64,000 nucleotides of DNA, taken from the NCBI GenBank assembly GCA_964016885.1, contig OZ024757.1, positions 9,858,001-9,922,000 on the forward strand, written 5' to 3'. The notes under the pieces were generated by a model that saw nothing but the letters and a program-made list of their open reading frames with translations, did not search any database and had not been told where the DNA came from. This DNA is from Eledone cirrhosa. Its lineage: Eukaryota. Position numbers and translations under genes: made by a program. Positions 1 through 64,000 of the stretch are shown one piece after another (position 1 is the stretch's first letter; each line of letters starts with the position of its first letter).

Positions 1-1370
1 TACTTTGCACAGGTGCCAGTGGATCACCCTGCCCATCACATCGTGTCTCCAGCCCTTATAGTGGGTCTGGGCTAGGTGTTTACACTCGGACACAATGTGA
101 GCCACAGTCTCCTCTCTCTCTCCACAGATCCTGCACAATGGGCTAGCCTCCTCCTTGTAAATATGGTGCTTCAACCACTTCGTTTTGAGGGCTTGCTCCT
201 GCGCAGCCATTAGCATTCCTTCTGTAGCCTTTTTGAGGTCTCCTCTTCTCAACCAGTTCCATGTCTGTGGATCTCTAAATTCAGTTTTCTCAAAGAAGGT
301 ACTATGAAGGGATTTTCCCTTAAGGCTGCTCTTCCTCCTTGATGTTATTTCCTCCTTGGACATCACCTGGCCTACTGTCCCCTCCTTCAGTACAGTTCTG
401 AGCATTGGCTCCTTACTATAGGTCACGTATTTGTATAGGTTGTTTTTCTCCATCTGAACACAGTCCTCTATGCTGATAAGACCTCTTCCACCCTCAGATC
501 TCCTTAGGTAGAGTCTATCGACATCACTCCTCTTGTGGAACATGTTGTAGATAGTCAATAGCTTCCTAGTCTTCCTATCCATTTCTTTTTGTTCAGCAAC
601 ATTCCATCTCAGAATTCCCGCACTGTACCTAATAATAGACACAGCTCGGGAATTTACTGCGCTTATGGCATTTCTGCTGTTCAGATGTGACTTCAATACG
701 CTCCTTACTCTCCGAATGTATTCAGTTCTTAACAATTCCTTCATTTTTTTGTTCTTTATGCCATCAGCCTCCAGAACGCCCAAATACTTGTATCCTTCCT
801 CAGAGTCAATTTCCTTTATCATCTCACCAGTTGGTATCTGGATCCCGTTACTTCTGCTCAACCTACCCCTCCTCATCACAATGACTTCACATTTACCAAT
901 ACCAAACTGCATACATATATCACTGCTGAAAATACGGACAGTGTCAACAAGCACATCCAACTCCTTCTCACTTTTCCCGAAGAGCTTAAGATCGTCCATG
1001 AAGAGGAGGTGATTGATGGTAAGCTCTCCCCTTCCCAACCTGTATCCTGTTCTCACTTTTCGCAGCATAATGGTCAAGGGTATCAGGGCAAGGACAAACA
1101 ACAGAGGGGACAGGCTATCGCCCTGGAAGATACCTCTCTTGATCTTCACGCTTCCCAAGGATACTCCAGTTGATGTCAACTCTGTCTCCCAGGACCCCAT
1201 ACTCCTGCCTAGCAACTGTCTGATGTTATCTGCCACCCTGAAGATCTCCAGGCGTTTGGTGATCCAAGAATGAGGCACCATGTCAAATGCCTTTCTGTAG
1301 TCTATCCATCCCATGGCAAGATCAGTGTGTCTCCTCCTGCAATTCCCCATTACCATCTTATCAACAAGCA
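1..1370 (-). mobile_element. R4/Dong-like RLE non-LTR retrotransposon, family A, copy A1 (5'-truncated inside the RT; 3' part runs off the left edge)
   Basis: The minus strand reads WIDYRKAFDMVPHSW, GIFQGDSLSP, FMDD (about 995-1006) and CRICGEREETVAHIVSEC. It is near-identical to 1920-2420 and 8914-9830. Confidence 0.88.
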
Positions 1371-1400
1371 ATTATTATTATTATTATTATTGTTGTTATT
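1371..1400. repeat. (TTA)n microsatellite: (TAA)n tail of copy A2 and 5' flank of A1
   Basis: attattattattattattattgttgttatt. Confidence 0.95.
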
Positions 1401-2419
1401 CCTTGAATCTCAGTCATTGATGTTGGTTAACTGGAAAGTCCGTTGGAATGAATATCAAGCCACTACCTGCAGCCTCAGATATTCAGGACGTATCGGAGGG
1501 TTCTTGCTGTTCCAAGCAAGCAAGCATGCCTTTTGAAGCGTTCCAAAAAGCGTGAAGGGGCCGATTTTCTTTAACCATCCCTGGAAACTTTTGGAGATAG
1601 TCCCCAGTGCGCCTATGACAATCGGGATCACTTTGACTTCATGGCAGTTCCAAATCCTTTTCATCTCCCACTTTAGGTCCTGGTATCGGTTAATTTTCTC
1701 CCTCTCCTTCTCTTGCACTCTCGTATCGAACGGGCAGGCCACATCCACAATCAGACACGATCTTTTTTCTTTGTCCACAACCACCAGGTCAGGTCTATTG
1801 TGTTACAGTTTTTTGTCCGTCTGTATCCTAAAATCCCACAGCACCTTCACCTGATTGTTCTCCATCACCGCCTCTGGTCTATGCTCATGCCATTTCTCAG
1901 AATGTGGTAAATTGTTTACTTTGCACAGGTGCCAGTGGATCACCCTGCCCATCACATCGTGTCTCCAGCCCTTATAGTGGGTCTGGGCTAGGTGTATACA
2001 CTCAGACACAATGTGAGCCACAGTCTCCTCTCTCTCTCCACAGATCCTGCACAGTGGGCTAGCCTCCTCCTTGTAAATATGGTGCTTCAACCACTTCGTT
2101 TTGAGGGCCTGCTCCTGCGCAGCCATTAGCATTCCTTCTGTAGCCTTTTTGAGGTCTCCTCTTCTCAACCAGTTCCATGTCTGTGGATCTCTAAATTCAG
2201 TTTTCTCAAAGTAGGTACTATGAAGGGATTTTCCCTTAAGGCTGCTCTTCCTCCTTGATGTTATTTCCTCCTTGGACATCCCCTGGCCTACTGTCCCCTC
2301 CTTCAGTACAGTTTTGAGCATTGGCTCCTTACTATAGGTCACGTATTTGTATAGGTTGTTTTTCTCCATCTGAACACAGTCCTCTATGCTGATAAGACCT
2401 CTTCCACCCTCAGATCTCC

Positions 2420-2420
<1 letters not shown>
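1401..2420 (-). mobile_element. R4/Dong-like family A, copy A2 (about 1 kb, heavily 5'-truncated; CCHC, RLE and 3' UTR only)
   Basis: ORFs 1803-2369 (CRICx8Hx4C) and 1455-1784 (PD...DVACP...E.EK..Y restriction-like endonuclease), split by a stop. It is flanked by TTA runs on both sides. Confidence 0.88.

Positions 2421-2457
<37 letters not shown>
2421..2457. repeat. (TTA)n microsatellite spacer/target
   Basis: Pure TTA run between the A2 5' truncation and the start of Tx1 copy T1. Confidence 0.95.
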
Positions 2458-2675
2458 GAATGCTATAGTTGACGGAGGCTCGGCTCTGTAAGGTATTGTA
2501 AATTTTGAACGCTATAACAATTGTAAATTGTTAAAACTTTTACCAACTTGTAGACAAAAACACCCTCCTCCTCGTGAGAGGTGTCTTTCTGCCCGTTATT
2601 TGGCCCTTCGGGGTTAAATAACTGCTTATTAGGGTTTTGTGCCCAATATTTAATTTAAACAAAAAAAAAAACAAC

Positions 2676-4759
2676 ATGGCTACGAAAAAGAAATTTCATA
2701 GGTCACTCCCACTCATTCCGTCTTCTTCTTGCTCAATCGTCACTACAGCAGAGAGAAGATTGTCTCTCTCCCTCCCTTCTCTTTCGCAAGCGACGACAGA
2801 AAAGAAAAGTCTCGTGCAAAGCGTGCAAGATTTCTCCACGACGACAACGACGACGAAACAGGTGTGCGGGAAATACGAAAACCCATTTCATTCGTCTGAC
2901 GTCAGGAATAATAGCAGTAGCAACCGTAATAACAACAGCAACAGTGACAATGAAAACAACAGTAGCAGCCGCAACAGCATCACCAGCAGCATAAACAACA
3001 ACAGCATTAGCAGCAGCAACAACAACAACAACCACAGCAATAGCGGCGGCGGCAGTAGTCGTAGTACCTGCAGCAACAACAAAAGTAACAGCAGCTCTGA
3101 CGACAACAACAACAACAGCAGCAAAGAAAATCCAATCTCATTTGCAGGTATCGCGAAGAACCTGGAAACAATCCTCATAACAAATGAGGAATTAGAGGAA
3201 GCGAAGAAGATGGTGACGAAAACGGGACACCGAGCAATCTGCAAGGCAGCGGAAACATTTTTCGAAACCCAACAGCACTGTACGGTCACGTACCGTACAG
3301 TAAGTACAAAATCCCGTAGGGTGGAAAGAGCCACAGAGGCTCAAATACAAAAAGCCTTGGGGTCTGTGTGGCAGCGGAAAACACACATCACCCGAGGCAA
3401 GAAATATGCCACCGTAGACGTACTTTTTGCCACACCCCAGGAGGCAAAGGCTCAATCCATAGTGACCCTAAGGAGCGAGGAAATGGTGTTTGTGCCCTCC
3501 TACTGCGGGCAAAAATTGTGAGGGTCAAACGTACCCACGTCCTCCCCCCGGGATGGCTCCTTCTTGGCTGGCCGCGTCTGTCCTCGTCGGAATCGAGGAC
3601 AAAACAACTGTACTGCAAGTACAGAAAAAAGTAAGAGAAGATTGGGTCGGCACCTCCATTGAGATGTTAATCCAAACCAACCAGGAGTGCATCGAAGCTA
3701 TCTCGGATGTGATAGACTTCGATAACGGCACTCAACTGCCCATAAGTGTTGAGGGCAAACGCCCGCAATGCTTTCGCTGTGGATCGAAGACTCACCTCAG
3801 GGCCTTCTGCAACGAGAAGACCCTGAGAAAGGAGAAACCCCCCCCTCCTTCCGAAACCGGCTTCACGGCTACCAGAAACAGGACAAGCGGCAACCAGGAA
3901 CGATAGGTCCGTGGTACCCATACACACGCCACGGAAATCAAAAACAGCAGCAGCAGTGGAAGTATTAACAACAACAACAACAGCAATACCAAATGCAGCT
4001 GCAACAGAGACTCCACTGCAAACATCACCAACAAGTACAAGTGAAAGACTGGAACTGGTACCCCTCCCCGACCTCACAGAATCAGACATGGAGTGTGAGG
4101 TGGGAGAGGGATGGCAAAAGGTCGTAAGAAGGCACAAACGCAGAAGCAGCACATCGTCGCCTTTGAAAAGGGAGGAAAGAAATGAAAAAAGGGTAAAGTC
4201 TACTGCAAAGAGACTCACAGCAGCAACACCACCAACACCAACACCACCCACACTAGCACCACCATCACCACCGGCGACAACCCCACCGCCAACAACAACA
4301 ACACCTTCAACACCACCACCACAAGCACCAACATCGTAAACACAACAACAAAACGCACACACACAGCAAAAACGACAAGAAAATAGCAGAACCACACCCC
4401 ACTCCCAGAAAAACAAATGCACGGCAATAAATACACACAACAAGAATCTAATGACTTACATAATTGAACACACAGACATTTCACAACACGACTACATAAT
4501 ACCAGCACCAATCAAAACGCCAACTAACATAAGACTGCTAAAAATAGCACAGAAACAATACACAAACATTAAAACGAAATTCCCCAACGCAGTTGGTGAT
4601 TTCAGAGACCTAGGAGGTACTATCAACCGAAGAGTATATTCGGACATACTCATAGAAGAGCCGATGACCAGCCGAAGGGATGATTCAACGGTCCCTTCAC
4701 CAGACGATCAAGTGAAAAGGGATGTAAAAACAATCCCTCCTCTACGAAAAGTACGGTAA
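2676..4759 (+). pseudogene. T1 ORF1 (gag-like nucleic-acid-binding protein), frameshifted
   Basis: Fragments 2637-3521, 3490-3906, 3911-4339 and 4451-4759 are colinear with the intact 700-aa ORF at 17590 and include CFRCGSKTHLRAFC (CX2CX4HX4C). Confidence 0.88.
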
Positions 4760-4794
4760 GTGGTCTTTCCCATCCTTTCCACTCTGTTTTAAAC

Positions 4795-7700
4795 ATGACC
4801 TCACTCAGAATAGGCAGCATAAATGCGCGTGGCCTGGGGTCGTCATGGAAGCAGGTTCACCTGCTCAACGACCTCAGGTTACTAAACATAGATGTAGTGG
4901 CCATCAGCGAGACCAGAATCTCCGAAGCACGGGCCTTCGCACCGATCATCGGCGGCTACGATGTGTACGCATCTCCCAGCCGTCCTGGATCGAGTGGGGG
5001 GGGGGGGGAGTTGCTGTGCTTTTTCGGAGAGGTTTGGATCTCGCCATACGAGCCATCTTCCTGGACCCAGAGGGTAAGTTGGTGGTGCTGGACGTGACCA
5101 GCGGAGACGGGCAAGCTTTCAGGCTAGTGGCCGTCTATGCCCCGACAGGAGCAGGGCGGCCTGATTTCTTCCGGCGTCTGGAGACCTTTCTTGGAACGTC
5201 CCGCTCTTTAGTGTTACTGGGCGACTGGAACGGGATCTTAGATACACGCTGGGACTGTGTGGGATTAGCGGATAGGGGTGGAGGGTGCAAGAGCCTCACC
5301 AACCTGCTCAGGCGTTTTGAACTGTCTGACAGGTACCGATTGGATTTCCGGAATGTGCCAATGTGGACTTGGACAAATCGCATAGGGTCATCCAGATCAT
5401 ATCTAGATAGAGTATTTTGTAGGGAAATAGATAGGTCTAGCATAGGCTGTCCACAATTCAAGATAGTCAGCTACACGGACCACTAATTCGTGATCTGTGT
5501 GCTTGACTTAGATAGGCTTCATAGATGAGGACCCGGCTACTGGAAGCTAAACGCGTCCTTACCAGCCCGCAAGGCCTACAGAGACCGGATTAGCGAACTA
5601 GTTAAGCGGTCGTTGACGGGGGCCATCGTCAACAACAAATGGTGGTTTGCTCTGAAAAGAGCGATTAGAATAGAATCCATTAGGTTTAGTAAGGCTTTAG
5701 CAATAGAGAAAAATAGAGCCGAGGGAGAACTAGTTAGAAAATTAGACGAGGCGCTTAGCAAAGGCATTGCTACCGACGTGCTTGCGGCGAAATTGGCCCT
5801 TGACCAATTCTTCAATGCAAAGCACGAAGGCTGCGTTGTCAGAGCAAGGGTGCGTGCTCTCAGACACGAGCTGACGAAAGCCGTTCAATGGGCCCGAGTG
5901 GCGGAGGCGCGTCGTGGCAACAAAGCCACGATCCGATCTTTGGTGGACCACGACGGGCGCATGCTACTCGATCCCGGGCAAATGTGTGAAGCTTTTCAGC
6001 GACACTTCGCTCAGCTGTTCGGAGGCAGCGGTGGGCCGGGTCGAGGGATGGACTTTAGTGTCTACCTCGACGGACTACCGCGGCTCTCGGCTACTGTGGC
6101 GAAGTGTTGCGAAAGGCCGATAACAGCCGCTGAAGTAAGGGAGGCAATGACTGGCTGTACAAGGGGTAAATCGCCTGGTTTGGATGGTCTGCCCTATGAA
6201 CTTTACGTACAGATGCCAGCCTTGTTCCGAGGCCTCTTGGCGGACGTCTATTGCAACTGGCAACAGAACGGGAGAATTCCCAGTTCTGTGAGTCGAGGAG
6301 CGGTGGCACTGCTGAGAAAGGATCCGAACAAGGGGGATAACATAGATAATTTCCGGCCCATAACTCTGCTAAAACAGAGTTCAAGATTTTGGCCAAGGTG
6401 CTAGCAAAGAGGTTGGCGCTTGTCGTTAGTGGTCTGGTGGGAGAGGCGCAGACATGCGCCATTCCCGACAGATCCATCCACGACAACCTCCACCTTATGC
6501 GATACATCGTAGAGAGGGTAGCTAGGGAACCTGGCACGGGTGGGTCCTTGATCAATTTAGATCAGTCGAAAGCTTTCGATAGGGTCGACCATCGTTACCT
6601 GGCGGCAGTCCTGAAGGCGGCTGGCTTTGGGCCCGTTTCAGAGGCTGGATCGCTGAGAGTGAACGGTGAGAGTGAACGGTCACCTGTCGGAACCGTTCAA
6701 CATCATGCGCTCGGTCCGCCAAGGATGTCCCCTCTCGTCCCTCTTGTACGTATTGACTCTCGAGCCATTACTGCACAAACTGGAGACGTTGAGGGGAGTC
6801 CCGCGCGAACTAGGATGCGGAAAATCCGTGTCAGCATATGCGAACGATGTCACCGTAGTGGTGTCGAACGCCAAACACATCGAGGCGATCGGCACTACAC
6901 TAAGAGAATACGAAGCGGTGACAGGAGCAATGATCAACCAGGAAAAGTCAGTGGGCCTGCAGCTCGGCACCTGGAGATACAGGTCCATGCCGTCCAACAG
7001 CGTCGTCGGATGCTGGACGGACGGACCGGTTAAATTGCTATGGGTCTGGTTCGGTCCGGACCTCCAGACGGACAAAAAGTGGGATGAGGTGACGAGCAGG
7101 GTGGCTTCTCTCACACAGAAATGGGCGGAGAGGAAGCTATCTCTTAAAGGTCGAGCGGAGGTGGCTAACGCGTAGATCGCGTCTGTCATCTGCTACCGCC
7201 TGACCGTCGTACCTTGTCCTAAGCCTCGCCTGACTGCGCTGGAGCGTTTGCTCTTTCGCTTTTTGTGGAAGGGACGCGCTCCGATGGTCAGGCGGTCCAT
7301 CTGTTGTCAACACCCGCTACGTGGAGGGCTGGGCATGCCGTGGCTGATGATGCGCAGGCACGCGCTCAGGCTACGACATCTCCACCTCTTCCTCGACGGT
7401 GATCAGGTGTGGTCGCCGTTTGCTAGACACGTATTTCCCCAGCTCGTTTCCTTGACGGAGCTGCAGTCCTGGGTCAAGCGAAGACCGAGAGGGAGCGCCT
7501 GGAGACTGGAATGTCTTCAGGCGCTCACACCCCTCGACCAATCGGGCAATGTGATCGGTGGAAACTCCACCTCGGCGTTCTATAGAGGACTAGTGGAGGG
7601 GAAGAGCGACGACGTACTTGGGGAACCTCTAGGCGTCGACGAAAATTAACTAGCCAATCTCTTCAGAAGAACTTTCGGGCCAGGGCCTATGGACAACTTC

Positions 7701-8204
7701 CAGAAATCTCTGGCCAGGCAGTGCTACCGAGGAGCCTTGCCAGTTCGGGATAAACTCTACAGGCATGGAGGTGCCGTCACCCGGGCATGTCCGAGATGCG
7801 CGCAGGGCGACGAAACCGTCCTGCATGCACTCGTCCAGTGTCCGAAAATTGCTGACTTGTGGGTTTATGTCGAACACCTGCTGTCGCGTTTAGGACGGAT
7901 CTGGTTATCATCTGAGTCCATCGTAAGGATTGCCCCGCTCTCCTATTTTAGCCGGGAAGGGCAGGCAGTTTTTATCTGTCTGGTGGCCATGGCGAAAGAA
8001 ATAGTATGGTGGACACGTTTGAAAGGGCTGAAGACGAGCACTTACCTATTCGGTGATGCTCTGATTGACTTTTTCAAATTTCATTTGAAAAGGAAAATCA
8101 GAGTAGAGAGGGAAGTGCTCTCTTCCCAGCATTTTGTTGAAAGATGGGTGAGTGAAGCAAGAATGGCCCGAGTGAATGGGCCTACTCTGAGTATATATCT
8201 GTAA
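4795..8204 (+). pseudogene. T1 ORF2 (APE endonuclease, RT, C-terminal CCHC), disrupted
   Basis: APE motifs SINARGL, ISET, GDWN, YLDRV, TDH. RT motifs PGLDGLP, FRPITLL, DQSKAFDRV, RQGCPLS, YAND (YADD mutated). C-terminal CPRCx8Hx4C. Multiple stops and frameshifts. Confidence 0.9.
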
Positions 8205-8443
8205 ATTAAAGATGGAAAACTGGGAGAGGGCACTTACCTTGGTGATCAGGGTCACTGTGGCTTTTTATTGGGCTTTCTCCACAAATGTCCCTCCGAAGTC
8301 TCCCCCCCTATTGGGGAATTTTTTATTGTTATTTTTTGTTACATCCTCTGTTTTTGTTTTTTACACGCAGAAATGCCCATTTGTACCGTCCTGTATTGTC
8401 CTGTACTGTCCTTAATGTCTACTTTATGTAAACCCTTGTGGTT

Positions 8444-8449
8444 AATAAA
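8444..8449 (+). promoter_or_regulatory. AATAAA polyadenylation-like signal a few nt before the T1 3' end (same position in all five Tx1 copies)
   Basis: gttAATAAAgaaatc then (att)n; repeated at about 23374, 29237, 35270 and 36760. Confidence 0.5.
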
Positions 8450-8455
8450 GAAATC

Positions 8456-8485
8456 ATTATTATTATTATTATTATTTTTGTTATT
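8456..8485. repeat. (TTA)n run shared as the tail of T1 (+) and the tail of A3 (-)
   Basis: Tail-to-tail junction: ...gaaatc attattatt...ttatt ccttgaatctcag... Confidence 0.93.
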
Positions 8486-11400
8486 CCTTGAATCTCAGTC
8501 ATTGATGTTGGTTAACATGCCTTTTGAAGCGTTCCGAAAAGCGTGAAGGGGCCGATTTTCTTTAACCATCCCTGGAAACTTTTGGAGATAGTCCCCAGTG
8601 CGCCTATGGCAATCGGGATCACTTTGACTTCATGGCAGTTCCAAATCCTTTTCACCTCCCACTTTAGGTCCTGGTATCGGTTAATTTTCTCCCTCTCCTT
8701 CTCTTGCACTCTCGTGTCGAATGGGCAGGCCACATCCACAATCAGACACGATCTTTTTTCTTTGTCCACAACCACCAGGTCAGGTCTATTGTGTTCCAGT
8801 TTCTTGTCCGTCTGTATCCTAAAATCCCACAGCACCTTCACCTGATCGTTCTCCGTCACCGCCTCTGGCCTATGCTCATACCATTTCTCAGAATGTGGTA
8901 AATTGTTCACTTTTCACAGGTGCCAGTGGATCACCCTGCCCATCACATCATGTCTCCAGCTCTTATAGTGGGTCTGGGCTAGGTGTTTACACTCGGATAC
9001 AATGTGAGCCACAGTCTCCTCTCTCTCTCCACAGATCCTGCACAGTGGGCTAGCCTCCTCCTTGTAAATATGGTGCTTCAACCACTTCGTTTTGAGGGCC
9101 TGCTCCTGCGCAGCCATTAGCATTCCTTCTGTAGCCTTTTTGAAGTCTCCTCTTCTCAGCCAGTTCCATGTCTGTGGATCTCTAAATTCAGTTTTCTCAA
9201 AGAAGGTACTATGAAGGGATTTTCCCTGAAGGCTGCTTTTTCTCCTTGATGTTATTTCCTCCTTGGACATCCCCTGGCCTACTGTCCCCTCCTTCAGTAC
9301 AGTTCTGAGCATTGGCTCCTTACTATCAGTCACGTATTTGTATAGGTTGTTTTTCTCCATCTGAACACAGTCCTCTATGCTGATAAGACCTCTTCCACCC
9401 TCAGATCTCCTTAGGTAGAGTCTATCGACATCACTCCTCTTGTGGAACATGTTGTAGATAGTCAATAACTTCCTAGTCTTCCTATCCATTTCTTTTTGTT
9501 CAGCAACTTTCCATCTCAGAATTCCCGCACTGTACCTAATAATAGACACAGCTCGGGAATTTACTGCGCTTATGGCATTTCTGCTGTTCAGATGTGACTT
9601 CAATACGCTCCTTACTCTCTGAATGTATTCAGTTCTTAACAATTCCTTCATTTTTTTGTTCTTTATGCCATCAGCCTCCAGAACTCCGAAATACTGTATC
9701 CTTCCTCGGTGTCAATTTCCTTTATCATCTCACCTGTTGGTATCTGGATTCCGTTACTTCTGCTCAACCTACCCCTCCTCATCACAATGACTCCACATTT
9801 ACCAACACCAAACTGCATACATATATCACTGCATACATATATCACTGCATTATCAAAACTGTGGTACCTTTTGTCAACCACTCTGGCACCTCACCCGACA
9901 CCAAGCAGTCATTGAACATGGTCGTCAGCTTCGGGTGGAGGGATGTTAAATTTTTAATCCAATACCCCTGCACACCATCTGGGCCTGGTGATTTCCAGTT
10001 GGTTAGTTTTTTGGCCTGCCCCTTAAGAGTTTCAACTGTGATACTCAAATCAGTTTGTTGGTGTGCCTGCTCACCGATCTCCCTCTGTACTGTCTCAATC
10101 CACCCTGCCTGGTCATTATGTCTAACATCCTGCTCCCATATTCCTCTCCAGAATGTTTTAGTTTGTTCCGCCTCAGGGATCAAGTCGTTGCCTCTTTCTT
10201 TCCCCTCAAGCTGTCCAAACAGCATCTTCTGGTTGTTGTCGAACATGCGGTTCTGTTTATACTGACTGACTCTGTTCTCGTATCGCCTGATTTTTTGCAC
10301 TCTTAGCTACAATGCGTTGCTTCAGTTCCTCTATGATAATATTTAGCTTTTTCCTCCTAGTTTTGTACTTTATTTCCAGTCTATTTTTAGTGCCTATGTT
10401 TTTTTAGTGTCCCATTCAGTAGTGACTCAAGCTTTCCTATGTCATTCCTCAACTTTTTGATTTGACCACTCAGTCGTTTCTTCCACCAAGGCTCTGCTCT
10501 TTCTTGTCTGTTGTTTCCTCTCGCTTTTACACCAAGTAGTTTCCTCACCGTATTTGCTGTTGCTTTGAGGATATTGTTGCACTGGTGAAGGCTCCTCGCC
10601 TCAAGGTATGGGATGACTTTGTTTACCTTAGCTGTTGTTTCATTTAACTTTTTCCTGTCTACAAATCTTAGGTTCATAGGTCTCCCACTATCATTGTTCA
10701 ATTCATCTACCACTAAATTTAGGATGTCAACCGAATCTTGTCCTAGCCCGTCAGCATTCATCTCCTCAGTGGCCGTATCTCTGTTCCAGGTATTATTTAT
10801 CTCAGTATTCAGATCATTGTCTGCTTCGGGTGGTTCCTCCGTTCTCTCGACCTCTTCACCTTCATTTCCCTCTGGCTCGTTTGTCTGGTATATTACACCC
10901 TCCATCTCCAAGCTATTCTCTCTGCTCAGTTCCTCCAGTTCCAGCTCGCTTATCCACCCATTATTTCTTATTACCCGAGCCTGCCCGGCCAATTTTTGTT
11001 CATCTAATTTAAATAGACCAAATTCGTTCCAGATGTTATGCATCCGTCACCTATAGCCCCTCTCCTTGGGGTTACTTTTCAGGTAACATTGCATAACAGT
11101 TCTATTCATTTCTTTCGTCCAGTTGGTTCTGGCCCCTTTCCTTCTTCTTCTTCCTCCACCATCAGCAGTATTTGGTTGACAGTCATGTTCCTGCTGCTGA
11201 GCCAGGGAGCACCTGTTGGGTGAGAGTCTGTCACATGACGTTCTAGTCTCCATTTCACCGTTATTCGAACTGTTTAGGTTCGATATTTAAACACTCTTAT
11301 CGAGGATTGTATGGTTACTTAGCCATCTGTGGATTCACCGCCGCCGGTGTTTGCGCCGCTCCACTTGGCGCTTGTGTGGCATTATCACCACGCTGTAGAC

Positions 11401-12202
11401 GAACACAGATAAACAAACAAACACACAGGCAGAAAAGACCCCAAAAATGAATAAGCATAAGTTTCATTGTAATGTAGTGTTCGAATGTCTGACTTAGTTT
11501 GTCCCCCCTCTTCTCTGTCCGTCCGCTTGTTCCTCTCTTCATTCTTATTTTCTTTACGTTTTTTTTTTTTTTTTTCTCTGTTTGTTTTTGCTGTGCTGCT
11601 TTGGTTTTGTTGTTTGTTTTTTCTTTTTTCTTTTGAGTCTTTTTATATATTTTGATGCCTTCCTCTTTTTTAGTAGTAGGGATTCTATAATGTGGTGGCA
11701 GCAGCCAGCTGGGTAAAGTGGGTGACAGTAGCGGCGGTAGCGATACTGAGACAGTGGTTGTGGTGATGTCGATACCGAGGCAGTTGTGGTGGTGTTGTGA
11801 TCGTATTACTGTAGTGATGGTGTTGTAGCGGTGGCAGCAATGAAGGAGTGGTGGCGGCGGTGATGGGATAGTGGTGGTAATGATGGCAGCAGTGAGTGGT
11901 GGTGGTGAAATTGAAATGGCTGTTCTATATAGTGTAGACAGAGGAGGGGGGGGGGGTTTCTTCTTCCATTTATAGCCATTTTCTTTTTTGGATATACAAT
12001 GTACAATACAAAGTTGAATATTTGAATATTTGAGCCTTATAACAATATATTTTGGGTCCGAATTTTTGGGGGCTCAAGCCGGATGCTTTACGTAGCATTT
12101 GTACTAAGAGTTGTTATTTCACAAATGATTTAAATATGTTAAAAATTCAAAACTTACGGGAGCGATTTCATGACCTTCCACCACCTCGTGCGTCTTCTTC
12201 CC
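8486..12202 (-). mobile_element. R4/Dong-like family A, copy A3 (retains N-terminus and 5' leader; RT core deleted; small 3' deletion)
   Basis: N-terminal RTNWTKEMNRTVMQCYLKSNPKERGYR (11047-11253), PWWKKRL, WKSPGPDGVQGYWIK, then a jump to post-RT sequence, CCHC and RLE. The 5' boundary is inferred from the TTA run at 12203. Confidence 0.8.
8512..11253 (-). pseudogene. A3 single ORF, broken and lacking the RT core
   Basis: Fragments 11047-11253, 10387-11043, 9842-10300, 8914-9651 and 8512-8910. There is no QGD or MDD motif between LTKGTTVLIMQ and ICMQFG. Confidence 0.82.

Positions 12203-12262
<60 letters not shown>
12203..12262. repeat. (TTA)n microsatellite, about 20 units
   Basis: Pure TTA run. 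Confidence 0.97.
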
Positions 12263-12263
<1 letters not shown>

Positions 12264-12536
12264 GGCGGCATTATCGGTAGAGGGTCGGACGCTATGCTTT
12301 GAGGTATAGAGTTACGGCCATTGCCATTCTGAGTTCCAATCCCGCCGAGGTTAACTTTGCCTTTCATCCTTACGGGGTCGATAAAATAAAGTACCAGTAA
12401 TACACTGGTTAATTTCTGGCCTTGTGCCTAAGTTATCCCGCCGAGGTTAACTTTGCCTTTCAACCTTCCAGGGTCGATAGAATAAAGTACCAGTAATGCA
12501 TTGATAGTTGCTGGCCTTGTGCCAAAAGTAGAAACC
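12263..12536 (+). mobile_element. tRNA-headed SINE with a duplicated central domain (Meta-domain-like) and a (TTA)n tail
   Basis: A-box-like TGGCGGCATTATCGG at 12263 and B-box GTTCCAATC at 12333-12341. The body ATCCCGCCGAGGTTAACTTTGCCTTTCA...GGGTCGATA.AATAAAGTACCAGT occurs twice (12339, 12435). Similarity to the MetaSINE core is recalled, not searched. Confidence 0.75.
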
Positions 12537-12558
12537 ATTATTATTATTATTATTATTA
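12537..12558. repeat. (TTA)n run: tail of the SINE (+) and tail of R4 family B (-)
   Basis: attattattattattattatta. Confidence 0.93.
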
Positions 12559-12702
12559 CAGTTCCATTTATCTTGCTTTATGTTCATACGAGTTATCACC
12601 AAGTCACAACCAGTGACCTCAAGAGACAACAAGGTCCGCCATGTTCAAGAAAGAACATACATATTCACACATGCATCTTTAGTGTTTAGACTTGTGATGT
12701 AC

Positions 12703-15700
12703 TTATATTGACAGAATCTTCCTTAGTATATGGGCAGTTCCCATTAGTACTATCTTTTGTATTTCTCCTATACGCGGGTTTCCTGGGATTTGCGATAAGT
12801 AATCATTAGACCCCTTAGGTATCATTCCCAGAGCGCCTACAACCACTGGTATTGTTTTAGTTCTCAATTTCCACATTTTTCCAATTTCTATCTCCAGGTC
12901 CTTATACTTGCTCAATTTTTCAAATGTTTTTATAGATACATTCTTGTCTATTGGAACAGACATATCAATTAGCAGGCATACCCTCTTTTGAAAGTCCTTC
13001 AATATTATATCAGGTCTATTTGCATCTATTTTTCAGTCTGTTTGGATGCTAAAGTTCCACAAGATTGAGATGTGATCTTTTTCAAGTATGGGAGGTGGTT
13101 GATGCTCCCACCAATTCTTTTGATGGGGCAGGTCAAAATGCTTACACATTATCCAATGTATGTATTGTGCAGCTCTGTCATGCCTGTTTAGGTATTCGGT
13201 TGGAGCTATAGGACTGCACATTGAAATTATATGGTCAATGGTCTCTGGTTGTTTTTTGCATACACGGCATAATGGGCTGCACCCATTTTTTATTATGTTG
13301 GCTTGGTAATTTTTTGTTGGCAGACACTGATCTTGTGCCGATATAATCAGTCCTTCAGTCTCCGATTTCAGTCCAGAGGATGCCAACCACTGATGGGTTA
13401 AAGTTTTGTCAACATCAGGATTGTTAGCTTGCTCTGGGTATTTTCCATACAGAGGCTTTTATTGCCATTTCTTAGCCAGTTTCTGTAGCAGTTCTTTCTT
13501 TGCAGTTACTTTTACCTGCTTTGCTTTTTCTGTGTTTTCCATTTCAGCAGTAAATGGGACTTCTGAAATTTGTAGTCCATTACTGTATCTTTGTGCATCT
13601 TTTGTAATGGAATATGATCTTTTGATGCTTTCGTGTTTCAAAATGAGTTTGATCATCCAATCATGTGATTCCCTTAGATATGTAGATAATCCAATTGTTG
13701 CAGTTTTCAACGCAATGTCTAACTGGATTAACCCAGGTCCTCCTTCTTTCCTAGGGAGATATATTCTATCTATGTCTGCCTTAGGGTGATGCATTCTGTG
13801 CATGGTTAAGAATTTTCGAATTTTTGTATCGAGCCTACGGATCTCTGCGCTTGACCAGTTGATGACATTGTAACTGTAGGTTACTACTGGTATGGCAAGC
13901 GTGTTTATGGCATCGATCCTATTCCTTGCATTCAATTCCGTTCTTAAGATTACTCTTACTCTGCGATAACATTCCTTCCTTATCCTTTCACTCATTGTCG
14001 AGTGCTTGATTCCGTCTCCTTCACAAACACCTAGATATTTGTAAGTTTTTTCTTGATCAAGTTCTCTTATCACGTTCCCCCGATCAAGATTAATGTCTGA
14101 ACTCTTCAGCAGCTTTCCTCTGGTGAACGTTGCTTTGGCGCATTTATCTAGTCCAAACTCCATTTTAATGTCATCACTGAACTGCTTCACAGTGGATAAT
14201 AGCCCTTGCAATCGTTCATCATTTTTTGCAAATAGTTTCAGGTCATCCATGTAGAACAGGTGATTAATGGTTTTGTCATAGACTTTATATCCATGTTTTG
14301 TTTCATTGAGCATTTTACTTAATGGTATAAGTGCGATGCAGAATAAAAGCGGTGATAAAGAGTCACCCTGAAAAATTCCACAATTAATATTAACTTCTCC
14401 AGCTTCCAGTGATTTTGTTTCACTATTCAAAAATAGTGTTGTTTTCCATGTCTTCATACTGAATGACAAAAACCTCCTGACAATGGGAAATATTTTGAAA
14501 ATCTCTAAACATTTTTCAATCCAACTGTGTGGCAAACTATCGAATGCTTTTTTATAATCTATCCAAGCAATCGATAGATTTTTGTGTCTATTATGACAAT
14601 CTTCCAGTATCATTTTGTTAACCAGAAGCTGATCCTTACAGCCATATGAGCCTCGTTTACACCCTTTCTGCTCAATGGGAAATAGGTCATTTGTTATCAG
14701 GTGGTCATATGTGTATTCAGTTAGGACTGATGTTAACATTTTATACATTGTGGTCAAGCAAGTTATCGGTCTGTAATTTTTGGGATTGTTTGTCTCATCA
14801 TTCTTCGGAAGCAGGAATGTAATGCCGTTAACTAGCCATGATGGTATCTTTTCTGGCTCCTTAACTATTTTATTGTAAAGTTGGGCTAACAGCTCATGAG
14901 ACTCTGTGAAGGCATTTATCCAAAAGTTTTGTATTTTGTCTTTTCCTGGGGATTTCCATTTGCTGGTTTTTCTTAGAGCCAAGCGCAGCTGTTCAACTGT
15001 TATATTTTCCCATATTTTTTCCTCAAGGTGAGCTGTATCTTTCATTTGTCTGTCTATCCATGGGGCATGTATATTATGAACTTTTTCTTCGGCCCAGATC
15101 TTTTCCCAGAATGTTTGCACTTCCTCCTTGGGTGTTATTGATTTAGCAGTTATTGTTGACTTACCAATTTTTCTGTAGAAGTTTCTTTGGTTGTTTTTGA
15201 ACATATTATTGTCCTTATAGAATCTAGATCGTTTTTCAAAGCGCCTTATACGAGCAGCTTTGGCCGACAATTTTTGCTTGATTATGTCTATCAGCATGTC
15301 TTTGTCACTTGTTGATTTTATACTGTACTTCTTTTTCAATTTTCTAAGTTTAGTTTGTTTAACCTACTTTATAGTTTGTTAAAATTTCTATGTCAGATCG
15401 GAGAAGGTTTATTTGGCGATTGAATTCCTTTGTTTTTTCATTTTCACTCCACATAAGTGAGTGGTGACTTTAGCCGATGCATAATAGAGATGATTTAAAT
15501 CAGTAATGTTTAGTTTGTTTGTGATGATAATGTTTTTGAGAATTATGTTAGTCTTGTGTATTATCGTTTGGTTCTGTTTGGAGTTCTGGATCTTAGGGAG
15601 GGTGTCCCGTTGCCCCATGTCAGATTCTTCCATTTTCGTCCATTCGATCATAATTTCATCCTTCAAGTTGACAAGTTCATTCTCATTCATTTCTTTATCA

Positions 15701-16315
15701 TTTACGATCTCATTATTTTCATTTGGTGTTTCATCTTGAGCATGCAGTCCCTCCACTTTTTCGATCCTTTCTTTAATTTGTTCTGTTGCCAGTGATTCCG
15801 CTCCAACCCTGGGATTCGAAGTGTTACAATTTACCTCGTTTTCACTGACACATGTTTCATTTTCCCTTCGCTGACTTTGTGCTAATAGCTTGATCTGATC
15901 AATTTCTATATCAGTTAGTAACTTTTTTCTTACAATATTCTTCGTATATTGGCTAGTTTGTTACTGTCAATATAGCCTCTGTTTTCGGGATTTTTCTTTT
16001 TCCAGTTGATATATATGTCTGTTCTGTATTCGATGTATTTGATGGGTAGTACATGGCAGTGTAGAAAGCCTCAAGGCCTTCTTTATTATCTTCCCTTGAC
16101 CATTTTTCTCTCTTTTTCTTTGGATTTCTTGGTGGTGAGCATGGAGGGCCAACAGTAGGAGTATTCCGGTTATGGGAGGTCTCCAGCTCCGAAGTGATGG
16201 GAAGGTTTGAACCATTAGCTGATTTTTCGACCCCAGTCTGGTTCCTCTCTGAGGGACGCGGCCCTTTTTTACCCGGGTGACGGCCGATCCGGTATGAGAT
16301 TTTATCATTAGACAT
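12703..16315 (-). pseudogene. Family B ORF (RT, CCHC, RLE) with stops and frameshifts; RT segment open at 13459-15339 (626 aa)
   Basis: ORF fragments 15953-16315, 15409-15756, 13459-15339, 13033-13386 and 12703-13002 are in domain order. Confidence 0.88.
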
Positions 16316-16559
16316 TTACTTTATTTTGTCGCGTGTTATTCTTATCCGCCAAGGGGTAATCATTTCGTGTTACCACTTCTAGAACGAGTGTCAACCAAGT
16401 CTAGAGGGGTCGTTCTCCCCTAGAGACTCAGCTATTCCCCGCCGGCCGCCATCTCGATATTTCTTGGTCACGGGGTTTTCTTTCTGTTGTTTTGTTTTTT
16501 TAAATTGTTAATATCATGAGTGGTTCCTTAATGTGTGCATTGCGTGGCTTAAGAATGAA

Positions 16560-16620
16560 ATTATTAATAATTGTCTCCACTCCAGGTACAAGGCCAGCAA
16601 TCACCCAGTGCATTACAATA
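16560..16620 (-). mobile_element. Degenerate 3' fragment of the same SINE family
   Basis: The reverse complement gtaatgcactgggtgattgctggccttgtacctggagtggagacaattatt resembles 12493-12543 (gtaatgcattgatagttgctggccttgtgccaaaagtagaaaccattatt). Confidence 0.55.
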
Positions 16621-17351
16621 ATATAATATACTTTTTGTTGAAGTTTCCTGTTATTGTTGTTGGCTATGTCGGTGGTGGTGCTGGGGCTTTTTATATTGTT
16701 GGTGAGGAAGGGGTGAGCCAGCAGTGCCATAGTTGTTGATGTTGACGTTTGGCCGGTGGCCAGGTCACTAAGTCAATCTATTTATATATTTTGCTAGCCT
16801 CTCTCTTGTCTAGTGATACCGCCACCTTCCCCTTTCTCTCTCAAGTTAACAGGGGAATAGTGGTGGTAGCAATGAAGGAGTGGTGGCGGCGGTGATGGGA
16901 TAGTGGTAGCAATGATGGATGGAGTGGTGGCGGCGGTGGCGTTGTCGTTACTGAGTTTTGTGATATGTAGTATCTATGACTTTGTGTCGCGTATGTTTAA
17001 TATATATTGTGTTGACATATTCCCGTTAAATTGGAATTAAACATTTTGTTAAAACTTGAGACAATAATAATAGTAATTATTATTATGATGCTGGGATTGG
17101 TGGTGGTGGTGGTGAAATTGCCGTTATCTGGCTGTTATATTTAGTGTGATGGGGTAGGTGGTGCATGAAGTTTCTGGTGTTGGTGAAATTGCTGTTATTT
17201 GGCTGTTCTATATAGTGTAGACAGAGGGTGTTTTCTTCCATTTATAGCCATTTTCTTTTTTGAATACAAAATATATAATACAAAATTGAATATTTGAGCG
17301 ATATAACAATATAATATGGATCCGAAATTTTATGGGACTTGATTCGGTGGT

Positions 17352-17374
17352 TTATTATTATTATTATTATTATT
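17352..17374. repeat. (TTA)n spacer at the head-to-head junction of R4-B and T2
   Basis: Pure TTA run. Confidence 0.95.
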
Positions 17375-17589
17375 GAATGCCATGGTTGACGGAGGCTCGG
17401 CTCTGTAAGGTATAGTAATTTTTAACCGTTAAAACAATTGTAAATTGTTTAAAACTTGAACCAAATTGTTAATAAAGACACCCTCCTCCTCGTGAGAGGG
17501 GTCTTTCTGTCCGTTATTTGGCCCTTCGGGGTTAAATAACCAGTTATTGGGGTTTTGTACCCAATATTCATTTTAAACAAAAAAACAAC

Positions 17590-19692
17590 ATGGCTACGAA
17601 AAAGAAATTTCATACGTCACTCCCACTCATTCCGTCTTCTTCTTCCTCAATCATCACTACAGCAGAGAGAAGATTGTCTCTCTCCCTCCCTTCTTTAAAT
17701 GTGTCTCTCTCCCTCCCTTCTCTTTCGCAAGTGACGAAAGAAAAGAAAAGTCTCGTGCAAAGCGTGCAAGGTTTCTCCACGACGACGACAACAGCGACGA
17801 AACAGGTGTGCGGGAAATACGAAAACCCAGTTCATTCGTCTGATGTCAGGAATAATAGCAGTAGCAGCCGTAATAACAACAGCAACAGTGACAATGAAAA
17901 CAACAGTAGCAGCCGCAACAGCATCACCAGCAGCATAAACAACAACAGCATTAGCAGCAGCAACACCAACAACAACCACAGCAACAGCGGCGGAAGCAGT
18001 AGTCGTAGTACCTGCAGCAACAACAAAAGTACCAGCAGCTCTGACGACAACAACAACAGCAGCAGCAGAGAAAAACCAATCTCATTTGCAGGTATTGCGA
18101 AAAACTTAGAAACAATCCTCATAACAAATGAGGGATTAGAGGAAGCGAAGAAGATGGTGACAAAGACTGGACACCGAGCAATCTGCAAGGCAGCGGAAAA
18201 ATTTTTCGAAACCCAAGAGCACTGTACGGTCACGTACCGTACAGTAAGTACAAAATCCCGTAGGGTGGAAAGAGCCACAGAGGCCCAAATACAAAAAGCC
18301 TTGGGGTCTGTGTGGCAGCGGAAAACGCACATCACCCGAGGCAAAAAATATGCCACCGTAGACGTACTTTTTGCCACACCCCAGGAGGCAAAGGCCCAAT
18401 CAGTAGCGACCCTAAGGAGCGAGGAAATGGTGTTGGTGCCCTCCTACTGTGGGCAAAAAATTGTGAGGGTCAAACTGACCCACGTCCTCCCCGGAATGGC
18501 CCCTTCTTGGCTGGCCGCGTCTGTCCTCGTCGGAATCGAGGACAAAACAACTGTAGTGCAAGTACAGAAAAAAGTAAGAGAAGATTGGGTAGGCACCTCC
18601 ATTGAGATGCTAATCCAAACCAACCAGGAGTGCATGGAAGCTATCCCGGATGTGATAGACTTCGATAACGGCACTCAACTGCCCATAAGTGTTGAGGGCA
18701 AACGCCCGAAATGCTTTCGCTGTGGATCGAAGACTCACCTCAGGGCCTTCTGCAACGAGAAGACCCTGAGAAAGGAGAAAACCCCCCTCCTTCCGAATCC
18801 GGCTCCACGGCTACCAGCAACAGGACAAGCGGCAACCAGGAACGATAGGTCCGTGGCACCCATACCCACTCCACGGAAATCAAAAACAGCAGCAGCAGTG
18901 GAAATATTAACAACAACAACAGCAATACCAAATGCAGCTGCAACAGAGACTCCACTGCAAACATCACCAACAACAACAAGTGAAAGAGTGGAGCTGGTAC
19001 TCCTCCCCGACCTCACAGAATCAGACATGGAGTGTGAGGTGGGAGAGGGATGGCAAAAGGTCGTAAGAAGGCACAAACGCAGAAGCAGCGCATCGTCGCC
19101 TTTGAAAAGGGAGGAAAGAAATGAGAAAAGGGTAAATTCTACTGCAAAGAGACCCACAGCAGCAACACCACCAACACCATCACCACCCACACTAGCACCA
19201 CCATCACCACCGGCGACAACCCCACCGCCAACAACACCTTCAACACCACCACCACAAGCACCAACATCGCAAACACAACAACAAAACACACACACCCAGC
19301 AACAACGACAAGAAAATAGCAGAACCACACCCCACCCCCAGAAAAACAAATGCACGGCAATAAATACACTCAACAAGAAACTAATGACTTACATAATTGA
19401 ACACACAGACATTTCACAACACGACTACATAATACCAGCACCAATCAAAACGCCAACTAACATAAGACTGCTAAAAATAGCACAGAAACAATACACAAAC
19501 ATTAAAACGAAATTCCCCAACGCAGTTGGTGATTTCAGGGACCTAGGAGGAACCATCAATCGAAGAGTATATTCACACATTCTCTTAGAAGAGCCGACGA
19601 CCAGCCGAAGGGACGATTCAACGGTCCCTTCACCAGACGATCAAGTGAAAAGGGATGTAAAAACCATCCCTCCTCTACCAAATGTACGGTAA
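17590..19692 (+). CDS. T2 ORF1, 700 aa gag-like protein with an Asn/Ser-rich N-terminal tract, a CX2CX4HX4C knuckle and a Pro/Thr-rich linker
   Basis: Uninterrupted ORF containing CFRCGSKTHLRAFC, located upstream of the APE-RT ORF. Confidence 0.88.
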   Translation: MATKKKFHTSLPLIPSSSSSIITTAERRLSLSLPSLNVSLSLPSLSQVTKEKKSLVQSVQGFSTTTTTATKQVCGKYENPVHSSDVRNNSSSSRNNNSNSDNENNSSSRNSITSSINNNSISSSNTNNNHSNSGGSSSRSTCSNNKSTSSSDDNNNSSSREKPISFAGIAKNLETILITNEGLEEAKKMVTKTGHRAICKAAEKFFETQEHCTVTYRTVSTKSRRVERATEAQIQKALGSVWQRKTHITRGKKYATVDVLFATPQEAKAQSVATLRSEEMVLVPSYCGQKIVRVKLTHVLPGMAPSWLAASVLVGIEDKTTVVQVQKKVREDWVGTSIEMLIQTNQECMEAIPDVIDFDNGTQLPISVEGKRPKCFRCGSKTHLRAFCNEKTLRKEKTPLLPNPAPRLPATGQAATRNDRSVAPIPTPRKSKTAAAVEILTTTTAIPNAAATETPLQTSPTTTSERVELVLLPDLTESDMECEVGEGWQKVVRRHKRRSSASSPLKREERNEKRVNSTAKRPTAATPPTPSPPTLAPPSPPATTPPPTTPSTPPPQAPTSQTQQQNTHTQQQRQENSRTTPHPQKNKCTAINTLNKKLMTYIIEHTDISQHDYIIPAPIKTPTNIRLLKIAQKQYTNIKTKFPNAVGDFRDLGGTINRRVYSHILLEEPTTSRRDDSTVPSPDDQVKRDVKTIPPLPNVR

Positions 19693-19727
19693 GTGGTCTT
19701 TCCCATCTTTTACACTCTATTTTAAAC

Positions 19728-22700
19728 ATGACCTCACTCAGAATAGGCAGCATAAATGCGCGTGGCTTGGGGTCGTCATGGAAGCAGGGTCACCTGCTCA
19801 ACGACCTCAGGTCACTAAACATAGATGTAGTGGCCATCAGCGAGACCAGAATCTCCGAAGCACGGGCCTTCGCACCGATCTTCGGCGGCTACGATGTGTA
19901 CGCTTCTCCCAGCCGTCCTGGATCGGGTGGAGGAGTTGCTGTGCTTTTTCGGAGAGGTTTGGATCTCGCCATACGGGCCATCTTCCTGGACCCAGAGGGT
20001 AAGCTGGTGGTGCTGGACGTGACCAGCGGAGACGGGCAAGCTTTCAGGCTAGTGGCCCCGACAGGAGCAGGGCGGCCTGATTTCTTCCGGCGTCTGGAGA
20101 CCTTTCTTGGAACGTCCCGCTCTTTAGTGTTAGTGGGCGACTGGAACGGGATCTTAGATGCACGCTGGGACTGTGTGGGATTAGCGGATAGGGGTGGAGG
20201 GTGCAAGAGCCTCACCAACCTGCTCAGGCGTTTTGAACTGTCTGACAGGTACCGATTGGATTTCCCGAATGTGCCAATGTGGACTTGGACAAACCGCATA
20301 GGGTCATCCATATCATATCTAGATAGAGTATTTTGTAGGGAAATAGATAGGTCTAGCATAGGCTGTCCACAATTCAAGATAGTCAGCTACACGGACCACA
20401 AATTCGTGATCTGTGTGCTTGACCTAGATAGGCTTCATAGACGAGGACCCGGCTACTGGAAGCTAAACGCGTCCTTACCAGCGCGCAAGGCCTACAGAGA
20501 CCGGATTAGCGAACTAGTTAAGCGGGCGTTGACGGGGGCCAACGTCAACAACAAGTGGTGGTTTGCTCTGAAAAGAGCGATTAGAATAGAATCGATTAGG
20601 TTTAGTAAGGCTTTAGCAATAGAGAAAAATAGAGCAGAGGGAGAACTAGTTAGAAAATTAGACGAGGCGCTTAGCAAAGGCATTGCGACCGACGTGCTTG
20701 CGGCGAAATTGGCCCTTGACCAATTCTTCAATGCAAAGCACGAAGGCTGCGTTGTCAGAGCAAGGGTGCGTGCTCTCAGACACGAGGGGACGAAAGCCGT
20801 TCAATGGGCCCGAGTGGCGAAGGCGCGTCGTGGCAACAAAGCCACGATCCGGTCTTTGGTGGACCACGACGGGCGCATGCTACTCGATCCCGGGCAAATG
20901 TGTGAAGCTTTTCAGCGACACTTCGCTCAGCTGTTCGGGGGCAGCGGTGGGCCGGGTAGAGGGATGGACTTTAGTGTCTACCTCGACGGACTACCGCGGC
21001 TCTCGGCCACTGACGCGAAGTGTTGCGAAAAGCCGATAACAGCCGCTGAAGTACGGGAGGCAATGTCTGGCTGCACAAGGGGTAAATCGCCTGGTTTGGT
21101 GGGTCTGCCCTATGAACTTTACGTACAGATGCCAGACTTGTACGGAGGCTTCTTGGCGGACATCTACTGCAACTGGCAACAGAACGGGAGAATTCCCAGA
21201 TCTGTGAGCCGAGGAGCGGTGACGATGCTGAGAAAGGATCCGAACATGGAGGATAACATAGATAATTTCAGGCCCATAACACTGCTAAACACAGAGTTCA
21301 AGAATTTGGCCAAGGCGCTAGCAAAGAGGTTAGCGCTTGTCGTTGGTGGTCTGGTGGGAGAGGTGCAGACATGCGCCATTTCCGACAGATCCATCCACGA
21401 CAACCTCCACTTCGTAGAGAGGGTAGCTAGGGAACCAGCCACGGGTGGGTCCTTGATCAATTTAGATCAGTCGAAAGCTTTCGATAGGGTCGACCATCGT
21501 TACCTGGCGGCAGTCCTGAAGGCGGCTGGCTTTGGGCCCGTTTCAGAGGCTGGATCGCTGCCATGCACAGCGACATCTGCTCTGTGGTGAGAGTGAATGG
21601 TCACATTTCGGAACCGTTCAACATCATGCGCTCGGTCCGCCAAGGATGTCTCCTCTCGTACCACTTGTACGTATTGACTCTCGAGCCATTACTGCACAAA
21701 TTGGAGACGTTGAGGGGAGTCCCGTGCGAACTAGGATGCGGAAGATCCGTGTCAGCATATGCGGACGATATCACCGTAGTGGTATCGAACGCCAAACACA
21801 TCGAGGCGATCGGCACTACACTAAGAGAATACGAAGCGGTGACAGGAGCAATGATCAACCAGGAAAAGTCAGTGGGCCTGCAGCTCGCCACCTGGAGAGC
21901 AAGTTCATGCCGTCCAATAGCGTCGTCGGACGCTGGACGGACGGACCGGTTAAATTGCTAGGGGTCTGGTTCGGTCCGGACCTCCAGACAGACAAAAACT
22001 GGGACCAGGTGACGTGCAGGGTGGCTTCTCCCACCTAGAAATGGACGGAGAGGAAGCTATCCCTGAAAGGTCGAGCAGAGGTGGCTAACGCGTACATCGC
22101 GTCTGTCATCTGCTACCGCCTGACCGTCGTACCTTGTCCTAAGCCTCGCCTGACTGCGCTGGAGCGTTTGCTCTTTCGCTTTTTGTGGAAGGGACGCGCT
22201 CCGATGGTCAGGCGGTCCATCTGTTGTCAACACCCGCTACGTGGAGGGCTGGGCATGCCGTGGCTGATGATGCGCAGGCACGCGCTCAGGCTACGACATC
22301 TCCACCTCTTCCTCGACGGTTATCAGGTGTGGTCGCCGTTTGCTAGGCGCGTATTTCCCCAGCTCGTTTCCTTGACGGAGCTGCAGTCCTGGGTCAAGCG
22401 AAGACCGAGAGGGAGTGACTGGAGACTGGAATGTCTTCAGGCGCTCACAGCCCTCGACCAATTGGGCAATGTGATCGGTGGAAACTCCACCTCGGCGTTC
22501 TATAGAGGATTAGTGGAGGGGAAGAGCGACGACGTACTTAGGGAAACTCTAGGCGTCGACGAAAATCAACTAGCCAATCTCTTCGGAAGAAATTTCAGGC
22601 CGGGGCCTATGGACAACTTCCAGAAATCTCTGGCCTGGCAGTGCTACCGAGGAGCCTTGCCAGTTCGGGATAAACTCTACAGGCATGGAGGTGCCGTCAG

Positions 22701-23124
22701 CCGGGCATGTCCGAGATGCGCGCAGGGCGACGAAACCGTCCTGCACGCACTCGTCCAGTGTCCGAAAATTGCTGACTTGTGGGTTTATGTCGAACACCTG
22801 CTGTCGCGTTTAGGACGGATCCGGCTATCATCTGAGTCCATCGTAAGGATTGCCCCGCCCTCCTCCTTTAGCCGGGAAGGGCAGGCAGTTTTTATCTGTC
22901 TGGTGGCCATGGCGAAAGAGATAGTATGGTGGACACGTTTGAAAGGGCTGAAGACGAACACTTACCTCTTCGGTGATGCTCTGATTGACTTTTTCAAATT
23001 TCATTTGAAAAGGAAAATCAGAGTAGAGAGGGAAGTGCTCTCTTCCCAGCATTTTGTTGAAAGATGGGTGAGAGAAGCAAGAATGGCCCGAGTGAATGGG
23101 CCTACTCTGAGTATATATCTGTAA
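19728..23124 (+). pseudogene. T2 ORF2 (APE-RT-CCHC)
   Basis: 19728-21590 (APE and RT N-half), 21563-21961 (YADD) and 22081-23124 (CPRCx8Hx4C). There are frameshifts and a TAG at about 22036. Confidence 0.9.
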
Positions 23125-23383
23125 ATTAAAGGTGGAAAACTGGGAGAGGGCACTTGCCCTGGTGGTCAGGGCCACTGTGGTCTTTTAATGGGCTTTCTCC
23201 ACAAATGTCCCTCGGAAGTCTCCCCCCTATTGGGGAATTTTTCATTGTTATTTTCATTGTTATTTTTGTTACATCCTCTGTTTTTGTTTTTTACACGCAG
23301 AAATGTCCATTTGTACCGTCCTGCATTGTCCTGCACTGTCCTTAATGTCTACTTTATGTAAACCCTTGTGGTTAATAAAGAAA

Positions 23384-23385
<2 letters not shown>

Positions 23386-23433
<48 letters not shown>

Positions 23434-23439
23434 ATTATT
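23386..23439. repeat. (TTA)n spacer between T2 and T3
   Basis: TTA run with one interruption. Confidence 0.95.
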
Positions 23440-23631
23440 GTCATCGTGAGCTCCGCAAAGGTTCGTTGTTTTCAGTTGTTTCAAATTGCCATTTATGGAA
23501 AATTTTTGTTCTTCGGTGTTTATAAGGTCACATAATTTGCTTTCGGAAAAGGGCACTCAAAAAGATTGGCGCCTTGAGCCCAAAATTTAAACTTTTATAA
23601 TTATCAAACAAAAAATTAGTTTGAAAAAAAC

Positions 23632-25617
23632 ATGGACGACTCACAGCTACACCTGGCTGACAGCCTTCCTCACAAACTAACACCTCACACCGACACCACC
23701 ATTGTAAATATTACTACGTTTGCCAACACTAAAAATATAAGCAGTAGCAATAAATTTAATTTGTCTCATGCATACATTCATTTCCCGCCATTACCACTGA
23801 CTGCAGGTGTTGAAGCCGCCACACCCACCACCACCCCAGCGATAACAGAAACAAAAAAAAATTATCTCGTGACATCGAAATGGATTCAGCTAGAATCGAC
23901 TCTTCCACACCGAACACCACTGACGCCACCACCACATCCACAACTGAAACTAAAAGTAACAATAATAAAAATAACAATAACAACAACAGCAACAACAACA
24001 ATGAGAATAACAACAAACACATCAACACCACCGTGTCGTTTGCCAAATCAGCCAAAAAATGCGAAACAATCGAGGTAACTCAGGAAGAAGTAGATGAAAC
24101 CAAGAGAATGGTAAAGAAAGATGGGTACAGGGTCAGCCCCCCCCCCCCACCTAATAGAAATGGAGCATCGGCGCCTATGCATCGTGTCTTATCGGACGAT
24201 TAATATAAAATCGCGCCGAGTGGAACGGGCATCCGAGTCCCAAATCCAAAAAGCTTTGGGACATGTGTGGGCAAAAAAACCCACATCAGACGTGGGCAGA
24301 AATATGGAATCGTGGACGTGTTCTTTGGAACACCACAGGAGGCCAGAGAGTACTCCATGGCCCCATTAAGAAGCGACGACTTCACACTCGTCCCAAACTA
24401 TTGTGGCCAGAGACTCGTAAAGATCAGGGTGATCCACGTTCCACCAGCCATCGAAATTTCCTGAGAAATGGCTGCCGTCCTCGCCGGCATCGAGGCCAAA
24501 ACTAAAATAATCGAAATAGCAAAATGAAAAGCAGGAGAACTGGTCCGGATCTGGGATGGAGCTCCTGATCCAAGCGGACCAAAAAAGCATTCAGGAAATC
24601 CCAGAGGTAATAGACCTCACTGACGGCAGCTACCTCACGGTAATCGTCGAGGGTATAAGGCCTAGGTGTGTCGTTTGTGGTGAAGGAACCCACCTAAGGG
24701 CTTTCTGCCCTCAGGTTAAAAAGTTGAGGCCACCTCTCTTACCCACCCCAGTAGCTCAACCATCAACACCACCAGCAGCAGAAATGGCAGCAACAACTGT
24801 AGCAGCAACAACAGAAGCAACTGTAGCAGCAGCAACCCCAGCAACAGTAGCAAAACGAACACTACCACCACCCAACGCGCCAGAACTAGCACCAGCGCCT
24901 ACACCATCCACCACGCCACAACCAAAACTAACGCCTGTGGAGGATTTTCCACTCCCCGACCTATCGCAACTGGAGACAGATTGTGACGACGAGGAGTGGA
25001 AAACAGTATCAGGAAAAAAGAAAAAAGGAAAAGAAGCAAAAAAAGAAAAAAAGAAAAAGAAGCCTAAAAAGAAAAAAATCCTCTTCCTTCCCCCTCCAAA
25101 AACAAAACACGGAGAGAAATAAATAAACTATCAAACAAAAAAAGTTAGGACAGCTATGCCACCATCCACACCAGCATGACCAACCCCATCACCACAAACA
25201 CCAACACCATCACCATCATTAACCCCAACACCACCATCACCAACACCACAAAAGTCACCAAAAAGCGAAACAGAAACAAACCCACCACAAACGCAATCAA
25301 AACAAAACAACCAAAACTATACACACTACACAGAATTGCATTTGAACAACAACCAATTACTACACTACATCCAACACAACACCAGAACCACAGAAAAAGA
25401 ATACATAACACCCCAAAAGTTCACACAACCTACACACATAAAAATCACTCGCATCACACAGAAAACGTACAAGACACTAAAACAAAAATTTCACAAAGAC
25501 ATCGGAGACTTCCGACAAGCACTTTCCAGGAGGATTTATAAGGACATCCTTCCGGAGGAGGCCAGAAGCAGTGAAAAGGATGGAGAAACCATCCTTTCTC
25601 TACGAGAAGTAAGGTAA
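23632..25617 (+). pseudogene. Alternative ORF1 (type B), frameshifted
   Basis: KSRRVERASESQIQKALGHVW, KTHIRRGQKYGIVDVFFGTPQEA and CVVCGEGTHLRAFC are homologous to, but clearly diverged from, type A ORF1. Confidence 0.85.
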
Positions 25618-25651
25618 GTGGTCTTTCCCATCTTTTCAACTCCATGTCAAC

Positions 25652-28600
25652 ATGACCTCACTCAGAATAGGCAGCATAAATGCGCGTGACTTGGGGTCGT
25701 CATGGAAGCAGGGCCACCTGCTCAACGACCTCAGGTCACTAAACATAGATGTAGTGGCCATCAGCGAGGCCAGAATCTACGAAGCACGGGCCTTCGCACC
25801 GATCTTCGGCGGCTACGATGTGTTCGCATCTCTCAACCGTCCTGGATCGTGGAGGAGGAGTTGCTGTGCTTTTTCGGAGAGGTTTGGATCTCACCATACG
25901 GGCCAGCTTCCTGGACCCAGAAGGTAAGTTAGTGGTGCTGAACGTGACCAGCGGAGACGGGCAAGCTTTCAGGCTAGTGGCTGACAGCAGCAGGGCGGCC
26001 TGATTTCTCCCGGCGTCTGGAGACCATTCTTGGAACGTCCCGCTCTTTAGTGTTAGTGGGCGACTGGAACGGGATCTTAGATGCACGCTGGGAGTGTGTG
26101 GGATTAGCTTATAGGGGAGGTGGGTGCAAGAGACTCGCATATCTGCTCAGGCGTTTTGAACTGTCTGACAGGTACCGATTGGATTTCCCGAATGTGCCAT
26201 TGTGGACTTGTCCAAAACGCATCGGGTCATCCAGATCATATCTAGATATAGTAATTTGTAGGGAAATAGATAGGTCTAGCATAGGCTGTCCACAATTCAA
26301 AATATCAAGATAGTCAGCTACACGGACCCCAAAATCGTGATCTGTGTGCTTGACTTAGATAGGCTTCATAGACGAGGACCCGGCTACTGGAAGCTAAACG
26401 CGTCCTTACCAGCCCGCAAGGCATACAGAGACCGGATTGGGCAAACTCGTTAAGCGGGTGTTGCGGGGGGCCATCGTCAAAACAAGTGGTGGTTTGCTCT
26501 GAAAAGAGCGATTAGAATAGAGTCCATTAGGTTTATTAAGGCTTTAGCTATAGAGAAAAATAGAGCAGTGGGAGAACTAGTTAGAAAATTAGACGAGGCG
26601 CTTAGCAAAGGCATCGCGACCGACGTGCTTGCGGCGAAATTGGCCCTTGACCAATTCTTCAATGCAAAGTACGAAGGCTGCGTTCTCAGAGCTAGGGTGC
26701 GTGCTCTCAGATACGAGGGGACGAAAGTCGTTCAATGGGCCCGAGTGGCGGAGGCGCGTCGTGGCAACAAAGCCACGATCCGGTCTTTGTTGGACCACGA
26801 CGGGCGCATGCTACTCGATCCCGGGCAAATGTGTGAAGCTTTTAAGCGAAACTTCGCTCAGCTGTTCGGGGGCAGCGGCGGGCCGGATCGAGGGATGGAC
26901 TTTAGTGGCTACCTCGACGGACTGCCGCGGCTCTCGGCCACTGAGGCGGAGTGTTGCGAAAAGCCGATAACAGCCGCTGAAGTACGGGAGGCAATGTCTG
27001 GCTGCACAAGGGGTAAATCGCCTGGTTTGGTGGGTCTGCCCTATGAACTTTACGTACAGATGCCAGACTTGTACGGAGGCTTCTTGGCGGACATCTACTG
27101 CAACTGGCAACAGAACGGGAGAATTCCCAGATCTGTGAGCCGAGGAGCGGTGACGATGCTGAGAAAGGATCCGAACATGGAGGATAACATAGATAATTTC
27201 AGGCCCATAACACTGCTAAACACAGAGTTCAAGAATTTGGCCAAGGCGCTAGCAAAGAGGTTAGCGCTTGTCGTTGGTGGTCTGGTGGGAGAGGTGCAGA
27301 CATGCGCCATTTCCGACAGATCCATCCACGACAACCTCCACTTCGTAGAGAGGGTAGCTAGGGAACCAGCCACGGGTGGGTCCTTGATCAATTTAGATCA
27401 GTCGAAAGCTTTCGATAGGGTCGACCATCGTTACCTGGCGGCAGTCCTGAAGGCGGCTGGCTTTGGGCCCGTTTCAGAGGCTGGATCGCTGCCATGCACA
27501 GCGACATCTGCTCTGTGGTGAGAGTGAATGGTCACATTTCGGAACCGTTCAACATCATGCGCTCGGTCCGCCAAGGATGTCTCCTCTCGTACCACTTGTA
27601 CGTATTGACTCTCGAGCCATTACTGCACAAATTGGAGACGTTGAGGGGAGTCCCGTGCGAACTAGGATGCGGAAGATCCGTGTCAGCATATGCGGACGAT
27701 ATCACCGTAGTGGTATCGAACGCCAAACACATCGAGGCGATCGGCACTACACTAAGAGAATACGAAGCGGTGACAGGAGCAATGATCAACCAGGAAAAGT
27801 CAGTGGGCCTGCAGCTCGCCACCTGGAGAGCAAGTTCATGCCGTCCAATAGCGTCGTCGGACGCTGGACGGACGGACCGGTTAAATTGCTAGGGGTCTGG
27901 TTCGGTCCGGACCTCCAGACAGACAAAAACTGGGACCAGGTGACGTGCAGGGTGGCTTCTCTCACCTAGAAATGGACGGAGAGGAAGCTATCCCTGAAAG
28001 GTCGAGCAGAGGTGGCTAACGCGTACATCGCGTCTGTCATCTGCTACCGCCTGACTATCGTACCTTGTCCTAAGCCCCGCCTGACTGCGCTGGAGCGTTT
28101 GCTCTTTCGCTTTTTGTGGAAGGGACGCGCTCCGATGGTCAGGCGGTCGATCTGCTGTCAACACCCGCTACGCGGAGGGCTGGGAATGCCGTGGCTGATG
28201 TTGCGCAGACGCGCGCTCAGGCCAGAACATCTCCACTTCTTCCTTGACGGTGATCAGGTGTGGTCACCGTTTGCTAGTCACGTCTTTCCCCAGCTCGTTT
28301 CCTTGACGGAACTGCAGTTCTGGGTCAAGCGAAGACCGAGAGGGATCGCCTGGAGACTGGAATGTCTTCAGGCGCTCACAGCCCTCGACCAATTGGGCAA
28401 TGTGATCGGTGGAAACTCCACATCGGCGTTCTATAGAGGATTAGTGGAGGGAAAGAGCGACGATGTACTTGGGGAAACTCTAGACGTCGACGAAAATCAA
28501 CTAGCCAATCTCTTCGGAAGAACTTTCGGGCCGGGGCCTATGGATAACTTCTAGAAACCCCTGGCCTGGCAGTGCTACCGAGGCGCCTTGCCTGTTCTAT

Positions 28601-29010
28601 ATAAACTCTACACGCATGGAGGTGCCGTCAGCCGGACATGTCCGAGATGCGCGCAGGGCGACGAAACCGTCCTGCACGCACTCGTCCAGTGTCCAAGAAT
28701 TGCTGACTTGTGGGTTTATGTGGAACACCTGCTGTCGCGAGTAGGACAGATCCGGCTATCAGCTGAGTCCATCGTGAGGATTGCCCCGCCCTCTTCCTTT
28801 AGCCGGGAAGGGTAGGCAGTTTTTATCCGTCTGGTGGCCATGGCGAAAGAGATAGTATGGTGGACACGCTTGAAAGGGCTGAAGACGAGCACTAACCTCT
28901 TCGGTGATGCCCTGATTGACTTTTTCAAATTTCATTTGAAAAGGAAAATCAGAGTAGAGAGGGAAATGCTAGCTTCCCAGCATTTTGTTACTCTGAGTAT
29001 GTGTCTGTAA
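25652..29010 (+). pseudogene. T3 ORF2 (APE-RT-CCHC), heavily disrupted
   Basis: MTSLRIGSINAR..., GDWN, YADD and CPRC...HALVQC, with many stops and indels. Confidence 0.88.
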
Positions 29011-29248
29011 ATTAAAGGTGGAAAACTGGCACTTGCCTTGGTGGTCAGGGTCACTGTGGCCTTTTAATGGGCTTTCTCCACAAATGTCCCTCGGAAGTCT
29101 CCCCCCTATTGGGGAATTTTTCATTATTTTTTTTATTACATCCTTTTTTTATTTTACACGCAGAAATGCCCATTTGTACCGTCCAGTATTGTCCTGTACT
29201 GTCCTTAATGTCTACTTTATGTAAACCCTTGTTGTTAATAAAGAAAGC

Positions 29249-29250
29249 AC

Positions 29251-29287
<37 letters not shown>
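29249..29287. repeat. (TTA)n spacer between T3 and T4
   Basis: TTA run. Confidence 0.95.
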
Positions 29288-29500
29288 GTATGCCATGGTT
29301 GACGGAGGCTCGGCTCTGTAAGGTATTGTAAATTTTGACCGCTATAACAATTGTAAATTGTTTAAAACTTTAAGCAAATTGTAGACAAAAACACCCTCCT
29401 CCTCGTGAGAGGGGTCTTTCTGTCCGTTATTTGGCCCTTCGGGGTTAAATAACCGCTTATTGGGGTTTTGTGCCCAATATTTATTTTAAGCCAAAAAAAC

Positions 29501-29858
29501 ATGGCTACGAAAAATAATTTTCACAAGTCACTCCCACTCATTCCGTCTTCTTCCTCAATCGTCACTACAGCAGAGAGAAGATTGTCTCTCTCCCTCCCTT
29601 CTCTTTCGCAAGCGACGCCAGTAAAGAAAAATTGTTTACAAAATCACGTGCAAAGCATGGAACATTTCTCCACGACGACGACAACGACGAAAAAGGTGTG
29701 CCGCAAATACGAAAAGCCATTTCATTCGTCTGACGTCATGAATAATAGCAGTAGCAGCAGTAATAACAGCAGCAGCAGCAGCAACAGTGACAAGGAAAAC
29801 AACAGTAGCAGCCGAAGCAGCATCAGCAGCATCATAAACAACAACAGCATTAGCAGCA

Positions 29859-29893
<35 letters not shown>

Positions 29894-31620
29894 AACCACG
29901 GCAACAGCGACGGCGGCAGTAGTCGTACTACCTGCAGCAACAACAAAAGTAACAGCAGCTCTGACGACAACAACAACAACAAGAACAGCAGCAAAGAAAA
30001 ACCAATCTCGTTTGTAGGTATCGCAAAGAACCTGGAAACCATCGTCATAGCAAATGAGGAATTAGATGAAGCGAAGAAGATGGTGACGAAAACCGGACAC
30101 CGAGCAATCTGCAAGGCAGCCGAAACATTTTTCGAAACCCAATAGCACTGTACGGTCACGTACTGTACAGTAAGCACAAAATCCCGTAGGGTTGAAAGAG
30201 CCACAGAGGCTCAAATACAAAAAGCCTTAGGGTCTCTGTGGCAGCGTAAAACGCATATCACCCGAGGCAAGAAATATGCCACCGTAGACGTACTTTTTGC
30301 CACACCCCAGGAGGCAAAGGCTCAATCCGTAGTGACCCTGAGGAGCGAGGAAATGGTGTTGGTGCCCTCCTACTGCGGGAAAAAAATTGTGAGTGTCAAA
30401 CTGACCCCCCCCCCCCCCCCCGGATGGCCTCTTCTTGGAAATGCCGCGTCTGTCCTCGTCGGAATCGAGGACAAAACAACTGTACTGCAAGTACAGAAAA
30501 GAGTAAGAGAAGATTGGGTCGGCACCTCCATTGAGATGTTAATCCAAACCAACCATGAGTGCATGGAAGCTATCCCGGATGTGATAGACTTCGATAACGG
30601 CACTCAACTGCCCATAAGTGTTGAGGGCAAACGCCCGAAATGTTTTCGCTGTAGATCGAAGACTCAGCTCAGGGCCTTCTGCAACGAGAAGACCCTGAGA
30701 AAGGAGAAAACCCCCACCTTCCGACACCGGCTCCACTGCTACCAGCAACAGGACAAGCGGCAACCAGGAACGATAGGTCCGTGGCACCCATGCCCACGCC
30801 ACGGAAATCAAGAACAGCAGCAGCAGTGGAAGTATTAACAACAACAACAGTAATATCAACAGCAGCTCCAACAGAGACTCCACTGCAAACATCACCAACA
30901 ACAACAAGTGAAAGAGTGGAGCTGGTACCCCTCCCCGACCTCACAGAATCAGACATGGAGTGTGAGGTGGGAGAGGGATGGCAAAAGGTCGTAAGAAGGC
31001 ACAAACGCAGAAGCAGCGCATCGTCGCCTTTGAAAAGGGAGGAAAGAAATTAAAAAAGTGTAAAGTCTACTGCAAAGAGACTCACAGCAGCAACACCACC
31101 AACATCATCACCACCCACACTAGCACCACCATCACCACCGGTGACAACCCCACCGCCAACAACACCTTCAACACCACTACCACAAGCACCAACATCGCAA
31201 ACACATCAACAAGACACACACACCCAGCAACAACGACAAGAAAATAGCAGAACCACACCCCACCCCCAGAAAAACAAATGCACGGCAATAAATACACACA
31301 ACAAGAATCTAATGACTTACATAATTGAACACACAGACATTTCACAACACGACTACATAATACCAGCACCAATCAAAACGCCAACTAACATAAGACTGCT
31401 AAAAATAGCACAGAAACAATACACAAACATTAAAACGAAATTCCCCAACGCAGTTGGTGATTTCAGAGACCTAGGAGGAACTATCAATCGAAGAGTATAT
31501 TCGGACATACTCATAGAAGAGCCGACGACCAGCCGAAGGGACGATTCAACGGTCCCTTCACCAGACGATCAAGTGAAAAGGGATGGAGAAACCATCCTTC
31601 CTCTACGAAAAGTACGGTAA
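29501..31620 (+). pseudogene. T4 ORF1 (type A), with stops and frameshifts
   Basis: Fragments 29468-30145, 30332-30838, 30781-31053 and 31141-31620. The knuckle is degenerate (CFRCRSKTQLRAFC). Confidence 0.87.
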
Positions 31621-31654
31621 GTTGTCTTTCCCATATTTTCCCATCCATTTCAGC

Positions 31655-34600
31655 ATGACCTCACTCAGAATAGGCAGCATAAATGCGCGTGGCTTGGGGT
31701 CGTCATGGAAGCAGGGCCACCTGCTCAACGACCTCAGGTCACTAAACATAGATGTAGTAGCCATCAGCGAGACCAGAATCTCCGAAGCACGGGCCTTCGC
31801 ACCGATCTTCGGTGGCTACGATGTGTACGCATCTCCCAGCCGTCCTGGATCGTGGGGTGGAGTTGCTGTGCTTTTTCGGAGAGGTTTTGATCTCGCCATA
31901 CGGGCCATCTTCCTGGGCGCAGAGGGTAAGTTGGTGGTGCTGGACGTGACCAGCGGAGACGGGCAAGCTTTCAGGCTAGTGGCCGTCTATGCCCCGACAG
32001 GAGCAGGGCGGCCTGATTTCTTCCGGCGTCTGGAGACCTTTCTTGGAACGTCCCGCTCTTTAGTGTTAGTGGGCGACTGGAACGGGATCTTAGATGCACG
32101 CTGGGACTGTGTGGGATTAGCGGATAGGGGAGGAGGGTGCAAGAGCCTCACCAACCTGCTCAGGCGTTTTGAACTGTCTGACAGGTACCGATTGGATTTC
32201 CAGAATGTGCTAATGTGGACTTGGACAAATCGCATAGGGTCATCCAGATCATATCTAGATAGAGTATTTTGTAGGGAAATAGATAGGTCTAGCATAGACT
32301 GTCGACAATTCAAGATGGTCAACTTCACGGACCACAAATTCGTGATCTGTGTGCTTGACTTAGATAGGCTTCATAGACGAGGACCCGGCTACTGGAAGCT
32401 AAACGCGTCCTTACCAGCGCGCAAGGCCTACAGAGAGCGGATGAGCGAACTAGTTAAGCGGGCATAGATGGGAGTCAACAACACGTGGTGGTTTGCTCTG
32501 AAAAAAGCGATTAGAATAGAGTCCATTAGGTTTAGTAAGGCTTTAGCAATAGAGAAAAATAGAGCAGAGGGGGAACTAGTTAGAAAATTAGACGAGGCGC
32601 TTAGCAAAGGCATCGCGACCGACGTGCTTGCGGCGGAATTGGTCCTTGACCAATACTTCAATGCAAAGCACGAGGGCTGCGTTGTCAGAGCTAGGGTGCG
32701 AAGGGACGAAAGCCGTTCAATGGGCTCGAGTGGCGGAGGCGCGTCATGGCAACAAAGCCACGATCCGGTCTTTGGTGGACCACGACGGGCGCATGCTACT
32801 CGATCCCTGGCAAATGTGTGAAGCTTTTCAGCGACACTTCGCTCAGCTGTTCAGGGGCAGCGGTGGGCCGGTTCGAAGGATGGACTTTAGTGTCTACCTC
32901 AACGGACTGCCGCGGCTCTCGGCCACTGAGGCAGAGTGTTGCGAAAAGCCGATAAAAGCCGCTGAAGTACGAGAGGCATGACTGGTTGCACAAGGGGTAA
33001 ATCGGCTGGTTTGGATGGTCTGCCCTATGAACTTTACGTACAGATGCCAGATTTGGCGGACGTCTACTTCAACTGGCAACATAACGGGAGAATTCCCAGC
33101 TCTGTGAGACGAGGAGCGGTGGCACTGCTGAGAAAGGATCCGAACAAGGGGGATATCATAGATAATTTCAGGCCCATAACTCTGCTAAACACAGAGTTCA
33201 AGATTTTGGCCAAAGTGCAAGCAAAGAGGTTGCGCTTATCGTTGGTGGTCTGGTGGGAGAGGTGCAGACATGCGCCATTCCCGACAGATCCATCCACGAC
33301 AATATCCACCTCATGCGATACATCGTAGAGAGGGTAGCTAGGGAACCTGGCACGGGTGGGTCTTTGATCAATTTAGATCAGTCGAAAGCTTTCGATAGGG
33401 TCTACCATCGTTACCTAGCGGCAGTCCTGAGGGCGGCTGGCTTTGGGTCCGTCTTCAGAGGCTAGATCGCTGCCATGCACAGCGACATCTGCTCTGTGGT
33501 GAGAGTGAACGGTCACCTGTCGGAACCGTTCAACATCATGCGCTCGGTCCGCCAAGGATGTCCCCTCTCGTCCCTCTTGTACGTATTGACTCTCGAGCCA
33601 TTACTGCACAAACTGGAGACATTTGAGGGGCGTCCCGCGCGAACTAGGATGCGGATGATCGGTGTCAGCATATGCGGAAGATGTCACCGTAGTGGTGTCG
33701 AACGCCAAGCACATCGAGGCGATCGGCACTACACTAAGAGAATACGAAGCGGTGACAGGAGCAATGATCAACCAGGAAAAGTCAGTGGGCCTGCAGCTCG
33801 GCACCTGGAGAGGCAGGTCCATGCCGTCCAACAGCGTCGTCGGACGCTGGACGGACGGACCGGTTAAATTGCTAGGTGTCTGGTTCGGTCCGGACCTCCA
33901 GACGGACAAAAACTGGGACGAGGTGATGAGCAGGGTGGCTTCGCTCACCCAGAAATGGACGGAGAGTAAGCTATCCCTGAAAGGTCGAGCGGAGGTGGCT
34001 AACGCGTACATCGTGTCTGTCATCTGCTACCGCCTGACCGTCGTACCTTGTCCTAAGCCTCGCCTGACTGCGCTGGAGCGTTTGCTCTTTCGCTTTTTGT
34101 GGAAGGGACGCGCTCCGATGATCAGGCGGTCCATCTGTTGTCAACACCCGCTACGTGGAGGACTGGGCATGCCGTGGCTGATGATGCGCAGGCACGCGCT
34201 CAGGCTACAACATCTCCACCTCTTCTTCGACGGTGATCAGGTGTGGTCGCCGTTTTCTAGACACGTATTTCCCCAGCTCGTTTCCTTGACGGAGCTGCAG
34301 TCCTGGGTCAAGCGAAGACGGAGAGGGAGCGCCTAGAGACTGGAATGTCTTCAGGCGCTCACAGCCATCGACCAATCGGGCAATGTGATCGGTGGAAACT
34401 CCACCTCGGCGTTCTATAGAGGATTAGTGGAGGGGAAGAGCGACGACGTACTTAGGGAAACTCTAGGCGTCGACGAAAATCAACTAGCCAATCTCTTCGG
34501 AAGAACTTTCGGGCCAGGGCCTAAGGACAACCTCCAGAAATCTCTGGCCTGGCAGTGCTACCAAGGAGCCTTGCCAGTTCGGGATAAACTCTACAGGCAT

Positions 34601-35038
34601 GGAGGTGCCGTCAACCGGGCATGTCCGAGATGCGCGCAGGGCGACGAAACCGTCCTGCACGCACTCGTCCAGTGTCCGAAAATTGCTGACTTGTGGGTTT
34701 ATGTCGAACACCTGCTGTCGCGTTTAGGACGGTTCCGGCTATCATCTGAGTCCATCGTGAGGATTGCCCCGCCTTCCTCCTTTAGCCGGGAAGGGCAGGC
34801 AGTTTTTATCTGTCTGGTGGCCATGGCGAAAGAGATAGTATGGTGGACACGTTTGAAAGGGCTGAAGACGAGCACTTACCTCTTCGGTGATGCTCTGATT
34901 GACTTTTTCAAATTTCATTTGAAAAGGAAAATCAGAGTAGAGAGGGAAGTGCTCTCTTCCCAGCATTTTGTTGAAAGATGGGTGAGAGAAGCAAGAATGG
35001 CCTGAGTGAATGGGCCTATTCTGAGTATGTGTCTGTAA
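31655..35038 (+). pseudogene. T4 ORF2 (APE-RT-CCHC), disrupted
   Basis: The APE domain is open to 32467. The RT has YAED in place of YADD. Several stops. Confidence 0.88.
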
Positions 35039-35281
35039 ATTAAAGGTGGAAAACTGGGAGAGGGCACTTGCCCTGGTGGTCAGGGCCACTGTGGTCTTTT
35101 AATGGGCTTTCTCCACAAATGTCCCTCGGAAGTCTCCCCCCTATTGGGGAATTTTTCTTTGTTATTTTATTTCATCCTCTGTTTTTTTACACGCAGAAAT
35201 GCCCATTTGTACCGTCCTGTATTGTCCTGTACTGTCCTTAATGTCTACTTTATGTAAACCTTTGTGGTTAATAAAGAAAAC

Positions 35282-35308
35282 ATTATTATTATTATTATTA
35301 TTATTATT
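35282..35308. repeat. (TTA)n spacer between T4 and T5
   Basis: Pure TTA run. Confidence 0.95.
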
Positions 35309-36771
35309 GAATGCTATGGTTGACGGAGGCTCGGCTCTGTAAGGTATTGTAAATTTTGAACACTATAACAATTGTAAATTGTTTAAAACTTTAACGAACT
35401 TGTAGACAAAAACACCCTCCTCCTCGTGAGAGGGGTCTTTCTGCCCATTATTTGGCCCTTCGGGGTTAAATAACTGCTTAATGGGTTTTTGTACCCAATA
35501 TTTATTTTAAACCCCAAAAAAACAACATGTCGACGAAAAAGAAATTTCATAGGTCACTCCCACTCATTCCGTCTTCTTTTTCCTCAATCATCACTACAGC
35601 AGAGAGAAGATTGTCTCTCTCCCTCCCTTCTTTAAATGTGTCTCTCTCCCTCCCTTCTCTTTCGCAAGCGACGAAAGAAAAGAAATGTCTCGTGCAAAGC
35701 GTGCAAGGTTTCTCCACGACGACGACGACAGCGACGAAACAGGTGTGCGGGAAATACGAAAACACAGTTCATTCGTCTGACGTCAGGAATAATAGTAGTA
35801 GCAGCCGTAATAACAACAGCAACAGTGACAATGAAAACAACAGTAGCAGCCGCAACAGCATCACCAGCAGCATAAACAACAAAAGCATTAGCAGCAGCAA
35901 CACCAACAACAACCACAGCAACAGCGGCGGAGGCAGTAGTCGTAGTACCTGCAGCAACAACAAAAGTAACAGCAGCTCTGACGACAACATCAACAACAGC
36001 AGCAAAGAAAAACCAATCTCATTTGCAGGTATTGCGAAAAACTTGGAAACAATCCTCATAACAAATGAGGAATTAGAGGAAGCGAAGAAGATGGTGACAA
36101 AGACTGGACACCGAGCAATCTGCAAGGCAGCGGAAAATTTTTTCGAAACCCAACAGCACTGTACGGTCACGTACCGTACAGTAAGTACAAAATCCCGTAA
36201 GGTGGAAAGAGCCACAGAGGCTCAAATACAAAAAGCCTTAGGGTCTGTGTGGCAGCGGAAAACGCACATCACCCGAGGCAAAAAATATGCCACCGTAGAC
36301 GTACTTTTTGCCACACCCCAGGAGGCAAAGGCCCAATCCGTAGTGTCCCTAAGGTGCGAGGAAATGGTGTTGGTGCCCTCATACTGCGGGAAAAAAATTG
36401 TGAGGGTCAAACTGACCCACGCCCCCCCCCCCCCCTCTCTTCCCAACATTTTGTTGAAAGATGGGTGAGAGAAGCAAGAATGGCCCGAGTGAATGGGCCT
36501 ACTCTGAGTATATATCTGTAAATTAAAGGTGGAAAACTGGGAGAAGGCACTTGCCTAGGTGGTCAGGGTCATTGTGGCCTTTTACTGGGCTTTCTCCACA
36601 AATGTCCCTCCGAAGTCTCCCCCCTATTGGGGAATTTTGCATTGTTATTTTTTGTTACATCCTCTGTTTTTGTTTTTTACACGCAGAAATGCCCATTTGT
36701 ACCGTCCTGTATTGTCCTGCACTGTCCTTAATGTCTACTTTATGTAAACCCTTGTGGTTAATAAAGAAATC
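35309..36771 (+). mobile_element. Tx1-like copy T5: internally deleted (about 1.46 kb) non-autonomous derivative
   Basis: It has an intact 5' UTR and the ORF1 N-half (35527-). At the poly-C (36422-36435) it jumps to the last ~85 nt of ORF2 and the full 3' UTR. Confidence 0.9.
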
Positions 36772-36834
36772 ATTATTATTATTATTATTATTATTGTTGT
36801 TATTATTATTATTATTATTACTATTACTATTACT
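36772..36834. repeat. (TTA)n run, slightly degenerate; tail-to-tail junction of T5 and A4
   Basis: TTA with TTG/CTA variants. Confidence 0.93.
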
Positions 36835-38551
36835 CTTTGAGTCTCAGTCATTGATGTTAGTCAACTGGAAAGTTTGTTGAAATGAATATCAAGCCACTAC
36901 CTGCAGCCTCAGATATTCAGGACGTATCGCACGGTTGTTGCTGTTCCCAGCAAGCATGCCTTTTGAAGAGTTCCAAAAAGCGTGTAGGGGCCACTTTTCT
37001 TTAACCATCTCTGGAAACCTTTTGAGATAGTCCCTTGTGCGCCTATGACAATCGGGATCACTTTGACTTCATGGCAGTTCCAAATCCTTTTTACCCACTT
37101 TAAGTCCTGGTATCGGTTAATTTTCTCCCTCTCCTTCTCTTGCACTCTCGTGTCGAATGGGCAGGCCACATCTACAATCAGTCACGATCTTTTTTCTTTG
37201 TCCACAACCACCAGGTCAGGTCTATTGTGTTCCAGTTTATTGTCCGTCTGTATCCTAACGTCCCACAGCACCTTCACCTGAGCGTTTTCTATCACCGACT
37301 CTGGCTTATGCTCATACCACTTCTCAGAATGTGGTAAATTGTTTACTTTGCATAGGTGCCAGTGGATCACCCTGCCCATCACATCATGTCTCCAGCCCTT
37401 ATAGTGAGTCTGGGCTAGGTGTTTACACTCGGATACAATGTGAGCCACAGTCTCGTCTCTCTCCCCACAGATCCTGCACAGTGGGCTAGCCTCCTCCTTG
37501 TAAATATGGTGTTTCAACCACTTCGCTTTTAGGGCCTGCTCCTGCGCAGCCATTAACATTCCTTCTGTAGCCTTTTTAAGGTCTCCTCTTTTCAACCAGT
37601 TCCATGTCTGTGGATCTCTAAATTCAGTTTTCTCAAAGAAGGTACTATGAAGGGATTTTTCCTGAAGGCTGCTCTTTCTCCTTGATGTTATTTCCTCCTT
37701 GGACATCCGCTGGCCTATTGTCCCCTCCTTCAGTACAGTTCTGAGCATTGGCTCCTTACTATCAGTCACGTATTTGTGTAGGTTGTTTTTCTCCATCTGA
37801 ACACAGTCCTCTATGCTGACAAGACCCCTTCCACCTTCAGATCTCCTTAAGTAGAGTCTATCGACATCACTCCTCTTGTGGAACATATTTTAGATAGTCA
37901 ATAGCTTCCTAGTCTTCCTATCAATTTCTTTTTGTTCAGCAACATTCCATCTCAGAATTCCAGCACTGTACCTAATAATAGACACAGCTCGGGAATTTAC
38001 TGCACTTATGGCATTCCTACTGTTCAGATGTGACTTTAATACGCTCCTTACTCTCCGAAGGTATTCAGTTCTTATCAATTCCTTCATGTTTTTGTTCTTG
38101 ATGTCATCAGCCTCCAGAACACCCAAATACTTGTATAATTCTTCAGAGTCAATTTCATTTATCATCTCACCTGTTGGTACCTGGATTCCGTTACTTCTGC
38201 TCAACTTACCCCTCTTCATCACAATGACTCCACACTTACTAATACCAAATTGCATACATATATCATTGCTGAAAATACGGACAGTGTCAACAAGCACGTC
38301 CACTTCTTCCCGAAGAGCTTAAGATCGTCTGTGAAGGGGAGGTGATTGATGGTAAGCCCTCCCTTTCCCAACCTGTATCCTGCTCTCACTTTTCGCAGTA
38401 CACTGGTCAGGGGCATCAGGGCAAGCACAAACAGCAGAAGGGAGAGACTATCTCCCTGGAAGATACCTCTCTTGATCTTCACGCTTCCCAAGGATTCTCC
38501 AGTTGATGTTAACTCTGTTTCCCAGGACTTCATACTTTTGCCCAACAACTG
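36835..38551 (-). mobile_element. R4/Dong-like family A, copy A4 (more diverged; cut inside the RT at the satellite junction)
   Basis: ORF fragments 38219-38548 (FQGDSLS, FTDD), 37890-38303, 37182-37886 (CCHC, RPDL) and 36909-37169. The 3' UTR matches 1401-1480. Confidence 0.88.
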
Positions 38552-41500
38552 GGGCTAAGTTAAGTTGGGTTAAGTTAAGTTGGGGTTAAGTTATGTTGGG
38601 GTTAACTTAAGTTGGGGTTAACTTAAGTTCGGGTTAACTTAAGTTCGGGTTAACTTAAGTTCGGGTTAAGTTAAGTTGGGGTTAACTTAAGTTGGGGTTA
38701 AGTCAAGTTGGGGTTAAATCAAGTTGGGGGTAAGTTAAGTTGGAGTTAAGTTAAGTTGGGGTTAAGGTAAGTTGGGGTTAAGTTAAGTTGGGGTTAAGTT
38801 AAGTTGGGGTTAAGTTAAGTTGGGATTAAGTCAAGTTGGGGTTAAGTCAAGTTGGGTTAAGTCAAGTTGGGGTTAAGTCAAGTTGGGGTTAAGTTAAGTT
38901 GGGGTTAAGTTGGGGTTAAGTTAAGTTTGGGTTAAGTTAAGTTGGGGTTAAGTTAAGTTGGGGGTAAGTTAAGTTAGGGGTAATTTAAGTTGGGGTTAAG
39001 GTAAGTTGGGGTTAAGTTAAGTTGGGGTTAAGTTAAGTTGGGTTTAAGTTAAGTTGGGATTAAGTCAAGTTGGGGTTAAGTCAATTGGGGTTAAGTCAAG
39101 TTGGGGTTAATTCAAGTTGGGGTTAAGTCAAGTTGGGGTTAAGTCAAGTTGAGGCTAAGTTAAGTTGGGGTTACGTTAAGTTGGGGTTAAGTTGGGGTTA
39201 AGATAAGTTGGGGTTAAGATAAGTTGGGGTTAAGTTAAGTTGGGTTTAAGTTAAGTTGGGATTAAGTCAAGTTGGGGTTAAATCAAGTTGGGGTTAAGTC
39301 AAGTTGGGGTTAAGTCAAGTTGGGGTTAAGTCAAGTTGGGGTTAAGTCAAGTTGGGATTAAGTCAAGTTGGGGTTAAGTTAAGTTGGGGTTAAGTTATTT
39401 TGGGGTTAAGTTAAGTTGGGGTTAAATTAAGTTGGGGGTAAGTTAAGTTGGGGGTAAGTTAAGTTGGGGGTAAGTTAAGTTGGGGTTAAGTTAAGTTGGG
39501 GTTAAGTTAAGTTGGTGTTAAGTCAAGTTGGGGTTAAGTCAAGTTGGGTCTAAGTTAAGTTGGGCTTAAGTTAAGTTGGGGTTAATTTAAGTTGGGGTTA
39601 AGTTGGGGTTAAGTTAAGTTGGGGTTAAGTTAAGTTGGGGTTAAGTTAAGTTGGGGGTAAGTTAAGTTGGGGGTAAGTTAAGTTGGGGTTAAGTTAAGTT
39701 GGGGTTAAGTTAAGTTGGGGTTAAGTTAAGTTCGGATTGAGTCAAGTGTGGGGTTAAGTCAAGTTGGGGTTAAGTCAAGTTGGGTTTAAGTTAAGTTGGG
39801 GTTAAGTTAAGTTGGGGTTAAGTTAAGTTGGTGTTAAGTTAAGTTGGGGTTAAGTTAAGTTGGGGTTAAGTTAATATGGGGTTAAGTTAAGTTGGGGTTA
39901 AGTTAAGTTGGGGTTAAGTCAAGTTGGGGTTAAGTCAAGTTGGGGTTAAGTTAAGTTGGGGTTAAGTTAAGTTGGGGTTAATTTAAGTTGGGGGTAAGTT
40001 AATTAAGTCGGGGGTAATTTAAGTTGGGGGTAAGTTAAGCTGGGGTTAAGTTAAGTTGGGGTTAAGTTAAGTTGGGGTTAAGTAAAGTAGGGGTTAAGTT
40101 AAGTTGGGGTTAAGTTGGGGTTAAGTTAAGTTGGGGTTAAGTTAATTTGGGGTTAAGTTAAGTTGGGGTTAAGTTAAGTTGGGGTTAAGTTAAGTTGGGG
40201 GTAAGTTAAGTTAGGGGTAAGTTAAGTTGGGGTTAAGTTAAGTTGGGGTTAAGTTAAGTTGGGGATAAGTTAAGTTGGGGTTAATTTAAGTTGGGGTTAA
40301 GTTAAGTTGGGGTTAAGGTAAGTTGGGGTTAAGTTAAGTTGGGGTTAAGTTAAGTTGGGGTTACGTTAAGTTGGGGTTAAGTTAAGTTGGGGTTAAGTTA
40401 AGTTGGGATTAAGTCAAGTTGGGGTTAAGTCAAGTTGGGGTTAAGTCAAGTTGGGGTTAAGTCAAGTTTGGGTTAAGTTAAGTTGGGGTTAAGTTAAGTT
40501 GGGGTTAAGTTAAGTTGGGGTTAAGTTAAGTTGGAATTAAGTCAAGTTGGGGTTAAATCAAGTTGGGGTTAAGTCAAGTTGGGTTTAAGTTAAGTTGGGG
40601 TTCAGTTAAGTTGGGGCTAAGTTAAGTTGGGGTTAAGTTGGGGTTAAGTTAAGTTGGGGTTAAATCAAGTTGGGGTTAACTCAAGTTGGGGTTAAGTCAA
40701 TTTGGGGTTAAGTCAAATTGGGATTAAGTCAAGTTGGGGTTAAGTCAAGTTGGGGTTAAGTTAAGTTGGGGTTAAGTTAAGTTGGGGTTAAGTTAAGTTG
40801 GGGTTAAATTAAGTTGGGGGTAAGTTAATTAAGTCGGGGGTAATTTAAGTTGGGGGTAAGTTAAGCTGGGGTTAAGTTAAGTGGGGTTAAGTTAAGTTGG
40901 GGTTAAGTTAAGTAGGGGTTAAGTTAAGTTGGGGTTAAGTTGGGGTTAATTTAAGTTGGGGTTAAGTTAAGTTGGGGTTAAGTTAAGTTGGGGATAAGTT
41001 AAGTTGGGGTTAATTTAAGTTGGGGTTAAGTTATGTTGGGGTTAAGGTAAGTTGGGGTTAAGTTAAGTTGGGGTTAAGTTAAGTTGGGGTTACGTTAAGT
41101 TGGGGATAAGTTAAGTTGGGGTTAAGTTAAGTTGGGATTAAGTCAAGTTGGGGTTAAGTCAAGTTGGGGTTAAGTCAAGTTGGGGTTAAGTCAAGTTTGG
41201 GTTAAGTTAAGTTGGGGTTAAGTTAAGTTGGGGTTAAGTTAAGTTAGGGGTAATTTAAGTTGGGGTTAAGTTAAGTTGGGGTTAAGGTAAGTTGGGGTTA
41301 AGTTAAGTTGGGGTTAAGTTAAGTTGGGGGTAAGTTAAGTTAGGGGTAAGTCAAGTTGGGGTTAAATCAAGTTGGGTTTAAGTTAAGTTGGGGTTCAGTT
41401 AAGTTGGGGCTAAGTTAAGTTGGGGTTAAGTTGGGGTTAAGTTAAGTTGGGGTTAAGTTAAGTTGGGGTTAAGGTAAGTTGGGGTTAAGTTAAGTTGGGG

Positions 41501-44500
41501 TTAAGTTAAGTTGGGGGTAAGTTAAGTTAGGGGTAAGTCAAGTTGGGGTTAAATCAAGTTGGGTTTAAGTTAAGTTGGGGTTCAGTTAAGTTGGGGCTAA
41601 GTTAAGTTGGGGTTAAGTTGGGGTTAAGTTAATTTGGGGTTACGTTAAGTTGGGGTTAAGTTAAGTTGGGGGTAAGTTAAGTTAGGGGTAATTTAAGTTG
41701 GGGTTAAGTTAAGTTGGGGTGAAGGTAAGTTGGGGTTAAGTTAAGTTGGGGTTAAGTTAAGTTGGGGGTAAGTTGGGGTTAAGTTAAGTTGGGGTTAAGT
41801 TAATTTGGGGTTAAGTTAAGTTGGGGTTAAGTTAAGTTGGGGTTAAGTTAAGTTGGGGGTAAGTTAAGTTAGGGGTAAGTTAAGTTGGGGTTAAGTTAAG
41901 TTGGGGTTAAGTTAAGTTGGGGATAAGTTAAGTTGGGGTTAATTTAAGTTGGGGTTAAGTTAAGTTGGGGTTAAGGTAAGTTGGGGTTAAGTTAAGTTGG
42001 GGTTAAGTTAAGTTGGGGTTACGTTAAGTTGGGGTTAAGTTAAGTTGGGGTTAAGTTAAGTTGGGATTAAGTCAAGTTGGGGTTAAGTCAAGTTGGGGTT
42101 AAGTCAAGTTGGGGTTAAGTCAAGTTTGGGTTAAGTTAAGTTGGGGTTAAGTTAAGTTGGGGTTAAGTTAAGTTGGAATTAAGTCAAGTTGGGTTTAAAT
42201 CAAGTTGGGGTTAAGTCAAGTTGGGTTTAAGTTAAGTTGGGGTTCAGTTAAGTTGGGGCTAAGTTAAGTTGGGGTTAAGTTGGGGTTAAGTTAAGTTGGG
42301 GTTAAATCAAGTTGGGGTTAACTCAAGTTGGGGTTAAGTCAAGTTGGGGTTAAGTCAAATTGGGATTAAGTCAAGTTGGGGTTAAGTCAAGTTGGGGTTA
42401 AGTTAAGTTGGGGTTAAGTTAAGTTGGGGTTAAGTTAAGTTGGGGTTAAATTAAGTTGGGGGTAAGTTAATTAAGTCGGGGGTAATTTAAGTTGGGGGTA
42501 AGTTAAGCTGGGGTTAAGTTAAGTTGGGGTTAAGTTAAGTTGGGGTTAAGTTAAGTAGGGGTTAAGTTAAGTTGGGGTTAAGTTGGGGTTAATTTAAGTT
42601 GGGGTTAAGTTAAGTTGGGGTTAAGTTAAGTTGGGGATAAGTTAAGTTGGGGTTAATTTAAGTTGGGGTTAAGTTATGTTGGGGTTAAGGTAAGTTGGGG
42701 TTAAGTTAAGTTGGGGTTAAGTTAAGTTGGGGTTACGTTAAGTTGGGGATAAGTTAAGTTGGGGTTAAGTTAAGTTGGGATTAAGTCAAGTTGGGGTTAA
42801 GTCAAGTTGGGGTTAAGTCAAGTTGGGGTTAAGTCAAGTTTGGGTTAAGTTAAGTTGGGGTTAAGTTAAGTTAGGGGTAATTTAAGTTGGGGTTAAGTTA
42901 AGTTGGGGTTAAGGTAAGTTGGGGTTAAGTTAAGTTGGGGTTAAGTTAAGTTGGGGGTAAGTTAAGTTAGGGGTAAGTCAAGTTGGGGTTAAATCAAGTT
43001 GGGTTTAAGTTAAGTTGGGGTTCAGTTAAGTTGGGGCTAAGTTAAGTTGGGGTTAAGTTGGGGTTAAGTTAAGTTGGGGTTAAGTTAAGTTGGGGTTAAG
43101 GTAAGTTGGGTTTAAGTTAAGTTGGGGTTCAGTTAAGTTGGGGCTAAGTTAAGTTGGGGTTAAGTTGGGGTTAAGTTAATTTGGGGTTACGTTAAGTTGG
43201 GGTTAAGTTAAGTTGGGGGTAAGTTAAGTTAGGGGTAATTTAAGTTGGGGTTAAGTTAAGTTGGGGTTAAGGTAAGTTGGGGTTAAGTTAAGTTGGGGTT
43301 AATTTAAGTTGGGGGTAAGTTAATTAAGTCGGGGGTAATTTAAGTTGGGGGTAAGTTAAGCTGGGGTTAAGTTAAGTTGGGGTTAAGTTAAGTTGGGGTT
43401 AAGTAAAGTAGGGGTTAAGTTAAGTTGGGGTTAAGTTGGGGTTAAGTTAAGTTGGGGTTAAGTTAATTTGGGGTTAAGTTAAGTTGGGGTTAAGTTAAGT
43501 TGGGGTTAAGTTAAGTTGGGGGTAAGTTAAGTTAGGGGTAAGTTAAGTTGGGGTTAAGTTAAGTTGGGGTTAAGTTAAGTTGGGGATAAGTTAAGTTGGG
43601 GTTAATTTAAGTTGGGGTTAAGTTAAGTTGGGGTTAAGGTAAGTTGGGGTTAAGTTAAGTTGGGATTAAGTCAAGTTGGGGTTAAGTCAAGTTGGGGTTA
43701 AGTCAAGTTGGGGTTAAGTCAAGTTTGGGTTAAGTTAAGTTGGGGTTAAGTTAAGTTGGGGTTAAGTTAAGTTGGGGTTAAGTTAAGTTGGAATTAAGTC
43801 AAGTTGGGGTTAAATCAAGTTGGGGTTAAGTCAAGTTGGGTTTAAGTTAAGTTGGGGTTCAGTTAAGTTGGGGCTAAGTTAAGTTGGGGTTAAGTTGGGG
43901 TTAAGTTAAGTTGGGGTTAAATCAAGTTGGGGTTAACTCAAGTTGGGGTTAAGTCAAGTTGGGGTTAAATCAAATTGGGATTAAGTCAAGTTGGGGTTAA
44001 GTCAAGTTGGGGTTAAGTTAAGTTGGGGTTAAGTTAAGTTGGGGTTAAGTTAAGTTGGGGTTAAATTAAGTTGGGGGTAAGTTAATTAAGTCGGGGGTAA
44101 TTTAAGTTGGGGGTAAGTTAAGCTGGGGTTAAGTTAAGTGGGGTTAAGTTAAGTTGGGGTTAAGTTAAGTAGGGGTTAAGTTAAGTTGGGGTTAAGTTGG
44201 GGTTAATTTAAGTTGGGGTTAAGTTAAGTTGGGGTTAAGTTAAGTTGGGGATAAGTTAAGTTGGGGTTAATTTAAGTTGGGGTTAAGTTATGTTGGGGTT
44301 AAGGTAAGTTGGGGTTAAGTTAAGTTGGGGTTAAGTTAAGTTGGGGTTACGTTAAGTTGGGGATAAGTTAAGTTGGGGTTAAGTTAAGTTGGGATTAAGT
44401 CAAGTTGGGGTTAAGTCAAGTTGGGGTTAAGTCAAGTTGGGGTTAAGTCAAGTTTGGGTTAAGTTAAGTTGGGGTTAAGTTAAGTTGGGGTTAAGTTAAG

Positions 44501-47500
44501 TTAGGGGTAATTTAAGTTGGGGTTAAGTTAAGTTGGGGTTAAGGTAAGTTGGGGTTAAGTTAAGTTGGGGTTAAGTTAAGTTGGGGGTAAGTTAAGTTAG
44601 GGGTAAGTCAAGTTGGGGTTAAATCAAGTTGGGTTTAAGTTAAGTTGGGGTTCAGTTAAGTTGGGGCTAAGTTAAGTTGGGGTTAAGTTGGGGTTAAGTT
44701 AAGTTGGGGTTAAGTTAAGTTGGGGTTAAGGTAAGTTGGGGTTAAGTTAAGTTGGGGTTAAGTTAAGTTGGGGGTAAGTTAAGTTAGGGGTAAGTCAAGT
44801 TGGGGTTAAATCAAGTTGGGTTTAAGTTAAGTTGGGGTTCAGTTAAGTTGGGGCTAAGTTAAGTTGGGGTTAAGTTGGGGTTAAGTTAATTTGGGGTTAC
44901 GTTAAGTTGGGGTTAAGTTAAGTTGGGGGTAAGTTAAGTTAGGGGTAATTTAAGTTGGGGTTAAGTTAAGTTGGGGTGAAGGTAAGTTGGGGTTAAGTTA
45001 AGTTGGGGTTAAGTTAAGTTGGGGGTAAGTTGGGGTTAAGTTAAGTTGGGGTTAAGTTAATTTGGGGTTAAGTTAAGTTGGGGTTAAGTTAAGTTGGGGT
45101 TAAGTTAAGTTGGGGGTAAGTTAAGTTAGGGGTAAGTTAAGTTGGGGTTAAGTTAAGTTGGGGTTAAGTTAAGTTGGGGATAAGTTAAGTTGGGGTTAAT
45201 TTAAGTTGGGGTTAAGTTAAGTTGGGGTTAAGGTAAGTTGGGGTTAAGTTAAGTTGGGGTTAAGTTAAGTTGGGGTTACGTTAAGTTGGGGTTAAGTTAA
45301 GTTGGGGTTAAGTTAAGTTGGGATTAAGTCAAGTTGGGGTTAAGTCAAGTTGGGGTTAAGTCAAGTTGGGGTTAAGTCAAGTTTGGGTTAAGTTAAGTTG
45401 GGGTTAAGTTAAGTTGGGGTTAAGTTAAGTTGGAATTAAGTCAAGTTGGGGTTAAATCAAGTTGGGGTTAAGTCAAGTTGGGTTTAAGTTAAGTTGGGGT
45501 TCAGTTAAGTTGGGGCTAAGTTAAGTTGGGGTTAAGTTGGGGTTAAGTTAAGTTGGGGTTAAATCAAGTTGGGGTTAACTCAAGTTGGGGTTAAGTCAAT
45601 TTGGGGTTAAGTCAAATTGGGATTAAGTCAAGTTGGGGTTAAGTCAAGTTGGGGTTAAGTTAAGTTGGGGTTAAGTTAAGTTGGGGTTAAGTTAAGTTGG
45701 GGTTAAATTAAGTTGGGGGTAAGTTAATTAAGTCGGGGGTAATTTAAGTTGGGGGTAAGTTAAGCTGGGGTTAAGTTAAGTGGGGTTAAGTTAAGTTGGG
45801 GTTAAGTTAAGTAGGGGTTAAGTTAAGTTGGGGTTAAGTTGGGGTTAATTTAAGTTGGGGTTAAGTTAAGTTGGGGTTAAGTTAAGTTGGGGATAAGTTA
45901 AGTTGGGGTTAATTTAAGTTGGGGTTAAGTTATGTTGGGGTTAAGGTAAGTTGGGGTTAAGTTAAGTTGGGGTTAAGTTAAGTTGGGGTTACGTTAAGTT
46001 GGGGATAAGTTAAGTTGGGGTTAAGTTAAGTTGGGATTAAGTCAAGTTGGGGTTAAGTCAAGTTGGGGTTAAGTCAAGTTGGGGTTAAGTCAAGTTTGGG
46101 TTAAGTTAAGTTGGGGTTAAGTTAAGTTGGGGTTAAGTTAAGTTAGGGGTAATTTAAGTTGGGGTTAAGTTAAGTTGGGGTTAAGGTAAGTTGGGGTTAA
46201 GTTAAGTTGGGGTTAAGTTAAGTTGGGGGTAAGTTAAGTTAGGGGTAAGTCAAGTTGGGGTTAAATCAAGTTGGGTTTAAGTTAAGTTGGGGTTCAGTTA
46301 AGTTGGGGCTAAGTTAAGTTGGGGTTAAGTTGGGGTTAAGTTAAGTTGGGGTTAAGTTAAGTTGGGGTTAAGGTAAGTTGGGGTTAAGTTAAGTTGGGGT
46401 TAAGTTAAGTTGGGGGTAAGTTAAGTTAGGGGTAAGTCAAGTTGGGGTTAAATCAAGTTGGGTTTAAGTTAAGTTGGGGTTCAGTTAAGTTGGGGCTAAG
46501 TTAAGTTGGGGTTAAGTTGGGGTTAAGTTAATTTGGGGTTACGTTAAGTTGGGGTTAAGTTAAGTTGGGGGTAAGTTAAGTTAGGGGTAATTTAAGTTGG
46601 GGTTAAGTTAAGTTGGGGTGAAGGTAAGTTGGGGTTAAGTTAAGTTGGGGTTAAGTTAAGTTGGGGGTAAGTTGGGGTTAAGTTAAGTTGGGGTTAAGTT
46701 AATTTGGGGTTAAGTTAAGTTGGGGTTAAGTTAAGTTGGGGTTAAGTTAAGTTGGGGGTAAGTTAAGTTAGGGGTAAGTTAAGTTGGGGTTAAGTTAAGT
46801 TGGGGTTAAGTTAAGTTGGGGATAAGTTAAGTTGGGGTTAATTTAAGTTGGGGTTAAGTTAAGTTGGGGTTAAGGTAAGTTGGGGTTAAGTTAAGTTGGG
46901 GTTAAGTTAAGTTGGGGTTACGTTAAGTTGGGGTTAAGTTAAGTTGGGGTTAAGTTAAGTTGGGATTAAGTCAAGTTGGGGTTAAGTCAAGTTGGGGTTA
47001 AGTCAAGTTGGGGTTAAGTCAAGTTTGGGTTAAGTTAAGTTGGGGTTAAGTTAAGTTGGGGTTAAGTTAAGTTGGAATTAAGTCAAGTTGGGTTTAAATC
47101 AAGTTGGGGTTAAGTCAAGTTGGGTTTAAGTTAAGTTGGGGTTCAGTTAAGTTGGGGCTAAGTTAAGTTGGGGTTAAGTTGGGGTTAAGTTAAGTTGGGG
47201 TTAAATCAAGTTGGGGTTAACTCAAGTTGGGGTTAAGTCAAGTTGGGGTTAAGTCAAATTGGGATTAAGTCAAGTTGGGGTTAAGTCAAGTTGGGGTTAA
47301 GTTAAGTTGGGGTTAAGTTAAGTTGGGGTTAAGTTAAGTTGGGGTTAAATTAAGTTGGGGGTAAGTTAATTAAGTCGGGGGTAATTTAAGTTGGGGGTAA
47401 GTTAAGCTGGGGTTAAGTTAAGTTGGGGTTAAGTTAAGTTGGGGTTAAGTTAAGTAGGGGTTAAGTTAAGTTGGGGTTAAGTTGGGGTTAATTTAAGTTG

Positions 47501-50500
47501 GGGTTAAGTTAAGTTGGGGTTAAGTTAAGTTGGGGATAAGTTAAGTTGGGGTTAATTTAAGTTGGGGTTAAGTTATGTTGGGGTTAAGGTAAGTTGGGGT
47601 TAAGTTAAGTTGGGGTTAAGTTAAGTTGGGGTTACGTTAAGTTGGGGATAAGTTAAGTTGGGGTTAAGTTAAGTTGGGTTTAAGTCAAGTTGGGGTTAAG
47701 TCAAGTTGGGGTTAAGTCAAGTTGGGGTTAAGTCAAGTTTGGGTTAAGTTAAGTTGGGGTTAAGTTAAGTTAGGGGTAATTTAAGTTGGGGTTAAGTTAA
47801 GTTGGGGTTAAGGTAAGTTGGGGTTAAGTTAAGTTGGGGTTAAGTTAAGTTGGGGGTAAGTTAAGTTAGGGGTAAGTCAAGTTGGGGTTAAATCAAGTTG
47901 GGTTTAAGTTAAGTTGGGGTTCAGTTAAGTTGGGGCTAAGTTAAGTTGGGGTTAAGTTGGGGTTAAGTTAAGTTGGGGTTAAGTTAAGTTGGGGTTAAGG
48001 TAAGTTGGGTTTAAGTTAAGTTGGGGTTCAGTTAAGTTGGGGCTAAGTTAAGTTGGGGTTAAGTTGGGGTTAAGTTAATTTGGGGTTACGTTAAGTTGGG
48101 GTTAAGTTAAGTTGGGGGTAAGTTAAGTTAGGGGTAATTTAAGTTGGGGTTAAGTTAAGTTGGGGTTAAGGTAAGTTGGGGTTAAGTTAAGTTGGGGTTA
48201 ATTTAAGTTGGGGGTAAGTTAATTAAGTCGGGGGTAATTTAAGTTGGGGGTAAGTTAAGCTGGGGTTAAGTTAAGTTGGGGTTAAGTTAAGTTGGGGTTA
48301 AGTAAAGTAGGGGTTAAGTTAAGTTGGGGTTAAGTTGGGGTTAAGTTAAGTTGGGGTTAAGTTAATTTGGGGTTAAGTTAAGTTGGGGTTAAGTTAAGTT
48401 GGGGTTAAGTTAAGTTGGGGGTAAGTTAAGTTAGGGGTAAGTTAAGTTGGGGTTAAGTTAAGTTGGGGTTAAGTTAAGTTGGGGATAAGTTAAGTTGGGG
48501 TTAATTTAAGTTGGGGTTAAGTTAAGTTGGGGTTAAGGTAAGTTGGGGTTAAGTTAAGTTGGGATTAAGTCAAGTTGGGGTTAAGTCAAGTTGGGGTTAA
48601 GTCAAGTTGGGGTTAAGTCAAGTTTGGGTTAAGTTAAGTTGGGGTTAAGTTAAGTTGGGGTTAAGTTAAGTTGGGGTTAAGTTAAGTTGGAATTAAGTCA
48701 AGTTGGGGTTAAATCAAGTTGGGGTTAAGTCAAGTTGGGTTTAAGTTAAGTTGGGGTTCAGTTAAGTTGGGGCTAAGTTAAGTTGGGGTTAAGTTGGGGT
48801 TAAGTTAAGTTGGGGTTAAATCAAGTTGGGGTTAACTCAAGTTGGGGTTAAGTCAAGTTGGGGTTAAATCAAATTGGGATTAAGTCAAGTTGGGGTTAAG
48901 TCAAGTTGGGGTTAAGTTAAGTTGGGGTTAAGTTAAGTTGGGGTTAAGTTAAGTTGGGGTTAAATTAAGTTGGGGGTAAGTTAATTAAGTCGGGGGTAAT
49001 TTAAGTTGGGGGTAAGTTAAGCTGGGGTTAAGTTAAGTGGGGTTAAGTTAAGTTGGGGTTAAGTTAAGTAGGGGTTAAGTTAAGTTGGGGTTAAGTTGGG
49101 GTTAATTTAAGTTGGGGTTAAGTTAAGTTGGGGTTAAGTTAAGTTGGGGATAAGTTAAGTTGGGGTTAATTTAAGTTGGGGTTAAGTTATGTTGGGGTTA
49201 AGGTAAGTTGGGGTTAAGTTAAGTTGGGGTTAAGTTAAGTTGGGGTTACGTTAAGTTGGGGATAAGTTAAGTTGGGGTTAAGTTAAGTTGGGATTAAGTC
49301 AAGTTGGGGTTAAGTCAAGTTGGGGTTAAGTCAAGTTGGGGTTAAGTCAAGTTTGGGTTAAGTTAAGTTGGGGTTAAGTTAAGTTGGGGTTAAGTTAAGT
49401 TAGGGGTAATTTAAGTTGGGGTTAAGTTAAGTTGGGGTTAAGGTAAGTTGGGGTTAAGTTAAGTTGGGGTTAAGTTAAGTTGGGGGTAAGTTAAGTTAGG
49501 GGTAAGTCAAGTTGGGGTTAAATCAAGTTGGGTTTAAGTTAAGTTGGGGTTCAGTTAAGTTGGGGCTAAGTTAAGTTGGGGTTAAGTTGGGGTTAAGTTA
49601 AGTTGGGGTTAAGTTAAGTTGGGGTTAAGGTAAGTTGGGGTTAAGTTAAGTTGGGGTTAAGTTAAGTTGGGGGTAAGTTAAGTTAGGGGTAAGTCAAGTT
49701 GGGGTTAAATCAAGTTGGGTTTAAGTTAAGTTGGGGTTCAGTTAAGTTGGGGCTAAGTTAAGTTGGGGTTAAGTTGGGGTTAAGTTAATTTGGGGTTACG
49801 TTAAGTTGGGGTTAAGTTAAGTTGGGGGTAAGTTAAGTTAGGGGTAATTTAAGTTGGGGTTAAGTTAAGTTGGGGTGAAGGTAAGTTGGGGTTAAGTTAA
49901 GTTGGGGTTAAGTTAAGTTGGGGGTAAGTTGGGGTTAAGTTAAGTTGGGGTTAAGTTAATTTGGGGTTAAGTTAAGTTGGGGTTAAGTTAAGTTGGGGTT
50001 AAGTTAAGTTGGGGGTAAGTTAAGTTAGGGGTAAGTTAAGTTGGGGTTAAGTTAAGTTGGGGTTAAGTTAAGTTGGGGATAAGTTAAGTTGGGGTTAATT
50101 TAAGTTGGGGTTAAGTTAAGTTGGGGTTAAGGTAAGTTGGGGTTAAGTTAAGTTGGGGTTAAGTTAAGTTGGGGTTACGTTAAGTTGGGGTTAAGTTAAG
50201 TTGGGGTTAAGTTAAGTTGGGATTAAGTCAAGTTGGGGTTAAGTCAAGTTGGGGTTAAGTCAAGTTGGGGTTAAGTCAAGTTTGGGTTAAGTTAAGTTGG
50301 GGTTAAGTTAAGTTGGGGTTAAGTTAAGTTGGAATTAAGTCAAGTTGGGGTTAAATCAAGTTGGGGTTAAGTCAAGTTGGGTTTAAGTTAAGTTGGGGTT
50401 CAGTTAAGTTGGGGCTAAGTTAAGTTGGGGTTAAGTTGGGGTTAAGTTAAGTTGGGGTTAAATCAAGTTGGGGTTAACTCAAGTTGGGGTTAAGTCAAGT

Positions 50501-53500
50501 TGGGGTTAAGTCAAATTGGGATTAAGTCAAGTTGGGGTTAAGTCAAGTTGGGGTTAAGTTAAGTTGGGGTTAAGTTAAGTTGGGATTAAGTTAAGTTGGG
50601 GTTAAATTAAGTTGGGGGTAAGTTAATTAAGTCGGGGGTAATTTAAGTTGGGGGTAAGTTAAGCTGGGGTTAAGTTAAGTTGGGGTTAAGTTAAGTTGGG
50701 GTTAAGTTAAGTAGGGGTTAAGTTAAGTTGGGGTTAAGTTGGGGTTAATTTAAGTTGGGGTTAAGTTAAGTTGGGGTTAAGTTAAGTTGGGGATAAGTTA
50801 AGTTGGGGTTAATTTAAGTTGGGGTTAAGTTATGTTGGGGATAAGGTAAGTTGGGGTTAAGTTAAGTTGGGGTTAAGTTAAGTTGGGGTTACGTTAAGTT
50901 GGGGATAAGTTAAGTTGGGGTTAAGTTAAGTTGGGATTAAGTCAAGTTGGGGTTAAGTCAAGTTGGGGTTAAGTCAAGTTGGGGTTAAGTCAAGTTTTGG
51001 TTAAGTTAAGTTGGGGTTAAGTTAAGTTAGGGGTAATTTAAGTTGCGGTTAAGTTAAGTTGGGGTTAAGGTAAGTTGGGGTTAAGTTAAGTTGGGGTTAA
51101 GTTAAGTTGGGGGTAAGTTAAGTTAGGGGTAAGTCAAGTTGGGGTTAAATCAAGTTGGGTTTAAGTTAAGTTGGGGTTCAGTTAAGTTGGGGCTAAGTTA
51201 AGTTGGGGTTAAGTTGGGGTTAAGTTAAGTTGGGGTTAAGTTAAGTTGGGGTTAAGGTAAGTTGGGTTTAAGTTAAGTTGGGGTTCAGTTAAGTTGGGGC
51301 TAAGTTAAGTTGGGGTTAAGTTGGGGTTAAGTTAATTTGGGGTTACGTTAAGTTGGGGTTAAGTTAAGTTGGGGGTAAGTTAAGTTAGGGGTAATTTAAG
51401 TTGGGGTTAAGTTAAGTTGGGGTTAAGGTAAGTTGGGGTTAAGTTAAGTTGGTGTTAAGTTAAGTTGGGGGTAAGTTAAGTTAGGGGTAAGTTAAGTTGG
51501 GGTTAAGTTAAGTCGGGGTTAAGTTAAGTTGGGGATAAGTTAAGTTGGGGTTAATTTAAGTTGGGGTTAAGTTATGTTGGGGTTAAGGTAAGTTGGGGTT
51601 AAGTTAAGTTGGGGTTAAGTTAAGTTGGGGTTACCTTAAGTTGGGGTTAAGTTAAGTTGGGGTTAAGTTAAGTTGGGGTTAAGTTAAGTTGGGGTTAAGT
51701 TAAGTTAGGGGTAAGTCAAGTTGGGGTTAAATCAAGTTGGGTTTAAGTTAAGTTGGGGTTCAGTTAAGTTGGGGCTAAGTTAAGTTGGGGTTAAGTTGGG
51801 GTTAAGTTAATTTGGGGTTTAGTTAAGTTGGGGTTAAGTTAAGTTGGGGGTAAGTTAAGTTAGGGGTAATTTAAGTTGGGGTTAAGTTAAGTTGGGGTTA
51901 AGGTAAGTTGGGGTTAAGTTAAGTTGGGGTTAAGTTAAGTTGGGGGTAAGTTAAGTTAGGGGTAAGTTAAGTTGGGGTTAAGTTAAGTCGGGGTTAAGTT
52001 AAGTTGGGGATAAGTTAAGTTGGGGTTAATTTAAGTTGGGGTTAAGTTATGTTGGGGTTAAGGTAAGTTGGGGTTAAGTTAAGTTGGGGTTAAGTTAAGT
52101 TGGGGTTACCTTAAGTTGGGGTTAAGTTAAGTTGGGGTTAAGTTAAGTTGGGATTAAGTCAAGTTGGGGTTAAGTCAAGTTGGGGTTAAGTCAAGTTGGG
52201 GTTAAGTCAAGTTTGGGTTAAGTTAAGTTGGGGTTAAGTTAAGTTGGGGTTAAGTTAAGTTGGGATTGAGTCAAGTTGGGGTTAAGTTAAGTTGGGGTTA
52301 AGTCAAGTTGGGGTTAAATCAAGTTGGGTTTAAGTTAAGTTGGGGTTCAGTTAAGTTGGGGCTAAGTTAAGTTGGGGTTAAGTTGGGGTTAAGTTAAGTT
52401 GGGGTTAAGTTAAGTTGGGGTTAAGTTAAGTTGGGGGTAAGTTAAGTTAGGGGTAATTTAAGTTGGGGTTAAGTTAAGTTGGGGTTAAGGTAAGTTGGGG
52501 TTAAATTAAGTTGGGGTTAAGTTAAGTTGGGGTTAAGTTAAGTTGGGTTTAAGTTAAGTTGGGATTAAGTCAAGTTGGGGTTAAGTCAAGTTGGGGTTAA
52601 GTCAAGTTGGGGTTAATTCAAGTTGGGGTTAAGTCAAGTTGGGATTAAGTCAAGTTGGGGTTAAGTCAAGTTGGGGTTAAGTTAAGTTGGGGTTAAGTTA
52701 AGTTGGGGTTAAGTTAAGTTGGGTTTAAGTTAAGTTGGGGTTAAGTTAAGTAGGGGTTAAGTTAAGTTGGGGTTAAGTTGGGGTTAAGTTAAGTTGGGGT
52801 TAAGTTAAGTTGGGTTAAGTTAAGTTGGGGTTAATTAAGTTGGGGGTAAGTTAAGTTAGGGGTAAGTTAAGTTGGGGTTAAGTTAAGTTGGGGTTAAGTT
52901 AAGTTGGGGTTAAGTTAAGTTGGGGTTAATTTAAGTTGGGGTTAAGTTAAGTTGGGGTTAAGGTAAGTTGGGGTTAAGTTAAGTTGGGGTTAAGTTAAGT
53001 TGGGGTTACGTTAAGTTGGGGTTAAGTTAAGTTGGGGTTAAGTTAAGTTGGGATTAAGTCAAGTTGGTGTTAAGTCAAGTTGGGGTTAAGTCAAGTTGGG
53101 GTTAAGTCAAGTTGGGGTTAAGTCAAGTTTGGGTTAAGTTAAGTTGGGGTTAAGTTAAGTTGGGGTTAAGTTAAGTGGGGGTTAAGTTAACTTGGGGTTA
53201 AGTTAAGTTGGGGCTAATTTAAGTTGGTGTTAATTTAAGTTGGGGTTAAGTTAAGTTGGGGTTAAGTTAAGTTGGGGTTAAATTAAGCTGGGTTTAACTT
53301 AAGTAGGGGTTAAGTTAAGTTGGGTTAAGTTGGGATTAACTTAAGTTTGGGTTAAGTTAAGTTGGGGTTAAGTTAAGTTCGGATTGAGTCAAGTGTGGGG
53401 TTAAGTCAAGTTGGGGTTAAGTCAAGTTGGGTTTAAGTTAAGTTGGGGTTAAGTTAAGTTGGGGTTAAGTTAAGTTGGTGTTAAGTTAAGTTGGGGTTAA

Positions 53501-56500
53501 GTTAAGTTGGGGTTAAGTTAATATGGGGTTAAGTTAAGTTGGGGTTAAGTTAAGTTGGGGTTAAGTCAAGTTGGGGTTAAGTCAAGTTGGGGTTAAGTTA
53601 AGTTGGGGTTAAGTTAAGTTGGGGTTAAGTTAAGTTGGGGGTAAGTTAATTAAATCGGGGGTAATTTAAGTTGGGGGTAAGTTAAGCTGGGGTTAAGTTA
53701 AGTTGGGGTTAAGTTAAGTTGGGGTTAAGTTAAGTAGGGGTTAAGTTAAGTTGGGGTTAAGTTAAGTTAGGGGTAATTTAAGTTGGGGTTAAGTTAAGTT
53801 GGGGTTAAGGTAAGTTGGGGTTAAGTTAAGTTGGGGTTAAGTTAAGTTGGGGGTAAGTTAAGTTAGGGGTAAGTCAAGTTGGGGTTAAATCAAGTTGGGT
53901 TTAAGTTAAGTTGGGGTTCAGTTAAGTTGGGGCTAAGTTAAGTTGGGGTTAAGTTGGGGTTAAGTTAAGTTGGGGTTAAGTTAAGTTGGGGTTAAGGTAA
54001 GTTGGGTTTAAGTTAAGTTGGGGTTCAGTTAAGTTGGGGCTAAGTTAAGTTGGGGTTAAGTTGGGGTTAAGTTAATTTGGGGTTACGTTAAGTTGGGGTT
54101 AAGTTAAGTTGGGGGTAAGTTAAGTTAGGGGTAATTTAAGTTGGGGTTAAGTTAAGTTGGGGTTAAGGTAAGTTGGGGTTAAGTTAAGTTGGTGTTAAGT
54201 TAAGTTGGGGGTAAGTTAAGTTAGGGGTAAGTTAAGTTGGGGTTAAGTTAAGTCGGGGTTAAGTTAAGTTGGGGATAAGTTAAGTTGGGGTTAATTTAAG
54301 TTGGGGTTAAGTTATGTTGGGGTTAAGGTAAGTTGGGGTTAAGTTAAGTTGGGGTTAAGTTAAGTTGGGGTTACCTTAAGTTGGGGTTAAGTTAAGTTGG
54401 GGTTAAGTTAAGTTGGGGTTAAGTTAAGTTGGGGTTAAGTTAAGTTAGGGGTAAGTCAAGTTGGGGTTAAATCAAGTTGGGTTTAAGTTAAGTTGGGGTT
54501 CAGTTAAGTTGGGGCTAAGTTAAGTTGGGGTTAAGTTGGGGTTAAGTTAATTTGGGGTTTAGTTAAGTTGGGGTTAAGTTAAGTTGGGGGTAAGTTAAGT
54601 TAGGGGTAATTTAAGTTGGGGTTAAGTTAAGTTGGGGTTAAGGTAAGTTGGGGTTAAGTTAAGTTGGGGTTAAGTTAAGTTGGGGGTAAGTTAAGTTAGG
54701 GGTAAGTTAAGTTGGGGTTAAGTTAAGTCGGGGTTAAGTTAAGTTGGGGATAAGTTAAGTTGGGGTTAATTTAAGTTGGGGTTAAGTTATGTTGGGGTTA
54801 AGGTAAGTTGGGGTTAAGTTAAGTTGGGGTTAAGTTAAGTTGGGGTTACCTTAAGTTGGGGTTAAGTTAAGTTGGGGTTAAGTTAAGTTGGGATTAAGTC
54901 AAGTTGGGGTTAAGTCAAGTTGGGGTTAAGTCAAGTTGGGGTTAAGTCAAGTTTGGGTTAAGTTAAGTTGGGGTTAAGTTAAGTTGGGGTTAAGTTAAGT
55001 TGGGATTGAGTCAAGTTGGGGTTAAGTTAAGTTGGGGTTAAGTCAAGTTGGGGTTAAATCAAGTTGGGTTTAAGTTAAGTTGGGGTTCAGTTAAGTTGGG
55101 GCTAAGTTAAGTTGGGGTTAAGTTGGGGTTAAGTTAAGTTGGGGTTAAGTTAAGTTGGGGTTAAGTTAAGTTGGGGGTAAGTTAAGTTAGGGGTAATTTA
55201 AGTTGGGGTTAAGTTAAGTTGGGGTTAAGGTAAGTTGGGGTTAAATTAAGTTGGGGTTAAGTTAAGTTGGGGTTAAGTTAAGTTGGGTTTAAGTTAAGTT
55301 GGGATTAAGTCAAGTTGGGGTTAAGTCAAGTTGGGGTTAAGTCAAGTTGGGGTTAATTCAAGTTGGGGTTAAGTCAAGTTGGGATTAAGTCAAGTTGGGG
55401 TTAAGTCAAGTTGGGGTTAAGTTAAGTTGGGGTTAAGTTAAGTTGGGGTTAAGTTAAGTTGGGTTTAAGTTAAGTTGGGGTTAAGTTAAGTAGGGGTTAA
55501 GTTAAGTTGGGGTTAAGTTGGGGTTAAGTTAAGTTGGGGTTAAGTTAAGTTGGGTTAAGTTAAGTTGGGGTTAATTAAGTTGGGGGTAAGTTAAGTTAGG
55601 GGTAAGTTAAGTTGGGGTTAATTTAAGTTGGGGTTAAGTTAAGTTGGGGTTAAGTTAAGTTGGGGTTAAGTTAAGTTGGGGTTAATTTAAGTTGGGGTTA
55701 AGTTAAGTTGGGGTTAAGGTAAGTTGGGGTTAAGTTAAGTTGGGGTTAAGTTAAGTTGGGGTTACGTTAAGTTGGGGTTAAGTTAAGTTGGGGTTAAGTT
55801 AAGTTGGGATTAAGTCAAGTTGGTGTTAAGTCAAGTTGGGGTTAAGTCAAGTTGGGGTTAAGTCAAGTTGGGGTTAAGTCAAGTTTGGGTTAAGTTAAGT
55901 TGGGGTTAAGTTAAGTTGGGGTTAAGTTAAGTGGGGGTTAAGTTAACTTGGGGTTAAGTTAAGTTGGGGCTAATTTAAGTTGGTGTTAATTTAAGTTGGG
56001 GTTAAGTTAAGTTGGGGTTAAGTTAAGTTGGGGTTAAATTAAGCTGGGTTTAACTTAAGTAGGGGTTAAGTTAAGTTGGGTTAAGTTGGGATTAACTTAA
56101 GTTTGGGTTAAGTTAAGTTGGGGTTAAGTTAAGTTCGGATTGAGTCAAGTGTGGGGTTAAGTCAAGTTGGGGTTAAGTCAAGTTGGGTTTAAGTTAAGTT
56201 GGGGTTAAGTTAAGTTGGGGTTAAGTTAAGTTGGTGTTAAGTTAAGTTGGGGTTAAGTTAAGTTGGGGTTAAGTTAATATGGGGTTAAGTTAAGTTGGGG
56301 TTAAGTTAAGTTGGGGTTAAGTCAAGTTGGGGTTAAGTCAAGTTGGGGTTAAGTTAAGTTGGGGTTAAGTTAAGTTGGGGTTAAGTTAAGTTGGGGGTAA
56401 GTTAATTAAATCGGGGGTAATTTAAGTTGGGGGTAAGTTAAGCTGGGGTTAAGTTAAGTTGGGGTTAAGTTAAGTTGGGGTTAAGTTAAGTAGGGGTTAA

Positions 56501-59500
56501 GTTAAGTTGGGGTTAAGTTGGGGTTAAGTTAAGTTGGGGTTAAGTTAATTTGGGGTTAAGTTAAGTTGGGGTTAAGTTAAGTTGGGGTTAAGTTAAGTTG
56601 GGGGTAAGTTAAGTTAGGGGTAAGTTAAGTTGGGGTTAAGTTAAGTTGGGGTTAAGTTAAGTTGGGGATAAGTTAAGTTGGGGTTAATTTAAGTTGGGGT
56701 TAAGTTAAGTTGGGGTTAAGGTAAGTTGGGGCTAAGTTAAGTTGGGGTTAAATTAAGTTGGGGTTAAGTTAAGTTGGGGTTAAGTTAAGTTGGGGTTAAG
56801 TTAAGTTGGGATTAAGTCAAGTTGGGGTTAATTCAAGTTGGGGTTAAGTCAAGTTGGGGTTAAGTCAAGTTTGGGTTAAGTTAAGTTGGGGTTAAGTTAA
56901 GTTGGGGTTAAGTTAAGTTGGGGTAAGTTAAGTTGGAATTAAGTCAAGTTGGGGTTAAATCAAGTTGGGGTTAAGTCAAGTTGGGTTTAAGTTAAGTTGG
57001 GGTTCAGTTAAGTTGGGGCTAAGTTAAGTTGGGGTTAAGTTGGGGTTAAGTTAAGTTGGGGTTAAATCAAGTTGGGGTTAACTCAAGTTGGAGTTAAGTC
57101 AAGTTGGGGTTAAGTCAAGTTGGGATTAAGTCAAGTTGGGGTTAAGTCAAGTTGGGGTTAAGTTAAGTTGGGGTTAAGTTAAGTTGGGGTTAAGTTAAGT
57201 TGGGGTTAAATTAAGTTGGGGGTAAGTTAATTAAGTCGGGGGTAATTTAAGTTGGGGGTAAGTTAAGCTGGGGTTAAGTTAAGTTGGGGTTAAGTTAAGT
57301 TGGGGTTAAGTTAAGTAGGGGTTAAGTTAAGTTGGGGTTAAGTTGGGGTTAAGTTAAGTTGGGGTTAAGTTAATTTGGGGTTAAGTTAAGTTGGGGTTAA
57401 GTTAAGTTGGGGTTAAGTTAAGTTGGGGATAAGTTAAGTTGGGGTTAATTTAAGTTGGGGTTAAGTTATGTTGGGGTTAAGGTAAGTTGGGGTTAAGTTA
57501 AGTTGGGGTTAAGTTAAGTTGGGGTTACGTTAAGTTGGGGTTAAGTTAAGTTGGGGTTAAGTTAAGTTGGGATTAAGTCAAGTTGGGGGTTAAGTCAAGT
57601 TGGGGTTAAGTCAAGTTGGGGTTAAATCAAGTTTGGGTTAAGTTAAGTTGGGGTTAAGTTAAGTTGGGGTTAAGTTAATTTAGGGGTAATTTAAGTTGGG
57701 GTTAGGTTAAGTTGGGGTTAAGGTAAGTTGGGGTTAAGTTAAGTTGGGGTTAAGTTAAGTTGGGGGTAAGTTAAGTTAGGGGTAAGTCAAGTTGGGGTTA
57801 AATCAAGTTGGGTTTAAGTTAAGTTGGGGTTCAGTTAAGTTGGGGCTAAGTTAAGTTGGGGTTAAGTTGGGGTTAAGTTAAGTTGGGGTTAAGTTAAGTT
57901 GGGGTTAAGGTAAGTTGGGGTTAAGTTAAGTTGGGGTTAAGTTAAGTTGGGGGTAAGTTAAGTTAGGGGTAAGTCAAGTTGGGGTTAAATCAAGTTGGGT
58001 TTAAGTTAAGTTGGGGTTCAGTTAAGTTGGGGCTAAGTTAAGTTGGGGTTAAGTTGGGGTTAAGTAAAGTTGGGGTTAAGTTAAGTTGGGGTTAAGTTAA
58101 GTTGGGGGTAAGTTAAGTTAGGGGTAATTTAAGTTGGGGTTAAGTTAAGTTGGGGTTAAGTTAAGTTGGGGTTAAGGTAAGTTGGGGTTAAGTTAAGTTG
58201 GGGTTAAGTTAAGTTGGGGTTAAGTTAAGTTGGGTTTAAGTTAAGTTGGGATTAAATCAAGTTGGGGTTAAGTCAAGTTGGGGTTAAGTCAAGTTGGGGT
58301 TAATTCAAGTTGGGGTTAAGTCAAGTTGGGATTAAGTCAAGTTGGGGTTAAGTCAAGTTGGGGTTAAGTTAAGTTGGGGTTAAGTTAAGTTGGGGTTAAG
58401 TTAAGTTGGGTTTAAGTTAAGTTGGGGTTAAGTTAAGTTGGGTTTAAGTTAAGTTGGGATTAAATCAAGTTGGGGTTAAGTCAAGTTGGGGTTAAGTCAA
58501 GTTGGGGTTAATTCAAGTTGGGGTTAAGTCAAGTTGGGATTAAGTCAAGTTGGGGTTAAGTCAAGTTGGGGTTAAGTTAAGTTGGGGTTAAGTTAAGTTG
58601 GGGTTAAGTTAAGTTGGGGTTAAGTTAAGTTGGGATTAAGTCAAGTTGGGGTTAATTCAAGTTGGGGTTAAGTCAAGTTGGGGTTAAGTCAAGTTTGGGT
58701 TAAGTTAAGTTGGGGTTAAGTTAAGTTGGGGTTAAGTTAAGTTGGGGTAAGTTAAGTTGGAATTAAGTCAAGTTGGGGTTAAATCAAGTTGGGGTTAAGT
58801 CAAGTTGGGTTTAAGTTAAGTTGGGGTTCAGTTAAGTTGGGGCTAAGTTAAGTTGGGGTTAAGTTGGGGTTAAGTTAAGTTGGGGTTAAATCAAGTTGGG
58901 GTTAACTCAAGTTGGAGTTAAGTCAAGTTGGGGTTAAGTCAAGTTGGGATTAAGTCAAGTTGGGGTTAAGTCAAGTTGGGGTTAAGTTAAGTTGGGGTTA
59001 AGTTAAGTTGGGGTTAAGTTAAGTTGGGGTTAAATTAAGTTGGGGGTAAGTTAATTAAGTCGGGGGTAATTTAAGTTGGGGGTAAGTTAAGCTGGGGTTA
59101 AGTTAAGTTGGGGTTAAGTTAAGTTGGGGTTAAGTTAAGTAGGGGTTAAGTTAAGTTGGGGTTAAGTTGGGGTTAAGTTAAGTTGGGGTTAAGTTAATTT
59201 GGGGTTAAGTTAAGTTGGGGTTAAGTTAAGTTGGGGTTAAGTTAAGTTGGGGATAAGTTAAGTTGGGGTTAATTTAAGTTGGGGTTAAGTTATGTTGGGG
59301 TTAAGGTAAGTTGGGGTTAAGTTAAGTTGGGGTTAAGTTAAGTTGGGGTTACGTTAAGTTGGGGTTAAGTTAAGTTGGGGTTAAGTTAAGTTGGGATTAA
59401 GTCAAGTTGGGGGTTAAGTCAAGTTGGGGTTAAGTCAAGTTGGGGTTAAATCAAGTTTGGGTTAAGTTAAGTTGGGGTTAAGTTAAGTTGGGGTTAAGTT

Positions 59501-62500
59501 AATTTAGGGGTAATTTAAGTTGGGGTTAGGTTAAGTTGGGGTTAAGGTAAGTTGGGGTTAAGTTAAGTTGGGGGTAAGTTAAGTTAGGGGTAAGTCAAGT
59601 TGGGGTTAAATCAAGTTGGGTTTAAGTTAAGTTGGGGTTCAGTTAAGTTGGGGCTAAGTTAAGTTGGGGTTAAGTTGGGGTTAAGTTAAGTTGGGGTTAA
59701 GTTAAGTTGGGGTTAAGGTAAGTTGGGGTTAAGTTAAGTTGGGGTTAAGTTAAGTTGGGGGTAAGTTAAGTTAGGGGTAAGTCAAGTTGGGGTTAAATCA
59801 AGTTGGGTTTAAGTTAAGTTGGGGTTCAGTTAAGTTGGGGCTAAGTTAAGTTGGGGTTAAGTTGGGGTTAAGTAAAGTTGGGGTTAAGTTAAGTTGGGGT
59901 TAAGTTAAGTTGGGGGTAAGTTAAGTTAGGGGTAATTTAAGTTGGGGTTAAGTTAAGTTGGGGTTAAGTTAAGTTGGGGTTAAGGTAAGTTGGGGTTAAG
60001 TTAAGTTGGGGTTAAGTTAAGTTGGGGTTAAGTTAAGTTGGGTTTAAGTTAAGTTGGGATTAAATCAAGTTGGGGTTAAGTCAAGTTGGGGTTAAGTCAA
60101 GTTGGGGTTAATTCAAGTTGGGGTTAAGTCAAGTTGGGATTAAGTCAAGTTGGGGTTAAGTCAAGTTGGGGTTAAGTTAAGTTGGGGTTAAGTTAAGTTG
60201 GGGTTGAATTAAGTTGGGATTGAGTTAAGTTGGAGTTAAGTTAAGTTGGGGTTAAATTAAGTTGGGGGTAAGTTAAGTTGTGGTTAAGTTAAGTTGGGGT
60301 TAAGTTGGGGTTAAGTTAAGTTGGGGTTGAGTTAAGTTGGGGTTGAATTAAGTTGGGATTGAGTTAAGTTGGAGTTAAGTTAAGTTGGGGTTAAGTTAAG
60401 TTGGGGTTAAGTTAAGTTGGCGTTAAATTAAGTTGGGGTTAAGTTAAGTTGGGGTTACGTTAAGTTGGGGTTAAGTTAAGTTGGGGTTAAGTCAAGTTGG
60501 GGTTAAATCAAGTTGGGGTTAACTTAAGTTTGGATTAACTTAAGTTGGGTTAACTTAAGTTGGGATTAAGTTGGGGTTAACTTAAGTTGGGGTTAAGTTA
60601 AGTTGGGGTTGAGTTAAGTTGGGGTTGAGTTAAGTTGGGGTTGAGTTAAGTTGGGGTTAAGTTAAGTTGGGGTTAAGTTAAGTTGGGGTTAAGTTAAGTT
60701 GGGATTAGATTAAGTAGGAGTTAAGTTAAGTTGGGGTTAAGTTAAGTTGTGGTTAAGTTAAGTTGGGGTTAAGTTAAGTTGGGGTTAAGTTAAGTTGGGG
60801 TTAACTTAAGTTGGAGTTAAGTTAAGTTGGGGTTAAGTTAAGTTGAGGCTAAGTTAAGTTGGGGCTGAGTTAACTTGGGGTTAAGTTAAGTTGGGGTTAA
60901 GTTAAGTTGGGGTTAAGGTAAGTTGGGGTTAAGTTAAGTTGGGGTTAAGTTAAGTTGGGGTTAACTTAAGTTGGGGTTAAGTTGGGGTTAACTTAAGTTG
61001 GGGTTAATTTAAGTTGGGGTTGAGTTAAGTTGGGGTTGATTTCAGTTTGGGTTGAGTTAAGTTGGGGTCGAGTTAAGTTGGGGTTGTGTTAAGTTGGGGT
61101 TAAGTTAAGTTGGGGTTAAGTTAAGTTGGGGTTGAGTTAAGTTGGGATCGAGGTAAGTTGGGGTTGAGTTAAGTTGGGGTTAAGTTAAGTTGGGGTTAAG
61201 TTAAGTTGGGGTTAACTTAAGTTGGGGTTAAGTTAAGTTGGGGTTAAGTTAAGTTGGGGTTAAGTTAAGTTGGGGTTAAGTTAAGTTGGGGTTAAGTTAA
61301 GTTGGGGTTAAGTTAAGTTGGGGTTGAGTTAAGTTAGGGTCGAGTTAAGTTGGGGTTGAGTTAATTTGGGGTTGAATTAAGTTGGGGTTAGGTTAAGTTG
61401 GGGTTAAGTTAAATTTGGTTTAAGTTAAGTTGGGGTTAAGTTAAGTTGGGGTTAAGTTAAGTTGGGATTAGATTAAGTTAGGGTTAAGTTAAGTTGGGGT
61501 TGAGTTAAGTTGGGGTTAAGTTAAGTTGGCGTTAAGTTAAGTTGGGGTTAAGTTAAGTTGGGGTTAAGTTAAGTTGGGGTTAAGTTAAGTTGGGGTTAAG
61601 TTAAGTTGGGGTTAAGTTAAGTTGGAGTTAAGTTAAGTTGGGGTTAAGTCAAGTTGGGGTTGAGTTAATTTGGGGTTAAGTTAAGTTGGGGTTAAGTTAA
61701 GTTGGAGTTAAGTTAAGTTGGGGTTAAGTCAAGTTGGGGTTGAGTTAATTTGGGGTTGAATTAAGTTGGGGTTAGGTTAAGTTGGGGTTAAGTTAAGTTT
61801 GGTTTAAGTTAAGTTGGGGTTAAGTTAAGTTGGGGTTAAGTTAATTTGGGGTTAAGTTAAGTTGGGGTTGAGTTAAGTTGGGGTTGATTTAAGTTGGGGT
61901 TGAATTAAGTTGGGGTCGAGTTAAGTTGGGGTTGAGTTAAGTTGGGGTTAAGTTGGGGTTAAGTTAAGTTGGGGTTGAGTTAAGTTGGGGTTGAATTAAG
62001 TTGGGATTGAGTTAAGTTAGAGTTAAGTTAAGTTGGGGTTAAGTTAAGTTGGAGTTAAGTTAAGTTGGCGTTGAATTAAGTTGGGGTTAAGTTAAGTTGG
62101 GGTTACGTTAAGTTGGGGATAAGTTAAGTTGGGGTTAAGTCAAGTTGGGGTTAAATCAAGTTGGGGTTAACTTAAGTTTGGATTAACTTAAGTTGGGTTA
62201 ACTTAAGTTGGGATTAAGTTGGGGTTAACTTAAGTTGGGGTTAAGTTAAGTTGGCGTTGAGTTAAGTTGGGGTTGAGTTAAGTTGGGGTTGAGTTAAGTT
62301 GGGGTTGAGTTAAGTTGGGGTCGAGTTAAGTTGGGGTTGATTTAAGTTGGGGTTAAGTTAAGTTGGGGTTAAGTTAAGTTGGGATTAGATTAAGTAGGAG
62401 TTAAGTTAAGTTGGGGTTAAGTTAAGTTGTGGTTAAGTTAAGTTGGGGTTAAGTTAAGTTGTGGTTAAGTTAAGTTGGGGTTAAGTTAAATTTGGTTTAA

Positions 62501-64000
62501 GTTAAGTTGGGGTTAAGTTAAGTTGGGATTAGATTAAGTTGGGGTTAAGTTAAGTTGGGGTTGAGTTAAGTTGGGGTTAAGTTAAGTTGGCGTTAAGTTA
62601 AGTTGGGGTTAAGTTAAGTTGGGGTTAAGTTAAGTTGGAGTTAAGTTAAATTGGGGTTAAGTCAAGTTGGGGTTGAGTTAATTTTGGGTTAAGTTAAGTT
62701 GGGGTTAAGGTAAGTTGGAGTTAAGTTAAGTTGGGGTTAAGTCAAGTTGGGGTTGAGTTAATTTGGGGTTGAATTAAGTTGGGGTTAGGTTAAGTTGGGG
62801 TTAAGTTAAGTTGGGGTTAAGTTAAGTTGGGGGTAAGTTGGGGTTAAGTTAAGTTGGGGTTAAGTTAATTTGGGGTTAAGTTAAGTTGGGGTTAAGTTAA
62901 GTTGGGGTTAAGTTAAGTTGGGGGTAAGTTGGGGTTAAGTTAAGTTGGGGTTAAGTTAATTTGGGGTTAAGTTAAGTTGGGGTTAAGTTAAGTTGGGGTT
63001 AAGTTAAGTTGGGGGTAAGTTAAGTTAGGGGTAAGTTAAGTTGGGGTTAAGTTAAGTTGGGGTTAAGTTAAGTTGGGGATAAGTTAAGTTGGGGTTAATT
63101 TAAGTTGGGGTTAAGTTAAGTTGGGGTTAAGGTAAGTTGGGGTTAAGTTAAGTTGGGGTTAAGTTAAGTTGGGGTTACGTTAAGTTGGGGTTAAGTTAAG
63201 TTGGGGTTAAGTTAAGTTGGGATTAAGTCAAGTTGGGGTTAAGTCAAGTTGGGGTTAAGTCAAGTTGGGGTTAAGTCAAGTTTGGGTTAAGTTAAGTTGG
63301 GGTTAAGTTAAGTTGGGGTTAAGTTAAGTTGGAATTAAGTCAAGTTGGGTTTAAATCAAGTTGGGGTTAAGTCAAGTTGGGTTTAAGTTAAGTTGGGGTT
63401 CAGTTAAGTTGGGGCTAAGTTAAGTTGGGGTTAAGTTGGGGTTAAGTTAAGTTGGGGTTAAATCAAGTTGGGGTTAACTCAAGTTGGGGTTAAGTCAAGT
63501 TGGGGTTAAGTCAAATTGGGATTAAGTCAAGTTGGGGTTAAGTCAAGTTGGGGTTAAGTTAAGTTGGGGTTAAGTTAAGTTGGGGTTAAGTTAAGTTGGG
63601 GTTAAATTAAGTTGGGGGTAAGTTAATTAAGTCGGGGGTAATTTAAGTTGGGGGTAAGTTAAGCTGGGGTTAAGTTAAGTTGGGGTTAAGTTAAGTTGGG
63701 GTTAAGTTAAGTAGGGGTTAAGTTAAGTTGGGGTTAAGTTGGGGTTAATTTAAGTTGGGGTTAAGTTAAGTTGGGGTTAAGTTAAGTTGGGGATAAGTTA
63801 AGTTGGGGTTAATTTAAGTTGGGGTTAAGTTATGTTGGGGTTAAGGTAAGTTGGGGTTAAGTTAAGTTGGGGTTAAGTTAAGTTGGGGTTACGTTAAGTT
63901 GGGGATAAGTTAAGTTGGGGTTAAGTTAAGTTGGGATTAAGTCAAGTTGGGGTTAAGTCAAGTTGGGGTTAAGTCAAGTTGGGGTTAAGTCAAGTTTGGG
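38551..64000 (+). repeat. Telomere-like tandem array (TTAAGTTAAGTTGGGG)n, 16-bp unit, >25 kb, open at the right edge
   Basis: Continuous array with all G-runs on the + strand. Variants include TTAAGTCAAGTTGGGG, the 11-mer TTAAGTTGGGG, TTGAG, TTAAC and TTAGGGG. It contains no ORFs or insertions. Confidence 0.97.

Follow-up and report, generated by a model that had tools for sequence, protein, structure and literature searches.

A short 3'-terminal hairpin suggests a probable LINE-SINE partnership between Tx1-lineage elements and an octopod SINE

An octopod tRNA-like SINE of Eledone cirrhosa ends in a small hairpin that recurs at the 3' ends of neighbouring Tx1-like LINEs and of Tx1 relatives from another host. 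We consider it likely that the SINE captured its 3' tail from a Tx1-lineage LINE and that the hairpin acts as a recognition signal in trans. The hairpin is short but well controlled, and the data suggest a probable stringent-type LINE-SINE partnership in the Tx1 group; such tail pairing has rarely been seen for the L1/Tx1 group of elements. The hairpin is present in all three groups of elements, where it lies at the 3' end and covaries in its stem; the Tx1 elements concerned fall into one clade, and the SINE and its Tx1 neighbours have the ATT target and the orientation within it in common.

Organization of the window

The window is the whole 64-kb stretch of DNA analysed here, and all positions refer to it. 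Positions 1-38550 form a nest of non-LTR retrotransposons sitting in TTA repeats, and positions 38550-64000 consist of a 16-bp satellite. This satellite spans at least 25 kb, is G-rich and C-poor, and comprises about 1608 copies with 89% matches; it directly adjoins a 5'-truncated R4/Dong copy, and its strand bias is telomere-like. Five plus-strand Tx1-like copies, with 3' ends at 8455, 23385, 29251, 35281 and 36771, and two R4/Dong-like families were annotated in the nest:

2458..8455, plus strand: Tx1 copy 1, with ORF1 (CCHC knuckle) and ORF2 (APE-RT-zinc finger), broken
8431..8443, plus strand: 3' hairpin of Tx1 copy 1, AACC-CTTGT-GGTT, followed by AATAAA and (ATT)n
17375..23385, plus strand: Tx1 copy 2, hairpin at 23361-23373
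23440..29251, plus strand: Tx1 copy 3, with another 5' UTR and ORF1; hairpin at 29224-29236, closing pair broken
29288..35281, plus strand: Tx1 copy 4, hairpin at 35257-35269 with loop TTTGT
35309..36771, plus strand: Tx1 copy 5, internally deleted; hairpin at 36747-36759 intact
8483..11330, minus strand: R4/Dong-like family A, with RT, zinc finger and restriction-like endonuclease motif; the 5' UTR may reach 12202
12559..16560, minus strand: R4/Dong-like family B, with RT, zinc finger and restriction-like endonuclease motif; 5' limit uncertain

Pfam assigned Exo_endo_phos, RVT_1 and zf-RVT domains to the Tx1 ORF2, giving the order APE-RT-zinc finger. Its best PDB match is human L1 ORF2p (E 1e-23), the nearest solved relative, and its closest named relatives are from Argonauta hians (55% and 70%); the ESM Atlas returned only generic EN/RT clusters for the Tx1 protein. 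ORF1 carries a CCHC zinc knuckle, CX2CX4HX4C, at 3769, 18712 and 24667, and so do two relatives from outside the window described below (L001 and L008). An ORF1 with such a knuckle is a feature of the Tx1 clade. By architecture and target preference the LINE fits the Tx1 clade; the RT tree described below lacks named Tx1L, Keno, Kibi or Koshi references.

Two of the copies are rearranged. Copy 5, flanked by ATT at either end, consists of the initial 1.1 kb of the element and its final 340 nt, which meet at a C run (about 36432); it is a candidate non-autonomous derivative. Copy 3 combines, at 23440-25570, a different 5' UTR and an ORF1 with its own CCHC knuckle with an ORF2 that is 98% identical in RT to that of copy 2, as would result from a 5' module exchange between Tx1 families.

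The R4/Dong elements have a single ORF and a sense (TAA)n end, and their best PDB matches are R2 proteins; the clade label was given without a tree. The coding regions of families A and B are only about 60% alike. Upstream of both lie paralogous non-coding segments (11826-12072 and 16858-17336; 73-88%), representing either a shared 5' UTR module or a duplicated flank.

Structure and copies of the SINE

The SINE lies between a TTA run and the 3' end of R4/Dong-like family B, and a fragment of it was found further downstream:

12203..12263, plus strand: (TTA)20 run 5' of the SINE, target repeat
12264..12536, plus strand: SINE, with degenerate tRNA-like head, body, and quasi-dimeric duplication of body and tail
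12264..12346, plus strand: tRNA-like head, with pairing ends (GGCGG/CCGCC), a B-box-like GTTCCAATCC at 12333 (1 mismatch) and a degenerate A box
12339..12431, plus strand: unit 1, made up of body and truncated tail; 93 nt align with unit 2 at 88% identity
12418..12428, plus strand: unit 1 hairpin GGC-CTTGT-GCC, with 3 Watson-Crick pairs
12435..12536, plus strand: unit 2 (body and complete tail); the repeat of unit 1 spans 12435-12526
12512..12524, plus strand: terminal hairpin TGGC-CTTGT-GCCA; the loop ends 16 nt before the ATT tail
12537..12558, plus strand: (ATT)7 tail of the SINE; R4/Dong family B shares it, back to back, as its (TAA)n end
16572..16616, minus strand: 45-nt SINE tail, truncated at the 5' end and flanked by ATTATT at either end; 75% over 44 nt (E 0.004); its hairpin has a mutated closing pair

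With 273 nt plus (ATT)7, the element is short and non-coding and consists of head, body and simple-repeat tail, in agreement with this part of the SINEBase definition. The definition also asks for Pol III boxes, for 60% or more identity to a tRNA, 5S or 7SL RNA across 60 nt, and for an interspersed family of 100 or more copies. In the head ARAGORN detected 0 tRNA genes, and there was no Rfam tRNA match at E up to 10. The octopus SINEs OK, OR1 and OR2, reportedly described by Ohshima and Okada in 1994, resemble it in octopod host and tRNA-like head. Unit 2 begins at the end of the B box and the two units differ by 12%, which would fit an old duplication, or else a template jump from one copy to another. 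Positions 12537-12558 constitute one repeat that is used by two LINE clades in opposite orientations, as the ATT tail of the SINE and as the TAA end of family B.

In addition to the two insertions in the window, further copies of the SINE were recognized as antisense translations in two unnamed proteins, P0013 and P0015, which together hold three copies. These retain the motif FWHK[AG] (FWHKA and FWHKG) in the same frame as the tail in the window, where it encodes the loop and the 3' arm of the hairpin. Because the motif is kept in two other copies, loop and 3' arm are a feature of the SINE family. P0013 and P0015 were the only matches of a longer-protein profile search, while a third match of the antisense protein search, P0014, was dropped as an unrelated repeat protein. 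A word-index protein search with the antisense SINE frame yielded none, the SINE pattern gave 0 matches in the genome contig collection, and blastn against plasmids and phages gave no match. For CORE, Deu and Meta SINEs and octopus OR1, OR2 and OK, a motif search of published supplements gave 7-mer matches only. A second tail variant of this SINE, closer to the end of the window Tx1, presumably exists in octopus genomes; we treat this as a lead only.

The match between SINE and Tx1 3' ends

The initial annotation had drawn attention to a common 7-8-7 layout of the two ends. Both ends read as it described: Tx1 copy 1 terminates in CCTTGTG-GTTAATAA-AGAAATC-(ATT)6 (8434-8455) and the SINE in CCTTGTG-CCAAAAGT-AGAAACC-(ATT)7 (12515-12536). 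The orientation it reported was likewise confirmed, SINE and Tx1 ending in sense (ATT)n, in contrast to the R4/Dong elements with their sense (TAA)n. In an ungapped, 3'-anchored alignment the tails of SINE and Tx1 copy 1 are identical at 15 of 22 positions. The comparison covered the three LINE families in the window, and three R4/Dong 3' ends matched the SINE tail at 7-9 of 22 positions, scoring 2 versus 8 for Tx1. Mobilization of the SINE by an R4/Dong element of the same cluster is therefore scarcely credible: the 12537-12558 repeat is common to family B and the SINE, and Dong-R4 elements of O. vulgaris are active according to the available part of PMC13282606, but in both families tail mismatch and the missing CTTGT hairpin, together with the opposite repeat sense, largely refute R4/Dong as the partner.

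The Tx1-SINE anchored score was reached by 118 of 200,000 shuffles of the 60-nt tail, and by 507 of 200,000 when shuffling was local; 192 of 76,980 window positions, true homologues included, also reached it. The sequence match alone (p about 0.0006-0.003) is modestly beyond chance and would by itself be a weak lead, and the similarity has no useful upstream extension (16/30 and 20/40). The exact layout is present in three of the five Tx1 3' ends. The copy ending at 35281 departs from it by a loop change, and the copy ending at 29251 by a G-to-T change and 4 extra bases. For the minus-strand fragment at 16572-16616, which had been said to keep the layout, this holds for the spacing; its last heptamer agrees with the SINE at 4/7 and with Tx1 at 3/7 positions, and the closing pair is broken. 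The 8-nt spacer was rejected as a neutral ruler, because its first bases form the 3' arm of the hairpin stem and because it overlaps AATAAA in Tx1.

A common hairpin near the 3' end

The heptamer CCTTGTG is composed of C, CTTGT and G, the closing pair and the loop of a predicted hairpin. In Tx1 the stem reads AACC/GGTT, in the SINE TGGC/GCCA, and in both tails the loop starts 21 nt from the end. In each tail the CTTGT-loop hairpin is the only one with at least 4 Watson-Crick pairs in the last 40 nt. This shared hairpin was reproduced by 142 of 2,000,000 shuffles (p about 7e-5), and it was met at 28 of 76,980 window positions, all of which lie at the SINE tail or at three Tx1 tails. Homology at the level of the hairpin is very short, 11-14 nt with stems of 3-5 pairs, and the closing pair is broken in two of the eight hairpins in the window. 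When the whole SINE tail was folded, the pairing probability of the hairpin dropped to 0.28 or 0.65, depending on the segment chosen.

AATAAA adjoins the hairpin in every Tx1 element that has the hairpin, and it is absent from the SINE. This bears on the alternative that the tail is Tx1-derived but its hairpin serves RNA 3'-end processing or stability, mobilization being relaxed and mediated by the (AUU)n tail, as in the poly(A)-tailed SINEU/Tx1-Mar system. Apart from the proximity to AATAAA, such a role would agree with the position of Tx1 in the L1 group, in which tail sharing is rare (3/58 pairs; PMC3747384), and with human L1 ORF2p being the nearest solved relative. Yet the SINE, devoid of AATAAA, kept the hairpin in both units and in two other copies, and a conserved loop on a varied stem is the pattern of stringent-type signals. 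Because the SINE lost AATAAA and kept the hairpin, the latter fits a retrotransposition signal more than a polyadenylation signal, and we regard a purely processing-related function as improbable.

The hairpin in Tx1 relatives of other hosts

An RT alignment, run against prokaryote genome records, retrieved 77 loci of eukaryote-type retrotransposons, which represent host DNA binned in MAGs. Sixty-two of these, all from one record, are 42-45% identical to the query (about 50% in RT) and fall with the octopod Tx1s into one 100/100 clade, in a tree of 20 of the 77 loci from which P0003 and P0004 were left out for low coverage, which was built without a true outgroup, L1 outgroup or named references, and in which the long branches of P0011, P0009, L062 and L063 were flagged. 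The other 15 loci are 27-33% identical, and several adjoin U1 or U2 snRNA genes, as do the next relatives of the clade (32-36%).

Both sets of loci have peculiar surroundings. The 62 loci (L001-L060, L064 and L067; contigs CAXXMW0100000xx) belong to a species-representative MAG, whose contigs of up to 94 kb hold many head-to-tail eukaryotic Tx1 copies with a period of about 6.5 kb and variable 5' ends. No poly(A) or microsatellite separates the copies in the loci read, and a second covarying hairpin precedes AATAAA. These contigs are host contamination, and their arrangement recalls telomeric retrotransposon arrays. In other MAGs, L063, L065, L069, L070 and L072-L075 are Tx1-like elements next to U1 or U2 snRNA genes; in some of them the terminal poly(A) runs into U2-like sequence (two, Keno-type) or into U1-like 5' sequence.

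The hairpin GGC-CT(T/C/A)GT-GCC was found in 60 of the 62 sister-clade loci, about 25-35 nt before AATAAA at the end of the element, and in the two loci lacking it the contig stops short, 291 and 6 nt downstream. Two families, separated by about 0.9 substitutions per site, make up these loci; their 3' UTRs can otherwise hardly be aligned. They have the second hairpin and no ATT tail. Outside the clade, the hairpin is absent from the visible 3' ends of L061, L063, L069, L072, L074 and L075, and the 3' UTR is incomplete in L065, L068, L076 and L077. Since several of the non-clade loci lack a complete 3' UTR, absence is firm only for those with a visible 3' end.

The SINE hairpin matches those of the sister-clade Tx1s at 11/11, 13/13 (unit 1 versus L003) and 13/14 positions, compared to only 7 contiguous bases for the window Tx1. 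Allowing at most one mismatch, the SINE 11-mer occurs 69 times in the 1.23 Mb of loci, 65 times on the sense strand within 50 nt of AATAAA. Conversely, a search of the 64-kb window for the invariant core of the outgroup hairpin gave exact matches in the two SINE units, one with 1 mismatch in the SINE fragment, and no others. Because the sister Tx1s carry the hairpin in 60 of 62 cases and the core is confined to SINE tails in the window, the hairpin is a feature of the Tx1 lineage from which the SINE tail probably derives, and it appears to be older than the SINE. The reverse transfer, with Tx1 taking its tail from the SINE, was ruled out, as the sister families of another host have the hairpin.

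In the 14 hairpins compared, 84% of the cells are paired, and four of the five pairs show double-sided changes. Covariation was 0.39, compared to 0.13 after shuffling and at most 0.15 in slid controls (n=14); for pairs and types the shuffle counts were 27/500 and 51/500. The double-sided changes amount to few independent events, because they mostly reflect one contrast, window Tx1 versus the rest. A covariance model trained on the outgroup only (R2) placed the SINE units second and third of 8, short of significance (E 0.13 and 0.97) and below a chance hit, and it missed all five window Tx1 tails. Another model (R1) found all 8 window hairpins, which is not evidence because six of them had been used to train it and the remaining two are copies nearly identical to these. 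Applied to 14 of the 15 non-clade loci (L071 was left out as a near copy of L070), R1 gave nothing under E 0.05.

The same data bear on a tail originating from another LINE clade, RTE, CR1 or L2, all of which are abundant in octopus, with the likeness to Tx1 due to chance or to convergence on a stable pentaloop. Most known SINE tails come from CR1, L2 and RTE (PMC3747384), RTE and CR1 families are active in Octopus vulgaris as far as the accessible portion of PMC13282606 tells, and the sequence match with the window Tx1 alone has a p of about 1e-3, the tails compared being those of Tx1 and R4/Dong elements. This origin requires two coincidences, namely the same loop, distance and ATT tail as in octopod Tx1 and, furthermore, an exact match of 11-13 nt to the 3' hairpin of Tx1 sister families, and we judge it improbable.

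Origin of the tail and a model of mobilization

The claim that this Tx1 lineage mobilizes the SINE through 3'-end recognition is borne out in part: the hairpin, its compensated stem and its conservation in distant Tx1s support origin of the tail in the Tx1 lineage and recognition, but not the particular family in the window as direct donor. The SINE has its stem in common with the outgroup; with octopod Tx1 it shares the 16-nt spacer, the ATT tail and an AGAAA-like end. As it keeps the G-C stem of the outgroup, its tail was probably donated by an earlier octopod family, or a sister one, and not by exactly the window Tx1.

Capture of a Tx1-lineage tail by the SINE could thus have proceeded from an octopod Tx1 with a compact end (16 nt from loop to ATT), ATT-targeting and still equipped with a G-C stem; the stem of the window family would later have been altered by compensatory substitutions. 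A C-CUNGU-G pentaloop hairpin near the 3' end would constitute the signal. By analogy with zebrafish L2, the LINE ORF2 protein would most likely bind this hairpin of the SINE RNA in trans, nick a (TTA)n repeat and prime reverse transcription at the (AUU)n tail, and the resulting insertions would have ATT on both sides and the Tx1 orientation. In zebrafish L2, a stem swap is tolerated, and loop changes or an unpaired stem abolish retrotransposition (PMC4176376). In this model the hairpin would fold in vivo, be bound by ORF2p and support trans-mobilization. If recognition is loop-specific, the window Tx1 family could still mobilize the SINE.

Comparison with known LINE-SINE pairs

The SINE and Tx1 show the traits of a stringent-type pair: a shared 3' end, albeit a short one next to those of classic pairs, a stem-loop with compensatory changes, and a common target and orientation, the target being assessed on a small sample. 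The eel pair UnaL2/UnaSINE1 and the zebrafish elements ZfL2-1 and ZfL2-2 are similar in that a hairpin whose loop is conserved and whose stem can be exchanged stands at the 3' end, before a tail of short repeats (PMC4176376). They differ in that the LINEs are of the L2 clade, function was demonstrated in an assay, and the eel LINE and SINE have a conserved tail in common, whereas in the window the LINE is Tx1-like, 11-22 nt are shared and the function is putative.

Table 1 of PMC3747384 comprises 58 LINE-SINE pairs, with no Tx1 and no mollusc; the SINE partners sharing tails are mostly CR1, L2 and RTE. Three pairs are in the L1 group, none from animals, namely ZmSINE2 and ZmSINE3 with LINE1-1_ZM (maize/sorghum; monocot L1 lineage) and Chlamydomonas SINEX-3 with L1-1_CR. 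The maize pair also has a hairpin with conserved loop and compensated stem, according to the section of PMC3472496 available, but these plant or algal L1s share about 50-80 nt with their SINEs and end in poly(A) or (T)n. Crocodilian SINEU has, like the SINE described here, been assigned to Tx1 machinery with a common target preference (Kojima 2015, PMC4494074). In contrast, that assignment was made by target, age and 5' heads, the heads are derived from snRNA and the tails are poly(A), and the accessible text describes no shared 3' tail or hairpin.

In O. vulgaris, SINEs make up 11.6% of the genome, and L1-Tx1 (13 families), Dong-R4, CR1 and RTE have been recently active; the available text of PMC13282606 names no partner LINEs for the SINEs. 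In the literature we found no description of a Tx1-octopus SINE pairing or of the hairpin, which may be annotated in Repbase, SINEBase, or the octopus papers of 1994 and 2015. If true, the presence in an animal Tx1 lineage of a 3' hairpin that is conserved and covaries would support stringent recognition as the ancestral state of the L1 group, and octopus SINEs would gain a candidate mobilizer; the hairpin also offers an 11-nt target for a direct test. More tentatively, and at somewhat less than even odds in our estimation, a Tx1 lineage within the usually relaxed L1 group may employ a stringent C-CUNGU-G hairpin, kept across hosts about 1 RT substitution per site apart, as the engine of octopus SINE expansion, with the tail variants of the SINE recording successive Tx1 families that differ in the stem and have the loop in common.

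Insertion into ATT repeats

All five Tx1 copies bearing a 3' end and both SINE insertions are flanked by ATT repeats on both sides, in the same sense and opposite to R4/Dong, and the 5' junction of the Tx1 copies is ATT|G in 5/5 cases. Insertion into a simple repeat in one fixed orientation is also known from Dong/R4 and from the microsatellite-targeting Tx1 elements Kibi, with (TC)n, and Koshi, with (TTC)n, compared to which the target of the window Tx1 is (ATT)n. As the sister families in L001-L060 have no ATT tail, this target appears to be specific to the octopod branch. The target evidence supports the pairing of Tx1 and SINE and does not prove it, because pairing of tail and target alone could give the same pattern.

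It had been proposed moreover that the Tx1-SINE pair seeds new TTA microsatellites genome-wide. This part of the initial annotation found no support: ATT on both sides in 7/7 cases implies that the insertions land in and split existing repeats, so that existing runs are multiplied and de novo birth is unsupported, and a target duplication would not account for a run as long as the 60 nt found 5' of the SINE. Every insertion does bring an (ATT)n tail, and the SINE's own tail became the landing site of an R4/Dong copy. Seeding, which is compatible with the other readings, is unlikely in our view. The 45-nt fragment sits in only two ATT units, which suggests that very short seeds may suffice.
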